Below, in pieces: positions 1 through 64,000 of a DNA stretch of 64,000 bases; positions within the stretch are counted from its first letter, which is position 1, and every line of letters starts with the position of its first letter. The position numbers were made by a program, and so were the translations under genes. The notes beneath the pieces are model-generated. The model saw only the letters and a list, made by a program, of their open reading frames with translations, was not told the DNA's origin and ran no database searches. The DNA comes from Vulcanimicrobiota bacterium (GTDB lineage: Bacteria; Vulcanimicrobiota; Vulcanimicrobiia; Vulcanimicrobiales; Vulcanimicrobiaceae), in contig CAWCIZ010000002.1 in assembly GCA_963795855.1 (NCBI GenBank), positions 96,001 through 160,000 on the forward strand, in the 5' to 3' direction.

Positions 1-131
1 TTCGTCATCCAGCACGGTTCGAGCGCCTGCAGTCCGTACTCGCCGAACGTCAGCGTGTTGCCGCGCAGCGACTTTCCGCGCATGCGGCCGCGGTGCACTT
101 TCCGCCACTTGACTCGCTTGGGTGTTAGCAT
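1..131 (-). CDS. rplP: 50S ribosomal protein uL16 (5' part, runs off the window)
   Basis: Manual translation from ATG 131: [39 protein letters not shown]; follows rpsC. Confidence 0.97.
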
Positions 132-979
132 TACTCGGCCACCTCGGGGGCTGCTGGTTCGGGAACGCTCGTTTGCGCTTCCGATTGAACGGGCGCATCC
201 GAACCGCTCGCATCAGGTACGTGTACTTGCGCTTCCGCACTGTCGGGAGTAGGACGCGGGGCGCCTCCGCGGCGTCCCCGGCCGCCGCGATCGCGCCGAT
301 CGCGGAACTGCGGACGATCGCCGCGTCCGGCCTCACGCTCGCCGCGCGCATGCTCGGGCAGCACTTCTCCGCGGTAAATCCAAACTTTCACGCCGATTCG
401 GCCAAACGTTGTAAACGCTTCAACGTGCGCATAGTCGATGTCCGCGCGCAGCGTATGCAACGGCACCTTCCCGTCGTGGTTGCGCTCGGTGCGCGCGATT
501 TCCGCGCCGCCCAGGCGCCCGGAAACCTGCACCTTGACGCCGCGAGCGCCGGCTTTCATGGTACGCATGATCGCCTGTTTCATCGCGCGGCGGAACGCAA
601 TGCGCTTCTCCAACTGATCGACGATGTTTTGACCGACCAGACGCGCATCCAGTTCCGGATGCTTGATTTCCATGACGTTGACTTGGACGCTCTTGCCGGT
701 CAACTTTTCGAGGTTCTTGCGAATCTCTTCGATGCCCACGCCGCGCTTGCCGATGATGATACCCGGCTTGCCCGTGTTGACGATTACGCGGGCCTGATTG
801 GCGCGCCGCTCGATTTCGATCTTGCTGATCGCCGCGGGGCGCATCCAGCGCGTGAAATACTTGCGGATCTTGACGTCTTCGTGCAGCCAGTCCTTATAAT
901 GCTTTTTCTCGAACCAGCGGCTGTCCCACGTGCGCGTGATGCCCAGACGCAGGCCGACCGGATGAATTTTTTGTCCCAT
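131..979 (-). CDS. rpsC: 30S ribosomal protein uS3 with C-terminal extension
   Basis: [13 protein letters not shown] start, [10 protein letters not shown] and [14 protein letters not shown] motifs. Confidence 0.99.
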
Positions 980-981
980 GG

Positions 982-1497
982 TTACTCCGTAGCTCCTGCG
1001 GCTGCAGCTTTCTTCGTGGTCCGTTTACGGGGCGCCGGCTTTTTCGCGGGTGCTGCCGCAGCAGTCGTCTTGCGCGTGGTCGCGCGTTTGACGCCAACGG
1101 CCGCGCCGCCGCGCGCCTTGCGCTTCTTCACGGGCGGTTTCTCTGCGACGGCGACGGTCACGTGCGACATACGCTTGCGTTTGAAATTGGCGCGGCCTTG
1201 TGCACGCGGATCCAGGCGTTTGGTGAAACGGCCCCCGGGACCGCCGTCGACCGTCACGCGCGTGACGTACAGAGCGTCAGTGTTCATGTCGTGATTGTTT
1301 TCGGCGTTGGCGACCGCGCTGCGAAGCAGCTTCTCGATCGGCTCCGCCGCGAAGACACCGGCGAACTGCAGCATCACGAGCGCTTCCTTCACGCTCTTGC
1401 CGCGAATCGCGTCGGCCACTCGGCGCAGTTTGCGCGGGCCCATGCGCGCGAACTTCAAGTGTGCTACGGCTTCCGTACGTTGCGTTTCCTGCGCCAT
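982..1497 (-). CDS. rplV: 50S ribosomal protein uL22 with Lys/Ala-rich tail
   Basis: [30 protein letters not shown]...KRMSHVTV; operon order. Confidence 0.98.
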
Positions 1498-1498
1498 G

Positions 1499-1774
1499 CT
1501 ACTTCACCGCCGCCTTGTCGCCGCCGTGACCGCGGAAAGTGCGCGTCGGCGCGAACTCGCCCAATTTGTGCCCGACCATGTTTTCGGTAACGAACACCGG
1601 AACGTGCGCTTTGCCGTTGTGCACGCCGATCGTGTGGCCCACCATAGACGGAACGATCGTCGAAGCGCGGCTCCACGTCTTGACGACGCGCTTTTCGCGC
1701 CGCTCGTTCATTCCTTCGATCTTCTTCATCAGATGGTCCGCAATGTACGGACCCTTCTTTAAACTACGTCCCAT
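1499..1774 (-). CDS. rpsS: 30S ribosomal protein uS19
   Basis: MGRSLKKGP...KTWSRAS...[15 protein letters not shown]; start moved to ATG 1774. Confidence 0.99.
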
Positions 1775-1781
1775 TCTACTC

Positions 1782-1884
1782 GCGCTCCGCTCTGAGCTGC
1801 GCGCCCCCCATTGCAAACAACGGGGCCTCCGGGCCATGGGGCGCATAAACTGCACTGCTAACTTGGGCGTTCCCCGAGGGCGCC
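1782..1884 (-). repeat. 103-bp dispersed structured repeat, copy 1 (rplB-rpsS spacer)
   Basis: Aligns by eye with 51316-51418 (+): GGCGCCCwCGGGGArCGC..GTTAGCAGT..TTTA.GCGCC..GGCCCC-hairpin-GGGGGGCGCG..AGCGC. Confidence 0.8.
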
Positions 1885-1900
1885 CCAACGAAAATTTTCA

Positions 1901-2728
1901 TCACTTGCTACCACGCTTGCGAACGATCATGTTTTGCGTGCGCTTGTTGCGGCGCGTCTTTTTGCCCATCGTCATCTGTCCCCAAGGCGTGGTGGGCGGA
2001 CGACCGGAAGTCGAACGCGCTTCGCCGCCGCCGTGCGGGTGATCCACCGGATTCATTGCGATGCCGCGAACGCTCGGGCGCTTGCCGCGATGACGTTGAC
2101 GCCCCGCTTTGCCGATGATTTCATTTTCGTGCTCGACGTTGCCGAGCTGCCCGACCGTGGCGCGGCAGACAATCAGAATCTTGCGCACTTCGCCGGAAGG
2201 CATGCGCACCTGCGCGTACTCGCCTTCCTTGGCCATCAATTGCGCGGCGCCGCCGGCGCTGCGAACGAGCTTCGCGCCCTGCCCGGGCCGAAGTTCGATG
2301 CTGTGAATGACCGTGCCGACCGGAATGTTCTTGATCGGCAGACAGTTGCCGATCTTGATGTCCGCGTTCGGCCCTGATTCGACGACGTCGCCGACCTTGA
2401 GCCCGAGCGGCGCGAGGATGTAGCGCTTTTCGCCGTCGCGATAATTCAGCAGCGCGATGCGCGCGGAGCGGTTCGGATCGTACTCGAGCGTCGCAACCTT
2501 CGCCGGAATGGCGTCTTTAGCGCGCTTGAAGTCGATGATGCGGTACATCTTGCGCGTACCGCCGCCCTTGTGGCGCACCGTGATGTGCCCGTTGGAATTA
2601 CGGCCCGAGTGTTTTTTGCGTACCTCGATAAGAGACTTCTCGGGGTCGACTTTGCTGAGTTCCGAGAAATCGATCGTCGTCATGAACCGCTTGCCGGCGC
2701 TGGTCGGCTTATATTTTTTTACTGGCAT
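1901..2728 (-). CDS. rplB: 50S ribosomal protein uL2
   Basis: [28 protein letters not shown]. Confidence 0.99.
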
Positions 2729-2744
2729 GAGGTTGTGTCCCGCC

Positions 2745-3053
2745 CTACTGCTCGAAGTAATTCACGCCGCCCAGTTCGATCTTCTGGCCGGGCTTGAGCG
2801 TGACGACGGCTTTTTTGTAGTCTTTGGTGCGGCCTTGCGTGCGAACGCCGCGGCGCGCGAAGTTCTTGCTTTTACCGCCGACGTTCACCGTATTGACGTT
2901 GACCACGTTCACTTTGAAGATCTCTTCGATCGCGTGACGGATCTGAGTTTTGGTCGCTTCCGGATGAACGACGAAGCTGTATTGCTGACCGAGCGCGTTC
3001 GCCATCGACTTTTCGGTGATCCGCGGAGACACGATAACGTCGCGTGCGTCCAT
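2745..3053 (-). CDS. rplW: 50S ribosomal protein uL23
   Basis: PRITEKS...[16 protein letters not shown]...YKKAVVTL. Confidence 0.98.
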
Positions 3054-3054
3054 T

Positions 3055-3712
3055 CTACTTGTCTCCGTTCTTCGCGAGCGTGCCGACGAGTCTGCGCGTA
3101 CGCGTCCGCCGTGAAAAGGATGCGATTGTAGCGCAGGACGTCTTTCACGTCGAGCGCGCCGGTGTGCGTGATGCCCACTTTGCGCAAGTTGCGTCCGACG
3201 CGGTGCAGCCGGTCACCGACCTGTTCGTCACGGCCGAAAACGACGAGTGTCGACGGGCCGTTCTTGGCCTCTTTCGCGCTGCCGAAAAGCAGACTCGCGA
3301 ACTGCGAGGTCTTCTCGATTGTGAAGTTGCTCGCGTCGAGCACCGTGACGGCGTCGTTGCGGAAGCGATCGGCGAGCGCGGCGAGAAACGCGGCGCGCCG
3401 TTCTTTTTTGTTCAGGTCCGTGACGTAACTGCGGGGCTGCGGGCCGAAGACCACGCCGCCGTGCATCCACTGCGGCGAACGAATCGAACCTTGGCGCGCG
3501 CGGCCGGTGCCCTTTTGGCGCCACGGCTTGCGTCCGCCGCCGCTGACTTCATCGCGCTTCTTCGTCGAAGCGGTGCCGGCGCGCGGGTTGGCGAGTTCGC
3601 GATAAACCGCGCGAAAGATCGCGTGCTGCTTGTCGCTGTATTCCTGATTGAAAACTTCCGGCGTCTGCTCTTCGCGAACGATCTTTCCGGTTGCGTCGAT
3701 AACGTTAGGCAT
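3055..3712 (-). CDS. rplD: 50S ribosomal protein uL4 (apparent 1-nt indel near 3090)
   Basis: [27 protein letters not shown]; a one-base shift near 3090 gives ...[11 protein letters not shown] ending at TAG 3057-3055, just before rplW. Confidence 0.95.
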
Positions 3713-4337
3713 TCGCCACCGCCTTCACGCTCTTACGCACGACCACGAGTGCGTTCTTCGGACCGGGGATCGGGCCGCGCACGAGCAGCAAGTTGCGCTC
3801 CGTGTCGGCTTTCACGATTTCCAAATTTTGATGGGTGGTGCGATCGACGCCGAAATGACCCGGACGGCGGCTGCCTTTGACGGTGCGTCCCGCGTTCGTG
3901 TCGCCGTTCGAAGCGGGTTGGCGGTGAATCATCGAGCCGTGGCTCGCGCCGCCGCCGCTGAAGTTGTGGCGCTTGATACCGCCGGCGAAACCGTGACCCT
4001 TCGATATGCCCACCACGTCGACGCGATCGCCGGGGACGAACTCCGACACGGTGATCGTTTGGCCTGCCTGCACGCCGTCGATGTCGTCGCGAAATTCGCG
4101 AACCCACCGTTTGGGCTCCGCGTCGTTCTTCTTATAATGTCCGGCAAGGGCACGCGAGACGCGCGACTTTTTGATGTCGCCGAAAGCGAGGGCGACGGCT
4201 TCGTAGCCGTGCTTCTCCTTCGTTCTGCGCTCGACCACCGTGCAGGGACCGGCTGCAATCACCGTGACCGGCACGTAACGGCCGTCATCGGTGAACACGC
4301 TCGTCATCCCAACCTTGCGGCCAAGGATGTTCTTCAT
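3705..4337 (-). CDS. rplC: 50S ribosomal protein uL3
   Basis: MKNILGRKVGMT...SKGHGFAGGIKRHNF...VRGPIPG; GAGGA RBS upstream of ATG 4337. Confidence 0.99.
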   Translation of the reverse strand: MKNILGRKVGMTSVFTDDGRYVPVTVIAAGPCTVVERRTKEKHGYEAVALAFGDIKKSRVSRALAGHYKKNDAEPKRWVREFRDDIDGVQAGQTITVSEFVPGDRVDVVGISKGHGFAGGIKRHNFSGGGASHGSMIHRQPASNGDTNAGRTVKGSRRPGHFGVDRTTHQNLEIVKADTERNLLLVRGPIPGPKNALVVVRKSVKAVANA

Positions 4338-4499
4338 GTAAATCCTCGTCCTCGGCTTCTGCTTTCCGTGCGGTCGTCGTTGCCGCGAGACGCGAAACCA
4401 GGAGCCTTCGATGTGAAGTACACTGACCCAAGCGTACTGCATTATTTCTTCCACCGGCACACGGAAAAGACCGCGGCCGGCGTGGGCCACAACCTGGGC

Positions 4500-4528
4500 A
4501 GTTTACCAGGAACGCCCGTAGGCGTCAA
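4500..4528 (-). promoter_or_regulatory. sigma70-type promoter for the rplC sub-operon
   Basis: TTGACG-17 nt-TAAACT on the minus strand, with TG at the extended -10 position, about 160 nt upstream of rplC. Confidence 0.75.
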
Positions 4529-4682
4529 GCAGAACGGGTCAGTTGTGTATCGGTCGCCCGCTGGGCGGCGCCGGCGCCCGCACTTCAAACAGCCGAGCGC
4601 GCCGTCGGGCATGCCGTGGATGCCCACACGGGGAGACTGCACGCCAGCACGCCCGCAACGCAGCTCAAGAACGTCTTTGCGA

Positions 4683-5108
4683 TCATCGCGTGGACCTTGC
4701 AGCGGGTCGGGGCGACGGCGGCGCTTTCGGCGGCGCCGTACCTTTACAGGTTGAACTTACGAAATGGATCGCGGCGTACCCCTGAGCGGGTCGAGGCGGA
4801 TCCACCGCATACTGTGCCTCGTGTATGCCGGGACCGCAAGAAGTTGCCATGAGCATCGAGCGCGGGTCCGGGCTCATCGGTTCGTACGAACAGGTCGTCG
4901 TGCAGATTTGCACCCGCTTGAGCCACTCAGACGGCGAAAGGTCGCCGACGCTCAGCGGTTCGGCCGACGCCGCACAATAATACACTCCCGAAGCGACGGA
5001 CAAATACGGTATGCGCGACGTCGCATCGGATGCCGGCGGAGCAGGACAAGCATCGGCCAAGCCGCTCGTCAAGAAGAACAGGGCGAAGACGCCGAAAATT
5101 TTCTTCAT
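4683..5108 (-). CDS. Secreted Cys-rich hypothetical protein
   Basis: Signal peptide MKKIFGVFALFFLTSGLADA; six Cys. Confidence 0.6.
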   Translation of the reverse strand: MKKIFGVFALFFLTSGLADACPAPPASDATSRIPYLSVASGVYYCAASAEPLSVGDLSPSEWLKRVQICTTTCSYEPMSPDPRSMLMATSCGPGIHEAQYAVDPPRPAQGYAAIHFVSSTCKGTAPPKAPPSPRPAARSTR

Positions 5109-5175
5109 TCGACAAACTCCAGCGGCCGAAGCCGAGTGCGCCTGCTTCCATTGTACTGCGCGGCGGCGCGTTCTG

Positions 5176-5649
5176 CTACATGTTCGTGGCCTTCATCGCC
5201 GGATCCGGAATGCCGTTCGGGCAGATCTTCGCTTGGTCTGCCGCCGAGACGTAATACGCATGCACATCATAGTGCGGAACGGGAAAACCTTCGTGCCCGT
5301 TCGGTTCGAATGCGACGTCGACGTGATCGATGTGGTAGCCGGGCAGCGCGCGCAAATTTGCGTAGCTGAAACCCTTCTTCAATTGCGCGACCGATACCAT
5401 GATTTCGGTGAATACCGGTTTGCCGTTCCACGTGCCGTAAATCGGCCCGAGCGGCAGGTTTTTCAAAACCGCCCAGTGCTCGCCCATCGTTTGAATACAC
5501 GGCGACACCATGACGGCGCCGCTTGGAATACCGGCCGGATGAACTTGGGGCTGCGGCGGAAGTTGCGGCATGCCTTTCGAAGGCGCTGCAACCGCGAGGC
5601 ACGTACTGGCCGCGAAAGCGAAGGCGAAGAGCGTAAAGCGTGTGAACAT
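5176..5649 (-). CDS. Secreted His-rich protein (DUF5602/TTHB210-like)
   Basis: Signal peptide; DHVD...GHEGFPVPHYDVH motif; AGGAGG RBS. Confidence 0.7.
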   Translation of the reverse strand: MFTRFTLFAFAFAASTCLAVAAPSKGMPQLPPQPQVHPAGIPSGAVMVSPCIQTMGEHWAVLKNLPLGPIYGTWNGKPVFTEIMVSVAQLKKGFSYANLRALPGYHIDHVDVAFEPNGHEGFPVPHYDVHAYYVSAADQAKICPNGIPDPAMKATNM

Positions 5650-5676
5650 GCTTCCTCCTTACAGGGAGAAATCCGT

Positions 5677-7487
5677 TCATTTACCGCGCGCCGCTTCCTT
5701 TCGCTGCGTTGCAAAAGGGGACAAACGGCTCAGCGAACGGATTCGCACGCGGCGCGTTTCGGCCGAAAGTCCGCGCTTCCACGCATCGAGCAGATCGTCG
5801 ACGGTCAGAATTCCGACCCATACACCTGCGTCGTCGACGACTGCGACGCTGCGTCGTCCGCGCGACGCCATCACGCTCGCGGCCGCGCGTACCCGATCTT
5901 CGGGATGCACGGTGACGGGTTTTAGTGCGAGCGATGCAATGGTCGTCCGTTCGGCGTCCGCTGCGTGCGCGCGCTGGAGAATCGTCCCGTGCGCAACGAA
6001 TCCGGAAATATCGCCCGCGGCATCGACGACGGGATATTCCAAGTAGTGAAGCTGCCGATCCAATTCCGTCAAACGCCGTGCGATCTGCGCGATCGTTGCG
6101 CGATCGTCGAGAACGACTAGCCGTTCGCGCGCAACCATGACGGTGTGCACGGCGATCAATTCTAGCGGATGCACGGAATACTCGCGCGCGACGTGCATAC
6201 CGCGGCGCGCAAGCTTCTCCGTCAAGATCGATCGGGGTACGAAGATGACCGTGAACGCCGTTGCCGCCACGCAGCCGATAAAGATCGGCGGCAGCAATCC
6301 CCATGCGTGCGTGGTTTCCAACGCGAACATCGTCGCCATGAAGGGCGCGCGCATGGTGCCGCCCATAATCGCCGCCATGCCCACCGCCGCCCAAACGCTC
6401 GCATCGTGTCCCGGGATCGCGACCGCGAACAGCGTGCCCATTGCTCCGCCAATCATCAGCAGCGGAGCGAGTACGCCGCCGGACGTGCCGGAACTCAGTG
6501 CCGCAATCCAGATTACGATCTTCACCACGATGATCGCGGCTACGACGCCTACCGCGAGCTGAGCATTGAGCATGCCGTTGATCGTGCCGTATCCTACGCC
6601 GAGCGCCTGCGGAACGAACCAGCCGCCTATACCGACGACTGCGCCCCCGATCGCGGGCCACCACATCCAATGCACGGGAAGCCGCTCGTACGCGTCTTCC
6701 GTCCAATACACCAACTTCGTCATGATCGCCGAGACGAGACCGCCGCCTATTCCGACGATCGCCGCCCATCCGAACGCTTCCGGCGCAATCGTGTGCGGAT
6801 GCGCGACGAGAAACGGCGGGTTCGGTCCGATGATCAGTGCGCGTATCACGTCCGCGATGAAGGCGGCAACGGCGACGGGAATGAAGTGCGCGGTTTCCAT
6901 TCGAATAGCAGCAGCTCGACCGCGATGAGCACCGAAGCGATGGGCGCGCCGAACGTCGCCGCCATTCCGCCGGAGGCGCCGCAGACCAGCAGCGTGCGCC
7001 GCTCGACGGACGAGAGGCGTAAAAACTGGGCGAAAAGCGAACCGAACGCGCCGCCCGTCATGATGATCGGACCTTCGGCACCGAAAGGTCCGCCGGTTCC
7101 GATCGTGATTGCGGAAGCAATCGGTTTCAAATACGCCACGCGCGCTTGAATGATGCTGTCGCGATCGAGAATCGCTTGAATTGCCTCGGGTATACCGTGG
7201 CCCCGAATCTTGTCGGTTCCGAAACGCGCGATGAGTCCGACGACCAGACCGCCGACGATCGGAATGAGGATCGCAACGGGACCGAGCGCGCGAGGATTCG
7301 GCTGAACCAGCGAAGCGCCGACTTCGTGTAAATACAGCGCGTGCGTGATGAACCCGATGAGGACCAGCAGAACTTTCGCGACGACCGCTGACGCGACGCC
7401 GATTACGACGGCAAGCGCGCTCATGAAAAGCAACCGGCGCGGATCGGTCGTGAAATCGGCCAGCTTGCCGCGTTCGGTTTGCGCCAT
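5677..7487 (-). CDS. ClC chloride channel with C-terminal CBS pair (frameshift near 6890)
   Basis: GHGIPEA, GGPFGAEGPII, GTSGGVLAP motifs and CBS domains, spread over ORFs 6846-7487 and 5677-7506. Confidence 0.9.
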
Positions 7488-7568
7488 TGCTGCACATCAT
7501 AACCAAAGACGGCAGCCCGCGCTACGTATTCTGGCGGGTGCCGTCCTCGGAATAACTACGGTTATCTT

Positions 7569-9126
7569 CTAAACGAGCGTCGTCGCTACGAACGTTCCGC
7601 CGTTGTAGAATCCGTACGCGTCGATCACTTGGCCCACGGCGACCGGGCCGTTCACGGTGTAGCCGTTCTGCATTGCGGAAGAGGCATCGACGACGATCGG
7701 CTTCGTGCCGTTGGCGCCGAGCACCATCAGCAGGTTGCCGGTCCGGGCAACTACCAAGCCCTGCACTTGCTGCGGCGCGTACAACCCGTAAGGACCGGAG
7801 GATGCCGGCGTCATGTTCGTATAGCCATATGAAGCGGCGGGCGAAGAGCACGAGCCGTCGCCGTCGGTATCCGCATCGCTCCACACGCAGTTGTCATACG
7901 GTGATGCATATGCGCCGTACTGCGGATACGATCCGTATTGCGGATACGAGTTGTATACCGGATACGTCGCGTTTTGCGGCGCAGCGTATACCGGCGTTTC
8001 GTACACGGGCGTTCCATACGCGGGTGTTCCGTAAGTCGGCGCACCGTACGTGGGCGTGCCGTAGGCGGGGTAGGCGGTCGTGTACGCGTACTGATTGGTG
8101 CATGAATCACCGGCGCCGCCCGAAGCCAACGCGGTGAGCGCAATCGCGGTCAGATTGCTGCCGTTCAGGCTGCCGTTCCCGGTCAACGCACCGATCACGG
8201 CAGGCAGCAGCGCTGCGTACGTCGTTGACGAGGGCCCGTAGCAATACTGAGGCGTCGCGTACGCGTTCCCCATGTACGTCGGCGACGTGTAGAGCTGATA
8301 ACCGCCGTTCTGGTAGGTTACCGGCACCGTAACGTACGAGCCGACGGGAAGAATTTCAGCCGGGTTCGCGACCGCGTAATCGCGCACGACGAGCGGCGTC
8401 GTCGCGATCGGCGGCTGCAGCACGATCTCTCGCCGCGACACGCGGATGACGCGGCCCGCGAGGTATGCGGGATGATACACCATCGGAATCGTGCGGCTGT
8501 GCGCCGCATACGCGGCGCGAATCAATGGCGACGTCACGATGGATCGCGTAACGATCTCACGCCGAACCCGCGGAGCGGAACGAACGTACTGCACGAACGG
8601 CGCGGCGTTCAGCCGGCGAACCTGCCGTACTCGCGGCGTAACCCGCTGCACAAAGTGTGCGCGGCGAACCGGAGCAGCGTAGCGCACGCGGCGAACCGGA
8701 GCGGCGTACCGCACGCGGCGAACCGGAGCGGCGTACCGCACGCGGCGAACCGGAGCGGCGTACCGCACGCGGCGAACCGGAGCGGCGTACCGCACGCGAA
8801 CCGGAGCGGCGTACCGCACGCGAACCGGAGCAGCGTACCGCACGCGAACCGGAGCGGCGTACCGCACGCGGCGAACCGGAGCGGCGTACCGCACGCGAAC
8901 CGGAGCAGCGTACCGCACGCGGCGAACCGGAGCAGCGTACCGCACGCGGCGAACCGGAGCGGCGTAACGCGCGCGAACCGGAGCGGCGTAACGCGCAGGC
9001 GCGGCCGTATGCGTCAGCTCTTTCACGCGTTTGCGCGGATGCAGGCTGAAGCGCGCACAGCACTATCGCTGCGCACGCGGCCGTGGTGGTGATTCCCCTC
9101 AGAAGACTGCTCGTAGAGTTTCGCAT
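7569..9126 (-). CDS. Secreted protein with 13 Arg/Tyr tandem repeats and a Tyr/Gly/Pro-rich C-terminus (frameshift near 9025)
   Basis: Signal peptide MRNSTSSLL...LQPASA from ATG 9126 in one frame; body in ORF 7569-9026. Confidence 0.7.
8660..8995 (-). repeat. Coding tandem repeat, 13 units of 24 or 27 bp encoding (R)VRYAAPVR
   Basis: Recurring gaaccggagc[ga]gcgta unit; no unique spacers. Confidence 0.95.
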
Positions 9127-9213
9127 CGTAGCCTCGCTTGTTCCCAAGTCTGTACGCAAGGGTAACGAGGTTTCGAGGCGTGTCGGTTCGCAGGCGAGCG
9201 CTGCCCGATGGTC

Positions 9214-9795
9214 TTAAGGATCGAAAATCTTTACCAGCATCTCCGAGCGGCTGCGCGCATTTGTTTTCTTGAGCAGCGCTTTGAAATAATCTTTGACCGT
9301 CGAGCGGCTGATGCCCATGTTCGCAGCAATCGCGGGTGCATCCAGTCCATTCATGATGCAGTGCAGGACTTCGGTTTCGCGCTTCGTCAGAGCGTAGCGA
9401 TTGACTGCTCGAGGCAAATGCTCGCGGCGAGTGCGCCTTTCGATCAGCACGGTCGCATACGTCCCGCTTTCGCCGTGAAGCGGAACCACGCGCACGACGA
9501 GCGTGCCCGCCTCGAACAAGAGCGCGCTTTCGCGCTCTTCGGGCGCTTGCTGTTTGCGAAGGGCGGCTTCGATGATAACATGAAGGGCAGCCGGGAGGCG
9601 GCCGGGCTCCCGCTCTGCAGGGTAAGCTTCGCTCAAGCACTCGAGCGCGCGGTTTTCCGCGCACACAATGCGAAGGCCGGGATCGAGCACGATGATATAC
9701 GGCCGGGATCGCCGGTTCAGGATTTCCTGACTTAAGCCGGGCAATGGTGCACCCGCCTGCTGCATCCGAGCTGCCACATCCAGTTGAAGAATCAC
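9214..9795 (-). CDS. LuxR-family HTH regulator with N-terminal PAS-like domain
   Basis: LTKRETEVL...IAANMGISRSTVKDYFKALLKK. Confidence 0.9.
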   Translation of the reverse strand: MILQLDVAARMQQAGAPLPGLSQEILNRRSRPYIIVLDPGLRIVCAENRALECLSEAYPAEREPGRLPAALHVIIEAALRKQQAPEERESALLFEAGTLVVRVVPLHGESGTYATVLIERRTRREHLPRAVNRYALTKRETEVLHCIMNGLDAPAIAANMGISRSTVKDYFKALLKKTNARSRSEMLVKIFDP

Positions 9796-9845
9796 GGTAG
9801 GTAGATAGCCTATCGCTTTCTTACCCGGTCTCGCAATACCCCGGA

Positions 9846-10154
9846 CTAGTCCAAAGTATCCATTCCGCGAACTCTAAACTCTTCGAAGAGCAGCGCGAGC
9901 AAGCGTGGGGCTGCCCGAAGGGGCGTTACACGAAGCGCAACGCTCCCGAGAACCAGCGAGCCGCCTTGGGGACCGAGCTTCTTTGCGGCCTCTTCCACGG
10001 CCGGCGAAAGACGTTCGCGGCTCCAGAGGGCATCGAGCGAAGACGGCGGCGCACTCGCCGCGACTACATTGAAGAATTCGTCCACCAACACTACCGCGGT
10101 CGCGCCGGGCGACCGCTTCACCGACGGGTTCACGCTAATTTCGAGCAACGGCAC
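9846..10154 (-). CDS. Small protein resembling the N-terminal domain of the adjacent LuxR regulator
   Basis: VVLVDEFFNVV/RLSPAV/LRVTPL/LLFEEFRVR versus IIVLDPGLRIV/RLPAAL/VRVVPL/VLIERRTRR; start uncertain. Confidence 0.55.
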   Translation of the reverse strand: MPLLEISVNPSVKRSPGATAVVLVDEFFNVVAASAPPSSLDALWSRERLSPAVEEAAKKLGPQGGSLVLGSVALRVTPLRAAPRLLALLFEEFRVRGMDTLD

Positions 10155-11665
10155 GGGCAGTGTTGCGCTGCGCGGCAGTGCGACGCATTTCGTCGATGAT
10201 GTGCGGGGCCAAGCCCCCCGAGTACACGTCGAAATGATCCCGCCCCGGCAAAACGCGGATCGATTCCGCGCCCGGCGGAAGCCGCTCCCCAAGCAGCGAC
10301 ACTGCTTTGTTCAGCGAAAAATTGTCGCGGTCTCCGACGATGATGTGCAGTTTGCCGCGCAATGCAGGTGCCAAACGCGTCCAGTTCGCGGACAAAATTC
10401 TGGAGAGATCGTACGCGCGCCACGCCTTCGCGACGGAAGGATCTATCGCGCCGGTACGCGGATCGAAAAGATTGCGCGGCGTCCCGTCGGCGCCGCGAGG
10501 ACTGAACACGGCGTCAAACGATGCGAGCTGGCCACCCCATGGCCCTTCCACCGATTCCAGCTTCACCGCTTGACGATTGGTGAGCACCGTGCGCGCGCCG
10601 TCCACTTGATACGCCGTTTGTCGTCCGCCGCGCGCGTAAAAGTTCGCGCCGGGCGCATAAATGTCGGTACCGAGAAAACTGCGGAAATCGACGGGGTCCG
10701 GCGAAACCGCCCATGCTCCCGCGAACAGCGCCGGATACTGCGTCTGCAGCCAAAGTGCGGACCACGCGCCCGAAGAGTGTCCCGTCAGAAACTGAGCATG
10801 GGGCTGCGTGCGAAACGTTCGCTGCACGTACGGCACCAAGTCATGAACGAATGCGGAAGCCCACGGACCATTGTTGGCGGAGTCTGCGAATTCGGTGTCG
10901 CCGAGCGAAGAGCTCGCATCGGGGTACACGAAAATCATTTTCGGCAGCGCGCTCGATCGCATCGCGTCGACGACTCGCCGCGCGTCGAACGGAGAGTTGT
11001 CGAACGCAGCCGAAGCGCCGGTTTTTCCGAACGCATGCAGCACGTACACGACCGGATAGCGGTCGCGTGTCTGTCCGTAGTCGGGTGGAACCGCGACGAC
11101 GGCGTGCATCTGGACCGGCGCGCGCGCAAATTGAGAGAGTTCCGGGCTCGGAATGCCGGCCGCGACGATTGAAGACCCGTACGGATAGGCTGCGCTGCCG
11201 AACGGGACGCCACACGTGAAGCGTTATGCGCGTTCCGCGCTGTACGCGCACTTGCGACACGCCGCTCACGTCCATTCCTTTGGTCAATCCGGAATACGCG
11301 TACGTGCCGTTCCAATCGATCAGCGCCATAACGGAGTACGTTCCGGCCGGCAAATCGTCGAGCGTCCCCGGATAGCCTGCAGAGCTACCGTCCAGCACGA
11401 CGGTGCTCCCCGGTCCCGCATCGTGCAGCGGCTGCGCGTAGATTGCGTCGTGCGATCCCAGTGTATAGCGCAGCACGTGCGAGGGCTGGCGCGAAAAAAT
11501 GACGATCGCACGGCCCGTTGCATGCCGTGCCAGTAACCAAGGCGCGATGTGAACGACGGCGCTGGTATGCCCGTCCGGCGAGGGAGCGGTAGACGCATTG
11601 ACGCATCCGCATAGTAGGCAGCCGGCCAAGCTGAGCGGCGCAAAGAATCGGAGCAATGCGCTCAT
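10135..11665 (-). CDS. Secreted esterase (alpha/beta hydrolase, Fes-like), frameshifted near 11110-11170
   Basis: YPVVYVLH, GHSSG nucleophile motif, GRDH; lipoprotein-like N-terminus in ORF 10841-11716. Confidence 0.8.
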
Positions 11666-11720
11666 CGTCCTATCGTAGGCGCTCGCGCCGGTCGGCGTAA
11701 GGCGCACCTTTACCATGCCG

Positions 11721-12284
11721 CTAGAAGAGCGGCAAAGTATCTACGAGCACTTCATGTGCCAATTGGAACGTCTCGGCATAGTGCTGTGCGTTCTGCAAGT
11801 CGACCAGGAGCGTTGGTACCCCTGCCGTTATTCCCGCTTCCAAATCCGCGACGCTTGCGCCAAGATATAAACTGTGACTCAAGTCAATTTTGAGGTTCGC
11901 AGCGGCGGATTGCAGCAATCCCGGAAATGGATGACGGCAGAGGCATTCACGTTCCAGCCCGTGCGTGCAATACAAAAATGCGGCGGTATCGATCCGGTGC
12001 TCGTTGAGAATCTCGACCGTTTGCAAAATGATCGCCCGGGCGTCGGCATCGCGAAGCGGAAGCTCCGGGGGTTCGGAATGGGCAAGAATTACGAGCGGCA
12101 CTCCCGCATCGGATATGTTTTTCGCATGGGACAAAAACAAGCGGTCGACGTGGCCCGACGTCCGCAAGCCGCCTTCCCGCTCGACCAATAACGCGCTGCT
12201 GTTGGTCGGGCGCTTTTTCGCGCGCCAAAGGATCGGACAAGGCGAAACCGCCGGCGCTTCTTGCCGGAGTGCGTCCCAATTCAT
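11721..12284 (-). CDS. Degenerate GmhB/HisB-like HAD protein
   Basis: CTH...CLCRHPFPGLL zinc motif; motif I reads LVEREG instead of xDRDG. Confidence 0.75.
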   Translation of the reverse strand: MNWDALRQEAPAVSPCPILWRAKKRPTNSSALLVEREGGLRTSGHVDRLFLSHAKNISDAGVPLVILAHSEPPELPLRDADARAIILQTVEILNEHRIDTAAFLYCTHGLERECLCRHPFPGLLQSAAANLKIDLSHSLYLGASVADLEAGITAGVPTLLVDLQNAQHYAETFQLAHEVLVDTLPLF

Positions 12285-12621
12285 CGACCAGCTCCTTTTT
12301 TACGAACCTACGCCATTAGGATTGGCGAACGAAAGGGCGTTCCAGCCTAAGTCTTGGTCCTATGCACGTCAACTTGCACCGCCGCCAAATGGGATGACGT
12401 AATCATAATGCGGTCCGATCGTCCCACTCGGACGTAGTCCAAAACGGCTATATAAAGCCGAGCGATGCTAGCAATAGTGATTCAGGTATTGGGTAAACGC
12501 CCCATCTGCAGATGATACGCCGGCCATGCGCGCGGGCGGCGCGCACCGCGTTATGCTCTTTGAAGCACAGCGCTGCTACGGAAGCAACTGTGTATATCAC
12601 CACCTCTAAGGACGTGAGGCG

Positions 12622-12774
12622 ATGGAGTACACCAAACCGGAAATCATGACCTCGTATGCAGTGATCGATCTGTATACATCAGCGTCGGGCTTTGCCTCGA
12701 CTCCGACTTGCACCGGCTCGTTCGACGACAACGGCATCGGCGCAAACTGCGACGACGGCGGATCGTACGGCTAA
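12622..12774 (+). CDS. Putative RiPP precursor peptide P1 (50 aa)
   Basis: MEYTKPEIMTSYAVIDLYTSASGFASTPTCTGSFDDNGIGANCDDGGSYG; AAGGA/GAGG upstream; own terminator; leader shared with P2 and P3. Confidence 0.88.
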   Translation: MEYTKPEIMTSYAVIDLYTSASGFASTPTCTGSFDDNGIGANCDDGGSYG

Positions 12775-12794
12775 CCGGCCGATACAAACGCCTT

Positions 12795-12831
12795 GAAGCC
12801 CTCCGCGCGCCCGCGGAGGGCTTCCTTTTTT
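12795..12831 (+). terminator. Intrinsic terminator after P1
   Basis: GAAGCCCTCCGCG-cgcc-CGCGGAGGGCTTC followed by a T tract. Confidence 0.9.
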
Positions 12832-12952
12832 ATAGTCCATATAACGGCCGACGGATGAGCCGTAGGAAGCTCGGAATCTGAGTACGACGCGCGTAGGCCC
12901 AGGGGCGGCGCGCGATTTACACTAAAAGCGGACACCGCTGCAGGAGGAAACC

Positions 12953-14190
12953 GTGTGGAGCACGTCTAGCGCGGCACGGGCTACGGTCGCTCGTCTTTTG
13001 GCGCCGCATACGATCGAAGAGTTCGCGCAGCGCTACTACGAGCGCGCGCCGCTGTACGTCGATCGCAGCGGCCGCGATGGCGTCTATTCACCTTACTTCA
13101 GCCTAAACGAGCTGGAGCGCGTTCTCTACGGCAGCGAGCTGCGTACGAAGGACGTCCGTCTGGTTCGCGACGGTTTGATGCAGCGCGTCGAGAGTTATAC
13201 CTTCTCGCGTTCCACCCGGAAAGCGGATGAAAAAAAGCCGCCCAGCGACGTCATCGACCACGATAAACTCAGCGTCCTTTTTGCGGCCGGCTGTACCGCG
13301 GTCTTCGATGCGTTGGACACGCATTCGATTACGTTGTCGAACCTGTGCCGCGAACTCGAAGCGTTTTTCGGCCACCGCGTCAATCCGAACGTTTACCTGA
13401 CGCCGGCGGGGAATCAGGGATTTGCGCCGCATTACGACACGCACGACACGCTGATACTGCAGATCCACGGCACCAAGCACTGGCGAATCTATGGTTCGGC
13501 ATTCGAGTCTCCCGCTCGACGACCAGCAGTACGACAAAAAAACGCACGCGCTGCCGGAGATTCTCTTCGAAGCCGACATGAAGCCCGGCGACCTGCTGTA
13601 CATTCCGCGCGGCTTCATGCACGAAGGCAAAGCAAACGCGGAACTCTCCCTTCACGTCACGCTCGGCGTGCACGCGGGTCGATGGGCGAATGTGGTGGCC
13701 GACGCAGTCGAGGCGATCGCCGAACGGGATCTCCTCTGGCGCAAATCCGCGATTCATGAAGCAACGGACGCCGAATTGGCGGAGATTCTTTCCCGGCTGA
13801 CGCCGGACGACTTGCGTCAAGCGCAACAGCGCATCGATCGGCGTTTCCGGACCCAGCGCAAAAATCGAGCTCGAGGGGCAGTTGCAGCAGATTGCGGCGA
13901 TCGGCGAATTATCGGCCGACTCGTTCGTCCGGCAGCGCGCGAACATCGTCTATGAGTTGCAGTCCGATGAGAAAAGCACGCACCTTTCCTTCTCGAGAAA
14001 AACGCTCACGTTCGGGCCGCAAGCGGCTGCGGTAATCCGCGAAATCGGCGCGCGCTCCGGCGTGCAGGTCGCCGAGCTGCTGCAGCACGACGAAAAGGCG
14101 CTCGGCGTCGTTCGCAAACTGATCCTCGAAGGATTCGCAGTGCAAGTTGCGCCCTCGGAAGTGCAGGGCCGCCCGGGAGCCGTTGCCTAG
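12953..14190 (+). CDS. JmjC/cupin 2OG-Fe(II) oxygenase (ROX/YcfD/NO66-like), two apparent frameshifts
   Basis: NVYLTPAGNQGFAPHYDTHD...GTKHW...PGDLLYIPRGFMH...SLHVTLG across ORFs 12953-13759, 13491-13955, 13882-14190. Confidence 0.88.
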
Positions 14191-14301
14191 TCCCGGCGTG
14201 CGTCACTCCCGGTATGCCCACGTCGCGATGGGTGAAAGTACCCACGCCTCCGTCGCCCGCGAGCGGGTGCGGATTCGCCCGTTTGGCGCTAGGATGAACG
14301 G

Positions 14302-15420
14302 GTGCGCATAGCATTCATCTGCCCGCTCCTGCCGCCGCATTACAATGGGTGCGGCGACGCCACCGATCGCCTCGCCCGTGAATTTCAGCAGCGGGGGTGT
14401 TCGACGCTCGTTCTGACGGATGACGTCGAAACGATTACGCACGCCTATCCGGCCCAGTCGATCGGGTCGTGGGATATTCGTTCCGTCGTCGAAACGAAGC
14501 GGCGGCTCGATGCTTTCCGGCCGGACGTCGTTTTGATGCAATACACCCCGTTTTTGTATCACCCGCGTTCTTCGTATCCGTTTCTCGCGATGAAAGCCTT
14601 GAGCGCGTACCGGCGCATTACGTACGTCCACGAATGCTTTTACTCAGCGGACAGCGCGGCGGTCCGGAGCCGTGCAAAAGCCGCCTATCTCACGCTGCGC
14701 GACAAAGCGGTGGTCGCGGCATCCGACACGATCTACGTGGCGAGCCCGCAACGCGCGTCTGCCTTACTCGAGCGAGCTCCGTACGCGCGCCACAAAATTC
14801 GGGTCGTGCCGTTCGGCGCAAACATCGAACCGCTTGCGCCGTTGCCGGCGCGCCGAACGGCACAAGCGCCGTTTCGGCTCGTCGCATTCGGCATCGTCAT
14901 GCCGCGCCGGCGCATCGAACTGCTGATTCAAACCGTGGCGGCGCTACGCGACGCCGGCATCGAGGCCTCGCTCGACGTGATAGGACGGGTTCAAGAAGCG
15001 GCATACCAAGAGCAGTGCGAAGCCATCGCGCTCGACCTCGCGGTAGCAGAGCGTATCCGTTTTCGCGGAGCCGTTCCGCCGCCGGAACTCGAAGCGGCAT
15101 TTGCACGGGCCGACGTTTTTCTCCACGCGGCGGAGGAGGGCGCGATCGCATCCGCCGGCAGCCTGCTCGCCGCACTCGCGCATGGTGTGCCGGTCCTGTG
15201 CGCGCGTACGCCGCACGACGACGCGCGCTTCGCAGACGCGGCCATTTTTGCCGACGCCGATGCTTCCTCAATGGCCGGCGCCTTCGAAAGCGCGCTATGC
15301 GATCCGGAGCAGTTGCGGCGCCGCGGCGCGCTCAGCCGGGCGCTCTACGACCAGGAATTCGGATGGGCGAGAATGGCCGACCGCATAGCCTCGGAAGCGC
15401 AGCTTCGCGCAGCCTCTTAA
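14302..15420 (+). CDS. Glycosyltransferase family 4
   Basis: MRIAFICP..P start; GT-B C-terminal region ADVFLH...EG...LLAALAHGVPV. Confidence 0.88.
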   Translation: MRIAFICPLLPPHYNGCGDATDRLAREFQQRGCSTLVLTDDVETITHAYPAQSIGSWDIRSVVETKRRLDAFRPDVVLMQYTPFLYHPRSSYPFLAMKALSAYRRITYVHECFYSADSAAVRSRAKAAYLTLRDKAVVAASDTIYVASPQRASALLERAPYARHKIRVVPFGANIEPLAPLPARRTAQAPFRLVAFGIVMPRRRIELLIQTVAALRDAGIEASLDVIGRVQEAAYQEQCEAIALDLAVAERIRFRGAVPPPELEAAFARADVFLHAAEEGAIASAGSLLAALAHGVPVLCARTPHDDARFADAAIFADADASSMAGAFESALCDPEQLRRRGALSRALYDQEFGWARMADRIASEAQLRAAS

Positions 15421-16394
15421 GCGGCGCTGTAAATGCGAGCGGCGTCGGTGAACCAGGCGACGGTTCTTGCAATACCTTCGTCGACGCTGATCGACGGGGC
15501 CCATCCGTACGAACGCGCACGCGTCAAATCCGGACGTCTGCGCATCGGGTCTTCCGGGCGCGCCGGTAGGTGCTCGGCGGTGAGTTGAACGCCGCAAGCC
15601 TTCGCAACGCGCTCGGCAATATCGAGGACCCGCAACTCTTCGTCGTTACCGAGATTCACGGGCGAGAGCCGATGCATACTTGATTGCGCGATGTGCAAAA
15701 TACCGCGAACGACGTCGTCGATGTAAGTGATCGAACGGGTTTGCTGGCCGTCACCGTGAATCGGGAACGCCTTGTCGTTGAGCGCGGCAGAAATGAGCGC
15801 GGGAATCAATCTCCCGTCATCGGCCTGCATGCGCGGTCCGTAGCAGTTGAAGAGCCGCACGATGCGCGCGTTCAAGCCGCGTTTGGCGACGGCGACGGAA
15901 ATCGCCGCCTCGGCAAAACGCTTGCCTTCGTCGTAGCATGCGCGGGGTCCGATCGGGTTCACATTACCGAAATACGTTTCGGGCTGCGGATTGACAAGCG
16001 GATCCCCGTACACTTCCGAAGTCGACGTAAAGAGCAGCAGGGCGTTTTGCTGCAGCGCAACGTCGATGAGCGCCATCGTGCCCAGTCCATTGACGCTAAG
16101 GGTCTCCCACGGGTGCGCTCCGTATGCTTCGGGGCTCGCCGGCGAGGCGAGATGGTAGATCGCCTCGAGCGGCTGGCGTATGGCCTTTTGCAATTCCGCG
16201 ATCGTCTGCGATGCGGGAGCCGCCACGTTCCAATACACGAATGTTGCGCCGCCTTCGCGAATTGCCCACTCGAGATTTGCGATGCGCCCGCTCGAAAGAT
16301 CGTCCATTACGATGACGTCTTTGCCGGATCGGCAAAGACGGTCGACCAAATGACTGCCGACGAATCCTGCGCCGCCGGTAACCAGAACCGCCAT
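15417..16394 (-). CDS. UDP-glucuronate decarboxylase (NAD-dependent epimerase/dehydratase)
   Basis: VTGGAGFVGSHL, HLASPASP, TSTSEVYGDP, GPRACYDEGKR. Confidence 0.92.
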   Translation of the reverse strand: MAVLVTGGAGFVGSHLVDRLCRSGKDVIVMDDLSSGRIANLEWAIREGGATFVYWNVAAPASQTIAELQKAIRQPLEAIYHLASPASPEAYGAHPWETLSVNGLGTMALIDVALQQNALLLFTSTSEVYGDPLVNPQPETYFGNVNPIGPRACYDEGKRFAEAAISVAVAKRGLNARIVRLFNCYGPRMQADDGRLIPALISAALNDKAFPIHGDGQQTRSITYIDDVVRGILHIAQSSMHRLSPVNLGNDEELRVLDIAERVAKACGVQLTAEHLPARPEDPMRRRPDLTRARSYGWAPSISVDEGIARTVAWFTDAARIYSAA

Positions 16395-16395
16395 A

Positions 16396-17715
16396 TTACA
16401 CCGTCTCCCCTTCGACTCGCTTGGGCAGCGCGATTATGCCGGAGAGCAGCCAAAATATCTGCGTAACCGGCGCATAGACGAATGGACCTTGCGTCCATAT
16501 TCCGCTCGTCAACAACGCGACTTGAACCGAAGCGAAGGTGATGTACGCGGCACGCGCCTCGGTTGAGACGGCCCGTTTTGAAGCTCGAATCGCGAGCGTC
16601 AAAAACGTGCCCTGGAAGACGAGCAAGATGATCAGCCCGGGAATGCCCGTCTGATAGAGCGTGGCATAATAAAGATTGTCGACGAGCAGCGGAGCTCGGC
16701 CGCCGCCCTTGTTGAGCCGGCCGCCGGCTCCGGTCGCACCAAGCCCGTTGCCGAACGGATGCCGTATGCTGCTCAATAAAGCGAGGTGCTCGCTGCGGGC
16801 TCGCGTCACGGCGCCGATATCGAGGCTGTCGCTCTGGTACCTGGCGCTCGACATGCCGCCGGTGGCCTTGAGCGCCAGCGGAATGGCGAGCAAGAGAATG
16901 CAGAACGCGACAACCGCTGGTACGCGCATCGACCGATGGCGCCACGACAGAATCAAGAACGCCAGCAAACCGGCGGCAAGCGCGGCGGCCGAGGCGCGAG
17001 CGGCGGAGAATTGCAGCGCGAGCGCCATGCTGACGAGACAGACGGTGAGCACGAGACGACCGAAACCGCGCGCGCGCGCCATCGCCCCTGCCGCGAGAAT
17101 GAATCCTACGCACGTCGCAAGACCCAGCGACGCCGGATCGACAAGCGTGCCGTACGCGCGCATGAAAGCACTGGTCAAGCCGCCCATACCCGCACTCTGG
17201 TATGAGGTAAAGCGGGACGACAAGACCGCGAGCGCCGGCGAGAGCGAGTTCCATGTATCGGGTGCGAGAGCCTGAAAGATGCCCGCAATCGTCGGGATCA
17301 TAATGCAGGCTATCGCAACGTTTATCGTTTTCGAAACGCGCCGCGGGTTGGTGAAAAACACGGCGCCGACGAAAAACAGTACGGAGAACAGGACCAACGC
17401 GCGAAATCCGGCGATACCCGTCGCGATGTCGCCGCTTCCGGGGTTGAGCACCTGCGCCGTCATGTATCCGATGTAGAGCCACCACGCCCAAAGGCCTTGC
17501 CACTTGCCTTTCGGCCGATCCCAGGGCCGAACCGCAAGCGTCACCAGCATCGCGACGACGAGCGCGAGAAGCGCAAAGTCCTTCATCACATAGAAGATCG
17601 TGTTTCCATGCGTGTTTTTCACGAATCCGTCTACGCACGAAACGAAGAGCAACGTCGAGGCGACGGCCGCCGTGGTAAGTCCTTTGCGGTTAATGGCCGG
17701 CTGGGCGTACAACAT
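16396..17715 (-). CDS. Wzy polymerase / O-antigen ligase family membrane protein
   Basis: Multiple TM helices; RAYGT, SAARAS, HPFGNGLG, DNLY...TGIPG. Confidence 0.85.
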   Translation of the reverse strand: MLYAQPAINRKGLTTAAVASTLLFVSCVDGFVKNTHGNTIFYVMKDFALLALVVAMLVTLAVRPWDRPKGKWQGLWAWWLYIGYMTAQVLNPGSGDIATGIAGFRALVLFSVLFFVGAVFFTNPRRVSKTINVAIACIMIPTIAGIFQALAPDTWNSLSPALAVLSSRFTSYQSAGMGGLTSAFMRAYGTLVDPASLGLATCVGFILAAGAMARARGFGRLVLTVCLVSMALALQFSAARASAAALAAGLLAFLILSWRHRSMRVPAVVAFCILLLAIPLALKATGGMSSARYQSDSLDIGAVTRARSEHLALLSSIRHPFGNGLGATGAGGRLNKGGGRAPLLVDNLYYATLYQTGIPGLIILLVFQGTFLTLAIRASKRAVSTEARAAYITFASVQVALLTSGIWTQGPFVYAPVTQIFWLLSGIIALPKRVEGETV

Positions 17716-17742
17716 CTACGAGTATCCTTAACGAGTAATCAA

Positions 17743-18433
17743 TCAGCGAGTGATGACGACTTCACCGGAACGCGTCGGAATCGGCAACGTCGGGACCTTG
17801 ATCTCGGGCTGCGCAGGCACCGTGACGGGCTCTTCCGCCGCGCGCACAACCGGTTCAGGACGGCGTTCTTTGCCCTCACCGACTGCAACGACGCCAAGGA
17901 TTTGTGCGCCGACGCGCCGCAGCGCGGCCGTAATCTCCTGATCCGCGGGCACGGGCCGGCGGCCGAATCGGAATGAGAGAATCACGCCGTCGCCGGCAAC
18001 TGCAAACTGCAGCGCAACCGGATTCGTCACGAGAACGCCCGCGTTGACGATCGTGACGTCGTACTTCGTACGCAGATTGTCGAGGACGGTGCGCATCTTC
18101 AGATACGACGTCGTGGTATGGGGAGCGCTCTCGGCGACTGCGACTGCCGACAGATTCTTGATGGTGCCGTTGACGGCGCTCCCGGGAATCGCAGCGAAAT
18201 CGCCGACCGCCGCGACCTTGAGTCCCAGTTCGTCCTTCAAGAGCTCGACCGCCGTACGGATCCACCACAACCGTGCTGTATCCGGAGTCCGCGAAAGCGC
18301 GGCTCAGTTCACAGGCAACGATCCCGGCGCCGTCCTCCGGTGCCGCGGCACCAATCACGATGACGGCCGGCGTGCGAACCATCGACTCGAGTGTGACGCG
18401 CAATGATGCGAATTCTTCGCTAACTGCTTTCAT
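17743..18433 (-). CDS. Wzc/CpsD-like tyrosine-kinase-fold protein, degenerate (frameshift near 18255)
   Basis: EEFASLRV...VIVI...LRTKYDVTIV...ILGVV; Walker A reads APEDGAG. Confidence 0.7.
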
Positions 18434-18449
18434 AGTAGACTCCCTTGCC

Positions 18450-19780
18450 TTAGTCGGTGGAAATGGTACCAAGTACCGGACGGCCATACAGGCTTTCGAC
18501 TCCGGCAACGGTGCGGATACGTGGATCCGTTACTTCGAGGAGGAACGCAAGCCCGAACGCGATGATAATGAAACCCGCGAGCGAACCGAAGATTGCGAGC
18601 ATCGAACGCTTATCGAGCGTTTGCGTCGCCATCTGCGCATGGTCGACCACGGTGACCGACCCGATGTCCGCTTCCTGCGCGGTCGTCGCGAGCGTGTCCG
18701 TATACCGCGAGGCCAGCGCCTGATATTCCGTTACGAGGAGATCGCGCTGACGACGCAGATCGCCGAGCTTCACACCCATGCCCGGAACCGCTTGCAAGTG
18801 ATCTTCCGTCTGCGATATCTGCGAATCGATCGCGTCCAGACGCGCCCGATCCGCCGCGAGTTTGGCGTCTATCGTGCCTTTCGACGACAACGCAGACGCG
18901 TACGTGGGGCTGAACGTCGTCGAAGAGGCTACGGCGGCTTTCTCTGCTGCAGCCAGTTCGCTCTTCTCCTGCGCAATCTGCGCCTTCAGACCCGCTAGGC
19001 CCGGATACGTTCCTTTGAACTGGGAACGAACGAGCGCGAGTTGCGCTTCATCGTTCGATTCCTGCGTGCGCAGGCTTCTGATAGTACGGATCGCTGGTGG
19101 TCTTCTCTTCATGCACGATTGGCGCGATTTCCGCTAGGTGGCGGGATTCGGCGCCGGCTTGTGCTTCGTCGCCGACCATTTCCGCTTGGAGGTTGTCGCG
19201 CTGTGCCTGCAATCCGAGGATCTGCTGCGCCAAAAACTTGAGCGGCGTCGGAATCCGCATTGTAGGGATCTTGAATCGTCGCCTTTTGCAGGTTTTGATC
19301 GACTTGCTCGATTTCGCCGCGCTTCTTCTTCAGTTCGTTTTGCAGATAGCCGGAAACCACGGTGAATCGCGTTGATGCGATCTGGCGATAGTAGTTGGAA
19401 AGTTCGACCGCTGCGGCGTTCGCCGCCCTGACGGCGATTTTCGGCGAACGATCCGAGTATGTAATCGGCATCACGTTGGAGCCGAAGTTCACGTGCGCCG
19501 TCAACTTCGTCTGGATTACCGCCAGCGGCTCGTCCAAGCGAAGATCGCGGCGAATGCCCTCGAGCACGTTCGTGCTCGTTGCAAGCGTCTGCAGATCGAT
19601 GCCGGTGGCAACGGGTGCAGCGCCCGCGCGCGAACTTATCGCGAGTACTTCCGAGGTAGCCGAATACTGCCGCGGCGCCGTCTTGAAAAGCAGGGCAGCC
19701 ACGACCACGCCGAAGACGACGACGTATGCGATGAGCCACCGCCGGCGCTTTAGAATATCAAGAACAGTCGAAAAGTCCAT
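18450..19780 (-). CDS. Polysaccharide co-polymerase (Wzz/GumC-like), frameshifted near 19110-19230
   Basis: ILKRRRWLI plus TM, coiled coil, C-terminal TM and DPRIRT...PVLGTI. Confidence 0.85.
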
Positions 19781-19792
19781 AGCGTTCTACTT

Positions 19793-21104
19793 TCAGCCAG
19801 CACTGGCAAGGGAAATGGAGTCGGCAATGGCGGCGCGGCCGATGCCGCGATACACGAGGCCCGCCGCGGCCACGCGTTCCGGATCCAAAAGGTTACGCCC
19901 GTCGACGACGAGCCTGCGGCGCAGGCGCGGCGCATATTGCGCTGGTTCGATCGATGCGAAGATCGGCCAGTCGGTGAGCACGACGAGCGCATCGGCATCG
20001 GCGGCCGCGAGCGGAGATCCAAGCACTTTGCAGGGCACGTGAAGCGGCAGCGCGTGAACGCCCGGGTCGTACGCCTGCAGCACGGCACCGCGCGCCGAGA
20101 GATCGTCGATGATGCGAAGGGCGAGAGAGTCGCGCACGTCACTGGTCCCGGCCTTGAAAGCAAGACCCCAGATTCCGATGGTGCGCCCTGCGAGCGATCC
20201 GAGCTCGGTCTCCAACTCTTTGACGACGACTTTGGGCTGCCGGTCGTTCACCTCGAGTATCGCGGACAAGAGGGTGCGTCCCGCTTGAAACTCGCCGGCG
20301 ACGTGCCGCAAACTCTTGACGTCCTTTTCGAAGCACGGGCCGCCGAAACCGATACCGGGATTGAGAAAGAGCGATCCGATTCGACGATCGTAGCCGACGC
20401 CGCGAAGCACTTCGTCCGCGTTCGCGTCTGCGCTCTGACAGAAGTTGGCGACTTCGTTTGCAAAACTGATCTTCAGCGCCAGAAACGCGTTGGACCAGCC
20501 CTTGATCAGTTCGGCCTCGCGCAGTCCCGTGACGACGATCGGCCATTGAAGCGGCTCGAACAAGCGCGCGTACGCAATCGCTGCGGCGTGGTCATTGCAC
20601 GCCGATGACGATCCGATCGGGATGCAGGAAGTCGTGAACCGCCGTGCCTTCTCGCAGAAACTCGGGATGATAAAGCACCGTGTGCTTGCCCTGCAGCCGC
20701 TTGACGACCATGTCGCTGGTCCCAGCCGGCACCGTGGAGCGCAGAACGACGATCGCCGACGGCGGCAGTTTGGCTGCGATAATCGCATCGATTGCGGCGT
20801 TCAGTCCGCGCAGATCCGCGGAGCCGTCGTCGGCCGAAGGCGTTCCGACGGTAAGCACCAGGAAGCGCGCGTCGGCGGCGGCGCGGGCAAAATCGTCGAG
20901 GAACGATATGCGGTTCTCCGCCAGATGTTTATGCAGCGCTTCGCTCAGCCCGGCTTCTTGATACGGCGTCACGCCGGCGCGCAAACCGGCGATGCGGTCG
21001 CGCAAAACGTCGTAGCCTCGGATTTCGCAGCCGAGTTCCGCTAGCCCGATGGCCGATGCCATGCCGACGTATCCGGTTCCGACGATGCAAATTTTACTGT
21101 TCAT
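19793..21104 (-). CDS. ugd: UDP-glucose 6-dehydrogenase (frameshift near 20595)
   Basis: IVGTGYVG, STVPAGT, PEFLREG, GFGGPCFEKD, GLAFKAGTSDVRDS. Confidence 0.92.
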
Positions 21105-21111
21105 GCGGTTA

Positions 21112-21720
21112 CTAGAATGCTCCATTAGCCGATATGACGGCCGTGAACGTGCGAGCGAGAAGGATGCCGTCGGTAATCGGCGAGGCGCTTCTGATGTAGT
21201 CGAGATCGAGCAATGTCGCTTCGGGCCTGGCAAGGGGGACGTTGGACCGATCGCTGATCTGCCACAGACCCGTGATGCCGGGTTCGACTAGGTGGCGAAG
21301 ATGCTGCCAGTTGTCGTATTGCTGAACGATGAACGGCATTTCAGGACGCGGCCCGACGAGCGACATGTCGCCGCGGATGACGTTGACGAGCTGCGGCAGT
21401 TCGTCGAGAGACGTCTTGCGCAGCCACTTGCCGACTCGCGTTATGCGCGGGTCGCCGGCATAGCTCGGGGAGACGCCGTAACCGCAGTTTTGCTTCTTCA
21501 TCGTTCTGAATTTGTAGATCGTGAAGGGGCGCTCGAAACGACCGACTCGCCGCTGTTTGAAGATGACGGGGTACCCATCTTCCAGTGCGATTGCGATTGC
21601 GCACATCAGCAATATCGGAAGTGCGATACACAGCGCGACCGCCGCAATGCCTGCGTTGAGGATACGGCGGACGCGCATGTATACGCGCTTCTCCCGGTAC
21701 ACGAGCGGAGCGATCGTCAC
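21112..21720 (-). CDS. Priming sugar transferase (Bac_transf family)
   Basis: [48 protein letters not shown]. Confidence 0.95.
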
Positions 21721-21721
21721 T

Positions 21722-22801
21722 TTAGAGACGTCCTCCGGGGAGTATGAAGCGAAGCCAGATGACGTCTTGGAAGAACTGACGCCAATCGATCTTGTGGCCT
21801 TCCGGTACGAACACGACGTCGCCATCCTCCAGTGCGGGGTTGGAAGACAGATCGCCGTGCTGCATGCGCGTGATATCGTACGAGGTCGTCACGCCGCGAT
21901 GCCGGATCATGATGTCTCGCAGGTTGGCCCATTTGTTCGGGCCGCCGGCAAGGTAGATTGCGCTGACCAGCGTGAAGTCGTCTTTGAGCGCAATCTCGCC
22001 CGACGAGTTCACGGCCCCCATGACTTGAATGTGTTCTTCGGACGGGATCGTCAAGCTGTCGCCGGAGTGTGCGGCGGCTGAGAACTCAGGGCTTCCTTCA
22101 GCAATTTGCTCGAGTTGCCCGTCGCGGCGCAGCAGTACTTGATGCGATGCCGAGGCGGTGATGCCGCCGAGTTGATCGATTGCGGTGGACAAGGGCTGAT
22201 CCGGGCTCAAGTATGCCGTTCCGGGGTGCAGCACCGCGCCTTTGACGTTTACGGCTAACGGCCGGTTCGCAAACGCGATGCTGTCGCCGGGCAGCAGCGT
22301 GGGGCCGGCGTCGCCGGCGCTTTGCAACGACTGCGCGTCGAACGGTCCTAACGCCATTCCGTTGCGAATGATCCGGATTTTGCTCGTGTCGCCCGCACTC
22401 TGATCGAGTAAACATTTGCAGGCTGCTTGAACGTCCGTCAAAGCGCTGACGAGTGTGTCGCCCGGCCGATACGTAATCGTACCGCCGGGGCCGCCCACCA
22501 CGAACATGTCGCTCGATTGCGATACCAGTGTGACGTCGACGGCCGGAAAGCGCATGTAATTCGCCAAACGGCCTTGAATGCGCGTTGCAAGCTCGGATTC
22601 GCTGGCGCCTTGCGCGGGTACCGCGCCGACGAGCGGCATCGAAACTCTGCCCTCGGCATCCACGGTCGCTTGCGTCGCGAGCTCGGGGTGATTGTAGACG
22701 GATATCTGGACTTTGTCTCCCGGATGAAGCGCCGCTTGTGCGGCGGCCGTAGCCAGGAGCAAAAGCGCGAGCGTGCCGGATGCGATACGCCGGATGTTCA
22801 T
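21722..22801 (-). CDS. Polysaccharide export protein (Wza-like, SLBB repeats)
   Basis: Signal peptide; LHPGDKVQISVYNHPEL...VDAEGRVSMPLVG; repeated SLBB segments. Confidence 0.9.
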   Translation of the reverse strand: MNIRRIASGTLALLLLATAAAQAALHPGDKVQISVYNHPELATQATVDAEGRVSMPLVGAVPAQGASESELATRIQGRLANYMRFPAVDVTLVSQSSDMFVVGGPGGTITYRPGDTLVSALTDVQAACKCLLDQSAGDTSKIRIIRNGMALGPFDAQSLQSAGDAGPTLLPGDSIAFANRPLAVNVKGAVLHPGTAYLSPDQPLSTAIDQLGGITASASHQVLLRRDGQLEQIAEGSPEFSAAAHSGDSLTIPSEEHIQVMGAVNSSGEIALKDDFTLVSAIYLAGGPNKWANLRDIMIRHRGVTTSYDITRMQHGDLSSNPALEDGDVVFVPEGHKIDWRQFFQDVIWLRFILPGGRL

Positions 22802-22819
22802 AGTCTTCTTCCTACGTCG

Positions 22820-23809
22820 TTACGGGGTATTGAAAACGGTAAGCGGTGAAACGCTGAAGTCGATTTGAGCCGGAAGCTTCGGCGCCTGCGATTGCCCTTG
22901 CGACTGATAAACGCTGATGTAGTTTTGGTCCGCGTCGATCAAGAGCGCTTGATATTGCGCCTTTCCGTAGAAATTGCCGGGCGCGACGCACGTGTAATCT
23001 TTGCTGGTTACGACGAAGCCCACGACGTTGAAGCCCGGATATTTGGTCGGATTGTTATCCAAATGCGTCAAGAACGCGACGAAGTATTCGGTGGTGCCCG
23101 CAGCGGGCGTCCACGTCACGTACGCGGACCCGACGGGGCAGCCGTTCGTTGCGTTTCCGGCAAACGAAACCGTCACCGGCGATTGCCTCGGAAGCGACAC
23201 GGCCGGATTCAAAATCGTGAAGTTCACGCTGCCGCCCGGCGGGTTGTTCACCTTGGCGTTGTACGTGCCGCCATGGTTCGAGGAATCGGCGTTCGAGCGA
23301 TAGCCGATGCCGAGCGTCGTCGTCGACGCAGACGTGTTGAACGCCTTGCCGCCGAGCCAAAGCGGATTCGTTACGTTTGTTTTATACGGTGCCGGCAATG
23401 ACGGGTTGTCGTTGGAGCACTCGCATAAGCCCGCAGCATCGCGGAAGGTCATCAGGAATCCGATCGCCGGATTCGAACCTTTACCGGATCGTGCGACCGT
23501 CGCGGTGCCGCCCGTTATCTGGAAAACGAACGGTCCGGATATTTTCGGCGTTACCGATGACGCTGCGGCTTGCGGAGCGCGAGTAACGACGCTCGACGTC
23601 GCGGTGAAACCGGCGTCGAGTTCGAGATCGGAAAGTAAATCGGATCCCGTCAAACTGAAGAGATCGTCAGGCGACATATTTTGCGGCGTCTGTCCGGAAC
23701 TATTTCCACCCGGCACAGGGCCGTTCGGTGTTCCGCCACCACCGCCGCCGCAGCCTGCGAGTGCAAGACCTGCGGCGAGTACAATGACGAGAAGAGCGCG
23801 CTTCTGCAT
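22820..23809 (-). CDS. Hypothetical lipoprotein
   Basis: Lipobox LAGC followed by a poly-Gly linker. Confidence 0.75.
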   Translation of the reverse strand: MQKRALLVIVLAAGLALAGCGGGGGGTPNGPVPGGNSSGQTPQNMSPDDLFSLTGSDLLSDLELDAGFTATSSVVTRAPQAAASSVTPKISGPFVFQITGGTATVARSGKGSNPAIGFLMTFRDAAGLCECSNDNPSLPAPYKTNVTNPLWLGGKAFNTSASTTTLGIGYRSNADSSNHGGTYNAKVNNPPGGSVNFTILNPAVSLPRQSPVTVSFAGNATNGCPVGSAYVTWTPAAGTTEYFVAFLTHLDNNPTKYPGFNVVGFVVTSKDYTCVAPGNFYGKAQYQALLIDADQNYISVYQSQGQSQAPKLPAQIDFSVSPLTVFNTP

Positions 23810-23931
23810 AGCAATTTCCCTCGGTTTCTCCGGCGGCGAAATGATGCACAAATGATAAACTAATGGCACCGTGCGCAATAAGAGCGCCCTGCACCAGGGT
23901 TATCCACGCAGTTGCCGGGTGTGCTATGAGC

Positions 23932-24321
23932 CTATCGGCGCACGTGCAGGTGATACTGCAGTGCTAACCGCAGGCGAAGAACGAGCGCTTTTGCGCTCGA
24001 ACGGACGTCCGAATGGATTACGCGTCCGTGCCGACGTACTTCGGTGACCGTACCTATGACGTCACAAGGTTCGACATGCTCCACCTGCCCGCGACTTGCA
24101 TCGCCGGCGGTCAGCACTTCGCCGCTGCCGATTCCGATGACACGGTGCGCGACCAGAACGTCGTTGTGCGGAAATACGACGACGTCGCCGAAACGCGGCG
24201 ACCGATGCGGTGATACGAGGAGATCGTCGCCTTCGAGGATCCCGGGCGACATGCTGCCGCCGCGCAAACGCAGGCACCACGGCCGCGTTGGGCGCGTCAT
24301 GGCGAGGACGTCTTTGAGCAT
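23932..24321 (-). CDS. S24/S26-family peptidase, candidate leader peptidase
   Basis: RGGSMSPGILEGD, FGDVVVF, VAHRV; ATG 24321 lies 2 nt after the kinase stop. Confidence 0.85.
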   Translation of the reverse strand: MLKDVLAMTRPTRPWCLRLRGGSMSPGILEGDDLLVSPHRSPRFGDVVVFPHNDVLVAHRVIGIGSGEVLTAGDASRGQVEHVEPCDVIGTVTEVRRHGRVIHSDVRSSAKALVLRLRLALQYHLHVRR

Positions 24322-24323
24322 CG

Positions 24324-25148
24324 CTACGCTACGGCGGTTTGCGCGTCCATCGTGAGGCGCTGCACGGCGTCGGCGGTATCGTCGGGAGCCCCAAGCGTCA
24401 GCGCATAGATGCGCGACTTCGATAACGCGGCGATGACCCGATCGACGATACGTAGGTGATTCTTGTCGATCGTCGTCTGCACTTCGCTGCCCACGGCCAG
24501 GAAGATCGCCTCGGAGAGCGGCAACGGGCGAGCGTGTGCGTGTCGCCCGCGCCCGATGATGAAGAAATATGAAGCTCGATGCGCCGAAATACCCCAAGCA
24601 CGGTCGAACGTGCGCGCGGGATCGACGGCCTCCCAATCGGTTTCCAAACCGTTCAAGGCCAGCAGGCGGCGCGTGCCGCTGCGAATCGAGAACAGACGCG
24701 GAAAGGATTCCACTTGTTCCGTCGCCGTGTTCACAAGCGCGAACTCGTCCGACAGGGGCATGTTGTCGTCGCTGCGCAGCATGAGCGAAAGCGATGTGGT
24801 GCTTTTCCCGCTGGTCGTCGGTCCGACGATTACGGCCGCTCTATCGCCAATAGCGACGGCGCCGGCATGAAAGACGACCAGCTCTTGCCGCAGGCGAAAG
24901 ACTCGAGCATTGATGGCGAGCATCGCACGGCCTTCGATTGCGGCCGGGGAAAGGCGAAGCGCGTTCGACGTTCCGAGATCGTCGAACGCCCGCACGAATT
25001 CGTCGCCGATGAGCACGCCAGCGGTGCGTCCGCGGGAGATGATGTACGCCGTAAGAAGCGGCTCGCACACACTGCTGTAGTCGAGCATCCGCGCATAGCG
25101 GCGTTCGATAAGATCCATGACGCGCTCGTCATCGCACCCGATCTGCAC
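24324..25148 (-). CDS. HPr kinase-related P-loop kinase 1
   Basis: VFHAGAV, Walker A GPTTSGKST, LSDEFA; start uncertain. Confidence 0.85.
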   Translation of the reverse strand: MQIGCDDERVMDLIERRYARMLDYSSVCEPLLTAYIISRGRTAGVLIGDEFVRAFDDLGTSNALRLSPAAIEGRAMLAINARVFRLRQELVVFHAGAVAIGDRAAVIVGPTTSGKSTTSLSLMLRSDDNMPLSDEFALVNTATEQVESFPRLFSIRSGTRRLLALNGLETDWEAVDPARTFDRAWGISAHRASYFFIIGRGRHAHARPLPLSEAIFLAVGSEVQTTIDKNHLRIVDRVIAALSKSRIYALTLGAPDDTADAVQRLTMDAQTAVA

Positions 25149-25191
25149 CGGGACGCGGGCGATGTTCAGGCGTGCGATGGTCGTAGTCCTA

Positions 25192-25449
25192 CTAAGCGAC
25201 TTCGCGGACCAAGCCCTGTTCGAGGAACACCGTCATGATTTCGGAAACGTCCTGTCCGAGATCATGACCATCCGCGTCATACCGAACGCGCAGATACTCT
25301 TCCAACTCGGTGTGCGTTTTGCCCGAGCAGTTGCGCAGCAAATCGGCCGCCGTCTGATTGACGACATGAACCTTTTCCCGCGCAGGATCGTACACCAAGG
25401 TCTCCACGCCGACCTCACGCATTTCGATGCCGTCAATCGCTTGATACAT
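25192..25449 (-). CDS. PqqD-family RiPP recognition element (RRE)
   Basis: 85 aa; ETLVYDP...VHVVNQTAADLLRNCSG...LRVRYD...DVSEIMTVFLEQGLV, typical PqqD pattern. Confidence 0.9.
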   Translation of the reverse strand: MYQAIDGIEMREVGVETLVYDPAREKVHVVNQTAADLLRNCSGKTHTELEEYLRVRYDADGHDLGQDVSEIMTVFLEQGLVREVA

Positions 25450-25452
25450 GTT

Positions 25453-25584
25453 TTACTCCGATATGATGTTGCATTGGGGATTAGACGGGCCGGTTTCGAA
25501 ACACATTACCGATGCGAAGCCCGACACGTCGCTGAACAATACGCCAACGTCATAGGACCGGATAATCTCCGGCCGGTTGTACAT
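25453..25584 (-). CDS. Putative RiPP precursor peptide P3 (43 aa)
   Basis: MYNRPEIIRSYDVGVLFSDVSGFASVMCFETGPSNPQCNIISE; 8 nt after the P2 stop and 3 nt before the RRE start. Confidence 0.88.
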   Translation of the reverse strand: MYNRPEIIRSYDVGVLFSDVSGFASVMCFETGPSNPQCNIISE

Positions 25585-25592
25585 CGTCTTAG

Positions 25593-25691
25593 TCATCCGA
25601 TTCCGCCCAAACTGCCGAAATCGCCGGCGGCGCTGGCAAACAAGGCGGCCAAATCGAATGTGGCTACGAGGACCGGGCGTGCATACTGCAT
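25593..25691 (-). CDS. Putative RiPP precursor peptide P2 (32 aa)
   Basis: MQYARPVLVATFDLAALFASAAGDFGSLGGIG; GGAAAGGA RBS upstream. Confidence 0.82.
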   Translation of the reverse strand: MQYARPVLVATFDLAALFASAAGDFGSLGGIG

Positions 25692-25791
25692 GTAGGCTGA
25701 TCCTTTCCAGAGGTGTTTTTTGATTGTAGCCGCTGCAGCCGCTGCTCCAAAGTGCAGGAAGACACGCGGGCTCTTATGCCTTGAGTGCTAC

Positions 25792-26595
25792 CTACACATA
25801 AGCCAAGGTGCCCACGCGCCGCGCGTGCTGAATCGACATCATGAACAGCGCAAGGGCCAAAGGTATTCCTACCACCGCGAAGGCGGCCAGAACGAGCACG
25901 TCGCCGCGTATCACGCCGAAACCGGCGCCGTGCAAGATCGCTGCCCGCAGCGCGCTCAGGCCGTGCGTGATTGGGAAGACCATGGAGACGACTTTGAGCG
26001 GCAGCGGCAGAACCGCCACGGGGAAGTACACGCCGCCGAGCAGATTCGTCGCGCTGCTGACTATGCCCAAGGCCCCGGTGCCTTTTTTGAACGCGATAAC
26101 GGAGGCGGCCGCGGAGATTCCTATGGGCGAGATGGCGAGCATCGACAGCCCCAGGGCGAGCAGAGCCGTCGGCACATTGGCATGGTGGAGGTTCACGCCG
26201 AACACCGCAGCGCCAATCACCAGGATGAGCACCGTCTGCACGGCGGTGAAAACGAACGCCGACGTTGCTGAGGCGAGGACGACCGCCGGAACGCTGGCCC
26301 GCGTAACCAGAATCGCCTCGATCGTTCCCGACACCTGGTCGCGCTGGATAGCGCTCGCGAATGACGTAAGCGCGACGGACTGGAACCGCGCGAAAACGAT
26401 GCCGATGAGCACGAATTCGAAATACTGGCCGTGCACTGCCTTGAGCGCGCCGGCGCTCGAGCCGAACGTGCGCCCCACGAAAAACATCATCGCGCACATG
26501 ACGAGCACGGACGAGAGCTGCCCGAAGATCGAAAACTTCGACACGGTTTGATACGCCCAGTCGCGGCCGATGAACGCCGACAAAATTTTGGTCAT
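25792..26595 (-). CDS. ABC-2 type permease
   Basis: GTIEAILVT, GGVYFPVAVLP...PITHGLSALR; TGATG coupling to the ATPase gene. Confidence 0.9.
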   Translation of the reverse strand: MTKILSAFIGRDWAYQTVSKFSIFGQLSSVLVMCAMMFFVGRTFGSSAGALKAVHGQYFEFVLIGIVFARFQSVALTSFASAIQRDQVSGTIEAILVTRASVPAVVLASATSAFVFTAVQTVLILVIGAAVFGVNLHHANVPTALLALGLSMLAISPIGISAAASVIAFKKGTGALGIVSSATNLLGGVYFPVAVLPLPLKVVSMVFPITHGLSALRAAILHGAGFGVIRGDVLVLAAFAVVGIPLALALFMMSIQHARRVGTLAYV

Positions 26596-27383
26596 CAGGT
26601 TCCTCTCGCGACGCTTCGGAAATAGCCGAACAGCGGCTGTTCCCGCGTGCCCGCGGGCGCCTTTGCTTCGATCTCCAGCGGGGTCCCGACGGCCGAAACG
26701 CGATGCTCGTGCAGGATGGCCATGCGGTCGCACATCGACCATGCTTCGTCGAGCTGGTTGGTGGCGAGCAGAACCGTTTTGCGCTCGGCTACGACAAGCC
26801 GGTCGCGGACGCTTTGACGAAATTCGACGGCCGCGATCGGATCGAGTGCTTTCGTCGGCTCGTCCAACAGCAACACCGGGGGATCTGCGAGCATCGCCCG
26901 GATCAGCGCCAGGCGCTGCTTCATACCGGTGCTGTAGGAACGGACGCTGGAATGCAGGCGGTCCGCCAGCCCCAACCACTCCGCAAGTTCGAAAATGCGC
27001 TTGCGCAGTGCCGTTCTTCCCAAGCCCTGCAGTTTGCCAAAGAACTGTAAGTTGTCCCACGCGGTCAGGCGCATGTAATACGCGCGTTCGTCGGAGCTGC
27101 AGATTCCGATGCGTACGCGCACTCGAGCCGACTGGCGCGCGACGTCGTAGCCGAGCACTCGCACCGTGCCGGAATCCGGAACCAAAAGGGTCGAGATGAT
27201 CTTTAGAAGCGTGGTTTTTCCGGCGCCGTTCAAACCCAGCACGCCATAACACTCGCCGGCACGCATCGTCAGCGTCACGTCTTCGAGTGCCGTGCGCTTT
27301 TCCGCGCGGCGGAACATCTGGCGCATCCCCTGATCGATGGGATACTGCTTACAGACGTTGCGGATTTCGATGGCGTCAGGCAT
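26595..27383 (-). CDS. ABC transporter ATP-binding protein
   Basis: GLNGAGKTT, YSTGMKQRL, LLLDEPT. Confidence 0.95.
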   Translation of the reverse strand: MPDAIEIRNVCKQYPIDQGMRQMFRRAEKRTALEDVTLTMRAGECYGVLGLNGAGKTTLLKIISTLLVPDSGTVRVLGYDVARQSARVRVRIGICSSDERAYYMRLTAWDNLQFFGKLQGLGRTALRKRIFELAEWLGLADRLHSSVRSYSTGMKQRLALIRAMLADPPVLLLDEPTKALDPIAAVEFRQSVRDRLVVAERKTVLLATNQLDEAWSMCDRMAILHEHRVSAVGTPLEIEAKAPAGTREQPLFGYFRSVARGT

Positions 27384-28521
27384 GCGGCAAAAACGGTGAA
27401 ACGGCGCGGCGGAAACCGCCCACGAGCCGCTTCATCAGCTTGGGACGGGCATCGAACTGCGTGAATTCGACGCTCCCGAAATTCTGTTTGAGCAAGTGCA
27501 CGCGATCCGAAAACCGTTCCATCCAAAACAGGCGCATCAGCGTGCGATGGCCGCTTCCGCCGGTAAGGACGCGCGCAACTCCGATATCCGTTACGTAACG
27601 CGAGAGCGTTCCGCCGCGGCGCTCGAGCAGGCGGGAAAGCAGATTCTTGTCCACGGGAGCGTCCAACAGCCACTTCGCGAGTTGCAGCGCGGGCGCCACC
27701 ACCTGCGCCGCGTTCGCTTCCGTGACGCGCTGCTCGAAGACGTCCCAGTCGATTGGCCCGTGCAGCGACTCCGCGATGTCGACAATCCCTCGCAAATGTC
27801 CGTCGAAGCCGTTGCCCCATGCGAGGTGAATGCAGAGATGCAGCAGTTCGTCCTGGGGGTCGAGCCGTCTGCACGGCACTCCGGCGAGGACCACCGGCAC
27901 CGCGCGGTGCCGCATCGCGTCGATATTCAAACGAAACGGGTTGGGCCGCCGGCCGAAGTCCCAGTGGAGTTCGATGCAAAAGCGGCTCGGTTTTCGCGAA
28001 TGCCTGGGCAACTGGTAGTAGTTTTCGAAATACCAACTGCGCCCGTGGGGCGTCGCCTCAGCGTCGTATCCCAGACGCGCCAGCACGTCCTCGGCGAGCG
28101 CAATCTCTTCCCGGCCGAACAGGACGTCGAGATCGCAGAACGCGCGCAGACTGATGTCCCGGTAAAGCGTCTCCGCCAGCGCGACGCCCTTGAGCACGAT
28201 TGGGGAAAGCCCCGCATCCTCGAAGGCGAGAAGCGCCTCGTGCGCCTGCCGCAAGAAGACACTGTTGAGCGCCGAGCGCTTCTGCCGCTGTTCCTGCAGC
28301 TGCTGCACGACCGAATCCGGAACCTTTATCCCACGGCACGATTCTATCGTACGAAGCAGCAGCGGTCCGAAATGATGTTTGGATGCCGTATCGAGCACCG
28401 CTTCCCAGGACTTAACGCCCGCCGCCGCGGCAACCGCGGCATCGGCGTGCGGGCGCAATCGCGCGCACGCGAGGATAAAACGCCACTCCGGCGTCATACT
28501 CTGCGCCAAATTCCGGTTCAC
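27376..28521 (-). CDS. Nucleotidyltransferase family protein (NTP_transf_5-like)
   Basis: IVLKGVALAETLY...RAFCDLDVL, IELHW, LLHLCIH. Confidence 0.88.
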   Translation of the reverse strand: MNRNLAQSMTPEWRFILACARLRPHADAAVAAAAGVKSWEAVLDTASKHHFGPLLLRTIESCRGIKVPDSVVQQLQEQRQKRSALNSVFLRQAHEALLAFEDAGLSPIVLKGVALAETLYRDISLRAFCDLDVLFGREEIALAEDVLARLGYDAEATPHGRSWYFENYYQLPRHSRKPSRFCIELHWDFGRRPNPFRLNIDAMRHRAVPVVLAGVPCRRLDPQDELLHLCIHLAWGNGFDGHLRGIVDIAESLHGPIDWDVFEQRVTEANAAQVVAPALQLAKWLLDAPVDKNLLSRLLERRGGTLSRYVTDIGVARVLTGGSGHRTLMRLFWMERFSDRVHLLKQNFGSVEFTQFDARPKLMKRLVGGFRRAVSPFLPHA

Positions 28522-28538
28522 GGTTTGTCGGGTCCCTT

Positions 28539-29201
28539 CTAAATCAGGCCGGATCTAACTGCGTGAACTGCCGCTTGCGAGCGCGCGGTGATATTCAGCT
28601 TCGAGAAAATGTGACTGACGTGATTTTTCACGGTCTTGTCGGACAGGCTCAGCTGCTCGCTGATCTCCTTGTTCGAGAGGCCCTGCGCGATCAGACGAAT
28701 GACTTCATTCTCGCGCGGCGTCAAATCGTACATGTGACCGCGGCTGGTCGAGCTGCGGCGGCGCAGCAGTTCGCCGGCGATCCGCGGATCCACGTAGGAA
28801 CCGCCCGCGGCGATGATCTTGAGGGCGCGAATCAGTTCTTTCGGAGCCACGTCTTTGATGATGTAGCCGCTGGCGCCGATGGAAAGCCCCCGCTGCAGCA
28901 CTTCCGGCTGCAATTGCGTCGAGAGCAAACAGACTTTTACGGACGGGGCATCGCGGCGCACGGCCGCCATCGCGTCGTCCATCTTGAGGATTTGTCCGTC
29001 GACGTCGAACACGATCAGGTCCGGCGTGAGGGAGCCGAGCGGAATTTTGTCGATCGCTTCGGCGTCGCCGACGATCTCGAGTTCCGCGTCGGTCGCGAGC
29101 AACTGGCAAAGCGCCTTGGCAAAGATGCCCTGGCCGGCGACCACTACGATGCGCGTCGTCCGCGAAATCGCTTGCGGTGCTTCCAATAGTCCTGCAGTCA
29201 T
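28539..29201 (-). CDS. NarL/LuxR response regulator (orphan, atypical acidic pocket)
   Basis: REC domain (LIVFD, GYIIKD) plus LTPRENEV...KTVKNHVSHIFSKL. Confidence 0.93.
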   Translation of the reverse strand: MTAGLLEAPQAISRTTRIVVVAGQGIFAKALCQLLATDAELEIVGDAEAIDKIPLGSLTPDLIVFDVDGQILKMDDAMAAVRRDAPSVKVCLLSTQLQPEVLQRGLSIGASGYIIKDVAPKELIRALKIIAAGGSYVDPRIAGELLRRRSSTSRGHMYDLTPRENEVIRLIAQGLSNKEISEQLSLSDKTVKNHVSHIFSKLNITARSQAAVHAVRSGLI

Positions 29202-29504
29202 GGAGAAATCGTGCCTCCTAATAATATGAAGAACGAACGGCTCGGGTAACTATCATCCTGCCACTCGTCGTACGGTCACGGCCGAGTTCCGCAATCATGC
29301 CATACTGAAATGCCTATATCTATCCCGCATTTGCGGTATTTTTTGTTGGGATAGGACTAAAGAACTGCACGCTGCCCGGGCTATTGGGCGTGCACAGTCC
29401 CGTACTCACGGCTACGCGGCCCATTATCGCATGGGCGTAACGCTTCTGCGCATGTCAGACTCTCAAAGTTATGCTGTTTGAAACCCCGTCCGAATGGAGC
29501 AGCA

Positions 29505-30384
29505 GTGCACGACTCAGTACAATACAGAATTGCCGACGTCGACGTCGCGATCGAAGCGCCGGCGTCCATCTTGCGAATCGTGACCGATACATACCGGCGA
29601 TTCCCGATCAGCGCGCCGCGAACAGTGCCGCACGTTAGGGTTCTGGCGGCAATCGACGACGATGGTCACGTGGACATACGCATCGGTGAAAAGCATTATC
29701 AAAACGTCTTCGCCTGGACAGGCCGGGCAACGGTCGGACTGGAGCTCGTCGAACGCCATCATCACCGCCGTGGCACAGCACTCGCGCTTTCTGATCGTGC
29801 ACGCAGCCGCATTGGAACGTGACGGTGAAGCGCTCTGCATCGCCGCTCCCGGACATACCGGCAAGACGCTGCTCACGGCGCATCTTCTCTCACGCGGCTG
29901 GCGCTGCCTGAGCGACGAATACGCGTTCATCGAACCGCTCAGCGGTCAGATCGTGCCGTTTCCGAAGTTGCTGTACGTGCGCTCTTCCTCGCTGCCGCTG
30001 GTGCCGCGCACGTTTCGCAAATGCCTGGAATGCTCGCCGTGGTATGGAATGGGTGAGCGTCCCGGGCTCGTGTTCTCCGGCGTCGACCCGAGCGCCGCGT
30101 ATTCGGAAGACATCTGGTCCACCGGCGCGCGCTTGTCCCGTCTTCTCATGCTCGTGAAACGCAACGCTTCGGGCCCATCCATCAAACCGTGCGCCGGGTG
30201 GTCGATTATCCCGGAACTCAATTCGGTAACGTGGCAGCCGCCGGATCTGCTGGACGGTTTGTCACGCATGGCGGCCGCGCTGCGCGGCGTCGAGGTCGGC
30301 AAACTGGTCGCGGCGGATCCGCTGATGACCGTAAACGCCATCGAACAGTGGGCTGCAACGGAGCCGGCGATCGCGTATGCCTAA
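29505..30384 (+). CDS. HPr kinase-related P-loop kinase 2 (frameshift near 29750)
   Basis: GGAG RBS and GTG 29505; IVHAAAL, APGHTGKT, LSDEYA, PFPK. Confidence 0.82.
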
Positions 30385-30937
30385 TGCGCCGCTTGCGCGC
30401 CCGCTCGCGAAGAAGGCCGAGATGCTCGGCTTCTTGTTTCGTTTGCTGCTTTTCGATCTGTTCGTCGGCTCGCGCGAGGGACTCGTGAAGATTGGCGCGG
30501 GCGTGAGCGCCACCGGCGATGTCAAAGTGCATCTGGGCAAGCGTGTGTTTTTGGGCCGCAGCGGCGTCTTTCAGGGCACCGGAACCGTCAACGTCGGCGC
30601 CGGTACCTACGTGGGGAATTTTTTCGATTTCAATTCACGGGCGAGCATCGAGATCGCGGAGCAGTGCATGTTCGGCAATTTCGTCACCCTGGTCGACAAC
30701 AACCACGGAACCGCCGTGGATCGCGACATGAAAGATCAGCCGTTTGAAGCGAAAGGCATCGCCGTCGGAAGAAATTGCTGGCTCGGCGAAAAAAGCACTG
30801 TGCTTGCGGGCGTTACCATCGGCGAAAATGCAATCGTCGCCGCAGGATCCGTCGTGACGCGCGACGTGCCGGCGAATGCAGTGGTAGCGGGCGTACCGGC
30901 GCGGGTTCTTCGCCTGCGCACGCCGGTTGCGGTGTGA
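30377..30937 (+). CDS. Hexapeptide-repeat O-acyltransferase
   Basis: CWLGEKSTVLAGVTIGENAIVAAGSVVTRDVP...GVPAR. Confidence 0.92.
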   Translation: MPNAPLARPLAKKAEMLGFLFRLLLFDLFVGSREGLVKIGAGVSATGDVKVHLGKRVFLGRSGVFQGTGTVNVGAGTYVGNFFDFNSRASIEIAEQCMFGNFVTLVDNNHGTAVDRDMKDQPFEAKGIAVGRNCWLGEKSTVLAGVTIGENAIVAAGSVVTRDVPANAVVAGVPARVLRLRTPVAV

Positions 30938-30939
30938 CC

Positions 30940-32530
30940 ATGCCCGAGGCGCAAGCCATACATCAGCAGCACACCGCCAAACAAATTTTCCTGAACACGT
31001 TCGCCGGCCTCGCCAGCAGCACGGGCTCGGCTCTGGCGGGCTTGATCGCGACGCCGCTGCTGATTTCGCGCCTCGGCGTCGAGACCTTCGGATTCTGGGC
31101 GGTGCTCACGGCGATGGTGAACTACGCGGGGCTGCTCGACGGCGGTCTGAACAGCACGTTCATGAAGTACATCGCCGAGTACGCTGCGCGCGGCGAACGC
31201 GACCGCATCCGTCAGGTCATCACATTCGGGGCATCGTTCTACGCAGTGTTGGGTTTCGTCGTTGCCCCGATTGCCGCGTATTTCGCGCCTTTCGCCATTG
31301 GGGTGATGCACGTCGATCCGGCTATAGCTCGACAAGGACCCGCCGTATTCGGATGGATAACGCTCTCGCTCTTTCTGACCGGCGGCGCGGCGGCGATTGC
31401 TTCGGTGCTCAGCGGCTTCGGCCAGTCCGCGAATCGTCTGGATGAGCAACTTCTTCAGCCGTACCGTCTTTTCGATCGTCGCCGTCGGTCTCTGTTATTT
31501 CGGTTTCGGATTGACCGGCATGGTATTGGCGACGTTCGCGCAGCTCGCCGTTTTCGCGCTGCTTACCGGAGTGGCGGCGCGGCGGCGCTTCGGATCGCTC
31601 TTCATAGCGCCGTGGCGGTGGGAGCGCAGCGTCATCAGAAATCTTTTCGCGCTCGGGGGTTGGATTCAACTCACGAACGCGTGCAGCACCATCGTCGTCG
31701 AGAGCAACCGGTTTATCATTTCTGCGTTCGTCTCGACGAGCGCCGTCACGTATTTCGAAGTCGCGAGCCGGCTCACGCGCGTTGCCCGATCGATACCATT
31801 CAACTTCATCGTCGCGCTGCTGCCCGCCGTCTCGGCCAGGAACGCCGCCCTTCCGGACGACGAGTTCAACGCGACGTACGTGCGAGCCAGCCGGTACGTC
31901 AACTACGCGACGATTTTTCTCGTCGGCTTCATCATTGCCGCCGGAAAGGTGCTCTCGTTCGCGTGGATCGGAACAATCTATCCGCACATCGGCCTCATCG
32001 TGCTGCTCGTCGGACTTTCATTCATCTTCATCAACGTCACGATGGTCGGGACCACGATGCTCCGCGCGATCGCTCTGGCCAAATACGAAACGTACTATTA
32101 TGCGGTGTGGACGGCTGCCAGCATCGCGCTGATGATGGCAACGGTGCCGTTTTTCGGAATGAACGGCGTGCTCGGCGGTATGGTTGGCGGCGCCGCTATC
32201 GGAGCCGCTTATTTTCTGACTCTGCTCCACCGTCTGCGCGATCTGCCGGCATGGCAGAGCTTTTTCGCATGGGCGCTTCCGCTTGCGGCGGTGGGCAGCA
32301 TCGCGATCGGCGTTACGGCCGCCGTTGCAAACCTGCTCGGAGTGCATGGAAGCAGAATCGCGGCCTGCGGAACGCTGGTCGAGCTTTTGGCCGTTTACTG
32401 CGTGGTTTTTGCCGCCGGAACGTTTGCGTGCCGCTTCTTCAATGGCAGCGACGTCGCGTTGCTCGGACGAATACTTCCGCCTCGTTTTGCGCGGCGGCTT
32501 TCCCGCTACGCGAGCTCGGCTCCAGCGTGA
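30940..32530 (+). CDS. Wzx-type flippase (frameshift near 31430)
   Basis: TPLLISRLGVETFG, multi-TM MOP-family pattern over two frames. Confidence 0.85.
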
Positions 32531-32642
32531 TCTAGTTCGAATGCCCTACGAGAACCTGAGAAGCCGGAACCTGATGCCCGGCGCGGATACCTTGATATTC
32601 TGAAATAGTGCGTTGTCCACCAGTCGCAAAAAGGAGTGCCCC

Positions 32643-33497
32643 GTGGCTCGATTGAGCGTCGTCATCCCCACAAAAAATTGCGTCGAACTCATGCGGAGAA
32701 CGATGGCCGCGCTTGATTTCGCAGACGAGGTCATCGTCGTCGACATGTATTCCACCGACGGCACGGCGGAACTCGTCCAGTCCTATCCCAACGCTCGGCT
32801 GATCAGCCGAAACGGCTACATCTACGGGAATGTGAATCACGGGTTCGACGCCGCAACCGGCGACTGGGTCATGCGATTGGATTCGGACGAAGTACCGACG
32901 CCCGAGCTCGGCCGGGAAATACGCGAACGAATCGAATCGGCGCCCGAAGATCTTTGCGGGTTCTACATTCCAAATCGGACGTATTATTCAAACCGGTGGC
33001 TTCGCTACGGCCCGGCTTACGATCCGCTTTCGCCGATCCCGGGTGAACGTTTCCGTCTCTGCCTGTTCCGAAAAGGCATGGGAAAATTCGAGTCTGAACT
33101 CGCGCATTCGGATCTGACCGTTTACGGCCGCTGCGAATACCTCAAAAACCGGTACGATCACTACTCGGTTCGTTCGTTTTCACACTACATCGCGAAGAAC
33201 AACTATTATACCGATCAGGACATCGAACACCTGGATGCAAACGCGTGCAATCCGAGATCGGAAGCATGGGCGATGTTGTGGGGGCCGATCAAAGAGTTCC
33301 TCGTCTTTTTCGTCAAAAGGAAGGGCTACAAGGACGGCCCCTTAGGCATCATCGCATGCGGCGGTTACGCAATGCTGCGCTTCATGATTCACGCCAAGCG
33401 TTGGGAACGGCTGACGGCGATGCAAAACGACATAAGCGACGCGGACAAGCGAACCATGCTGGAGTACGTGACCGCAAGCCACATCACCAACGTTTAA
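32643..33497 (+). CDS. Glycosyltransferase family 2
   Basis: LSVVIPTKN, VVDMYSTDGT, WVMRLDSDE; AAGGAG RBS before GTG 32643. Confidence 0.92.
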   Translation: MARLSVVIPTKNCVELMRRTMAALDFADEVIVVDMYSTDGTAELVQSYPNARLISRNGYIYGNVNHGFDAATGDWVMRLDSDEVPTPELGREIRERIESAPEDLCGFYIPNRTYYSNRWLRYGPAYDPLSPIPGERFRLCLFRKGMGKFESELAHSDLTVYGRCEYLKNRYDHYSVRSFSHYIAKNNYYTDQDIEHLDANACNPRSEAWAMLWGPIKEFLVFFVKRKGYKDGPLGIIACGGYAMLRFMIHAKRWERLTAMQNDISDADKRTMLEYVTASHITNV

Positions 33498-33502
33498 GGC
33501 TT

Positions 33503-35197
33503 CTAGTCGGCCCAAGCCTGGAACGCTTGGTACCGCGGATCCGGAACGAACGCGCCGCTCGCAATGCTTCCGAGCCCGATCGCAGCGAACGGTCCGCCTC
33601 CGTCGTCGCCGTCCCACACGCTTGCATTGACGATGCACGCGATCTGTGGATCGCCGTTCGAGATGCCGTATGCAAGGGACATGTCGCGCGCGGCTACGAG
33701 CGGGTCTTCACCCCATGCGCTCGTGTCGCTGGCGAAACCCGTTTCCGTCAAACAGATCTTCACGCCGGAATCGCCGTTGGAGGCCGCGATGCTTTCCGCG
33801 CCTCGGTAATTCTGCCATTGGTTCTCGTACGTCGGGCCATAATACACGGTCGGGTCGGTCTGCCATGCGAAATTGTGAATTGAGATGCCGTCCCAACACG
33901 TTCCCACGCGGCAGCCGGATGCGTAGATGTTCGACAAATCCGTAAACAGGTTGGTGTGCTGGCCGCCCCCGTTTGCCAAACCCGGTCCGTACACGAAGAT
34001 GCTCGGCGCCGCGGATTTCATCGCGGCGTATCCCGCCTTGAGGAAGGCGGCAATGCCGGCGCCGGTATCGGAATCCATGAACCAGTAGCTTTGGTTCGGT
34101 TCGTTCATCAGTTCCACGTGCGTAATCTGCGGCAGGCCCGAAGCAGCCATTTGCGCGTTGTGCTGAACGATCCAGCGCGCAACCGTTGCAACGTACGTGC
34201 CGTAGTCCGCCGCGCTCGTGAATGCTTTGTTCATCCCGACCGTCGACTGTATGCGCGCGCCGCCGTACTGCAGAATCGTCGGCATCATCGCAATGCCGTG
34301 CTCGGCAAGATGCGTCGAGATGTAATCGTAGCGAGTGAAATCTGCTCCGGTGCCGTCAAGACTTCCGGTCGTTCCGCCCCAGATGTACGAAGCTTGAATC
34401 TCGACGCGCGCGCAGGTTGCTCCGGCATTCGCGACCGCCTGTTCGGCGGAATCGATCAGCGCGTTCTTCACTGCGTCCGGAACGTTCTTGCACGGGTTCG
34501 TCGAGCAATCGCGGACCGTTTGCTCGTTGAGCGTCCACGAGTGGCCCATCACGCAATGCTTGCCCGGGGTCGGCACGATGCCGGTCACCGGCGGCATCGC
34601 AACCGGATTCGCAGTGGTAACACTGAAGGTGGCGCCGTTCGTAGCGACGGTGTACATCACACCCGGGGTACGCCGCCAGCGTACGCCCACGCTATTCGCG
34701 CCGACGCCGCCGTAGGCGTAAACCGTCGCGCCCGGCGAGACGCTTGCGGTGGTCGCAACCGGACCCGACGCAAGATGCAGCACGAGCGGAGCATCGTACG
34801 GAATCGTTCCGCCATTGGTAACCGGCGTGCAGATGGACGGACCGACGACCGCGCAAGCGGAGAGTACGCCCACCGATGCCGGTGGCGAGCCGGAACCGGA
34901 TCCCGGCGTGGCAGTGGGGTCTGGCGACGGAGGAACGGGCGGAGGCGTCGGCATCGGAGTCGACGTCGGCGACGGCGTGGAATGAGACGGCGAATTTGAA
35001 CCCGGCGTTGCGGTTGCACTCGGCGTTGGGGACGAACCCGGAGACGCGGTCGATCCCGGAATAGGCGTAGAACCGGTTTTCCCGGGGTTTTGACCTGTAA
35101 CGGACGGGACTACTCCGCCTCCTCCGCCGCCGCCGCAGGCGCACAGCGTCGCAGACGCCGCAAAGAAGCAGATCGCATAGACAACGTTTATCCGCAC
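33503..35197 (-). CDS. Lipoprotein glycoside hydrolase, clan GH-A (GH39/GH5-like), paralog 1 with Pro/Ser/Thr linker
   Basis: Lipobox LCAC; VELMNEPN acid/base; ICLTETG nucleophile. Confidence 0.82.
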   Translation of the reverse strand: MRINVVYAICFFAASATLCACGGGGGGGVVPSVTGQNPGKTGSTPIPGSTASPGSSPTPSATATPGSNSPSHSTPSPTSTPMPTPPPVPPSPDPTATPGSGSGSPPASVGVLSACAVVGPSICTPVTNGGTIPYDAPLVLHLASGPVATTASVSPGATVYAYGGVGANSVGVRWRRTPGVMYTVATNGATFSVTTANPVAMPPVTGIVPTPGKHCVMGHSWTLNEQTVRDCSTNPCKNVPDAVKNALIDSAEQAVANAGATCARVEIQASYIWGGTTGSLDGTGADFTRYDYISTHLAEHGIAMMPTILQYGGARIQSTVGMNKAFTSAADYGTYVATVARWIVQHNAQMAASGLPQITHVELMNEPNQSYWFMDSDTGAGIAAFLKAGYAAMKSAAPSIFVYGPGLANGGGQHTNLFTDLSNIYASGCRVGTCWDGISIHNFAWQTDPTVYYGPTYENQWQNYRGAESIAASNGDSGVKICLTETGFASDTSAWGEDPLVAARDMSLAYGISNGDPQIACIVNASVWDGDDGGGPFAAIGLGSIASGAFVPDPRYQAFQAWAD

Positions 35198-35336
35198 AAG
35201 AAACCCTCAGGTGCGGAGGCTCGACTCTTAAGTAGTCGGCAATAACGTGCGGTTCTGCAGCGTCAGCGCGGGCGCCGGAACGGCACCGACGGTAATACTC
35301 TTGTAAAGCCGCGGGCGAGGCGCGCTGTTGCGATGG

Positions 35337-36530
35337 CTACCGAAAGCTTCGGGGATTAGCCCATTTTTCGAAGACGGCGTAGCGTTCGTTCGGCACGAAT
35401 TTGTCGCCCTCGAGGCGACCGAGTCCCAGTGCGCCGAACGGTCCGCCGCCATCGTCGCCATCCCAAATGCTCGCGTTGACGATGCACGCGATTTGCGGAT
35501 CCTGATAGGCAAGCGCGTATGCACGGTCCATGTGCGCCGCCGCAGCCGCGGGCGTCTCCGGCAGCGGGCCGGCCGTAGTAAAGCCGGTTTCCGTAAGGCA
35601 GAGTTTTATGCCCGCATCGCCGTTTGCGGCAGCGATCGTCTCGACGCCTCGATAGTTCTGCCACTGATTCTCGAAGTCGGCGCCGTGATAATCATCGGGA
35701 TCCTGCGCCCACGCGAAATTATGGACGGAAAGCCCGTCCCAGCATGTGCCGGCCTTGCAGCCCGCCTGATACAAACCCCGAAGAACCAGAAACAAATTGG
35801 AGTGGCTATGGCCGCCGTTCGCCAAGCCGGGCGCAAAAACGAAAAGTTCGCGATCGACGGATTTCACCGCCGAATATCCGGCTTTTAGGAAATCGGCGAT
35901 CGTCGCGGGGTCGTTCGGCTGCGCAAACCAATAACTTTGATTCGGTTCGTTCATCAGCTCCACGCGCGTGATCTGCGGCAGGCGTTGTGCCGCCATCTGC
36001 CCATTGTGGTCGGCGATCCAGCGCGCGACCGTGCCGGCATACGTGCCGTAATCGTAAGCACTGGTGAACGCGCGATTTCTTCCGGAGGTCGTCTGAATGC
36101 GGGAGCCCCCATATTGAAGTATCACGGGGACCAGTGCGATTCCGTGCTGCGCTAAGTGCGTGGCAATATAATCGTACCGCGAAAAATTCGCGCCTTCACC
36201 GCTCAGAGCGCCGCGAGTTCCGCCCCAGATGAATGAGGCTTGGATCTCGACGCGCGCACACGTCGCGCCCGCATCGGCCGCAGCCTGCTCCGCCGCGTCG
36301 ATCAGTGCGTTTTTCGCTTCCAATGGAACGTTCTCGTGACCGACGCGTAAGGTCTTTTCTTGGAGCGTCCACGAGTGCCCCATCACGCAATACCGCCCCG
36401 CCGGCGGTCGCCGTATCTTCGAAGGAGCTGCGCCGTGCAGGTCCGTCTGCGCGCGTCCGGCAGCGCCGCAGGCGCCTAACAAATCGGCCATTATGACGAG
36501 CGTTGCCAGTGCCCATGCTCGTGCGCGCAT
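35337..36530 (-). CDS. Lipoprotein glycoside hydrolase, clan GH-A, paralog 2 (catalytic domain only)
   Basis: GGAGG RBS, ATG 36530, LGAC lipobox, VELMNEPN, LCLTETG. Confidence 0.82.
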   Translation of the reverse strand: MRARAWALATLVIMADLLGACGAAGRAQTDLHGAAPSKIRRPPAGRYCVMGHSWTLQEKTLRVGHENVPLEAKNALIDAAEQAAADAGATCARVEIQASFIWGGTRGALSGEGANFSRYDYIATHLAQHGIALVPVILQYGGSRIQTTSGRNRAFTSAYDYGTYAGTVARWIADHNGQMAAQRLPQITRVELMNEPNQSYWFAQPNDPATIADFLKAGYSAVKSVDRELFVFAPGLANGGHSHSNLFLVLRGLYQAGCKAGTCWDGLSVHNFAWAQDPDDYHGADFENQWQNYRGVETIAAANGDAGIKLCLTETGFTTAGPLPETPAAAAAHMDRAYALAYQDPQIACIVNASIWDGDDGGGPFGALGLGRLEGDKFVPNERYAVFEKWANPRSFR

Positions 36531-36593
36531 TAATGCCTCCGCAACGGTGCTTCGACTACACGGCGCCTGCGCACCTCGCCGCGGCGTGTAACG

Positions 36594-36623
36594 AAAAAAA
36601 AGCCGGGCTGACTGCCCGGCTTT
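36594..36623 (-). terminator. Intrinsic terminator after GH paralog 3
   Basis: AAAGCCGGGC-agtca-GCCCGGCTTT followed by a T tract on the minus strand. Confidence 0.85.
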
Positions 36624-36642
36624 CCCATGTTCGGCTTCTGCG

Positions 36643-38127
36643 CTATTTCGCCCACTGCCCGAAGGCGTTATACCGCGGGTTCGGAACGAACGTGCCGCTC
36701 GCGATGCTTCCCAGGCCAATCGCGCCGAACTGGCCGCCGCCGTCGTCGCCGTCCCAAAGGCTTGCGTTGACGATGCATGCAATGCGCGGATCGCTCAACG
36801 CCACCCCGTATGCGAGCGAGAGATCGCGAGCCGCGACGGCGGGGTCTTCACCCCACGCGCCCGTGTCGCTCGCAAACCCGGTTTCCGTCAGACAAATCTT
36901 TGCCGACGAATCGCCGTGCCCGTCGGCGATCGCCTCGACGCCGCGATAATTCTGCCATTGTCCCTCGAACGTCGGCCCATAGTACACCGTGGGATCCATT
37001 TGCCACCCGACGCTATGTATCGAAATGCCATCCCAGCAGACGCCGGAGCGGCAACCCGCGGCGTACAGGTTCGACAGATCGGTAAACATATTGGTGTGCT
37101 GCGATCCGCCGTTGGCGAATCCCGGAGCGTAAATCACCAGACTGGGATCGATCGCCTTCACCGCTTTGTAACCCGCTTTGAGAAACGCCGCGATTCCCGC
37201 CCCCGTGTCTTTGTCCATGAACCAATATGCTTCGTTCGGCTCGTTCAGCAACTCGACACGCGCGATCTGCGGAAGGCCCTTCGCAGCCATTTGCGCGTTG
37301 TGCGCGGCGATCCAGCGCGCGACCGTTCCCGCGTAAGTTCCATAATCTGCGGCTTTCGCAAACGCACCGTTGGAACCCACGCGCGACTGAATCCGCGATC
37401 CGCCGTACTGCGCTATGATGGGAAACATTGAAATACCATGCTGCGCGAGATCGGTTGCGATGTAGTCGTAACGCGAAAAATTCGCGTTGGCTCCCGAAAG
37501 GCTCCCGGTCGTGCCGCCCCAGATGTAGGAGGCCTGAATGTCGACGCGGGCGCAGGTCGCGCCCGCGTTTGCCACCGCCTGTTCCGCCGAATCGACCGCA
37601 GCCGCGTATGCCGCGTTCTTGTAATCGAGCGTCCAGCTGTGCCCCATGACGCAGTAGCGGCCGGGCGACGGCGCGTGCGCCGCGACGGCAGGCATCGGGA
37701 CCGGACTGGCGGTCGTTACGCTGAACGCCGCGCCGTTGGTCGAGACGGTGTACATCGCGCCGGGGGTGCGCCGCCAACGGATCGCAATGCTATTTCTTCC
37801 GACGCCGCCGTATGAGTAGACGGTTGCAGCCGGCGAGACTGTTGCGCGAGTAGTGGACGGAGCGTTGGTAAGACGCACAACGAGCGGTGAATCGTACGCA
37901 ATCGTTCCTCCGTTCGAAACGGGCACGCACTGCTGCGGGTACCCGACGAGATAACACGCGGATGAAACGCCGCTGCTTGCTGCAACGGCGGCGGTGCGTG
38001 TTTGCGGTACGGTGGTTTGCGTACCGGTATCCCTTGTAGCCGGCAACGCGCCGTTTTGATTGTTCGCGCAGCCGCCAAGAAGCGCCGCGATTGCCGTTGC
38101 GGCAATCGCGCAATGATGTAAACGCAA
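36643..38127 (-). CDS. Lipoprotein glycoside hydrolase, clan GH-A, paralog 3
   Basis: LGGC lipobox, VELLNEPN, ICLTETG; TTG start. Confidence 0.82.
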   Translation of the reverse strand: MRLHHCAIAATAIAALLGGCANNQNGALPATRDTGTQTTVPQTRTAAVAASSGVSSACYLVGYPQQCVPVSNGGTIAYDSPLVVRLTNAPSTTRATVSPAATVYSYGGVGRNSIAIRWRRTPGAMYTVSTNGAAFSVTTASPVPMPAVAAHAPSPGRYCVMGHSWTLDYKNAAYAAAVDSAEQAVANAGATCARVDIQASYIWGGTTGSLSGANANFSRYDYIATDLAQHGISMFPIIAQYGGSRIQSRVGSNGAFAKAADYGTYAGTVARWIAAHNAQMAAKGLPQIARVELLNEPNEAYWFMDKDTGAGIAAFLKAGYKAVKAIDPSLVIYAPGFANGGSQHTNMFTDLSNLYAAGCRSGVCWDGISIHSVGWQMDPTVYYGPTFEGQWQNYRGVEAIADGHGDSSAKICLTETGFASDTGAWGEDPAVAARDLSLAYGVALSDPRIACIVNASLWDGDDGGGQFGAIGLGSIASGTFVPNPRYNAFGQWAK

Positions 38128-38254
38128 TGATTTTCTCCCCGAAAAACAAATGGGCCGTTTGGCCCATCGGGGAGTCGGTTATCGTGCGGAGCGGGCACCC
38201 CATGCAAGGGTCGATATAGACTTTGTAAAGGATCGACCCTGCTCGCTACTAATG

Positions 38255-39361
38255 CTACCAACCGGACGACGTCGCTACGGCGTAACCGGGAACATCGTAA
38301 ACGATGTCGCGCAGCGACGCGACGAATCGCTCGGTGGAGAAGCGCTCCGCATGCCGGCGAATCGCCGCGGGGTCGAACGTCAATCGCTCGAACTTCCGAA
38401 TCGCTTGGGCGAAGGCCTGCGGGCTTTGCTCTGCGACCAAGAGGCCGCTTACGCCTTCGATGACCGTTTCCAGTGCGCCGCCTTGACCGAATGCGATGAC
38501 CGGCCGGCCGCAGGCCATCATCTCGACCGGCGTCATGCCGAAATCTTCCAGTCCGGGAAAAAGCAGCGCTCTCGCGCCGCGCATCAACCGCAACAGATCC
38601 TGATCGGTCACGTGCCCGAGCTGCTCGACGTGCGGCGCTTCGAACTGCGCGGATCGGCAGCCCGTCAAAATCAGGCGACGTTTTGCCAGGCGCGTCGCCT
38701 CAACGGCGATATCGATGCGTTTGTAGGGAACGTTCCGCGAGGCAACCAGATAATAGTCCTCGACCGCAGTGGGGCCCGGAACGAAATGCTTCGTGTCGAT
38801 TGGCGGGTGCACGAGCACGCTGAGGCGTCCGTAGTGCTTTGCGATCCGCTCCTGCGTGATCGCGCTGTTGGCGACGAACTGGTCGACCCGAACGGCGGCA
38901 GCTGCGTCCCACGTTCGCATGCGGCTCATCGTCATCGCCGCGAGCGGACGCAGCGCCCGGGGCACCGTTTCGAGTTCCTGATGCGGCCGCTCCCAAATAG
39001 CGCGCATCGGCGTGTGGCAATAGCAGATGTGCCGCTGCGCAGCATTGCGAAGCAGTCCCTTCGCCGCGGTATGGTGCGATGAAATGATGACGTCGTATGC
39101 CGAGAGATCGAAACTTTCTATTGCCAGCGGAAAGAACGGCACGAACAGCCGGTGGTGCGAGACCGCGCCGGGAACGCGCTGCAAAAAAGATGGAATGATA
39201 CGCGGAGCGAGCGAGGCGGGGCCGGTTTTCGCCGAATAAACGATCGCATAGATCGGCGCCTCGGGAAACGCTTTTGCGATCGTCTCGACGACGCGTTCGG
39301 CGCCTCCGCGCTGCACCAGCGGATCGGATACGATCGCGACGCGCGGACTCTTCGCCGTCAT
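38255..39361 (-). CDS. Glycosyltransferase family 4 (WbaZ-like)
   Basis: GGAERVV, YCHTPMR, EDFGMTPVEMMACGRPVIA. Confidence 0.92.
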   Translation of the reverse strand: MTAKSPRVAIVSDPLVQRGGAERVVETIAKAFPEAPIYAIVYSAKTGPASLAPRIIPSFLQRVPGAVSHHRLFVPFFPLAIESFDLSAYDVIISSHHTAAKGLLRNAAQRHICYCHTPMRAIWERPHQELETVPRALRPLAAMTMSRMRTWDAAAAVRVDQFVANSAITQERIAKHYGRLSVLVHPPIDTKHFVPGPTAVEDYYLVASRNVPYKRIDIAVEATRLAKRRLILTGCRSAQFEAPHVEQLGHVTDQDLLRLMRGARALLFPGLEDFGMTPVEMMACGRPVIAFGQGGALETVIEGVSGLLVAEQSPQAFAQAIRKFERLTFDPAAIRRHAERFSTERFVASLRDIVYDVPGYAVATSSGW

Positions 39362-40509
39362 GCGGCCGCTCGCGTGAGAATCGAAGCGACTTGCGCTGCG
39401 TGATCGCCGGCGTCGAAGCGCTGCGCCAAGACCCGCGCTGCATCGCTCATCGGGTGAAAGTCCGGCGTTCGAATGATTTCGGCGATCGCCGCCGCAAACG
39501 CCGCCTCATCGCCCTGCGGGACGACGCGTCCGTCTACCTTGTCCGTCAGCACTTCGCTCACGCCGGCGTCGGAGAAGCAAACCGTGGGCACACCGCACGC
39601 CGCCGCTTCGATGACGGAACGCCCGAAAGGCTCCCGATCGGAGCAGTTGACGTGCACGTCGAGCGCGGCGTACGCGTTTTTCACGTCGTCGACCCATGGG
39701 ACGAACGTTATGCAATCCTCGAGATTCAACGTTTTCACGCGTTGGTGCAGTTCGTCGACGAAATCGAGATCGCGAAAGACGGCATCCCCGACGATGAGGA
39801 ATCGAGCGTTGACGTTCCGTCGCACCTCCGCCGCGATCCGCACGAACGCGTCGTGCCCCTTCCAGCGGTTGATGCGTCCGACGATGCCGACCGTCGCAAC
39901 GCCTGGGCTGCGCGAAATGCCGAGCGCCGCGCACGCTGCGTCTCGAGAGGGAAGATCGCGGTAGGCGCGCAGGTCGAGCGGGTTGCGGACGACGGTCGTC
40001 GCGGGAAGCGCATATGCTCGTGCAACGGAGTTGGAAATCGCGATACGCTCCCGCGAACACGCGCTGCAGATCTTCCGCAGCGCAAAGAGCGGCGTGCCGT
40101 CCAGGATGTCGCGCAGATGCACGACGCAGCCCAATCCCGCAAGCCGCGCGGCGGGCGCTCCCACGAAGTGCGCCTTCACGGTGTGCGTGTACACCAAGTC
40201 GACGTGCTCCGCGCGCAGCCACCGCGCGAGGCGCGTAATGGCGAGCGGCGCCGCTGCCAAACCCGCCAACCGCGTACGCTCGCGCTTCGACGCGGAAAAG
40301 GCCTTCGAAACCTGCAGTATGCTGACGTCGAGGCCGGCGTCGCGCAGCCGTGCGGCGTACTTGCCGTCGTGAAACAAGAGCACGCGAGGCTCGATCCAAA
40401 CCGGCAGATGCGTTAACAAGAGCGCAAAACTTTCTTGCGCACCGCCTGACGCATCGCCCGTCTGATCGACGAACGCAACCCGCAATCGTTTATGCCCGGT
40501 AGAGCCCAT
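39358..40509 (-). CDS. Glycosyltransferase family 4
   Basis: GRINRWKG, EPFGRSVIEAAACGVP. Confidence 0.92.
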   Translation of the reverse strand: MGSTGHKRLRVAFVDQTGDASGGAQESFALLLTHLPVWIEPRVLLFHDGKYAARLRDAGLDVSILQVSKAFSASKRERTRLAGLAAAPLAITRLARWLRAEHVDLVYTHTVKAHFVGAPAARLAGLGCVVHLRDILDGTPLFALRKICSACSRERIAISNSVARAYALPATTVVRNPLDLRAYRDLPSRDAACAALGISRSPGVATVGIVGRINRWKGHDAFVRIAAEVRRNVNARFLIVGDAVFRDLDFVDELHQRVKTLNLEDCITFVPWVDDVKNAYAALDVHVNCSDREPFGRSVIEAAACGVPTVCFSDAGVSEVLTDKVDGRVVPQGDEAAFAAAIAEIIRTPDFHPMSDAARVLAQRFDAGDHAAQVASILTRAAA

Positions 40510-40740
40510 CTCGCCTATTATACGTGCGCGGTGCGGGATGCGGGAGGTAATAAAAGCGCCGGCGATGAGCGACTCGGCGTAAGACTTCCGGCTTATGGAA
40601 GCATGAGTACTCAGGCTCTTCGACGCTCCGGAGGCGCCCGAAAGAGCACCATGGCGCCTTGGGTATCGTGGCCCTTACCGCGAATCCGCGCGCGCCGTAC
40701 CGTTAAATGCGGCTGGATTCGCTGGTGAAAGGGCTGCAGG

Positions 40741-41298
40741 GTGGACCAACTTTGGTGGCAAGATAACCGCGTCTCGCACGCGGCTGCCGCGTTGCTCGTC
40801 GATCGCGACGGCGTGATCAACCGCAAGATCGACGGCGGTTACGTGCTCGACTACGATCGCGATTTCCGCTTCATACCAGAGTTTCTGTCCTGCGCGCGCC
40901 GCTTCAGCGAAGCCCAAATTCCAATAGTCGTGATCTCGAACCAAAGTTGCATCGGCCGCGGACTGGCCTGCGCCCAGGCACTGACGGTCATAATGGATCG
41001 CATGATAAGGGGCGCCGCCGCTGCCGGCGTTCGCATATCGGGCTACGCGATTTGCCCGCATTCGCCCCAGGATCGGTGCGCGTGCCGGAAACCCGCGGCG
41101 GGGCTGCTGCAAAGCGCCGCAGCGCGTTTTCAACTGCGCCTCTGGAATTGCCCATTCATCGGCGACTCCGCGACGGATATGGAAGCGGCGCACGCTGCCG
41201 GATGTCCCGGCATGCTCGTCGATGCAAATGACCCGATTCACTACCGCGACACGTTCAGAGAAGCGTTTTCATACATGTGCGCGAGGATTGCCGCATGA
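40741..41298 (+). CDS. gmhB: Heptose-1,7-bisphosphate phosphatase (HAD-IIIA)
   Basis: DRDGVIN, SNQS, CPH...CACRKP, IGDSATD. Confidence 0.85.
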   Translation: MDQLWWQDNRVSHAAAALLVDRDGVINRKIDGGYVLDYDRDFRFIPEFLSCARRFSEAQIPIVVISNQSCIGRGLACAQALTVIMDRMIRGAAAAGVRISGYAICPHSPQDRCACRKPAAGLLQSAAARFQLRLWNCPFIGDSATDMEAAHAAGCPGMLVDANDPIHYRDTFREAFSYMCARIAA

Positions 41299-42419
41299 AA
41301 GTCCTGGAATGCCTGCCTATCAAAACCGAGTACACGGTCGTGCGGAGCCGTTCGCCGCTGCGCATCAGTTTCTGCGGCGGAGGCACCGACGTTCCGCCGT
41401 ACCCCGAGCAGTTCGGCGGATGCGTCTTGTCGTGCACCATTGAAAAATACGCGTACGTGTCCGTGCGGCCGTACATCGATCGCAGCATCCACGTAGTCTC
41501 CGAAGATCAGGGCTTGGACGTGCATTTCGATGCAAACGGCGGCGACCGACTGGAGGGACGTCTGGACATCGCGCAAGCCATTTTTCGCCGCTTTTCAGCC
41601 GTCGGACTCGAGTGCCACATGGCGGCAGACGCGCCGCCGGGCAGCGGGCTGGGTTCTTCTTCCAGTATGATCGTCGCGCTCATCGAAGCGCTCTCGCGCG
41701 AGCAAGGCGTCACGCTCTCGAAGTATCAGAAGGCGGAACTGGCGTTTCAGATCGAACGCAACGATTTAGGAATCGTCGGCGGCATGCAAGACCAGTACGC
41801 GGCCGCTTTCGGTGGATTCAACTTCATCGAATTCGAGAAAAACGGCGTCTACGTTACACCGCTTCGCTGCGGCGACGACCTGCTCTCGGAGTTGCACTAT
41901 CACCTGCTGTTGTGCTACACCGGCACGACCCGCGTTTCCAGCAACATTCTGGCCGAACAAACCGCGAACGTCGTCGAGCAGCGCGGCAAGGTCATGGACA
42001 GTTTGGCCGGTCTCAAGCAGCTCACGCACGATCTGAAACGCGCGCTGTTAAAGGGTCGGATGCTCGACTTCGGCGGCCTTTTGGATGAAGCGTGGACGCT
42101 CAAACGGAACTTGGCATCGGCGATCACCAACAGCCACATCGAGGAACTCTACGAAACGGCGAAGTCTGCCGGTGCGATCGGCGGAAAGATTCTCGGCGCC
42201 GGCGGCGGAGGGCATTTGCTGCTCTTCGCACCTTTCAACAAGCGCAGCAAAGTTCGCCAAGCCATAGAGGCCGCGGGCGCCCGCATTATCGACTTTCAAT
42301 TCGAAGATCGCGGCGCCGGAAGCTGGGCGACGACCGAAGAAACGTGGGCGCCGCTTACGCCTGGGTTAATTCCGGCTTCATCTCCGCACGAAGGGGTTCT
42401 CGCCCAAGCGCACGCATGA
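41295..42419 (+). CDS. hddA: GHMP kinase, D-glycero-alpha-D-manno-heptose-7-phosphate kinase-like
   Basis: PLRISFCGGGTD, PPGSGLGSSS, GGMQDQYAAAFGGFN, GKILGAGGGG. Confidence 0.85.
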   Translation: MKVLECLPIKTEYTVVRSRSPLRISFCGGGTDVPPYPEQFGGCVLSCTIEKYAYVSVRPYIDRSIHVVSEDQGLDVHFDANGGDRLEGRLDIAQAIFRRFSAVGLECHMAADAPPGSGLGSSSSMIVALIEALSREQGVTLSKYQKAELAFQIERNDLGIVGGMQDQYAAAFGGFNFIEFEKNGVYVTPLRCGDDLLSELHYHLLLCYTGTTRVSSNILAEQTANVVEQRGKVMDSLAGLKQLTHDLKRALLKGRMLDFGGLLDEAWTLKRNLASAITNSHIEELYETAKSAGAIGGKILGAGGGGHLLLFAPFNKRSKVRQAIEAAGARIIDFQFEDRGAGSWATTEETWAPLTPGLIPASSPHEGVLAQAHA

Positions 42420-43503
42420 TGTTCGCCGCGGCTAACGCCCACGTAAACTCGTTCAGCGCGCGCTGCCGGCCGTAGATTCCCATCGCGTCCGCCCTGTTCC
42501 GATTGCCAAGCAGCACGCGTAGTGCGCCTGCGATGTCCTGCGGATCGTTCCCGTCGACCAGCAGGCCCGACTTACCGTTTTCGATAGCATCTTCAGCTCC
42601 GGAGTTCATGCCGCCGACCGACGCGAGTCCCGCCATTGCGGCCTCCAGATACACGATGCCGAAACCTTCGACGTCGCCCGCGCCGACGCGCCGCGTCGCG
42701 AGGGAGAAACACCAGGCGCGCGCATAGGCTTGCTCGAGTTCCGCGTCCGAAATATCACCGAGAAACGCAACGTGACGCGCAACGCCCAGCGATTGCGCCA
42801 GATTGCGGAAGTGCTCGGCATCCGGTCCAACGCCCACGATCTCGTATCGAAGCGTGGGGAACTCGTCGACGAGAAACGCAAGCGCCTCGATCGTCTTGTC
42901 GAACCCTTTGCGCCGGACGAGCCGCCCGACCGAGAGAATCGTGGGAACCTCGGCCGGCATGCGCTGCGAGGTCTTCGGTTCTATTCCGCAACGCCCGAGG
43001 ACGGGATCCGATGAAAGTTTCGCCTCGCGTAAAAGGCGCGCCGTAAACGCGCTGTTGGCCACCGCAACGTCGGCGCGCGCAAACACCGTCCGCATCATCG
43101 CTTTGCGCAAAAACGAGCGCTGCGAAAGTATCTCCGAACCGTGCGCGACGATCGCGAGTTTGCCGCGCAGCGAACGCGGCAGCGTCGCGCAGGCCAAGCC
43201 GCTGCGCAGCCACGACGACGCAATCGTGCACTTGTCCGGCATGTCGCGGTGCGCCTCGATTACCGCCTTGCGCACGCGGTAGGTCCACATCGGCAGCGAT
43301 TCCGGACGATCGTGACCGGGAAACGGAAAACGGATGACGCGGTAAGGCTGCGCGGCGTCAAATGCATCGCACTCGGGCATCCAAGGCGCAACCACGGTCA
43401 AAACGTGGCCCGCGGCGGCGATTTCATCCGCGAGCCTGACCATATAGCGCTCGATGCCGCCGTATCCTGGCGGGGGAAATTCCGTGGTTGCTAAAACCGG
43501 CAT
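42355..43503 (-). CDS. Glycosyltransferase family 4 (PimB-like)
   Basis: EFPPPGYGGIE, GRLVRRKG, EGFGIVYLEA. Confidence 0.92.
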   Translation of the reverse strand: MPVLATTEFPPPGYGGIERYMVRLADEIAAAGHVLTVVAPWMPECDAFDAAQPYRVIRFPFPGHDRPESLPMWTYRVRKAVIEAHRDMPDKCTIASSWLRSGLACATLPRSLRGKLAIVAHGSEILSQRSFLRKAMMRTVFARADVAVANSAFTARLLREAKLSSDPVLGRCGIEPKTSQRMPAEVPTILSVGRLVRRKGFDKTIEALAFLVDEFPTLRYEIVGVGPDAEHFRNLAQSLGVARHVAFLGDISDAELEQAYARAWCFSLATRRVGAGDVEGFGIVYLEAAMAGLASVGGMNSGAEDAIENGKSGLLVDGNDPQDIAGALRVLLGNRNRADAMGIYGRQRALNEFTWALAAANIMRALGREPLRAEMKPELTQA

Positions 43504-43658
43504 GGTTCTCCGTTTGAGTATACGGACCGCAGAACAACGGCGCGTGAGGCGTGCGCATGTCGCGCGTAGGCGTGCCGGCATAGGCCGGACAGCCCATGAA
43601 ATCGGGAGATGAGCTGCTCATACGCGGCGCGGAAACCGCGTGCTAGCATGGGCTTCGC

Positions 43659-44072
43659 ATGGCCTTCATCAGGGACTCCGCCAAAACGGCAATCGTTGCG
43701 CTCGTGCTGATGGCCGTTTTTTTGTTCGTAGCGCTTAGCCGGCATTTCGAAAAGGCAACCACGCCGAGCACTCTCGGCGATTTCGTCCATGTCGACATAC
43801 GAAAGCTTCTAAGCGTCGTGGCATTCGGATTGATTGGACTGGCGATGGCATACTGGCGCAGGCGCGGCGAGAAAGACGTTCTCCCCGTCGCACTCATCGT
43901 CGCCGGTTACAGCGCGCTCATCGAAATCGCGCAATGGCTGCATGGCGAACGCGAAGGCCTGTACTGGAACACGATCGATACGCTCTGCGGGTATATCGGC
44001 GGCTTCTTCGGTGCGTGGACGTACGTCCTGATCGAGCGTTTGCGATGCGGCAAGACGGATCGGGTTACGTAA
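43659..44072 (+). CDS. VanZ-like membrane protein
   Basis: Four TM segments; YSALIEIAQ motif. Confidence 0.65.
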   Translation: MAFIRDSAKTAIVALVLMAVFLFVALSRHFEKATTPSTLGDFVHVDIRKLLSVVAFGLIGLAMAYWRRRGEKDVLPVALIVAGYSALIEIAQWLHGEREGLYWNTIDTLCGYIGGFFGAWTYVLIERLRCGKTDRVT

Positions 44073-45255
44073 ACGCGCTCGTGCCCGTAATCGCCTGCCC
44101 GAGAATCAGCGTGTGCACCTCGCTCGTGCCCTCGTAGGTGAGCACCGACTCGAGATTGTTCATATGGCGGATCACGGGATATTCGAGCGTTACGCCGTTG
44201 GCGCCTAAGATGGAGCGCGCTTCGCGCGCAATGGCGAGCGCCTCGCGCACGTTATTGAGTTTTCCGAAACTCACGTGCGTCGCGTGCGCGCGGCTTTGAT
44301 CTTTCATGCGGCCGATGTGCAGCGCAAGAAGCGTGCCTTTATTCAACTCGACCAGCATGTTGACGAGTTTTTCCTGTGTGATTTGAAAGCCGCCGATCGG
44401 CCTGCCGAACTGCACGCGCGTTTTCGAATACTCGAGCGCGGTTTCGAAACACGTTCGTGCCGCGCCCATGACGCCCCAAACGATGCCATAGCGCGCTTCG
44501 TTTAAACACGCCAGCGGGCCGCGCAAACCGCGAACCTCCGGAAATGCCGCTTCGCCGGGGATGCGGCAGTCGTTCAGCACCAGCTCAGACGTAACGGACG
44601 CGCGCAGCGAAAGCTTTCGCTCTATCGCGTGCGCGGCAAACCCTCTCGTTTCGGTTGGAACGGCAAAACCGCGAATGCCTTCGTCCGTTTGCGCCCAAAT
44701 GATTGCGACGTCCGCGATGCCGCCGTTCGTGATCCACATCTTTGTGCCGCTGATAATCCAGTCGCTGCCGTCGCGGCGCGCGAACGTGCGCATATCGCCT
44801 GGATTGCTGCCGAAATCCGGCTCGGTCAATCCGAAACATCCGAGCGCGTCACCCGCCGCCATGCGTGGAAGCCATAATTCCTTTTGCTCCTCGCTCGCCC
44901 AGCGGTGAATGGCGAACATCGCGAGAGAGCCTTGTACCGAGGCAAAGCTGCGTACGCCGGAATCGCCCGCTTCGAGTTCGAGACAAGCGATGCCGTACGC
45001 CACCGCGCTCGCGCCGGGGCAGCCGTAGCCGTGCAGATGCATGCCGAGAAGCCCGAGATTGCCGAGCTGCTTACCCAGTTCGCGCGGCAGCGTGCCTTCT
45101 TCGAACCACTCCGCGATGTTGGGCGTGATGCGATCTCGCACGAACGCGCGAACGGTCTCGCGGACCATGCGCTCTTCGTCGTCGAGCAGCGCGTCGATGT
45201 TCAGGAAGTCCTGCGGATTCGGCAGGGTGGGGGCCTTCTCTTGGGTGGCGGTCAT
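44065..45255 (-). CDS. Acyl-CoA dehydrogenase (glutaryl-CoA dehydrogenase-like)
   Basis: GDSGVRSFASVQGSL, CFGLTEPDFGS, GTKMWITNG, TYEGT. Confidence 0.92.
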   Translation of the reverse strand: MTATQEKAPTLPNPQDFLNIDALLDDEERMVRETVRAFVRDRITPNIAEWFEEGTLPRELGKQLGNLGLLGMHLHGYGCPGASAVAYGIACLELEAGDSGVRSFASVQGSLAMFAIHRWASEEQKELWLPRMAAGDALGCFGLTEPDFGSNPGDMRTFARRDGSDWIISGTKMWITNGGIADVAIIWAQTDEGIRGFAVPTETRGFAAHAIERKLSLRASVTSELVLNDCRIPGEAAFPEVRGLRGPLACLNEARYGIVWGVMGAARTCFETALEYSKTRVQFGRPIGGFQITQEKLVNMLVELNKGTLLALHIGRMKDQSRAHATHVSFGKLNNVREALAIAREARSILGANGVTLEYPVIRHMNNLESVLTYEGTSEVHTLILGQAITGTSAFT

Positions 45256-45260
45256 GGTTC

Positions 45261-45686
45261 CTAGCGTTTGAGAACGCGGGCGATTTTGTCGAAGAGCGCT
45301 TCCATCGATCGTTCGTTGGCATCTTCCAGACGCCGCCACAATAAACGGCCTTCCGTATCGCTCAAGGTGGCTTCGATGCGGTGCTGGACCGTCGTCTTCT
45401 TCGCGTCGCCGCTCAGATAAAACCCGTGCGTGCCTTCGAAGCCCTCGTTCTGAATTCGCCACACGATGCGTTCTTCCGGGACGATCTCGTCCAGGACGGC
45501 ATGGAATCCGTTATGCCATTCCTCCGTTTTTTGAGGAACGAGCGGTCCCGGCGAGCGCATGAACGGCTGCGCTGCAAACGGCCAGACGACATCGTTCGAG
45601 GTGCCCATGTCGACGAGGAGTTGAAAAATCCGGCGGCGCGTTCCGGAAAAGGTTCGCTCGCGAACGTGGTGCAGCGGAATCGGCAT
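45261..45686 (-). CDS. SRPBCC/START-like protein
   Basis: Size, beta-rich core and C-terminal helix pattern. Confidence 0.6.
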   Translation of the reverse strand: MPIPLHHVRERTFSGTRRRIFQLLVDMGTSNDVVWPFAAQPFMRSPGPLVPQKTEEWHNGFHAVLDEIVPEERIVWRIQNEGFEGTHGFYLSGDAKKTTVQHRIEATLSDTEGRLLWRRLEDANERSMEALFDKIARVLKR

Positions 45687-45747
45687 GAAGTTCCTTTCGC
45701 CGGGCGACCAGGCGTATCCATGCCGCTGAGCCGGAATGGGGACGGCT

Positions 45748-45984
45748 CTACGTCTTCGGCCCGATATCCCGCTCGGTCATTTTTGCGAGCATCTGAATGA
45801 CGATCGTTGCGATGATGGTAATAATCACGGCGTAACCCAGCTCGGCCCAGATGCCGGAACCGGGTTTGAGGTACATCGCGATTAGGTCGGTGATGAACTT
45901 GTTCCACGCCAGCGCCGCGATCAGCCCGAAGGCGGCGGTCGCCAGCGCGATCATGGTCCCCAAATAGCTCGGCTTTACTTCCAT
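45748..45984 (-). CDS. Small membrane protein (DUF5654-like)
   Basis: TAAFGLIAALAWN...YAVIITIIA. Confidence 0.7.
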   Translation of the reverse strand: MEVKPSYLGTMIALATAAFGLIAALAWNKFITDLIAMYLKPGSGIWAELGYAVIITIIATIVIQMLAKMTERDIGPKT

Positions 45985-46133
45985 GACTCGTCGCTCCGCG
46001 CGTCGTTTTTTACGCGCTCGATTTCACCGGTGATGAGGTTGAGTGGAAAGCCGTCGCCGTTGCTGAGCCACACCCCCGACTCATTGCGCACGACTTTCAG
46101 TTCCTTCGCCTGTACGAAGGCGATTAAAATCAT
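45975..46133 (-). CDS. Possible 52-aa hypothetical protein (not in ORF track)
   Basis: MILIAFVQAKELKVVRNESGVWLSNGDGFPLNLITGEIERVKNDARSDESWK; GGAGG upstream; overlaps the start of the next gene. Confidence 0.4.
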   Translation of the reverse strand: MILIAFVQAKELKVVRNESGVWLSNGDGFPLNLITGEIERVKNDARSDESWK

Positions 46134-46275
46134 ATCCAACACGAGCGTATACCTCCACGGCAGGAGAGATGCCCCCAGACAAAGCGGCGCTACGGCGCGG
46201 CGCTTGCGGCGGCCTTGCGGCTAACCTGTGGAAACGCGAGGATAAAGCGGGATTTCTGCGCACATCCTGTGAGTA

Positions 46276-46539
46276 ATGCGACCTCACGATATTGGGTCTT
46301 CCGGGCAGTACGGGCGTATCGACACGTCGGACGACGCGGCACCCTTCCACCACGAGTGGGAAGCGCGCGTTTTTGCGCTCAACCGCGTGCTGCTGCAGAA
46401 GGCGCTGTATACGCTCGACGAATTCCGCGACGCGATCGAAACGATGCCGTCTGACGCGTATCGAAACAGCAGCTACTATGAGCGTTGGCTGCAAGCAATT
46501 GAAACGCTGCTGCAGCGCAAAGGTTTGCCCGATGTTTGA
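46276..46539 (+). CDS. Nitrile hydratase beta N-terminal-like subunit (ScnB-like)
   Basis: PHDIG, FHHEWEARVFAL, DEFRDAIE, YYERW. Confidence 0.88.
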   Translation: MRPHDIGSSGQYGRIDTSDDAAPFHHEWEARVFALNRVLLQKALYTLDEFRDAIETMPSDAYRNSSYYERWLQAIETLLQRKGLPDV

Positions 46540-46780
46540 ACCGGGATCGCGAGTGCGCACGCGCGCTCAGCGCACGACCGGCCACACGCGGCTGCCGGGC
46601 TATTTGCAAACGCGCAGCGGACGCGTGGTGTGCGCGCTTGGTTCGTTTCGTTTCGCCGACGAGGCGGCGAGAGCCGGAACGCAAGCGCCTCACGAAATGC
46701 TGTACACGGTCGAGTTCGATCTTGACGACCACGCCGTTCGCGCCGACCTTTTCGAGTCATACTTGGAGCCCGAGGGATGA
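46532..46780 (+). CDS. Nitrile hydratase beta C-terminal SH3-like subunit (ScnA-like)
   Basis: MFEPGSRVR...GHTRLPGY...LYTVEF...DLFESYLEP. Confidence 0.88.
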   Translation: MFEPGSRVRTRAQRTTGHTRLPGYLQTRSGRVVCALGSFRFADEAARAGTQAPHEMLYTVEFDLDDHAVRADLFESYLEPEG

Positions 46781-47376
46781 GCGCGCGCGCGCACGATCAC
46801 GAGCACAGCGCGAACGCGTCGCGCCGAGTCAAGACGTTGATTGCAAGGCTGGAAACGCACGGCGTAACGACCGAGCAGCAACTCGACGCCCTCGTCGAAT
46901 CGTTTCTCGCGCATTCACGGCCGGAGAACGGCTACCGCATCGTCGCGCGCGCATGGAGCGATGCAACGTTCAAAAAACGTTTGTTGAACGATGCCAACGC
47001 GGCCGTCGCCGAGTTGGGCGTCGACCTTACGCATTGGGCGCCCGTACGGCTGCGCGTCGTGGAAAATACCGAAGCTGCGCACAACCTCATCGTCTGCACG
47101 CTGTGCTCGTGCTACCCCATTGCCTTGCTCGGGCCGTCACCGTCCTGGTATAAGAGCGAGGCGTACCGCGCGCGCGCTGTCGCCGAGCCGCGCGCCGTCT
47201 TACGAGAATTCGGTGTCGAGCTCGCGCGCGACGCGCGAATCGTCGTGTGGGACAGCACCGCCGAGGCGCGCTACATGGTGCTCCCGCAACGCCCGCGCGC
47301 AGCGGAGGCGCTGAACGAAGCGGAATTGGCCGCTCTCGTCACGCGCAACGGTCTCATCGGTACGGCACTCGTGTAA
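46777..47376 (+). CDS. Cobalt-type nitrile hydratase alpha / thiocyanate hydrolase gamma subunit
   Basis: VCTLCSCYP metal motif, WYKSEAYRAR, DSTAEARYMVLPQRP. Confidence 0.93.
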   Translation: MSARAHDHEHSANASRRVKTLIARLETHGVTTEQQLDALVESFLAHSRPENGYRIVARAWSDATFKKRLLNDANAAVAELGVDLTHWAPVRLRVVENTEAAHNLIVCTLCSCYPIALLGPSPSWYKSEAYRARAVAEPRAVLREFGVELARDARIVVWDSTAEARYMVLPQRPRAAEALNEAELAALVTRNGLIGTALV

Positions 47377-47406
47377 AAAAAGGCCCCGTTACGACGGGGC
47401 CTTTTT
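47375..47406. terminator. Bidirectional intrinsic terminator between the hydratase genes and rpsJ
   Basis: A tract-GGCCCCGT-tacg-ACGGGGCC-T tract. Confidence 0.92.
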
Positions 47407-47413
47407 CCGGTGT

Positions 47414-47722
<309 letters not shown>

Positions 47723-47767
47723 TTACTTTCTCGACATTCCTTAACTAGCAGTGATCCCACGACGACG

Positions 47768-49057
47768 CTATTTTCGTTTGCAGTTAGGCGCCGGTTTGCG
47801 AAGTGGTCTATGGACCACAAGAAAACCGGCAACAACGCTGCGGACGAAAAGAGCTGAGTCTTGGACTCCGACGACGACGCCGGCGCCGACTGTCCGGCCG
47901 CCCTCGCGGATTGCGAAACGCAGACCTTCTTCACACGCAATCGGCGTGATGAGTTCCACGTCCATCGCGACGTTGTCGCCCGGCATCACCATTTCCACGC
48001 CCTCCGGCAGTTTGATGGTGCCGGTCACGTCCGTCGTACGGAAATAAAACTGCGGCCGGTAGTTTGCGAAGAACGGCGTATGACGTCCGCCCTCTTCCTT
48101 CGAGAGGACGTAGACTTCCGCTTTGAACTTCTTGTGCGGTTTGATCGAACCGGGCTTTGCGAGCACCTGGCCGCGCTCGATGCCGGTGCGCTCGATGCCG
48201 CGCAGCAGCACGCCGATGTTGTCGCCGGCGATTCCGATGTCGAGCAGTTTGCGGAACATCTCGATGCCCGTAACGACGCTCTTCTTCGTCTCTTCCGTCA
48301 GCCCGACGATCTCGACTTCTTCACCGACCTTGACTTGACCGCGCTCGACGCGGCCGGTCCCTACCGTACCGCGGCCGGTGATCGTGAATACGTCTTCCAC
48401 CGGCATGAGGAACGGTTTGTCGGTTTCGCGGACCGGATCCGGAATGTACTCGTCGACCGTGTCCATCAACTTGAAGATCGGATCCGCATCGGCGTCACCG
48501 CGCTTGCCCGAGCTGTTCAGCGCCTTGAGGGCCGAACCGCGGATAATAGGCGTAGTGTCGCCGGGGAACTCGTACTGGTTGAGGAGTTCGCGAACTTCCA
48601 TTTCGACCAGTTCGAGCAATTCTTCGTCGTCGACCATGTCGCACTTGTTCAGAAACACGACGATGTACGGAACGCCGACCTGCTTCATCAGCAGAATGTG
48701 CTCGCGTGTCTGCGGCATCGGACCGTCCGTCGCGGAGACGACGAGAATGGCGCCGTCCATCTGCGCCGCGCCGGTGATCATGTTCTTGATGTAGTCGGCG
48801 TGGCCGGGGCAGTCGACGTGCGCGTAGTGGCGCTTCTTGGTCTCGTATTCTTGGTGCGAGATCGCGATCGTAATGCCGCGCTCTTTTTCTTCCGGAGCGT
48901 TGTCGATGTCGTCGACGTTGCGCTTCTGGATGTTTGCGTTCTCGGTGGCGAGGCAGTTGATGATTGCCGCGGTAAGCGTCGTCTTACCGTGGTCGACGTG
49001 CCCCGTCGTGCCGATGTTTACGTGGGGTTTGCTACGTTCGAATTTAGCCTTCGCCAT
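47768..49057 (-). CDS. tuf: Elongation factor Tu (true stop probably near 47855)
   Basis: [34 protein letters not shown]; about 30 extra C-terminal residues likely from an indel. Confidence 0.98.
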
Positions 49058-49099
49058 GATTCGCTTTTCGTATCCTTTGCTTGCTTATCGCTTGTTTTT

Positions 49100-49180
49100 G
49101 GGGTCTTCAGGGTTCTTTCGATCCTCGGGATATGTGCGATCCTTCGGGTCTTTTCGATCCCTGGGGTCTTTGAGATCCTT
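49100..49180. repeat. Degenerate 9-bp tandem array (9 units) in the fusA-tuf spacer
   Basis: Minus-strand units AAGGATCTC AAAGACCCC AGGGATCGA AAAGACCCG AAGGATCGC ACATATCCC GAGGATCGA AAGAACCCT GAAGACCCC. Confidence 0.75.
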
Positions 49181-49187
49181 GGTCGTG

Positions 49188-51293
49188 TTATGCGGCGGAG
49201 CTTTTCTTTCCGGCCGCTTTTGCGACCACTTCCTCCTCGACCGATTTCGGAGCTTTCTCGTAGTGAGAGAACTCCATCGTATACGTCGCGCGGCCTTGCG
49301 TTGCCGACCGCATATCGGTCGCATAGCCGAACATCTCCGAGAGCGGTACGTGCGCGGTAATCACCTGCGCGCCGCCCGGAACTTCTTCCGTCGCTTGGAT
49401 CATGCCGCGGCGCCGATTCAGGTCTCCGGTGATGGCGCCGATGTAGTCCTTCGGCGTCGTCACTTCGACTTTCATGATCGGTTCCAGCAAGATCGGCCCT
49501 GCGGAGCGATTCGCGTCCTTGAATCCCATCGACGCGGCGATCTTGAACGCCATTTCCGAGGAGTCCACGTCGTGGTATGAACCGTCGAACGCTTCGACCT
49601 TGAAGTCCATCACCGGAAAGCCCGCAAGGACGCCGCTTTGCGATGCCTCGCGAATGCCTTCCTGAACGGCTTTCTGGTACTCCTTCGGAACGTTGCCGCC
49701 GACGATCTTCCATTCGAAGACGAAACCGGTTCCGGGTTCGCCGGGCATGACGCGCAGCCACACGTCGCCGTACTGGCCTTTACCGCCGGACTGCCGGACG
49801 AATTTGCCCTGCTTCTCGACCTTTTTGGTGATCGCTTCTTTGTAGGCGACCTGCGGTTTGCCCACGTTCGCCTCGACTTTGAACTCGCGGCGCAGACGAT
49901 CGAGAATGATCTCGAGATGCAGCTCGCCCATACCGGCGATAATCGTCTGCTGCGTTTCCTCGTCCGTATACATGCGGAACGTCGGATCCTCTTGCGCCAG
50001 GCGCTGCAGACCTTTGCCGAGCTGGTTCTGATCGCCCTTGGTCTTCGGTTCGATGGCCTGAGAGATGACCGGTTCCGGGAACGTGATCGACTCGAGCATG
50101 ATCGGATGCTTTTCGTCGCAGAGCGTATCGCCCGTGCGCGTGTCCGTTAAGCCGACCGCTGCCGCGATGTCGCCCGCTCCAATCGAATCGATGTCTTCGC
50201 GGTGGTTCGCATGCATACGCAGAATGCGCCCGATGCGCTCTTTCCTGCCGGAACGCGAGTTGTACACGTACGAGCCTTTGTCGAGCGTCCCGGAATAGAC
50301 GCGAAAATACGTCAGGTTCCCGTATGGATCGGTCGCGATCTTGAACGCCAACGCCGCAAACGGTTCTTTGTCGTCGGGCTTGCGCGTGATCTCTGCTTCC
50401 GTTTTCGTATCCTTGCCGATGATCGGCTTGGCGTCGAGCGGCGAGGGCATGTACTCGACTACTGCATCGAGCAGCGGCTGCACGCCTTTGTTCTTGAACG
50501 CGGATCCGCAAAGCATCGGCAGCACCGTGCCGGCGATGGTCGCCTTGCGCAGCGCTTCCTTCATACGATCGATCGGCAGGTCTTTGCCGTCGAAGAACAT
50601 CTCGAGCAGCTCTTCGTCTTGCTCGGCGATATTCTCCACGAGGTTTTGACGCCACTTGTGCGCGACGGCCTTCAACTCGCCGTCCGCATCCGTGACGGCC
50701 GCTTCGGCCATGGTCGAACCGAGATCGTCGGAATAGACGATCTTCTTCATCGTGAACAGATCGACCACACCTTCGAAGTGGTCTTCGGCACCAATCGGCA
50801 CTTGGATCGGCGTCGCGTTTGCGCCCAGACGCTCTTTGATCTTGTCGACCGCATTGAAGAAGTCGGCGCCCATGCGGTCCATCTTGTTGACGAAGATGAT
50901 CCTCGGCACTTTGTATTTGTTGGCTTGACGCCACACCGTCTCGGACTGGGGCTGCACGGCGGCGACCGAGTCGAAGAGGGCGACGAGGCCGTCAAGGACG
51001 CGGAGCGATCGCTCCACTTCGACCGTGAAGTCCACGTGGCCAGGCGTATCGATAATATTGATGCGCGTGTCGTGCCACGTGCACGCCGTCGCAGCCGACG
51101 TAATCGTGATGCCGCGCTCTTGCTCTTGAACCATCCAGTCCATCGTCGCGGCGCCGTCGTGCACTTCGCCGATTTTGTGCGTGCGGCCGGTATAGAACAG
51201 AATGCGTTCGGTGCACGTCGTTTTGCCCGCGTCGATGTGCGCGGCGATGCCGATGTTGCGTGTCCGCTCGAGCGGAAATTCTCTTGCTGCCAT
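49188..51293 (-). CDS. fusA: Elongation factor G
   Basis: [29 protein letters not shown]. Confidence 0.99.
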
Positions 51294-51315
51294 TGTTTTA
51301 TTCGTAAGTTCTATC

Positions 51316-51418
51316 GGCGCCCACGGGGAGCGCTTATGTTAGCAGTATCTTTAGGCGCCATGCAATCATGGGGGCCCCACGCTTCGGCGTGGGGGGCGCG
51401 GAGGCCAGGCCGAAGCGC
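51316..51418 (+). repeat. 103-bp dispersed structured repeat, copy 2 (rpsG-fusA spacer)
   Basis: Similar to the reverse complement of 1782-1884; CCCCACGC-TTCG-GCGTGGGG hairpin. Confidence 0.8.
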
Positions 51419-51420
51419 CA

Positions 51421-51891
51421 TTACCATCTGTAGTGCGCGAAGGCTTTGTTCGCCTCCGCCATTTTATGCGTGTCCTCGCGCTTCTTGATCGCAGCGCCCT
51501 GATTGTTTGACGCGTCCATCAGTTCGGCCGCCAGCTTCTCTTCCATAGAGCGTCCGGCGCGCGAACGCGCGAAGCCGATCAACCACCGCATCGCCATCGC
51601 CTGACGCCGATCCGGACGGACCTCCATCGGCACCTGATAGGTCGCACCGCCGACCCGGCGCGGGCGCACTTCCACCAGCGGCATCGCGTTGGAGAGCGCT
51701 TGCGAGAACACGTCCATCGCATCGCGACCGGTCTTTTCGGAAACGATCTCGAGCGCGCCGTAGGTGATCTGCTCGGCCAACGACTTTTTGCCGCGGAGCA
51801 TGATCTTATTAATGAAGCGCGCGAGCACTTTCGAATTGAAACGCGGATCGGGCAGAATCTGCCGCTTCGGTGCGGGACCTTTACGAGGCAT
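51421..51891 (-). CDS. rpsG: 30S ribosomal protein uS7
   Basis: [26 protein letters not shown]. Confidence 0.99.
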
Positions 51892-51902
51892 GTAGTTCCT
51901 TT

Positions 51903-52343
51903 TTACTTCTTGGCAGTACGCTTGGCGCCGTATTTCGAACGGCCTTGCTTGCGGTTTGCGGTGCCCGAGGTGTCCAGGGTCCCGCGGATGATGTGATAGC
52001 GAACGCCGGGCAAATCTTTCACGCGGCCGCCGCGCACGAGCACGACCGAGTGCTCCTGCAGGTTGTGGCCGATGCCCGGAATGTACGCCGTAACCTCTTC
52101 GCCGTTCGTCAATCGGACGCGAGCCACTTTACGAAGCGCCGAGTTGGGCTTCTTGGGCGTCACGGTCTTGACTTGCGTGCATACGCCGCGGCGCTGGGGG
52201 TTGCCGGCCACTTCGAACGAGCGCAAGGGCAGGTCGGGGTGACCCGGCTTCGGACCGGTCTGGATGACGCGGAACGCGGGTGTCTTGACCTTCTTTTCCG
52301 CCTTCTCGCGGCCCTTACGAACCAACTGACTGATGGTCGGCAA
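51903..52343 (-). CDS. rpsL: 30S ribosomal protein uS12 (TTG start, N-terminal insertion)
   Basis: [34 protein letters not shown]. Confidence 0.99.
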
Positions 52344-52407
52344 CTACTGACTCCTACTCACACACACCAAAAGTCGGCCACACCTTCCGGTGCGACCGAA
52401 CTTTGGG

Positions 52408-52436
52408 AGTATATCAAGGTCTCCTAGCCGAGTCAA
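52408..52436 (-). promoter_or_regulatory. sigma70-type promoter of the str operon
   Basis: TTGACT-17 nt-TATACT on the minus strand, upstream of rpsL. Confidence 0.85.
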
Positions 52437-52557
52437 CGACGGGTGCGCCCCGCGCGAACGCAGCGAGTACGCGCCCGCCTGCGCGGACGGGCAGGCGATC
52501 CGGCCGCTACGAAACTGCCGGGCGGGGACCTCGTACATGTCCTAAAGGAGTACGACG

Positions 52558-54465
52558 ATGCGTCTTTCCTCATATCCGCCTTCTTCGCTCGCGTTCGATT
52601 GGCTCATGGCGGTGCTCTCGGCGCTCGTCATGGCAGGCGTCGTTCAAGACGGTTGGGCGCACGCGCACGGCCTCGTCGACCAGAGCTTTTCACGCCGTGG
52701 CACGCCGTTCTCTACTCGTGCATGGCGTTGAGCGGCATCGTCCTCGGCTTCACCGGGCTGCGCAACCTGCGGCGCGGTTATTCGTTCAGGGGCGGATTAC
52801 CCTACGGGTACTGGACATCGCTCGTCGGCGTCGTCGTGTTCGCAACGGGCGGCGTCTTCGATTTGTTCTGGCACACGCTGTACGGAATAGAAACGGACAT
52901 CACCGGTCTCATCAGCATTTCGCATCTCTGGCTCGCGCTTGGCGGAGCGCTGCTTTTCGCGGGACCGATTCGGTCCATCGCCCATCGGTACGGCGCCGGC
53001 GCCGGCGGATGGCGCGTGGTGGGTCCACTCGTGCTCTGCTGCGCCGCACTGCTCGTGCTGCTCGGTTTCTTCACGCAATACGCGTCCCTATTCGCGGACG
53101 GCACGACCTCGCAGATCATCGAATGCGAACGGCGCATCGCTCACCGGCGGAGAACTGTTTTCCGTGCGCGCGAACAGCGCGAACGAAACGCGCGTGCTCG
53201 GCATGCCGCGTCACGACATGTGGGGAGCGGCGGTTTCGCCGGACGCAAGCATGGTGGCGTATCGCGTGCAAAACGGAACATCGAGCGGCGGGCTCGTCCC
53301 TTCCAATCTCTACGTTGCGCGCGCGGACGGATCGCATGCCGTGCAGATCACGCGTTCCGGCAACCACGATACGCAGGTCGCATGGTCACCCGACGGAACG
53401 CGCATCGCCTACGTTTCGATGCCTGCTGGAACGTCGGGGAATTTTTCGATCCTCACGGCAAACCGGAACGGCGCAAACGCGCGCACCATCGTGACCGGAA
53501 CGACGACGGTCCAGAATCCGACGTGGTCGCCGGACGGACGCTGGATCGCCTTTCAATCGCGAAACGGGATCCGCCAGCAACTTGCCGTCGTCGCCTCGCG
53601 CGGTGGGCCGGTGCGCTGGCTTGCATCGACGGCGGGCGGTGCGGAGCCGTACTGGGCGAGCACGGGAGCGATCGTCTTCGACAAAGACGACGGTTCGCTG
53701 TGGCTCACCCGCGCTTCGGCTTCAAGCGCGCAGCTGCTGAACGTGCGCGGATCGGAACCGGCGGTTTCGCCGAATGGGAAGCGGATCGCCTACGTGTCGA
53801 GCGCCGGCGGAGCCGCGCAAATTTGGATTGCGCGCATCGACGGAACGCACGCCGCCGACGTAACGCAATTGGCCTGGCAAGACGCAAGCCATCCGTCGTG
53901 GCGATCGAATACGGAGGTGCTCTTCACAGCCGCCGGTCAGCCGGCCGCAATCTACACGGAGATCGGCAAAACGTACGGCATAGACGCGGTGATCGTTTCG
54001 TCGCTGATTATGATGGGCGTGATCCTGCTGCTGGTTCGACGCTGGCGCCTGCCGCTCGGTGCGATCACGGCACTGCTCGGCCTGTATTCCATCGCGCTTG
54101 CGACGCAGGCCGACACGTATTGGGACATCCCGGCGGCGCTCATAGCAGGCATCGTTGCGGATACTGCGATCGCCCTGCTGAAAGATCGTGCTCGCGCCGG
54201 AAACGGCTTCTATATTTTGGGATTCGTCATACCGTTCGTCATGAGCGCTGCGTACATCGGCTCCGTCCGCTTGCAGAGCGGCGCGCTCGGGTGGCCGCCG
54301 AATATGACGATCGGTTCGCCGTTCATCGCCGGATTCGCGGGTTTGCTCGTCGCATTTTGCTTCGCGCCGCCGCTGCCGGCACCGAGCAGTGCGGAGCAGG
54401 CGTTCGTTTCGCCCGAGGTCGCGGGCGCGCGGCCGTTCGGCGGCTCGACGAACGTCAGTGTTTAG
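52558..54465 (+). CDS. Polytopic membrane protein with Asp/His motifs and an inserted TolB-like (PD40) beta-propeller; two apparent frameshifts
   Basis: AAGGAG RBS and ATG 52558; DGWAH...FTPWH and DLFWH...SISH; repeated W/VSPDG..IA[YF] blades; TM C-terminus. Confidence 0.75.
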
Positions 54466-55168
54466 CGAACGAATCCGAGAGCAGTTTGAAATCGAAGAGC
54501 GAACCGCCGAGTTCGCCGCCTTCGTTCGAATCCGTAACCAGATGCCCGGATTTGGGAATCGTCATCCCCGAATCGTAGATCAGCGTTCCGGCCATCGTCG
54601 TAACGCCGTTGCCGGTGCGCGTAACGCGCTTGACGTTCATCGTGACGACGTTCCCATCCGCACCGGTAACCGTGAAATCAGTCGTGCGGCTCGCTTTGCC
54701 GTCGTTGAGCGGCTGAACGGTTTGCCAGTGGTTATTCGTGTCTAACCGCGACGTGTCGTAAAATCCGCGTCCGAAATACGAGAGCAGCGAATCGATCTCT
54801 TCGGTCACGGCACCGGCTTGCTCGAGATTCTGATCGCATACCACGTTGTCGGGGTTCTCGTAAACGGCGCATCTAACGGCCTGCATCGGGTGATCCGCTC
54901 GGTCGACTTGCTCGTGCGCTTCAACGACGAGGCCGCCGTCTTTCGTAGCGGAAAGCACGTTGACCGTTATCGTTCCGGAGCGTCCGCCCGTCATCGTCAT
55001 CCCGCCCAGCGCCGTATCGCCCGACGTGCTGATGCTGGTCGAAGACATGAACCCGTGCTCGTCGATGTTGAAGTGATAGGTGACGACGCGCAGAGGCGCG
55101 CTCTGCGCCGCAACCGGGAGCGCGAGCAGAAGCGCCAGAATCGACCCGCCGATAAGAATCTGCCGCAT
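54455..55168 (-). CDS. Secreted hypothetical protein
   Basis: Signal peptide, beta-rich mature region. Confidence 0.65.
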   Translation of the reverse strand: MRQILIGGSILALLLALPVAAQSAPLRVVTYHFNIDEHGFMSSTSISTSGDTALGGMTMTGGRSGTITVNVLSATKDGGLVVEAHEQVDRADHPMQAVRCAVYENPDNVVCDQNLEQAGAVTEEIDSLLSYFGRGFYDTSRLDTNNHWQTVQPLNDGKASRTTDFTVTGADGNVVTMNVKRVTRTGNGVTTMAGTLIYDSGMTIPKSGHLVTDSNEGGELGGSLFDFKLLSDSFAKH

Positions 55169-55217
55169 GCCGGCTTTTTACGCGGGGTGGGACGCCGCTT
55201 CCTCCGAAAACGCTTCC

Positions 55218-56378
55218 GTGGCGCAGACCAGACTCGCCGTTCTCGACGGGTTGCGCGGCATTGCCGTGCTCCTCGTGCTGTGGTATCACGTCTGGGAAAT
55301 TTCATGGGCGCCGGCTCCGATGCCGTCGCTGCAGTTCATTCCGGAAACCGGGTTTGCCGGCGTCGATCTCTTCTTTTACATCAGCGGTTTCGTCATCGCG
55401 TATCCCTTCGTTGCGGCGCTCGCGCGCGGTGAAGCGCCGCCGCAGTGGGGCCACTTCGCGTACCGCCGCGCGATCAAGATCCTCCCGTCATACGTCCTGT
55501 GCATCGTCGTACTCATCGCAATCGGGTATGCGCGATTCGCAAACGCCGGTGACGCGTTGCGCGACGTCGTTACGCATCTGCTGTTCATTCACACGTGGTG
55601 GAGCAGCACGTACGGATCGATCAACGGGGTGCTATGGACGCTCGCCGTAGAGGTTCAATTCTACGCAGTCTTCCCGCTCTTGTGGCTTTGCTTCAAACGC
55701 GTTCCGTGGCTTACGGCGGGCGCAATGGTCGCGATAAGCCTCGTCTATCGCTCGTACGCGGCGCAGTGCTGTTATCACACCTTCATGGAACAGCTGATCG
55801 ACAACTTGCCGGGATATCTCGATATTTTTGCCGCCGGAATGATCTCCGCACATCTTTTCGTTCGCTGGAGGGAAGCGCGCCGCGCGTGGACGCCTGCGGT
55901 TGCGACGCTTGCGGCAATCGCGGGATTCGCGATGCTGACCGTGCTGCTGCAGAACCTGTGGTCGGTACGCACGGCCGATCAGTGGTCTACCGTCTGGCAG
56001 ATTCACAACCGCACGCTGGTGGGCGTCGCGTTCACGTTCATGGGTTTGGGATCGCTGCTCGCAGTTCGCGCCTGGCAACGGCTGCTCGCGAACCCGCTGC
56101 TGCTCTTCTTTGCGGCGATATCCTACAATCTCTATCTCTATCATCAGGCGCTCGCGCGGCTCATGCTGCAGTGGCGCGTTCCGCCGTATGCCGGCAGCGA
56201 CCAGCACGCCGACCCGCACTGGGAACTGACGTACACGGTAGCGGCCTTCGCCGTGACTATCGCGCAAGCCGCGATCGTGACGTACGCGTTTGAGCGTCCC
56301 TTGCTGCGCGTCCCGTTTGTACGCGTTCGCGCCCTGTTGGCGCGCGGCAAAACGAAGCGGGCACTATCGCACGTGTGA
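55218..56378 (+). CDS. Acyltransferase family 3 (OafA-like)
   Basis: LDGLRGIAVLLV, GVDLFFYISGF, WTLAVEVQFY, ISYNLYLYH. Confidence 0.93.
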   Translation: MAQTRLAVLDGLRGIAVLLVLWYHVWEISWAPAPMPSLQFIPETGFAGVDLFFYISGFVIAYPFVAALARGEAPPQWGHFAYRRAIKILPSYVLCIVVLIAIGYARFANAGDALRDVVTHLLFIHTWWSSTYGSINGVLWTLAVEVQFYAVFPLLWLCFKRVPWLTAGAMVAISLVYRSYAAQCCYHTFMEQLIDNLPGYLDIFAAGMISAHLFVRWREARRAWTPAVATLAAIAGFAMLTVLLQNLWSVRTADQWSTVWQIHNRTLVGVAFTFMGLGSLLAVRAWQRLLANPLLLFFAAISYNLYLYHQALARLMLQWRVPPYAGSDQHADPHWELTYTVAAFAVTIAQAAIVTYAFERPLLRVPFVRVRALLARGKTKRALSHV

Positions 56379-56842
56379 GACTCCGCTCGCAATCCGGCAT
56401 CACGCTCGTCGAAACGGCGGTTGCGGCCGGCCTCGTCGCAATTGCTGCGGGAACCGTACTCTACGGCATCGCAATGTTCGGCCGATTCGCGGGGCAGCAG
56501 GGTGGCGCCGCGCGCATGGCCGCACTGCTGACCGCGGAGCAGACCTTGCGCATCGCGCAGGATGCATGGAAGTACGGGACGCCGGGAGATGCGCCGAACG
56601 GTTCGCAAACCATATCGCTTCCGCTCTCCGCGTCGACGACGCAGCCGGCGCTTATGACCACGACGCTGAGCCCCAGCGGAGCGTCGGCGCAGATCACCGT
56701 TTCGATTCGCTACACGCCCGAGCCGGGACGCGGCGATCCCGGCGTCGTGAGCGTCTCGGGGAACGTTTACGCGAAGGCGCCGCTTCCCGGATCGCAGATC
56801 GACCGCCCCGGTCTCGTAGCGATGCCGAGCGGCGCGCCGTAA
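56375..56842 (+). CDS. Prepilin/pseudopilin-like protein
   Basis: QSG|ITLVE class III signal followed by a hydrophobic helix. Confidence 0.75.
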   Translation: MRLRSQSGITLVETAVAAGLVAIAAGTVLYGIAMFGRFAGQQGGAARMAALLTAEQTLRIAQDAWKYGTPGDAPNGSQTISLPLSASTTQPALMTTTLSPSGASAQITVSIRYTPEPGRGDPGVVSVSGNVYAKAPLPGSQIDRPGLVAMPSGAP

Positions 56843-57565
56843 ATGCTCGCCGGCGCGCTTTTCTACGTTGCGCTCTTGGTGCTCGTCGGTACGACGATTC
56901 TCTCCGCGGGGTTGGCGATGACACGTATGACGGTGACGCGCATGGCTCGGCCGTATTTGGCGACGGGATATCAGCGCGCGGCGTCGTCGCTGCAGCGGAG
57001 CGTGGCCGCGCAAATGCAGTCCGGCGGATCGCCGTATCCGGCGCCGGCCTTCACGCCGATCCCCGCTGCGTGCGCCAACGCGGCGTGCACGTACATGACG
57101 ACCGAAAGGATTACACTCTCATCCGCACCTCCAAGCGTTGCGTCTTCGTGCGACCCGGAAGAGACGAACTGCGCGGCAAACGTGCAGACCAACGGGTACG
57201 TCCGCGAAGGCCGCATGAGCGCCCTCGTGACCGTAACGGTGCAAGACGCGAACGGCGCGAAAGTTGCAACGCAGGACAGCACGGTGATCCTGCGCACCAT
57301 GAGCACGCCGCCGTACGCCGCGATTGCCGGCGCGCGCGACGCAGCGTTCGACGACGTCGTGAACGCTCACGCGCCCGGAGACGACGGTGGGGCGGCACCG
57401 GCGACGCCCAACCCATGCACGTCCGCTATACCGGGCGCGGCGGACGATACGGCGGTCCGCGTCGCGTACCGAAATCAAGCAACGAACGCATGCACCGACG
57501 GGAGCAGTTGGGCGAGTTCGTCCTATAGCGCGCCGTCGTCGACCGCCGGGTGGGGATCAGAATGA
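56843..57565 (+). CDS. Hypothetical protein with N-terminal TM helix (minor pilin-like)
   Basis: Directly coupled to the prepilin gene; Cys pairs. Confidence 0.55.
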   Translation: MLAGALFYVALLVLVGTTILSAGLAMTRMTVTRMARPYLATGYQRAASSLQRSVAAQMQSGGSPYPAPAFTPIPAACANAACTYMTTERITLSSAPPSVASSCDPEETNCAANVQTNGYVREGRMSALVTVTVQDANGAKVATQDSTVILRTMSTPPYAAIAGARDAAFDDVVNAHAPGDDGGAAPATPNPCTSAIPGAADDTAVRVAYRNQATNACTDGSSWASSSYSAPSSTAGWGSE

Positions 57566-58324
57566 AGTGATCGCTTGCGCGATTTCTTCCGGCGCCTCGA
57601 TCGGCAGATTGTGTCCGGCGTCGCGCAGCGTAACGAGCAGACATCCGGCGATCGCCTGTGCAACTTCGCGTTTGGCTCGGCTTGGCGGCACGAGCGGATC
57701 TTTTCCGCCGGCGATGCACAGCGTCGGCGCGGTGATGAGCGCGAGCCGCTGCGCGAACGCCTCGAATCTGCCGCGATCGTACCAGCCGTACCAATGCTCG
57801 AACTGCGCGACGAGCGCATCTTCGACAGTGCGCTGCAGTATGGCCGGCTCCGGCTGCCGCGTCATCGCGGCGCGCTGAAACGCCGCGATCTTCTCTCGGC
57901 TGCCGTAGGCGTCCAGCGCGGCAAGACGTTGTCGTTCACTCGGCGTCCCGCCGGCCGCCGTTCCCGGTGCGGCGAGGATGAGCTTCGCCAGATTCTTCGG
58001 GCGTTCGCTTGCGAGATATTGCGCCACTTTTCCGCCCATCGAATGCGCGGCAATGACGACCGGCGAGTCGATGGCGGCGAGTGCGGCTCGCGCATCGCAA
58101 ACGTAGCCGAGCAGGTCGTGCCCATCCCGCGGACGATCGCTCAAACCGTTGCCGCGAAAGTCGAGCAGGTGCATCGTGAAGCGGCCGGGATCCAAGCGCT
58201 CGACGACGTCGTACCACATCCGCCGCGCGCTGATCCACCCGTGTAGAAACAGCACGTGCTCTTCGCCGTTTCCGCGGCGCTCCATGCAAAGCTGCACGCC
58301 GCCGTTGTCGACGAACTCCAACAT
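57557..58324 (-). CDS. Alpha/beta hydrolase
   Basis: LFLHGW, DFRGNGLS, AHSMGG, AGH. Confidence 0.9.
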   Translation of the reverse strand: MLEFVDNGGVQLCMERRGNGEEHVLFLHGWISARRMWYDVVERLDPGRFTMHLLDFRGNGLSDRPRDGHDLLGYVCDARAALAAIDSPVVIAAHSMGGKVAQYLASERPKNLAKLILAAPGTAAGGTPSERQRLAALDAYGSREKIAAFQRAAMTRQPEPAILQRTVEDALVAQFEHWYGWYDRGRFEAFAQRLALITAPTLCIAGGKDPLVPPSRAKREVAQAIAGCLLVTLRDAGHNLPIEAPEEIAQAITSF

Positions 58325-58352
58325 GTCCCAGGAGGTTGGCGTTTCTGCGGGT

Positions 58353-59288
58353 ATGACCTGGAGCACCGTGAACCCGCGCGCCATCGTCTATGTCGGACTG
58401 CTCTACGTCATATTTTGCTGGTCGCTCAACACGGTGATCTTGAAATACGCGTTCGGCGTGTTCGATCCGCTTGCGCTCACCGGCATGCGATTCATCGCGA
58501 TGACGCCGCTCGCGTTCGTGCTCGCGAAGATCATGGGCGAACGCATCGTCGTGCACTGGCGCGATATGCCCACGCTTATAATTTGCGGCGCTTGCGGATA
58601 CGGCGCGTACCAATACCTTTGGGTCATCGGCTTGGCGCACACGACGCCGTTCGCGTCGGCGCTGCTCGGAGCGCTCGCACCGGTGATGACGCTCGCCGTC
58701 GTTGCGCTCTCCAAGCAGGAACGCATCAGAAGCGGACGCTGGGCGGGCGCGGTCATCGCGCTGTTCGGGGTCGCGATCTTCGAAGGCGCATTTGCCGGCC
58801 ATGCGACGTTTCGCAGCGGCGACGGGCTTACGCTGATCGCAACGGCACTTTTTGCGCTCTTCAACGTTTTCAGCGCCCGCGTACTCGATCGTTACACGCC
58901 GGTTTCGTTCGTGGCGATTACCATGACGATCGGAACGCTGATGATCTTGCCGGGCGCGGTTCCGCGGCTGCTCCATCAGGACTTCTCGCGCGTTCCACTT
59001 CTGGACTGGGGCATTTATCTGTACGCGGTCTTGTTTCCGATTCTCCTCACGTATCCGGTTTGGAGTTACGGCATCTCGCGGATCGGCGCGGCCCGCACCT
59101 CGCTGTTCCAATTCGCCACGCCCGTGCTCGCCGGACTGCTCAGCGTCGCGATTTTGAAGTCCGAGATCGAGCCGCATCAGATCGTCGGCACGGCGGTCTG
59201 CATCGGCGGCATGGCGCTCTCGCAGCTCATCGGAAAGCAGTCGCTATTCGCGTTGTGGGCGCAGCGCACGCAGGGCGTGAAGCGCTAG
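58353..59288 (+). CDS. DMT/EamA transporter
   Basis: About ten TM segments; RIGAARTSLF...PV. Confidence 0.88.
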   Translation: MTWSTVNPRAIVYVGLLYVIFCWSLNTVILKYAFGVFDPLALTGMRFIAMTPLAFVLAKIMGERIVVHWRDMPTLIICGACGYGAYQYLWVIGLAHTTPFASALLGALAPVMTLAVVALSKQERIRSGRWAGAVIALFGVAIFEGAFAGHATFRSGDGLTLIATALFALFNVFSARVLDRYTPVSFVAITMTIGTLMILPGAVPRLLHQDFSRVPLLDWGIYLYAVLFPILLTYPVWSYGISRIGAARTSLFQFATPVLAGLLSVAILKSEIEPHQIVGTAVCIGGMALSQLIGKQSLFALWAQRTQGVKR

Positions 59289-59304
59289 CGCTGAAGTCGC
59301 GCCC

Positions 59305-59499
59305 ATGAGCAAGCGCTTTTCTTACTGGCTCCTGGCGGTGCCGTTCGTCGCGACACTCGTCCCGCCGTTCTACGCTCGCCGCGAGCCGCCGCTGTTCGGG
59401 TTTCCGTTTTTCTATTGGTACCTGATCGTGTGGATCGTGCTGTCTGCAGTAGTAGTGTGGATCGTGTACCTGCTCACGCGCGAGCCCGGTCATGAGTAG
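59305..59499 (+). CDS. DUF3311-like small membrane partner of the solute symporter
   Basis: PFYARREPPLFGFPFFYWY. Confidence 0.85.
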   Translation: MSKRFSYWLLAVPFVATLVPPFYARREPPLFGFPFFYWYLIVWIVLSAVVVWIVYLLTREPGHE

Positions 59500-61000
59500 C
59501 GGCACCGCGATCTTCATCGCGCTTGTCTTGGGCGTGACGGTGTTAGGATTTCTCGCGGCACGCTGGGGACGCACCGGCCTGAACACACTCGATGAATGGG
59601 CGCTGGGCGGCCGCCGCTTCGGAACGATCGTTTCGTGGTTCTTGCTCGGCGGCGATCTGTACACCGCATATACGTTCATAGCGGTTCCGGCGCTCGCGTT
59701 CGGAGCAGGCGCGCTTGCGTTTTTCGCCGTCCCGTACACGACCATCGCGTACCCGCTCGCGTTCCTCATCATGACGCGCTTTTGGATCATTGCGAAACGG
59801 CGCGGCTACGTCACGACCGCGGATTTCGTGCACGATCGGTTCGGCAGCCGTCCGCTGGAACTCGCCGTCGCGGTCACCGGCGTGCTCGCCGTGATGCCCT
59901 ACATCGCCCTGCAGCTCATCGGCATGCAAGCGGTGCTGCAGCGCGCCGGCGTTGCATCGACGCACGCGTCCGCGCTGCTCTTTCTGATGGTTGCCTTCGT
60001 GCTGCTTGCCGCGTACACGTTCACCAGCGGTTTGCGCGCGCCGGCGATGATCGCATTCGTGAAAGATACGCTCATCTACCTGACCGTCGTCGTCGCCTTG
60101 GCGGTAATTCCGTCGAAGCTGGGCGGCTGGGCGCACGTCTTCGGCGCCGCGCAAAGCGTGCTGGCGGCAAGACCGAAGCCCGCTTCGATCGTGCTCGCCC
60201 CGAGCTTGTACTTCGCCTATTCGTCACTCGCGTTCGGCTCGGCGCTCGCGCTGTTCATCTATCCGCACTCCGTCACGAGCGTTCTCAGCGCGAAAAGCGC
60301 GCAGGCCATTCGCAGAAACTGCGCCCTGCTTCCGCTCTACAGCCTGCTGCTGACGTTCATCGCGCTGCTCGGCTACTGCGCCTTGGCGGCGCACGTTAGC
60401 GTCGGCAAGAACACGAACGCCGTAATCCCGCAGCTGTTCGCGCAATTCTTTCCGAATTGGTTCGCCGGTATCGCGTTCGCGGCGATCGTGATCGGCGCGC
60501 TCGTCCCGGCAGCGATTATGTCCATCGGCGCCGCGAATCTCTTTGCGAGCAACATTCTGCAGTCGTTTCGAGCGCGTCAGGCGCGGCCTGCATCCGAAGT
60601 CAACACGGCGCGCTACGTCGCGATGCTCGTACTGGCGGGCGGATTTTGTATCGCGGTCTTCGTGCGGCCGCAGTTCGCCATCGATTTTCAACTACTCGGC
60701 GGCGCTTGGATTCTGCAGATTTTTCCGAGCGTCATCCTCGGACTCTACACGCGTTGGTTTCATCCCGCGGCGCTGCTCGCCGGCTGGGCTGCCGGTATGA
60801 TCGTCGCGACATGGATGGCCGCGGCGACGAACTTTGCCACGTTCTTTCCGCTGCACGTCGGCGGCGCGGTATTGGCCGGCGCGAACATGTTTTACGCGTT
60901 CGTGCTGAATTTGGCGGTCACGGCAGTACTTACGCTCGTCCTCGGAGCGCTCAAGGCGGGCGCGGGCACGGACGTTACGACCGCGGCGGATTACGCATGA
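59492..61000 (+). CDS. Sodium:solute symporter (MctP-like)
   Basis: EWALGGRRFG...WFLLGGDLYTAYTFIAVP, MPYIALQL, SGLRAPA. Confidence 0.92.
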   Translation: MSSGTAIFIALVLGVTVLGFLAARWGRTGLNTLDEWALGGRRFGTIVSWFLLGGDLYTAYTFIAVPALAFGAGALAFFAVPYTTIAYPLAFLIMTRFWIIAKRRGYVTTADFVHDRFGSRPLELAVAVTGVLAVMPYIALQLIGMQAVLQRAGVASTHASALLFLMVAFVLLAAYTFTSGLRAPAMIAFVKDTLIYLTVVVALAVIPSKLGGWAHVFGAAQSVLAARPKPASIVLAPSLYFAYSSLAFGSALALFIYPHSVTSVLSAKSAQAIRRNCALLPLYSLLLTFIALLGYCALAAHVSVGKNTNAVIPQLFAQFFPNWFAGIAFAAIVIGALVPAAIMSIGAANLFASNILQSFRARQARPASEVNTARYVAMLVLAGGFCIAVFVRPQFAIDFQLLGGAWILQIFPSVILGLYTRWFHPAALLAGWAAGMIVATWMAAATNFATFFPLHVGGAVLAGANMFYAFVLNLAVTAVLTLVLGALKAGAGTDVTTAADYA

Positions 61001-61386
61001 AGACGGTGCAGCCCGACGGATGGAAACGCCCGCGCGGCTACAGCAACGCAGTCGCGGCACGCGGCGAGCAGATTTTCATCGCCGGTCAGATCGGCTGGAA
61101 CGAACGCGAAGAGATCGTCTCCGCCGATTTCGCCGAACAGACCGCGCAAGCGCTGCGCAACATCGTCGCGGTATTGCACGCCGCCGGCGCCGGGACGGAA
61201 CATCTGGTACGAATGACGTGGTACGTCACCGACAAGAGCGAATATACGGCCGCCGCGAAGCGCATCGGCGCGGCGTACCGCGCGATCATCGGCTCGGTCT
61301 ATCCCGCCATGACGCTGGTGCAGGTGACGGCGCTGCTGGAAGACGGTGCGAAAGTCGAGATCGAAGCTACGGCGGTCGTTCCCTAG
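60997..61386 (+). CDS. RidA/YjgF family protein
   Basis: PRGYS, IAGQIGW, YPAMTLVQV, KVEIEATA. Confidence 0.92.
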   Translation: MKTVQPDGWKRPRGYSNAVAARGEQIFIAGQIGWNEREEIVSADFAEQTAQALRNIVAVLHAAGAGTEHLVRMTWYVTDKSEYTAAAKRIGAAYRAIIGSVYPAMTLVQVTALLEDGAKVEIEATAVVP

Positions 61387-61393
61387 GGCGCTG

Positions 61394-63070
61394 CTAGAGC
61401 ACGTGCCTCGTGACGACGTTCCCGATGCTGACGGTGTTCACGAAGGGCGCGATTGAAGCCGGCACGACGACGCGCGCGGCCGGCGCATATCGCATGCCGT
61501 CCGCTCCTTGCGCTACGTCATGGATGCGCGTACCGAAGAACTGCTCGACCGCGGCCGCCGGCGCTTGCGCGTCGATTAGACCTGCGTACCGGAAATTCCG
61601 TTCGATACTGAATCCCGCTTGCTGCAGCGCGTTTTCCACAGCCGTGCGATCGGCATCGGCGTGCAGCACGATTTGAACGGCCGTTGCCGCATCCGCCGCG
61701 CGTTCGCCGCGGTCGACTAACCCCGCGATGCGCGGCGTCACATCCAAACTGAACGCGCCCGACCGACGCTGCGGTGCCTGCGCGGCAAACGTCATCGCGG
61801 AACGCGCCAGGAGGCCCGCTGCTTTCACCCCGCCTGGGCACGCGGTATTCGCGAACGTCATTCCGTGCGGAACGCCAAGGCCGCTTGCGTTATCGTAGCC
61901 GGTTCCGGCGGTGTAGAACGGCGTCGTGCCTTGGTACTGATCGTTGCCGTGAATCACGTCGATGAATGCTTGCGCATCCGCGCCGAATACGTAGTACGGG
62001 ATTCCAACCGGGTTGGCAATGCCGTTCGAGACGTGGCAATACTCGTAGAGTTCGGCCATGAGCGCGGCGTACTGGGGAGACGCCCACGACGTTCCGTTGA
62101 GATGAACCCACGAACCATCGTCGATCGTGTCGCTCTCCGCCGGCATCGAAATGTCCGGAACGTTGCGGAACGTGGACGACGTCTTACCGGCCAGACCGCT
62201 TTGATAACTCGGCAACGGGTAGAGCGTCGACACGCCGCCGCCGCCGGCGCACTGACTTGGGGTGCCGACGCAGCTCGTGTCGTTCCAAACGGTGTCGCTC
62301 GTCACCGCATTTCCGGTTGCGAGCCGCGTTTCGGTGCCTCCGGCGCCGATGACGTTCGGATTGCTCGCCGGCCAGTTCGCGCCGACCTGCGAGGGCGGGT
62401 TGCACACGTTGCCGTTGTCCCCGCCGGATGCAACGTACAGAATTCCCGCCTGCGCGCCTTGGGTGATGTACGGATCCTCCGGTGCATTCGATACTTCACA
62501 TCCGCCAAACGAGGAATTAACGACCGTTGCAACGCCGTCTGTGTCGATCCGGCTGTATGCCTTGGCGATGCTCGCATCCAGGAGATCTTTGATCTGATAG
62601 ATGCGGATGTTCGCGCCCGGCGCCAGGCCGGCAATCGTTTCAACGTCGAGGTAGGCTTCATCTTGATCGCCGTTGGTCGCGATGCCGGAAGACCCGTCGA
62701 CCGAGATCGTCGTAATCGTGCCCGTATGCGTGATGCCGAACTGCGCGAGATACGCGCTGATGACGGTTCGGCTTACATCCGAGTCGATAACGATCGCGAC
62801 CGTCTGTCCGGTGCCGTTCCAGCCGTGCTGAACCGGAAGATCGAGGCCGCTCGCAACACCGTAAGGCGACCACCCGCCGTCGAACGTCGCCGCGCCCGAA
62901 AGCGGCGTGCCGGTACCCTGAACGATGCCGCCGTTCGGCGTAGGCGTAGGCGTCGGCGTCGGTGCGGGCGTCGACGTCGTGCCGCCGGTCGGCGGCGTAC
63001 CGCCGCCTCCTCCGCATGCGGACAGCAGCAACGCGAAAGAAAATAGCAAGGCAAGCGGCGATCTCTTCAT
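61394..63070 (-). CDS. S53 (sedolisin/kumamolisin) lipoprotein peptidase with C-terminal pro-domain
   Basis: LSAC lipobox; EAYLDVE, SGGDNG, RNVPDIS, GTSWASP, GYDNASGLG. Confidence 0.9.
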   Translation of the reverse strand: MKRSPLALLFSFALLLSACGGGGGTPPTGGTTSTPAPTPTPTPTPNGGIVQGTGTPLSGAATFDGGWSPYGVASGLDLPVQHGWNGTGQTVAIVIDSDVSRTVISAYLAQFGITHTGTITTISVDGSSGIATNGDQDEAYLDVETIAGLAPGANIRIYQIKDLLDASIAKAYSRIDTDGVATVVNSSFGGCEVSNAPEDPYITQGAQAGILYVASGGDNGNVCNPPSQVGANWPASNPNVIGAGGTETRLATGNAVTSDTVWNDTSCVGTPSQCAGGGGVSTLYPLPSYQSGLAGKTSSTFRNVPDISMPAESDTIDDGSWVHLNGTSWASPQYAALMAELYEYCHVSNGIANPVGIPYYVFGADAQAFIDVIHGNDQYQGTTPFYTAGTGYDNASGLGVPHGMTFANTACPGGVKAAGLLARSAMTFAAQAPQRRSGAFSLDVTPRIAGLVDRGERAADAATAVQIVLHADADRTAVENALQQAGFSIERNFRYAGLIDAQAPAAAVEQFFGTRIHDVAQGADGMRYAPAARVVVPASIAPFVNTVSIGNVVTRHVL

Positions 63071-63117
63071 GTCGGGCCTTTCCGGAACAGCGCTATTCCC
63101 CTAAACGCAGGCGCCCG

Positions 63118-64000
63118 TTACGACGTTGCAAGTTCGTCGGCCGCCCGCTGCCGTAAACGAAAACGTTGCACTTTGCCGGTCTCCGTCCTGGGAAGCTCGG
63201 CAACGAATTCGATTTCGCGAGGCGCCTTGAACGGCGCGATGCGGGCGCGGACGAACTCTTGCAGTTCGTGCGTATTTCGGGGCCCGCCTTTGAAGCATCG
63301 GCAGGAACGACGTACGCCTTTACGATGTTCGTTTGCTTCTCGGGCACCGGCTTGCCGATCACGGCGCATTCCTTGACCTCGCCGTGCGCGAGCAACACCT
63401 GCTCGACCTCCGGTCCGGAAACGTTGTAACCCGACGCGATGATCATGTCGTCGGTACGCGCCACGTACCAGAAATATCCGTCAGCGTCCTGACGATATGC
63501 ATCCCCGGGATAGTTCCAACCATTGCGGACGTACGCGGCTTGCCGCTCGTCGTCGAGGTACCGGCACCCGGTCGGGCCTTTTACCGCCAGGCGCCCAATG
63601 GTATCGGCCGGAACGCGCGCGCCGTCGTCATCGTGAATTTCGGCAACGTAGCCCGGAACCGCCCGGCCCGTCGAACCGCCCACAATGCCGTCCTGCGGCG
63701 AACCGATGAAGATGTGCAGCATTTCCGTGCTGCCGATGCCGTCCATGATCTTCAGACCGGTCCGCTCGTACCACGTTTGCCACGTCGTTAGCGGGAGCGT
63801 CTCGCCGGCGGATACGCACGCGCGAAGCGACGAGACGTCGTAAACGGAAAGCATCTCCGACATTGCGCGGTACGCGACGGCGCGGTGAATACCACGTTCA
63901 CGCCGTGCGCTTGGATCGCCTGCATCAGCGGTTCGGGTTGTGCTTTTTCCAGCAGCAGCGTTGCGGCGCCGGCATAGAGCGGAAAGAGAAGCAGTCCGCC
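63118..64000 (-). CDS. AMP-dependent aryl-CoA ligase (benzoate/2-aminobenzoate-CoA ligase-like), 3' part, frameshifted
   Basis: SAGETLP, DGIGSTEMLHIF, GPTGCRYLDD, GDAY, LPRTETGKVQRF. Confidence 0.88.

Follow-up and report, generated by a model that had tools for sequence, protein, structure and literature searches.

A gene cassette of an Eremiobacterota genome (G000; 86% complete) is, as judged by profile matches to its protein families, a distinct variant of the linear polyphosphorylated peptide (LPP) pathway and not a new class. It lies in the window, i.e., the whole stretch of 64,000 nucleotides that was analysed. An earlier note on this DNA had proposed a new system; however, the same enzyme set has already been described, and partly validated, as LPP in lppA-K-B-S-D-N clusters of Bacillota (Popov et al., Nat Commun 2026, PMC13381572). 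Those clusters comprise the RRE LppB, the TIGR02228 peptidase LppS, the TIGR04352 kinase LppK and the PF14907 protein LppN; phosphorylation of Ser3 and RRE-dependent cleavage have been shown, LppK acts on its own peptide, and LppN was inactive in the only test (PMC13381572). LPP was said to be restricted to Bacillota, and the term Eremiobacterota is absent from six supplements (PMC13381572). From their sequences, the peptides encoded here appear to be small and serine-phosphorylated, with one maturation set serving six peptide genes, and an LPP-like RiPP pathway of Eremiobacterota, arranged as one hub and several satellites, is the probable reading. The most new point is the dispersed modules of precursor plus JmjC hydroxylase, which the earlier note had missed.

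Gene content and conservation of the cassette

Profile matches from Pfam and NCBIfam placed all of the previously named genes where the earlier note had put them and in the same order, as a minus-strand run and a divergent second kinase. The operon is headed by a NarL/LuxR-type response regulator (28539..29201, minus strand; Pfam GerE and Response_reg). It continues on the same strand with an NTP_transf_5 (PF14907) transferase of the LppN/PsmN family (27376..28521; Pfam E 1e-47), a DrrA-like ABC exporter ATPase (26595..27383; PF00005, best NCBIfam TIGR01188), a DrrB-like ABC-2 permease (25792..26595; PF01061, E 4e-14), precursor P2 (25593..25691; 32 aa, GAAAGGA upstream), precursor P3 (25453..25596; 47 aa, its start overlapping the P2 stop), a discrete RRE of PqqD fold (25192..25449; 85 aa; PF05402, E 1e-8), the HprK-related kinase K1 (24324..25178; TIGR04352, E 2e-9, below cut-off) and a soluble, signal-peptidase-I-like S24/S26 peptidase (23932..24321; 129 aa; PF00717, E 5e-9; TIGR02228, E 2e-8, below cut-off). 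From transferase to peptidase the genes overlap or nearly touch, the one exception being a gap of ~100 nt before P2. K1 probably starts at ATC, found in the same place in five of six loci. The divergent HprK-related kinase K2 (29505..30384, plus strand; TIGR04352, E 1e-18, below cut-off) was present as claimed, although its start is the GTG at 29505 and not 29662; it carries a 1-nt frameshift near 29748 in this assembly, and the G203 orthologue is intact and 74% identical. A 62-aa ORF at 29381-29569 was rejected as a precursor because it matched nothing in Pfam or NCBIfam and G203 lacks a counterpart. Promoter and terminator scans gave results at chance level only.

Exopolysaccharide genes identified by Pfam lie on both sides. 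Those between P1/JmjC and the cassette (14302..23878) encode GT4, epimerase, Wzy-like, Wzz, UDP-glucose dehydrogenase, sugar transferase, Wza and lipoprotein products, and those after K2 (30377..33497, plus strand) an acetyltransferase, a flippase and a GT2. The exopolysaccharide flank is the same in G203, G055, G151 and G302, in which copies of the NarL-type regulator (61-82% identity) also adjoin the cassette.

Across Eremiobacterota, the cassette is confirmed as genuine and conserved: RRE, HprK-like kinase, S26 peptidase and PF14907 occurred together in 29 of 40 RRE loci, and the ATPase-permease pair in 21 of these 29. The HMMs suggested in the earlier note (PqqD, HPr kinase-related, NTP_transf_5 and S24/S26) all matched, the TIGR models below cut-off, and the short YxxP ORFs that it expected near homologous RREs were found in 25 of the 29 cassette loci, the four misses ending at a contig edge upstream of the kinases. 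Two kinases were present in 19/29 loci and one in 10/29; thus, the two are not always adjacent. RRE homologues occurred in 42/301 phylum genomes and S26 homologues in 42/301, with 35 genomes common to both; these counts include G000 and three unpublished genomes, and the counted loci come partly from related genomes and are not independent samples. As the earlier note had claimed, the window held no radical SAM, YcaO or B2 protein. Radical SAM had 16 matches elsewhere in the genome, SPASM had none in the seven genomes searched, including G000, and YcaO was absent from G000 and present as unlinked copies in 4/7 genomes. A LanC-like ORF (212 aa) was found in G000 only of the seven, on a contig other than the window's.

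Precursors, enzymes, and a proposed route

P2 carries YxxP at residues 3-6 and has a predicted cut after Gly23, leaving a 9-aa core with Ser27 at +4. In P3, YxxP stands at residues 6-9 and the predicted cut follows Gly26; its 21-aa core opens F-A-S (Ser29 at +3) and contains Cys32 and Cys42. The earlier note listed a P1 and gave no position for it, and the window does hold a third YxxP peptide, 13 kb off (12622..12774, plus strand; 50 aa). Its leader is as in P2 and P3, with a predicted cut after Gly23, and its 27-aa, Asp/Asn/Gly-rich core opens F-A-S and contains Cys30 and Cys43. The C-terminal residues of P1, P2 and P3 are Gly, Gly and Glu, respectively. The earlier proposal also needed small ORFs conserved in relatives, and this was borne out: pN/pS was 0.17-0.32 for P2 homologues (G203, G302, L146), 0.23-0.42 for P3 homologues (G203, L146) and 0.39 for the P1 orthologue in G302 (32/48 residues identical), so that 8/8 precursor pairs fell within 0.17-0.42. 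These ratios indicate purifying selection on P2 and P3. A precursor profile made from 25 precursors outside the window clade ranked P2 first (E 0.006) and P3 second (E 4.1, alone not significant) among 65,851 six-frame ORFs.

Among 56 distinct precursors, YxxP was present in all, Ala/Val at -3 in 53 and Gly/Ala at -1 in 53, counts that are partly circular because the seed rule partly fixed the -1 position and the profile favours leader-like rows; the L043 row is mis-registered in this table. Ser occurred at +3 in 30 cores, which is compatible with the core Ser3 of LPP, at +3 or +4 in 40, and somewhere in the core in all 56. Cores were 7-35 aa long, and 27/56 had two Cys. The FETxxS of P3 was rejected as a true LPP site because it is absent from three orthologues, which read FEQ, FEN and FEE. 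The six precursors of the genome had no shared upstream motif that was obvious by eye.

The enzymes retain conserved residues of their families. In K1, the His, GK(S/T)T and SDE motifs were invariant among 16 homologues. A kinase tree of 61 rows, which left out L146, L078 and rows <170 aa and in which the window's K2 row includes residues upstream of the frameshift, gave two position-linked groups in the main family and put K1 and K2 on their own, in two separate long-branch clades whose bases are open. The idea that two kinases serve two Ser registers was not supported by the loci: in G055 and G151 a single kinase adjoins precursors of both types, and K2 lies on other contigs. RRE residues Asn31 and Asp67 were invariant among 30 homologues and correspond, by eye and against homologues in the supplement of PMC13381572, to Asn33 and Asp70 of LppB. 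The RRE profile matched TfuB1 (E 2e-6), PqqD and TbiB1, and was nearer to this lasso protein TfuB1 than to LppB (9X8Z; weak, E 0.086); when PDB sequences were searched with single RREs, LppB was not among the matches. In the peptidase, Ser23, His59 and Asp74 were invariant among 28 homologues, and the predicted model (pLDDT 92) resembles the LexA C-domain and signal peptidases. Judged by its hydropathy, with no hydrophobic 19-residue stretch >1.2 KD, it is soluble, and it is a candidate leader peptidase. The S26 domain and PF14907 share one reading frame in 22/29 cassette loci and in 63 of the top 80 representatives, and are separate genes in the window. A plasmid search with the peptidase returned three weak matches and no LPP locus.

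In the route that we propose, the RRE would bind the YxxP leader of each precursor, as in LPP and lasso systems, and one or both HprK-like kinases would phosphorylate the Ser three or four residues after the leader, probably repeatedly. The PF14907 enzyme may then make a second modification of the phosphoserine, adding a sugar or nucleotide to the phosphate by analogy with PsmN (LppN, as stated, was inactive in its only test). The soluble Ser-His-Asp peptidase would cut after A/V-x-G, a site suggested by its conservation, aided by the RRE, and the ABC-2 pump would export the 7-35 residue core, often to be disulfide-closed outside the cell. The core of the mechanism in the earlier note (RRE-bound YxxP precursors, HprK phosphorylation, S26 cleavage, export, no cyclase) is well supported and its PF14907 tailoring probable, but its novelty did not stand. 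The location of the cassette hints at a role of the product, most likely on the cell surface or as a signal connected with exopolysaccharide production.

Dispersed precursors and the weighing of alternatives

The genome has six precursors and one cassette: P2 and P3 lie in the cassette, and P1 and three more elsewhere. Three of the four distant precursors directly precede a gene for a RoxA/NO66-type JmjC hydroxylase; P6 has none, and one of the four JmjC genes in the genome has no precursor in front. The P1-linked JmjC Fe/2OG hydroxylase (12953..14190, plus strand; PF08007 in both pieces) starts 179 nt downstream of P1 and has frameshifts near 13500 and 13800-13900. The predicted fold of an intact paralogue resembles NO66/MINA53/YcfD (NO66: Z 22.4, rmsd 10.7, 362 aligned; YcfD: Z 17.1, rmsd 3.8, 263 aligned). 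HYD and the distal His were present in 11/11 sequences, and the C-terminal winged helix clusters with WHD_ROXA. With JmjC fold, HxD...H ligands and winged helix all found in sequence and predicted model, these enzymes are assigned as RoxA/NO66-type JmjC oxygenases. Close JmjC loci from GTDB had a precursor in 8/8 cases and distant JmjC loci in 0/70 and 0/24. JmjC-adjacent precursors began F-x-S in 11/11 and had 24% Asp+Asn vs 11% in the other 45. A single-protein metagenome scan with the JmjC gave no match. We propose that P1 and the three further precursors would use the hub in trans, and that the adjacent JmjC, where present, would hydroxylate the Asp/Asn-rich core before leader removal.

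An unlikely alternative is that the hub is LPP-like for P2 and P3 while the precursor-JmjC modules form an independent offshoot without RRE or kinase, in which modification of the peptide falls to the JmjC (sulfotransferases being close by in some loci) and its trimming to a signal peptidase or protease with a housekeeping role. Genome G142 (93% complete, 90 contigs) fits this description, with three F-x-S precursors and a close JmjC and with no RRE, cassette peptidase, PF14907 or kinase found in searches for them; so do the sulfotransferase-family genes adjoining two satellites and the JmjC's own winged-helix domain. This domain, however, was rejected as a hidden RRE (probability of profile likeness 1.7%) and is of RoxA type. 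Moreover, satellite leaders carry YxxP, the -3/-1 motif and F-x-S in exact register with P3, the close JmjC clade occurs in 6/301 genomes, including all five with a window-type RRE (one being the unpublished G248), and G301 has RRE, precursor, JmjC and both kinases in a single run, with the S26-transferase fusion and exporter on another contig. We retain the hub-and-satellite reading, against which stand G142, the 16/56 cores lacking Ser at +3/+4 and the unmet LPP leader consensus, the RRE profile closer to TfuB1, the frameshifts in K2 and the P1-linked JmjC in this assembly, and the unpaired JmjC gene and P6. It is quite unlikely that the register is another one, in which F-x-S is the peptidase site (cf. 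F-E-T in LPP), the cut follows that Ser and the phosphate falls on a later Ser/Thr. The F and S are invariant in 14/14 aligned window-clade precursors and in LPP the site reads F-x-T/A, F being at -3 (PMC13381572), but P2 would be left with a 5-residue core without Ser/Thr, Pro follows the Ser in three P2-type peptides, F stands at +1 in only 20/56 whereas A/V-x-G/A is near-universal, and the FETxxS of P3 is unconserved.

A role of kinases and transferase in decorating exopolysaccharide or a surface protein, with the small ORFs as adaptors or regulators, is very unlikely: hallmarks of RiPPs are present (constant leaders with variable cores, multiple paralogous precursors, a Ser in each core, a peptidase), many cassette loci had no EPS gene by the queries used, and LppK acts on its peptide (PMC13381572). 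Such a role would nevertheless suit the EPS locus that surrounds the cassette in the window clade, the K2 orthologue in G055 and G151, next to which stands a sugar ABC importer and, within the stretch examined, no precursor, and the orphan kinase pairs without precursors in G000, G203 and G302. Most improbable, and in large part already refuted, are ordinary phosphorylated lasso precursors whose cyclase and B2 the assembly lacks or has at another place. Paeninodin and pseudomycoidin do feature a YxxP leader, an HprK kinase and PF14907 (PMC9266682), and 17/39 RRE-positive genomes had a B2-like match; in G029 and G209 this match belongs to a PqqD-kinase-GT2-B2-transferase run at 17-18 kb from the cassette. 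However, B2 (PF13471) was absent from G000, G203, G055, G151, G142 and G301, with one B2-like match in G302; the conserved Ser sits close to the N-terminus of the core and not at its C-terminus, as it does in phosphorylated lassos; and the cassette always has its own S26 peptidase, in most loci as a fusion with the transferase. The earlier note would have been undone by a lasso cyclase and B2 elsewhere in the genome that process these peptides; neither was found in this 86% complete assembly, where the sole full-length Asn-synthase-like gene reached 149 of 525 bits against the lasso cyclase model, is of the Cys-start AsnB form and stands beside glycosyltransferase-like genes.

An unknown protein of 360-390 aa is encoded in some satellite modules. 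A bolder extension of the hub-and-satellite reading, which we hold tentatively and at slightly under even chances, is a combinatorial RiPP network: an EPS-embedded hub would mature six precursors, and JmjC paralogues, some with sulfotransferases and the 360-390 aa protein, would diversify disulfide-closed cores into phospho-glycosylated, hydroxylated and possibly sulfated peptides. Were this true, both the product type and the layout would be absent from the literature searched. If satellites use the hub, a ribosomal-oxygenase-type JmjC family has been recruited as modular RiPP tailoring enzymes, which would account for precursors overlooked when the cluster alone is read.

Relation to known systems

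The cassette shares with LPP a discrete RRE, a YxxP leader, a soluble Ser-His-Asp peptidase of TIGR02228 type, a TIGR04352 kinase and a PF14907 transferase (the TIGR02228 and TIGR04352 matches here being below cut-off), as well as an exporter, the lack of a cyclase, one to three precursors, a capsule/EPS location and a conserved Ser three residues into the core. It differs in a leader five residues longer (Tyr at -21; -16 in LPP) that ends A/V-x-G instead of F-E-T; the LPP leader consensus Px9Fx[T/A] occurred in 1/56 precursors and F-x-T/A at -3..-1 in 0/56. Further differences are a two-gene ABC-2 (DrrAB-like) pump instead of an MsbA-like exporter, the second kinase and peptidase-transferase fusion of most loci, short cores often with two Cys, and dispersed precursors with JmjC hydroxylases. 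On sequence grounds, LPP-type chemistry would extend beyond Bacillota with a different cleavage rule, and this variant, with its short cores, natural fusion and two kinases, should make it easier to test what LPP finally yields and what its NTP transferase (LppN) does.

Among hydroxylases, CanE (canucin) performs RRE-assisted Asp hydroxylation on a lasso precursor (PMC9266682) and CzlI (curacozole) is a JmjC RiPP hydroxylase (PMC11575548). There, as in the satellites, the hydroxylase gene adjoins the precursor gene; the satellites, however, lie outside lasso and azole pathways, and a single distant hub would serve several pairs of paralogous precursor and enzyme. The phosphorylated and phosphoglycosylated lassos (paeninodin PadeK, ThcoK, pseudomycoidin PsmK/PsmN; PMC9266682) have in common with the cassette YxxP-type RRE recognition, an HprK-like kinase with a His-Lys-Asp-Asp/Glu motif and, for PsmN, nucleotidyltransferase-family tailoring of phosphoserine, but they have a macrolactam cyclase and B2 where the S26 peptidase stands here, and their target Ser is the C-terminal residue and not +3/+4. 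Phospeptin (EmbA/EmbM, Ca. Eudoremicrobium, Eremiobacterota; PMC9259500) is a linear phosphorylated RiPP of the same phylum, yet it relies on one lanthipeptide-dehydratase-like maturase acting on Thr, and the parts of PMC9259500 consulted describe no RRE, HprK, S26 or PF14907 components for it. The best NCBIfam matches of both kinases and the RRE were to the HPr-rel-A cassette of EPS loci (TIGR04352 kinase, TIGR04353 PqqD), all below curated cut-offs, and to the parts of that cassette the present analysis adds identified precursors and a peptidase.

Gene content and conservation of the cassette

Every gene that the earlier note had named in the cassette was located. The minus-strand run comprises a regulator, the PF14907 transferase, an ABC ATPase, an ABC-2 permease, two short precursor ORFs (P2, 25593-25691, and P3, 25453-25596), a PqqD-fold RRE, the HprK-like kinase K1 and the S24/S26 peptidase, with neighboring starts and stops overlapping or almost abutting over its length. 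The second kinase, K2, starts at 29505 on the plus strand, and a single-base shift interrupts its frame near 29748; in the related genome G203 the orthologous gene is intact. Since similar frameshift-like breaks occur at about eight sites in the window, including the genes for UDP-glucose dehydrogenase, Wzz, and a flippase (breaks in ordinary genes were noted near 13500, 18200, 19100, 20600, 29700, and 31400), and since reading frames in relatives are broken at other places, the K2 break is likely an indel error of the assembly. Named homologues belong to Vulcanimicrobiaceae and Ca. Eremiobacteraeota, and the genome is accordingly assigned here to Eremiobacterota. K1 apparently has an ATC start codon, preceded by an AGG motif that overlaps the stop of the RRE gene (25176-25195, minus strand), and this ATC lies at the identical place in five of six loci compared; a conserved non-canonical start could limit the level of the kinase. 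Between the regulator and K2 (29290-29450), non-coding blocks conserved in four genomes are candidates for a bidirectional promoter or regulator site.

RRE and peptidase homologues were each found in 42 of 301 sampled genomes of the phylum, with 35 genomes common to the two sets; these tallies cover three unpublished genomes (G233, G246, and G248) as well as the window's own, G000. Forty RRE loci were read (the window and 39 others), and RRE, kinase, peptidase, and transferase occurred together in 29. Among these full cassettes, 19 had two kinases, 21 had an ABC-2 pair, and 22 encoded peptidase and transferase in a single reading frame. Of the 80 best-ranked representatives of the peptidase, 63 had the transferase domain as well; in the window's clade the two are separate genes. 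Ser23, His59, and Asp74 of the peptidase were invariant in the alignment of homologues, a confident model predicted a LexA/signal-peptidase fold, and no membrane anchor was found in the protein.

Related genes were also seen outside the cassette. A tandem orphan pair of HprK-like kinases (G000:C1:37006-39146; L075), with no RRE or precursor nearby, clustered in the kinase tree with main-family kinases, close to those of the same-genus G273, and similar pairs were present in G203 and G302. A second, stand-alone RRE of 93 aa lies without a cassette at G000:C3:252353-252826 (L076), and the same-genus G160 and G254 each have a similar lone RRE. Another cassette, PqqD-kinase-GT2-B2-like protease-PF14907, was observed at L079:5495-10275 and L078:10561-15498, with a similar set on G302:C30; in G209 and G029 the B2-containing cassettes lie 17-18 kb from one resembling that of linear polyphosphorylated peptides (LPP), and no cyclase was seen among the ORFs scanned in them.

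The claim that the window holds no cyclase, B2 protease, radical SAM, YcaO, or Lan enzyme held. The search extended to the rest of G000 (3.06 Mb, 6 contigs, 86% complete). No B2 protease, SPASM, or YcaO protein was found in this assembly, and none of its 16 radical SAM matches falls inside the window. Its single full-length asparagine-synthase-like gene scored far below the lasso cyclase cut-off and looks AsnB-type. A stand-alone LanC-like ORF of 212 aa lies on a contig other than the window's (G000:C1:289048-289686, equivalent to L246:8048-8686); no dehydratase or precursor was seen next to it, and no counterpart was found in six relatives.

Precursor peptides

Short YxxP ORFs beside homologous RREs, a neighborhood pattern that the earlier note had proposed as a check, were present at one to three per locus in 25 of the 29 full cassettes; the other four loci all end at a contig edge. 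When 65,851 ORFs were ranked with a profile of 25 precursors from outside the window's clade, P2 and P3 came first and second. The small ORFs were likewise conserved in relatives, with pN/pS of 0.17-0.42 in eight orthologous pairs (uncorrected, and with members shared between pairs). The precursor set consisted of 56 distinct peptides, one of them in a mis-registered row; the locus of G248 was not counted, nor was another that encodes the same pair of peptides. Its members have a constant leader and a variable tail. Relative to the predicted cut, Ala or Val occupies -3 in 53/56 and Gly or Ala occupies -1 in 53/56, the latter count being partly built in by the seed rule. Small residues at -3 and -1 are the typical cleavage pattern of signal peptidase I. 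All 56 cores contain Ser, which stands at +3 in 30 and at +3 or +4 in 40, and two Cys occur in 27 peptides.

Distant precursors and JmjC hydroxylases

Besides P2 and P3, G000 encodes four precursors with a P3-type leader and an F-x-S start (window 12622-12774, C2:565268, C1:251116, and C3:683804), the first three of which have a JmjC gene (PF08007) 160-430 nt downstream. The JmjC proteins have a predicted fold like NO66/MINA53/YcfD and keep the iron ligands; an intact copy of the gene, adjacent to its precursor, is at G000:C2:563708-564949. Their clade (43-55% identity) was found in 6/301 genomes, namely the five that carry the window-type RRE (one being the unpublished G248) and G142. Among the best 80 matches of a GTDB-wide JmjC scan, a precursor was present in 8/8 close loci and 0/70 distant loci, in agreement with 0/24 in a further distant set. 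Because some loci recur between these partly overlapping sets, identical peptides were counted once. Each of the 11 peptides adjacent to a JmjC gene begins F-x-S, and their Asp/Asn content is 24% vs. 11% in the others.

In G301, RRE, precursor, JmjC, and two kinases form one run, and a separate contig carries the pump and the fused peptidase-transferase. The arrangement in the window recurs in G203 and G302, where the satellites lie at the distal end of the exopolysaccharide (EPS) locus. Against a link between these satellites and the cassette, or hub, G142 has a close JmjC and three F-x-S precursors, yet searches of it detected neither an RRE nor a cassette peptidase, transferase, or kinase; in G000, one JmjC gene has no precursor in front and one extra precursor, P6, has no JmjC. 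Overall, an LPP-like hub probably matures both hub and JmjC-satellite precursors, although we infer every chemical step.

A protein of 360-390 aa stands beside JmjC satellites at three loci (L083:9482-10648, L084:8454-9530, and L159:7231-8206; 36-48% mutual identity); it had no Pfam match, and its Atlas clusters are unnamed, from Verrucomicrobiota and Acidobacteriota. Sulfotransferase-family genes near satellites of G000 and G203 (L083:11389-13289 and L077:10215-11174; 41-42% mutual identity) represent possible extra tailoring.

Relation to LPP and a proposed pathway

The earlier note had called the system new; the gene set is real, but the class was published in 2026 as LPP (PMC13381572). According to the accessible parts of that report, LPP loci are Bacillota capsule loci with an RRE, SpI-like peptidase, HprK kinase, NTP transferase, and MsbA-like pump and no cyclase; core Ser3 was shown to receive between one and four phosphates, cleavage after F-E-T was shown to require the RRE, lppN deletion caused no change, LPP were stated to be restricted to Bacillota, and the authors only speculate about function (PMC13381572). 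The window enzymes share their model families with the LPP enzymes (PMC13381572), and the hub by itself is very probably LPP-like. Because the leader consensus and exporter type differ from those of LPP, the system is not classed as a member; it would act like one. The FETxxS of P3, considered as an LPP-type site, is incidental, since its orthologues have FEQ, FEN, or FEE. While the class itself is already known, the satellite modules, the peptidase-transferase fusion, and the different cleavage rule are distinctive here. In term searches of six LPP supplements, Eremiobacterota, JmjC, and PF08007 were absent and Cupin_4 appeared once, as a column name (PMC13381572); the literature searched, which included few subscription papers, yielded no description of an Eremiobacterota variant or JmjC satellites. 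Phospeptin, described in the accessible part of its report as a linear phosphopeptide from the same phylum, is produced by an unrelated enzyme (PMC9259500).

In the proposed pathway, the RRE would capture the precursor leader and a kinase would phosphorylate Ser at +3/+4, corresponding to Ser27 of P2, Ser29 of P3, and Ser26 of the precursor at 12622-12774, satellite precursors first being hydroxylated by their own JmjC, by analogy with the RiPP hydroxylases CanE (PMC9266682) and CzlI (PMC11575548), as described in the parts of those sources consulted. The transferase would most likely add a sugar or nucleotide cap to the phosphate, a step that the review, in the part consulted, describes for PsmN in pseudomycoidin (PMC9266682). 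The peptidase would then cleave after A/V-x-G and the pump would export the core. The EPS location suggests a role for the product at the surface or in signaling.

Also within the EPS region are three paralogous secreted proteins (33503-38127, minus strand) that share 64-69% identity and are 480-560 aa long; one of them weakly matches GH5. A lipoprotein-like ORF (22820-23809, minus strand) that lies between the genes for the peptidase and Wza has no family match and is 37-59% conserved in the window's clade. Finally, a minus-strand ORF at 7569-9159 has a tandem repeat of ~7-8 codons, which reads as repeats in several frames and on both strands.

Follow-up and report, generated by a model that had tools for sequence, protein, structure and literature searches.

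Short YxxP-leader peptides as probable precursors of an LPP-like phosphopeptide pathway in Eremiobacterota

Two very short tandem genes, P2 and P3, precede a stand-alone RRE gene in the 64,000-nt stretch of a Vulcanimicrobiota genome analyzed here (the window; table 1). On the basis of sequence comparisons, they probably encode precursors of a cyclase-free phosphopeptide pathway that resembles the one producing linear polyphosphorylated peptides (LPPs) and is typical of class-level relatives in the Eremiobacterota. The enzyme set of the LPP type is already known; what is new is an Eremiobacterota precursor family with a leader of its own.

Table 1. Features of the window, and two further precursors encoded elsewhere in the same genome (G000).
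Feature	Position	Strand	Remark
P1 precursor	12622..12774	+	50 aa; leader of the same family; Phe+1, Ser+3 and Cys pair in core
JmjC (NO66/MINA-like) 2-oxoglutarate oxygenase gene	12953..14190	+	directly after P1; PF08007 on two pieces
Lipoprotein, Wza-type exporter, WcaJ-like gene	21112..23878	-	start of polysaccharide locus
Soluble S24/S26 peptidase, archaeal/ER signal-peptidase type (SEC11)	23932..24327	-	family scans
HPr-kinase-like kinase	24324..25148	-	TIGR04352 E 3.3e-9, far below family cut-off
Stand-alone RRE (PqqD family)	25192..25449	-	PF05402 E 9.8e-9
P3 precursor	25453..25596	-	47 aa; predicted cut after Val-Ser-Gly
P2 precursor	25593..25691	-	32 aa with YxxP leader; cut predicted after Ala-Ala-Gly
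Shine-Dalgarno-like GGAAAGGA of P2	25701..25708	-	9 nt 5' of P2 ATG
Promoter-like element TTTG ... TA[CG]AAT	25723..25751	-	between permease and P2
ABC-2 permease	25792..26592	-	PF01061
ABC ATPase	26595..27383	-	PF00005
NTP_transf_5 nucleotidyltransferase-like protein	27376..28521	-	PF14907 E 1e-47
NarL/LuxR-type response regulator	28539..29201	-	family scans
Second HPr-kinase-like gene	29505..30384	+	TIGR04352 E 1.3e-18
P4 precursor	G000:C2:565104-565274 (L129)		held-out leader profile
P5 precursor	G000:C1:250961-251122 (L130)		held-out leader profile

A first-pass annotation had placed two ORFs directly 5' of the RRE gene, and both are there, on the minus strand, with the sequences it gave. 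The P3 frame does end 3 nt before the RRE start codon (25453 versus 25449), and the ribosome-binding site proposed for P2 corresponds to GGAAAGGA. The 8-nt gap described between the two genes holds for an inner ATG of P3 at 25584 only. The likely start lies four codons earlier, at 25596, and overlaps the P2 stop codon. In G229, G369, and L152, the P3 orthologues are without the inner Met, and their first codon lies at the P2 stop or next to it; P3 is therefore most likely a 47-aa peptide translationally coupled to P2, judging by these alignments. Likewise, "unannotated" describes the two genes correctly in that no name is shown for them, but the protein collection already holds both as called proteins without a name (P0017, 47 aa, and P0066). 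The promoter-like element is found upstream of P2 in the five aligned loci (5/5) with a variable spacer, and by eye also in L152 and L154. This pattern was drawn up after viewing the alignment, and a consensus promoter scan of 25300-25900 made no call, the element included; we regard it as a candidate internal promoter of P2.

On comparative evidence, P2 and P3 are real genes under purifying selection. Stops and frameshifts were looked for in the orthologous regions and none breaks either gene: the two frames are open, in tandem, and at the same place in six of six distinct loci (G229, G369, G037, G038, L152, which equals L153, and L154). Codon-level conservation is clear against the close orthologues of G229 and G369, with pN (0.15-0.30) well below pS (0.59-0.69). 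The contrast is weak against the distant G037 and G038 (pN 0.46-0.53, pS 0.56-0.87), and strong when these two are compared among themselves (pN 0.12-0.13, pS 0.61-0.72). A leader profile built solely from 97 peptides of other genomes ranked P2 first and P3 second among 65,851 six-frame segments of the genome (E 3.9e-5 and 0.0029), and the family occurs in other genomes. Very short ORFs in an assembly rich in frameshifts could be chance ORFs or decayed remnants, and P2 falls short of its closest orthologue in length and lacks the Cys pair that its closest orthologues have. Against the profile ranking, the six open loci, and the pN values of the close orthologues, this reading is scarcely credible. 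Conserved leaders with variable cores, the RRE, kinase, and peptidase context, codon-level conservation, and Shine-Dalgarno-like sites in relatives make the layout that of RiPP precursors, as had been proposed, and this assignment of P2 and P3 is well supported at the sequence level.

The leader family extends across the phylum. Of 16 relative loci that were fetched, 11 yielded, by pattern and position, the 16 peptides of the seed. Of 401 phylum genomes, the resulting profile matched 57 at E<=0.05 and 47 at E<=0.001, and single genomes had up to eight scattered precursor matches. An S26 peptidase profile matched 51 of the 401 genomes. Forty-two of the 47 precursor-positive genomes also hold the peptidase (hand count, assuming the same genome draw for both searches, to which their identical family tallies point), and the five without a peptidase match are draft assemblies with 90-550 contigs. 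G014, G027, G059, G266, G290, and G349, flagged as unpublished, are counted in these tallies but excluded from the peptide set. The latter comprises 97 distinct precursors of 40 genomes (hand count), extracted from 76 fetched loci; since the genomes are related, counts within the family are not independent samples.

In this set, the leader Tyr and Pro are invariant, and YxxPx[VIL] is present in 97/97 relatives as well as in the five precursors of the present genome. Ser or Thr occupies −13 in 96/97. The predicted cut lies 21 residues from the leader Tyr and follows [AV]-x-[GA] in 90 peptides (Ala or Val at −3 in 94, Gly or Ala at −1 in 93), and conservation drops there from 81/97 at −1 to at most 20/97 for any residue at +1. 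A Shine-Dalgarno-like word precedes 86 of the 97, and the start codon lies within six codons of the Tyr in 95. The cores range from 5 to 35 residues, with a median of 12. All contain Ser, followed in frequency by Cys (83 cores), Gly (76), Thr (57), Asn (46), and Asp (37), and 58 have exactly two Cys. The predicted cores of P2 and P3 count nine residues with Ser at +4, and 21 residues with Phe+1, Ser+3, and a Cys pair, respectively. Pfam and NCBIfam scans of P2, P3, and 86 family members returned two single chance-level matches and no family, and the named ones among 70 homologues in the protein collection are all "hypothetical protein." As gene callers and NCBIfam assign no family, about one in eight of the sampled phylum genomes appears to hide an unrecognized RiPP system. 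A weak leader match, G038:C90, was not recovered. Literature searches, covering few subscription papers, found no article on this Eremiobacterota leader family, and the cassette is not mentioned in the RRE-Finder paper (PMC7470986) or in PMC12710340 according to keyword searches.

The operon runs in the order NTP_transf_5, ABC ATPase, ABC-2 permease, P2, P3, RRE, HPr-kinase-like kinase, and S24/S26 peptidase. The RRE is the sole one found in the genome and has the lasso protein TfuB1 as its best PDB match (E 3.5e-4), LppB (9x8z) reaching only E 0.36. The kinase, whose start is uncertain (the frame is open to 25232), has the His, the Walker A Lys, and Asp-Glu, the second acidic residue of His-Lys-Asp-Asp being Glu. 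Ser25, His61, and Asp76 of the peptidase are invariant in 13/13 aligned relatives, and its best PDB matches are SEC11A/C. Searching the collection with the S26 protein alone gave no confirmed relative. NTP_transf_5 and the S26 peptidase form one fused protein in 11 of 13 relatives examined. The response regulator lies upstream of the operon and also adjoins the cluster in G037 and G038. The second HPr-kinase-like gene diverges from it and occupies two frames here and a single one in G229; the majority of relatives' clusters have two kinases, and in most clusters an ABC-2 exporter adjoins the RRE. There is no radical SAM gene in the cluster. In total, the genome holds one RRE, one S26 peptidase, one NTP_transf_5 protein, and five precursors. 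As it is 86% complete, a further RRE or a cyclase could be encoded elsewhere.

Loci with a 72-80% identical RRE belong to records of Candidatus Eremiobacteraeota. The RRE alignment search returned five genome loci and 16 metagenome loci, including L143, and in eight weaker metagenome loci that were inspected, the 450 nt upstream contained no YxxP peptide. L143 is a deltaproteobacterial record with a radical-SAM cassette, where, with labels assigned by eye, positions 8001-14175 carry an unrelated set of RRE, radical SAM gene, HPr-kinase-like gene, and gene for a large secreted protein. Three same-genus genomes (L020, L021, and L022) have a lone PqqD-like gene by a ribosomal-protein-S15-like gene, with no RiPP cluster in the 3 kb covered.

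LPPs are encoded by lppA-K-B-S-D-N clusters of Paenibacillus alginolyticus and other Bacillota. According to the part of the description available to us, an HprK-like kinase polyphosphorylates Ser3 of the core only, leader cleavage by an SpI-like peptidase is RRE dependent, and the LppN transferase was silent in a heterologous test, the end product being unknown (Popov et al. 2026, PMC13381572). As far as that part goes, the P2/P3 cluster shares with LPP a stand-alone RRE, a kinase of the HprK-like type, an archaeal-type signal peptidase, an NTP transferase, an exporter, the absence of a cyclase, a YxxP leader, a Ser near the core start, and a capsule-locus setting, and the Eremiobacterota clusters likewise contain one to three precursors. 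The differences concern first the host, LPP being described as restricted to Bacillota, and the leader. The LPP leader, YxxPxVLxHQxIxFET, is cut 16 residues after the Tyr, that is, five residues closer to it than predicted for the 21-residue leaders ending in [AV]-x-[GA]. The motif Px9Fx[T/A] (YxxPxVLxHQxIxFETxxS) is found in 0/97 relatives and, by eye, in none of the five precursors of the genome. LPP has an MsbA-like exporter, one kinase, and a 45-aa LppA core, whereas the present clusters have a separate ABC ATPase and ABC-2 permease, usually two kinases, a peptidase usually fused to the NTP transferase, and cores of 5-35 aa that mostly contain Cys. Many stand-alone precursors and JmjC satellites complete the picture in Eremiobacterota, with no such report in the covered text on LPP. 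A keyword search of the available LPP supplements returned no Eremiobacterota entry, and in the rows covered no precursor is determined for the non-Bacillota peptidase clusters (PMC13381572). Judged by its gene content, the Eremiobacterota system would work like LPP, from which it departs in exporter type, in host phylum, and in the leader motif.

The position of Ser in the cores points to the predicted modification site. Sixty-four of the 97 cores have Ser at +3 or +4, whereas 2000 within-core shuffles gave 28 +/- 4 (maximum 45). When each cluster contributes a single core, the proportion is about 37/56 against 17 +/- 3. Counted from the predicted cut, Ser is at +3 in 34 cores and at +4 in 33. 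These counts may be inflated, as the family search profile took in core columns; among the 16 seeds found without the profile, 10 have Ser at +3 or +4 (hand count). Ser+4 is present in 7/7 P2 orthologues and Ser+3 in 7/7 P3 orthologues, those of the window counted. Together with the precedent of LPP core Ser3, this excess and these fixed positions support the proposal that Ser is the kinase target. The more specific site put forward, F-[AG]-S after a conserved Gly common to P2, P3, and a third peptide, which is most likely P1, stands as regards the Ser itself. In contrast, P2 orthologues have Met or Tyr in place of the Phe, Ala substitutes for the "conserved Gly" in 12/97, and the Ser lies at +4 in P2 versus +3 in P3 from the predicted cut. 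Moreover, 33 of the 97 cores lack Ser at both positions, their first Ser being as late as +14 or +18 in four cases; the kinase therefore cannot read one fixed position.

These cores, the nearly invariant Ser/Thr at −13 of the leader, and the two kinases of most clusters would also suit the same pathway with another modified residue: another or several Ser/Thr, or two kinases acting in sequence, adding phosphate and then polyphosphate. Similarly, the peptidase could cut where LppA is cut, 16 residues after the Tyr (the LPP register). However, the Phe-x-[Thr/Ala] of the LPP type is missing at that register in 97/97, conservation runs on to the Gly/Ala at −1 before collapsing, and the position of Ser is fixed within each of the P2 and P3 orthologue sets. 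We thus consider a different site or cut unlikely.

From the genes, their conservation and co-occurrence, and the catalytic residues, we infer the following chemistry for the preferred pathway, each tailoring step being less certain than the pathway as a whole. The RRE would bind the YxxPx[IVL] leader, as suggested by the LppB and lasso B1 structures. By analogy with LppK and in agreement with the Ser statistics, the HPr-kinase-like enzyme would (poly)phosphorylate the core Ser, at +3 in P3 and +4 in P2. The RRE would then present the leader to the S26 peptidase, which would cut after [AV]-x-[GA], 21 residues from the Tyr; this site is deduced from the conservation boundary and from the −3/−1 rule of signal peptidases. 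By analogy with PsmN, the NTP_transf_5 protein may add a nucleotide or sugar to the phosphoserine, and fused peptidase-nucleotidyltransferases may couple leader removal to this capping. The Cys pair of the core probably closes a disulfide loop, and the ABC-2 system would export the short core.

The YxxPx[LIV] motif is that of lasso RREs, and taken with TfuB1 as the best PDB match, the acidic residues in the cores of P1, P4, and P5, and a Transglut_core3 gene in four of five other genomes tested, it raises the question of lasso peptides matured by a cyclase and a B2 peptidase encoded elsewhere. PF13471 (lasso B2) has no match in G229 or in the 86% of the present genome that is assembled, and no RiPP-linked cyclase was found in the cluster or in that assembly. 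Its single full Asn_synthase match, a 626-aa protein, is encoded on a different contig, where no RRE was found. This protein starts with MCGIAG, as is typical of glutamine-dependent AsnB, and looks like an ordinary AsnB. At the predicted cut, Thr occupies −2 in one of 97 peptides, and the cores are short (median 12, minimum 5). The B2-like genes of G021, G060, and G392 belong to a different cassette, with no cyclase-sized gene in the ORF listing. On the lack of a B2 match and of a RiPP-linked cyclase in the 86% complete assembly, and on the Thr count, we rejected the lasso reading as very improbable. The different cassette (L144:7495-12275 in G021, L145:4337-8328 and 12765-14224 in G060, and L147:6772-11197 in G392) associates an RRE, a 325-340 aa gene, one or more glycosyltransferase-like genes, Transglut_core3 (B2-like), and an NTP-transferase-like gene. 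No YxxP precursor lies nearby, and the labels beyond RRE and B2 were assigned by eye.

Several other known systems share parts of this organization. Kinase-tailored lasso peptides (paeninodin PadeK, ThcoK/SyanK, and pseudomycoidin PsmK/PsmN), in the part of the source covered (PMC9266682), also rely on an RRE, a Ser kinase acting on the linear precursor, and a nucleotidyltransferase-like enzyme. They differ from the present clusters, which have a serine peptidase, no cyclase or B2, and the Ser near the N-terminus of the core instead of at its C-terminus. Phospeptin of Ca. Eudoremicrobium is likewise a phosphorylated RiPP, from the same phylum, but is made by the CylM-like EmbM and not by HPr-kinase-like kinases; no RRE or S26 peptidase is named for it in the text covered (PMC9259500). 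PqqD and HPr-kinase-like pairs also characterize the HPr-rel-A (TIGR04352/TIGR04353) and SynChlorMet (TIGR04249) cassettes, with weak profile matches here: for HPr-rel-A, the scores (36 and 67 vs 200 bits, and 25 vs 35 bits) are far below the curated cut-offs.

The three remaining precursors of the genome, P1, P4, and P5, lie outside the operon. The held-out profile ranked them third to fifth, P4 and P5 weakly (E 1.9 and 3.4). P1 is followed by a terminator-like hairpin at 12795-12824 and has pS 0.58 and pN 0.18 against its G369 orthologue. All three directly precede a JmjC gene of NO66/MINA type, with the HxD...H triad where checked. The gene linked to P1 is in pieces in the assembly and the triad is present; an intact paralogue matches NO66 (E 2e-28). 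The four genes of this type found in the genome all lie at these three loci, and in the assembly frameshifts interrupt two of three JmjC genes as well as the second kinase gene. Six more precursor-JmjC pairs were identified in G229, G369 (two), G179, G402, and G037, and all nine JmjC-paired precursors have Phe+1. Conversely, JmjC is the next gene for none of the 87 relatives without Phe+1 in the fetched loci, some of which end early. Phe+1 is not sufficient: P3, its orthologues, and one GNAT-followed peptide have it without an adjacent JmjC gene. The JmjC enzyme would hydroxylate this subfamily, either on Phe+1 or on Asp or Asn near the Cys pair. Both have precedents in other RiPP classes: in the parts of the sources covered, the gene for CzlI of curacozole, an Fe/2-oxoglutarate enzyme of JmjC type, adjoins its precursor and CzlI converts Phe to Tyr (PMC11575548), and CanE of canucin, also an Fe/2-oxoglutarate enzyme, catalyzes Asp beta-hydroxylation with the help of an RRE (PMC9266682).

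In G402, an RRE, a precursor, a JmjC gene, and two kinases form one run of genes. At least 18 loci of at least 10 kb in distant relatives, by comparison, contain precursors with no machinery gene detected. For the stand-alone precursors of the most distant family sampled, there was no constant neighbour (rough ORF call; four neighbours scanned with Pfam). As tested genomes hold one to three RREs, shared machinery is the simplest reading for the present genome and G229, with one each; the single RRE/peptidase set would then also serve P1, P4, and P5. A broader model, to which we give a little less than even chances, is a genome-scattered combinatorial RiPP library: one set of RRE, kinase, signal peptidase, and nucleotidyltransferase would mature up to eight precursors, and satellites would add tailoring by an NO66-like JmjC on Phe+1, sulfotransferases, GNAT, or other 2OG oxygenases. 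The products would be short, disulfide-looped, hydroxylated, capsule-linked peptides typical of the phylum, with a phospho-(glyco/nucleotidyl)-serine.

Additional genes were observed at satellite loci. The P4 and P5 loci each encode a 360-390 aa protein without a Pfam match, and these two proteins share about 36% identity. Two sulfotransferase-like genes are also present at the P4 locus. Genes of a similar kind were seen close to JmjC-linked precursors of G229 and G369. Stand-alone precursors at L072:5098-5889, L084:5484-6239, L101:5339-6124, and L122:4438-5226 are located beside a 2OG-Fe dioxygenase, DUF6065 (twice), or GNAT gene, possibly further satellite tailoring enzymes.

For an LPP-type pathway outside Bacillota, the family provides some 100 natural substrates in which leader and core are clearly delimited. 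Natural peptidase-transferase fusions combined with very short cores should make it easier to address two questions left by LPP, the end product and the role of the NTP transferase; if the proposed pathway is true, the fused enzyme could reveal the step that was silent in LPP. Cluster-based mining would often miss scattered precursors.

The cluster sits inside a polysaccharide locus: the peptidase gene is followed by a lipoprotein gene and then by polysaccharide-export genes. This segment (21112..23878) is syntenic in G037, G038, G229, and G369; its WcaJ label is our presumption from recognition of the ORF, without a family scan. Such a setting, here as in LPP, the cores as short as 5-9 residues, and, in the covered part of the LPP study, no end product detected in the native host (PMC13381572) would fit peptides that stay intracellular, as phospho-acceptors or regulators of polysaccharide synthesis under a kinase and peptidase switch, or as glycan primers. 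This is improbable given the dedicated ABC-2 exporter next to the RRE in most clusters and the highly diverse, multi-copy cores, more than half of them with exactly two Cys, which suit secreted products. For the exported phosphopeptides that we favor, our guess is a link to capsule or EPS production, the peptide being secreted as a signal or associated with the matrix. The 352-aa lipoprotein directly after the peptidase (22820-23878), which has no Pfam family and is syntenic in the same four genomes, might bind or display the peptide after export.

Several genes of the window are split between frames: the second kinase (29505-30384), the JmjC gene (12953-14190), and genes resembling a chain-length regulator (18450-19780), a sugar dehydrogenase (19793-21233), and a flippase (30937-32530). 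This suggests assembly indels and not decay. Also in the polysaccharide locus, positions 33503-38127 encode three tandem paralogous secreted proteins of about 480-560 aa with a common NEPN motif. The two that were scanned have no Pfam match; judged by the motif, all three are presumably glycoside hydrolases. Finally, a short Arg/Tyr/Ala/Pro/Val unit is repeated many times in tandem in an ORF at 7569-9026.
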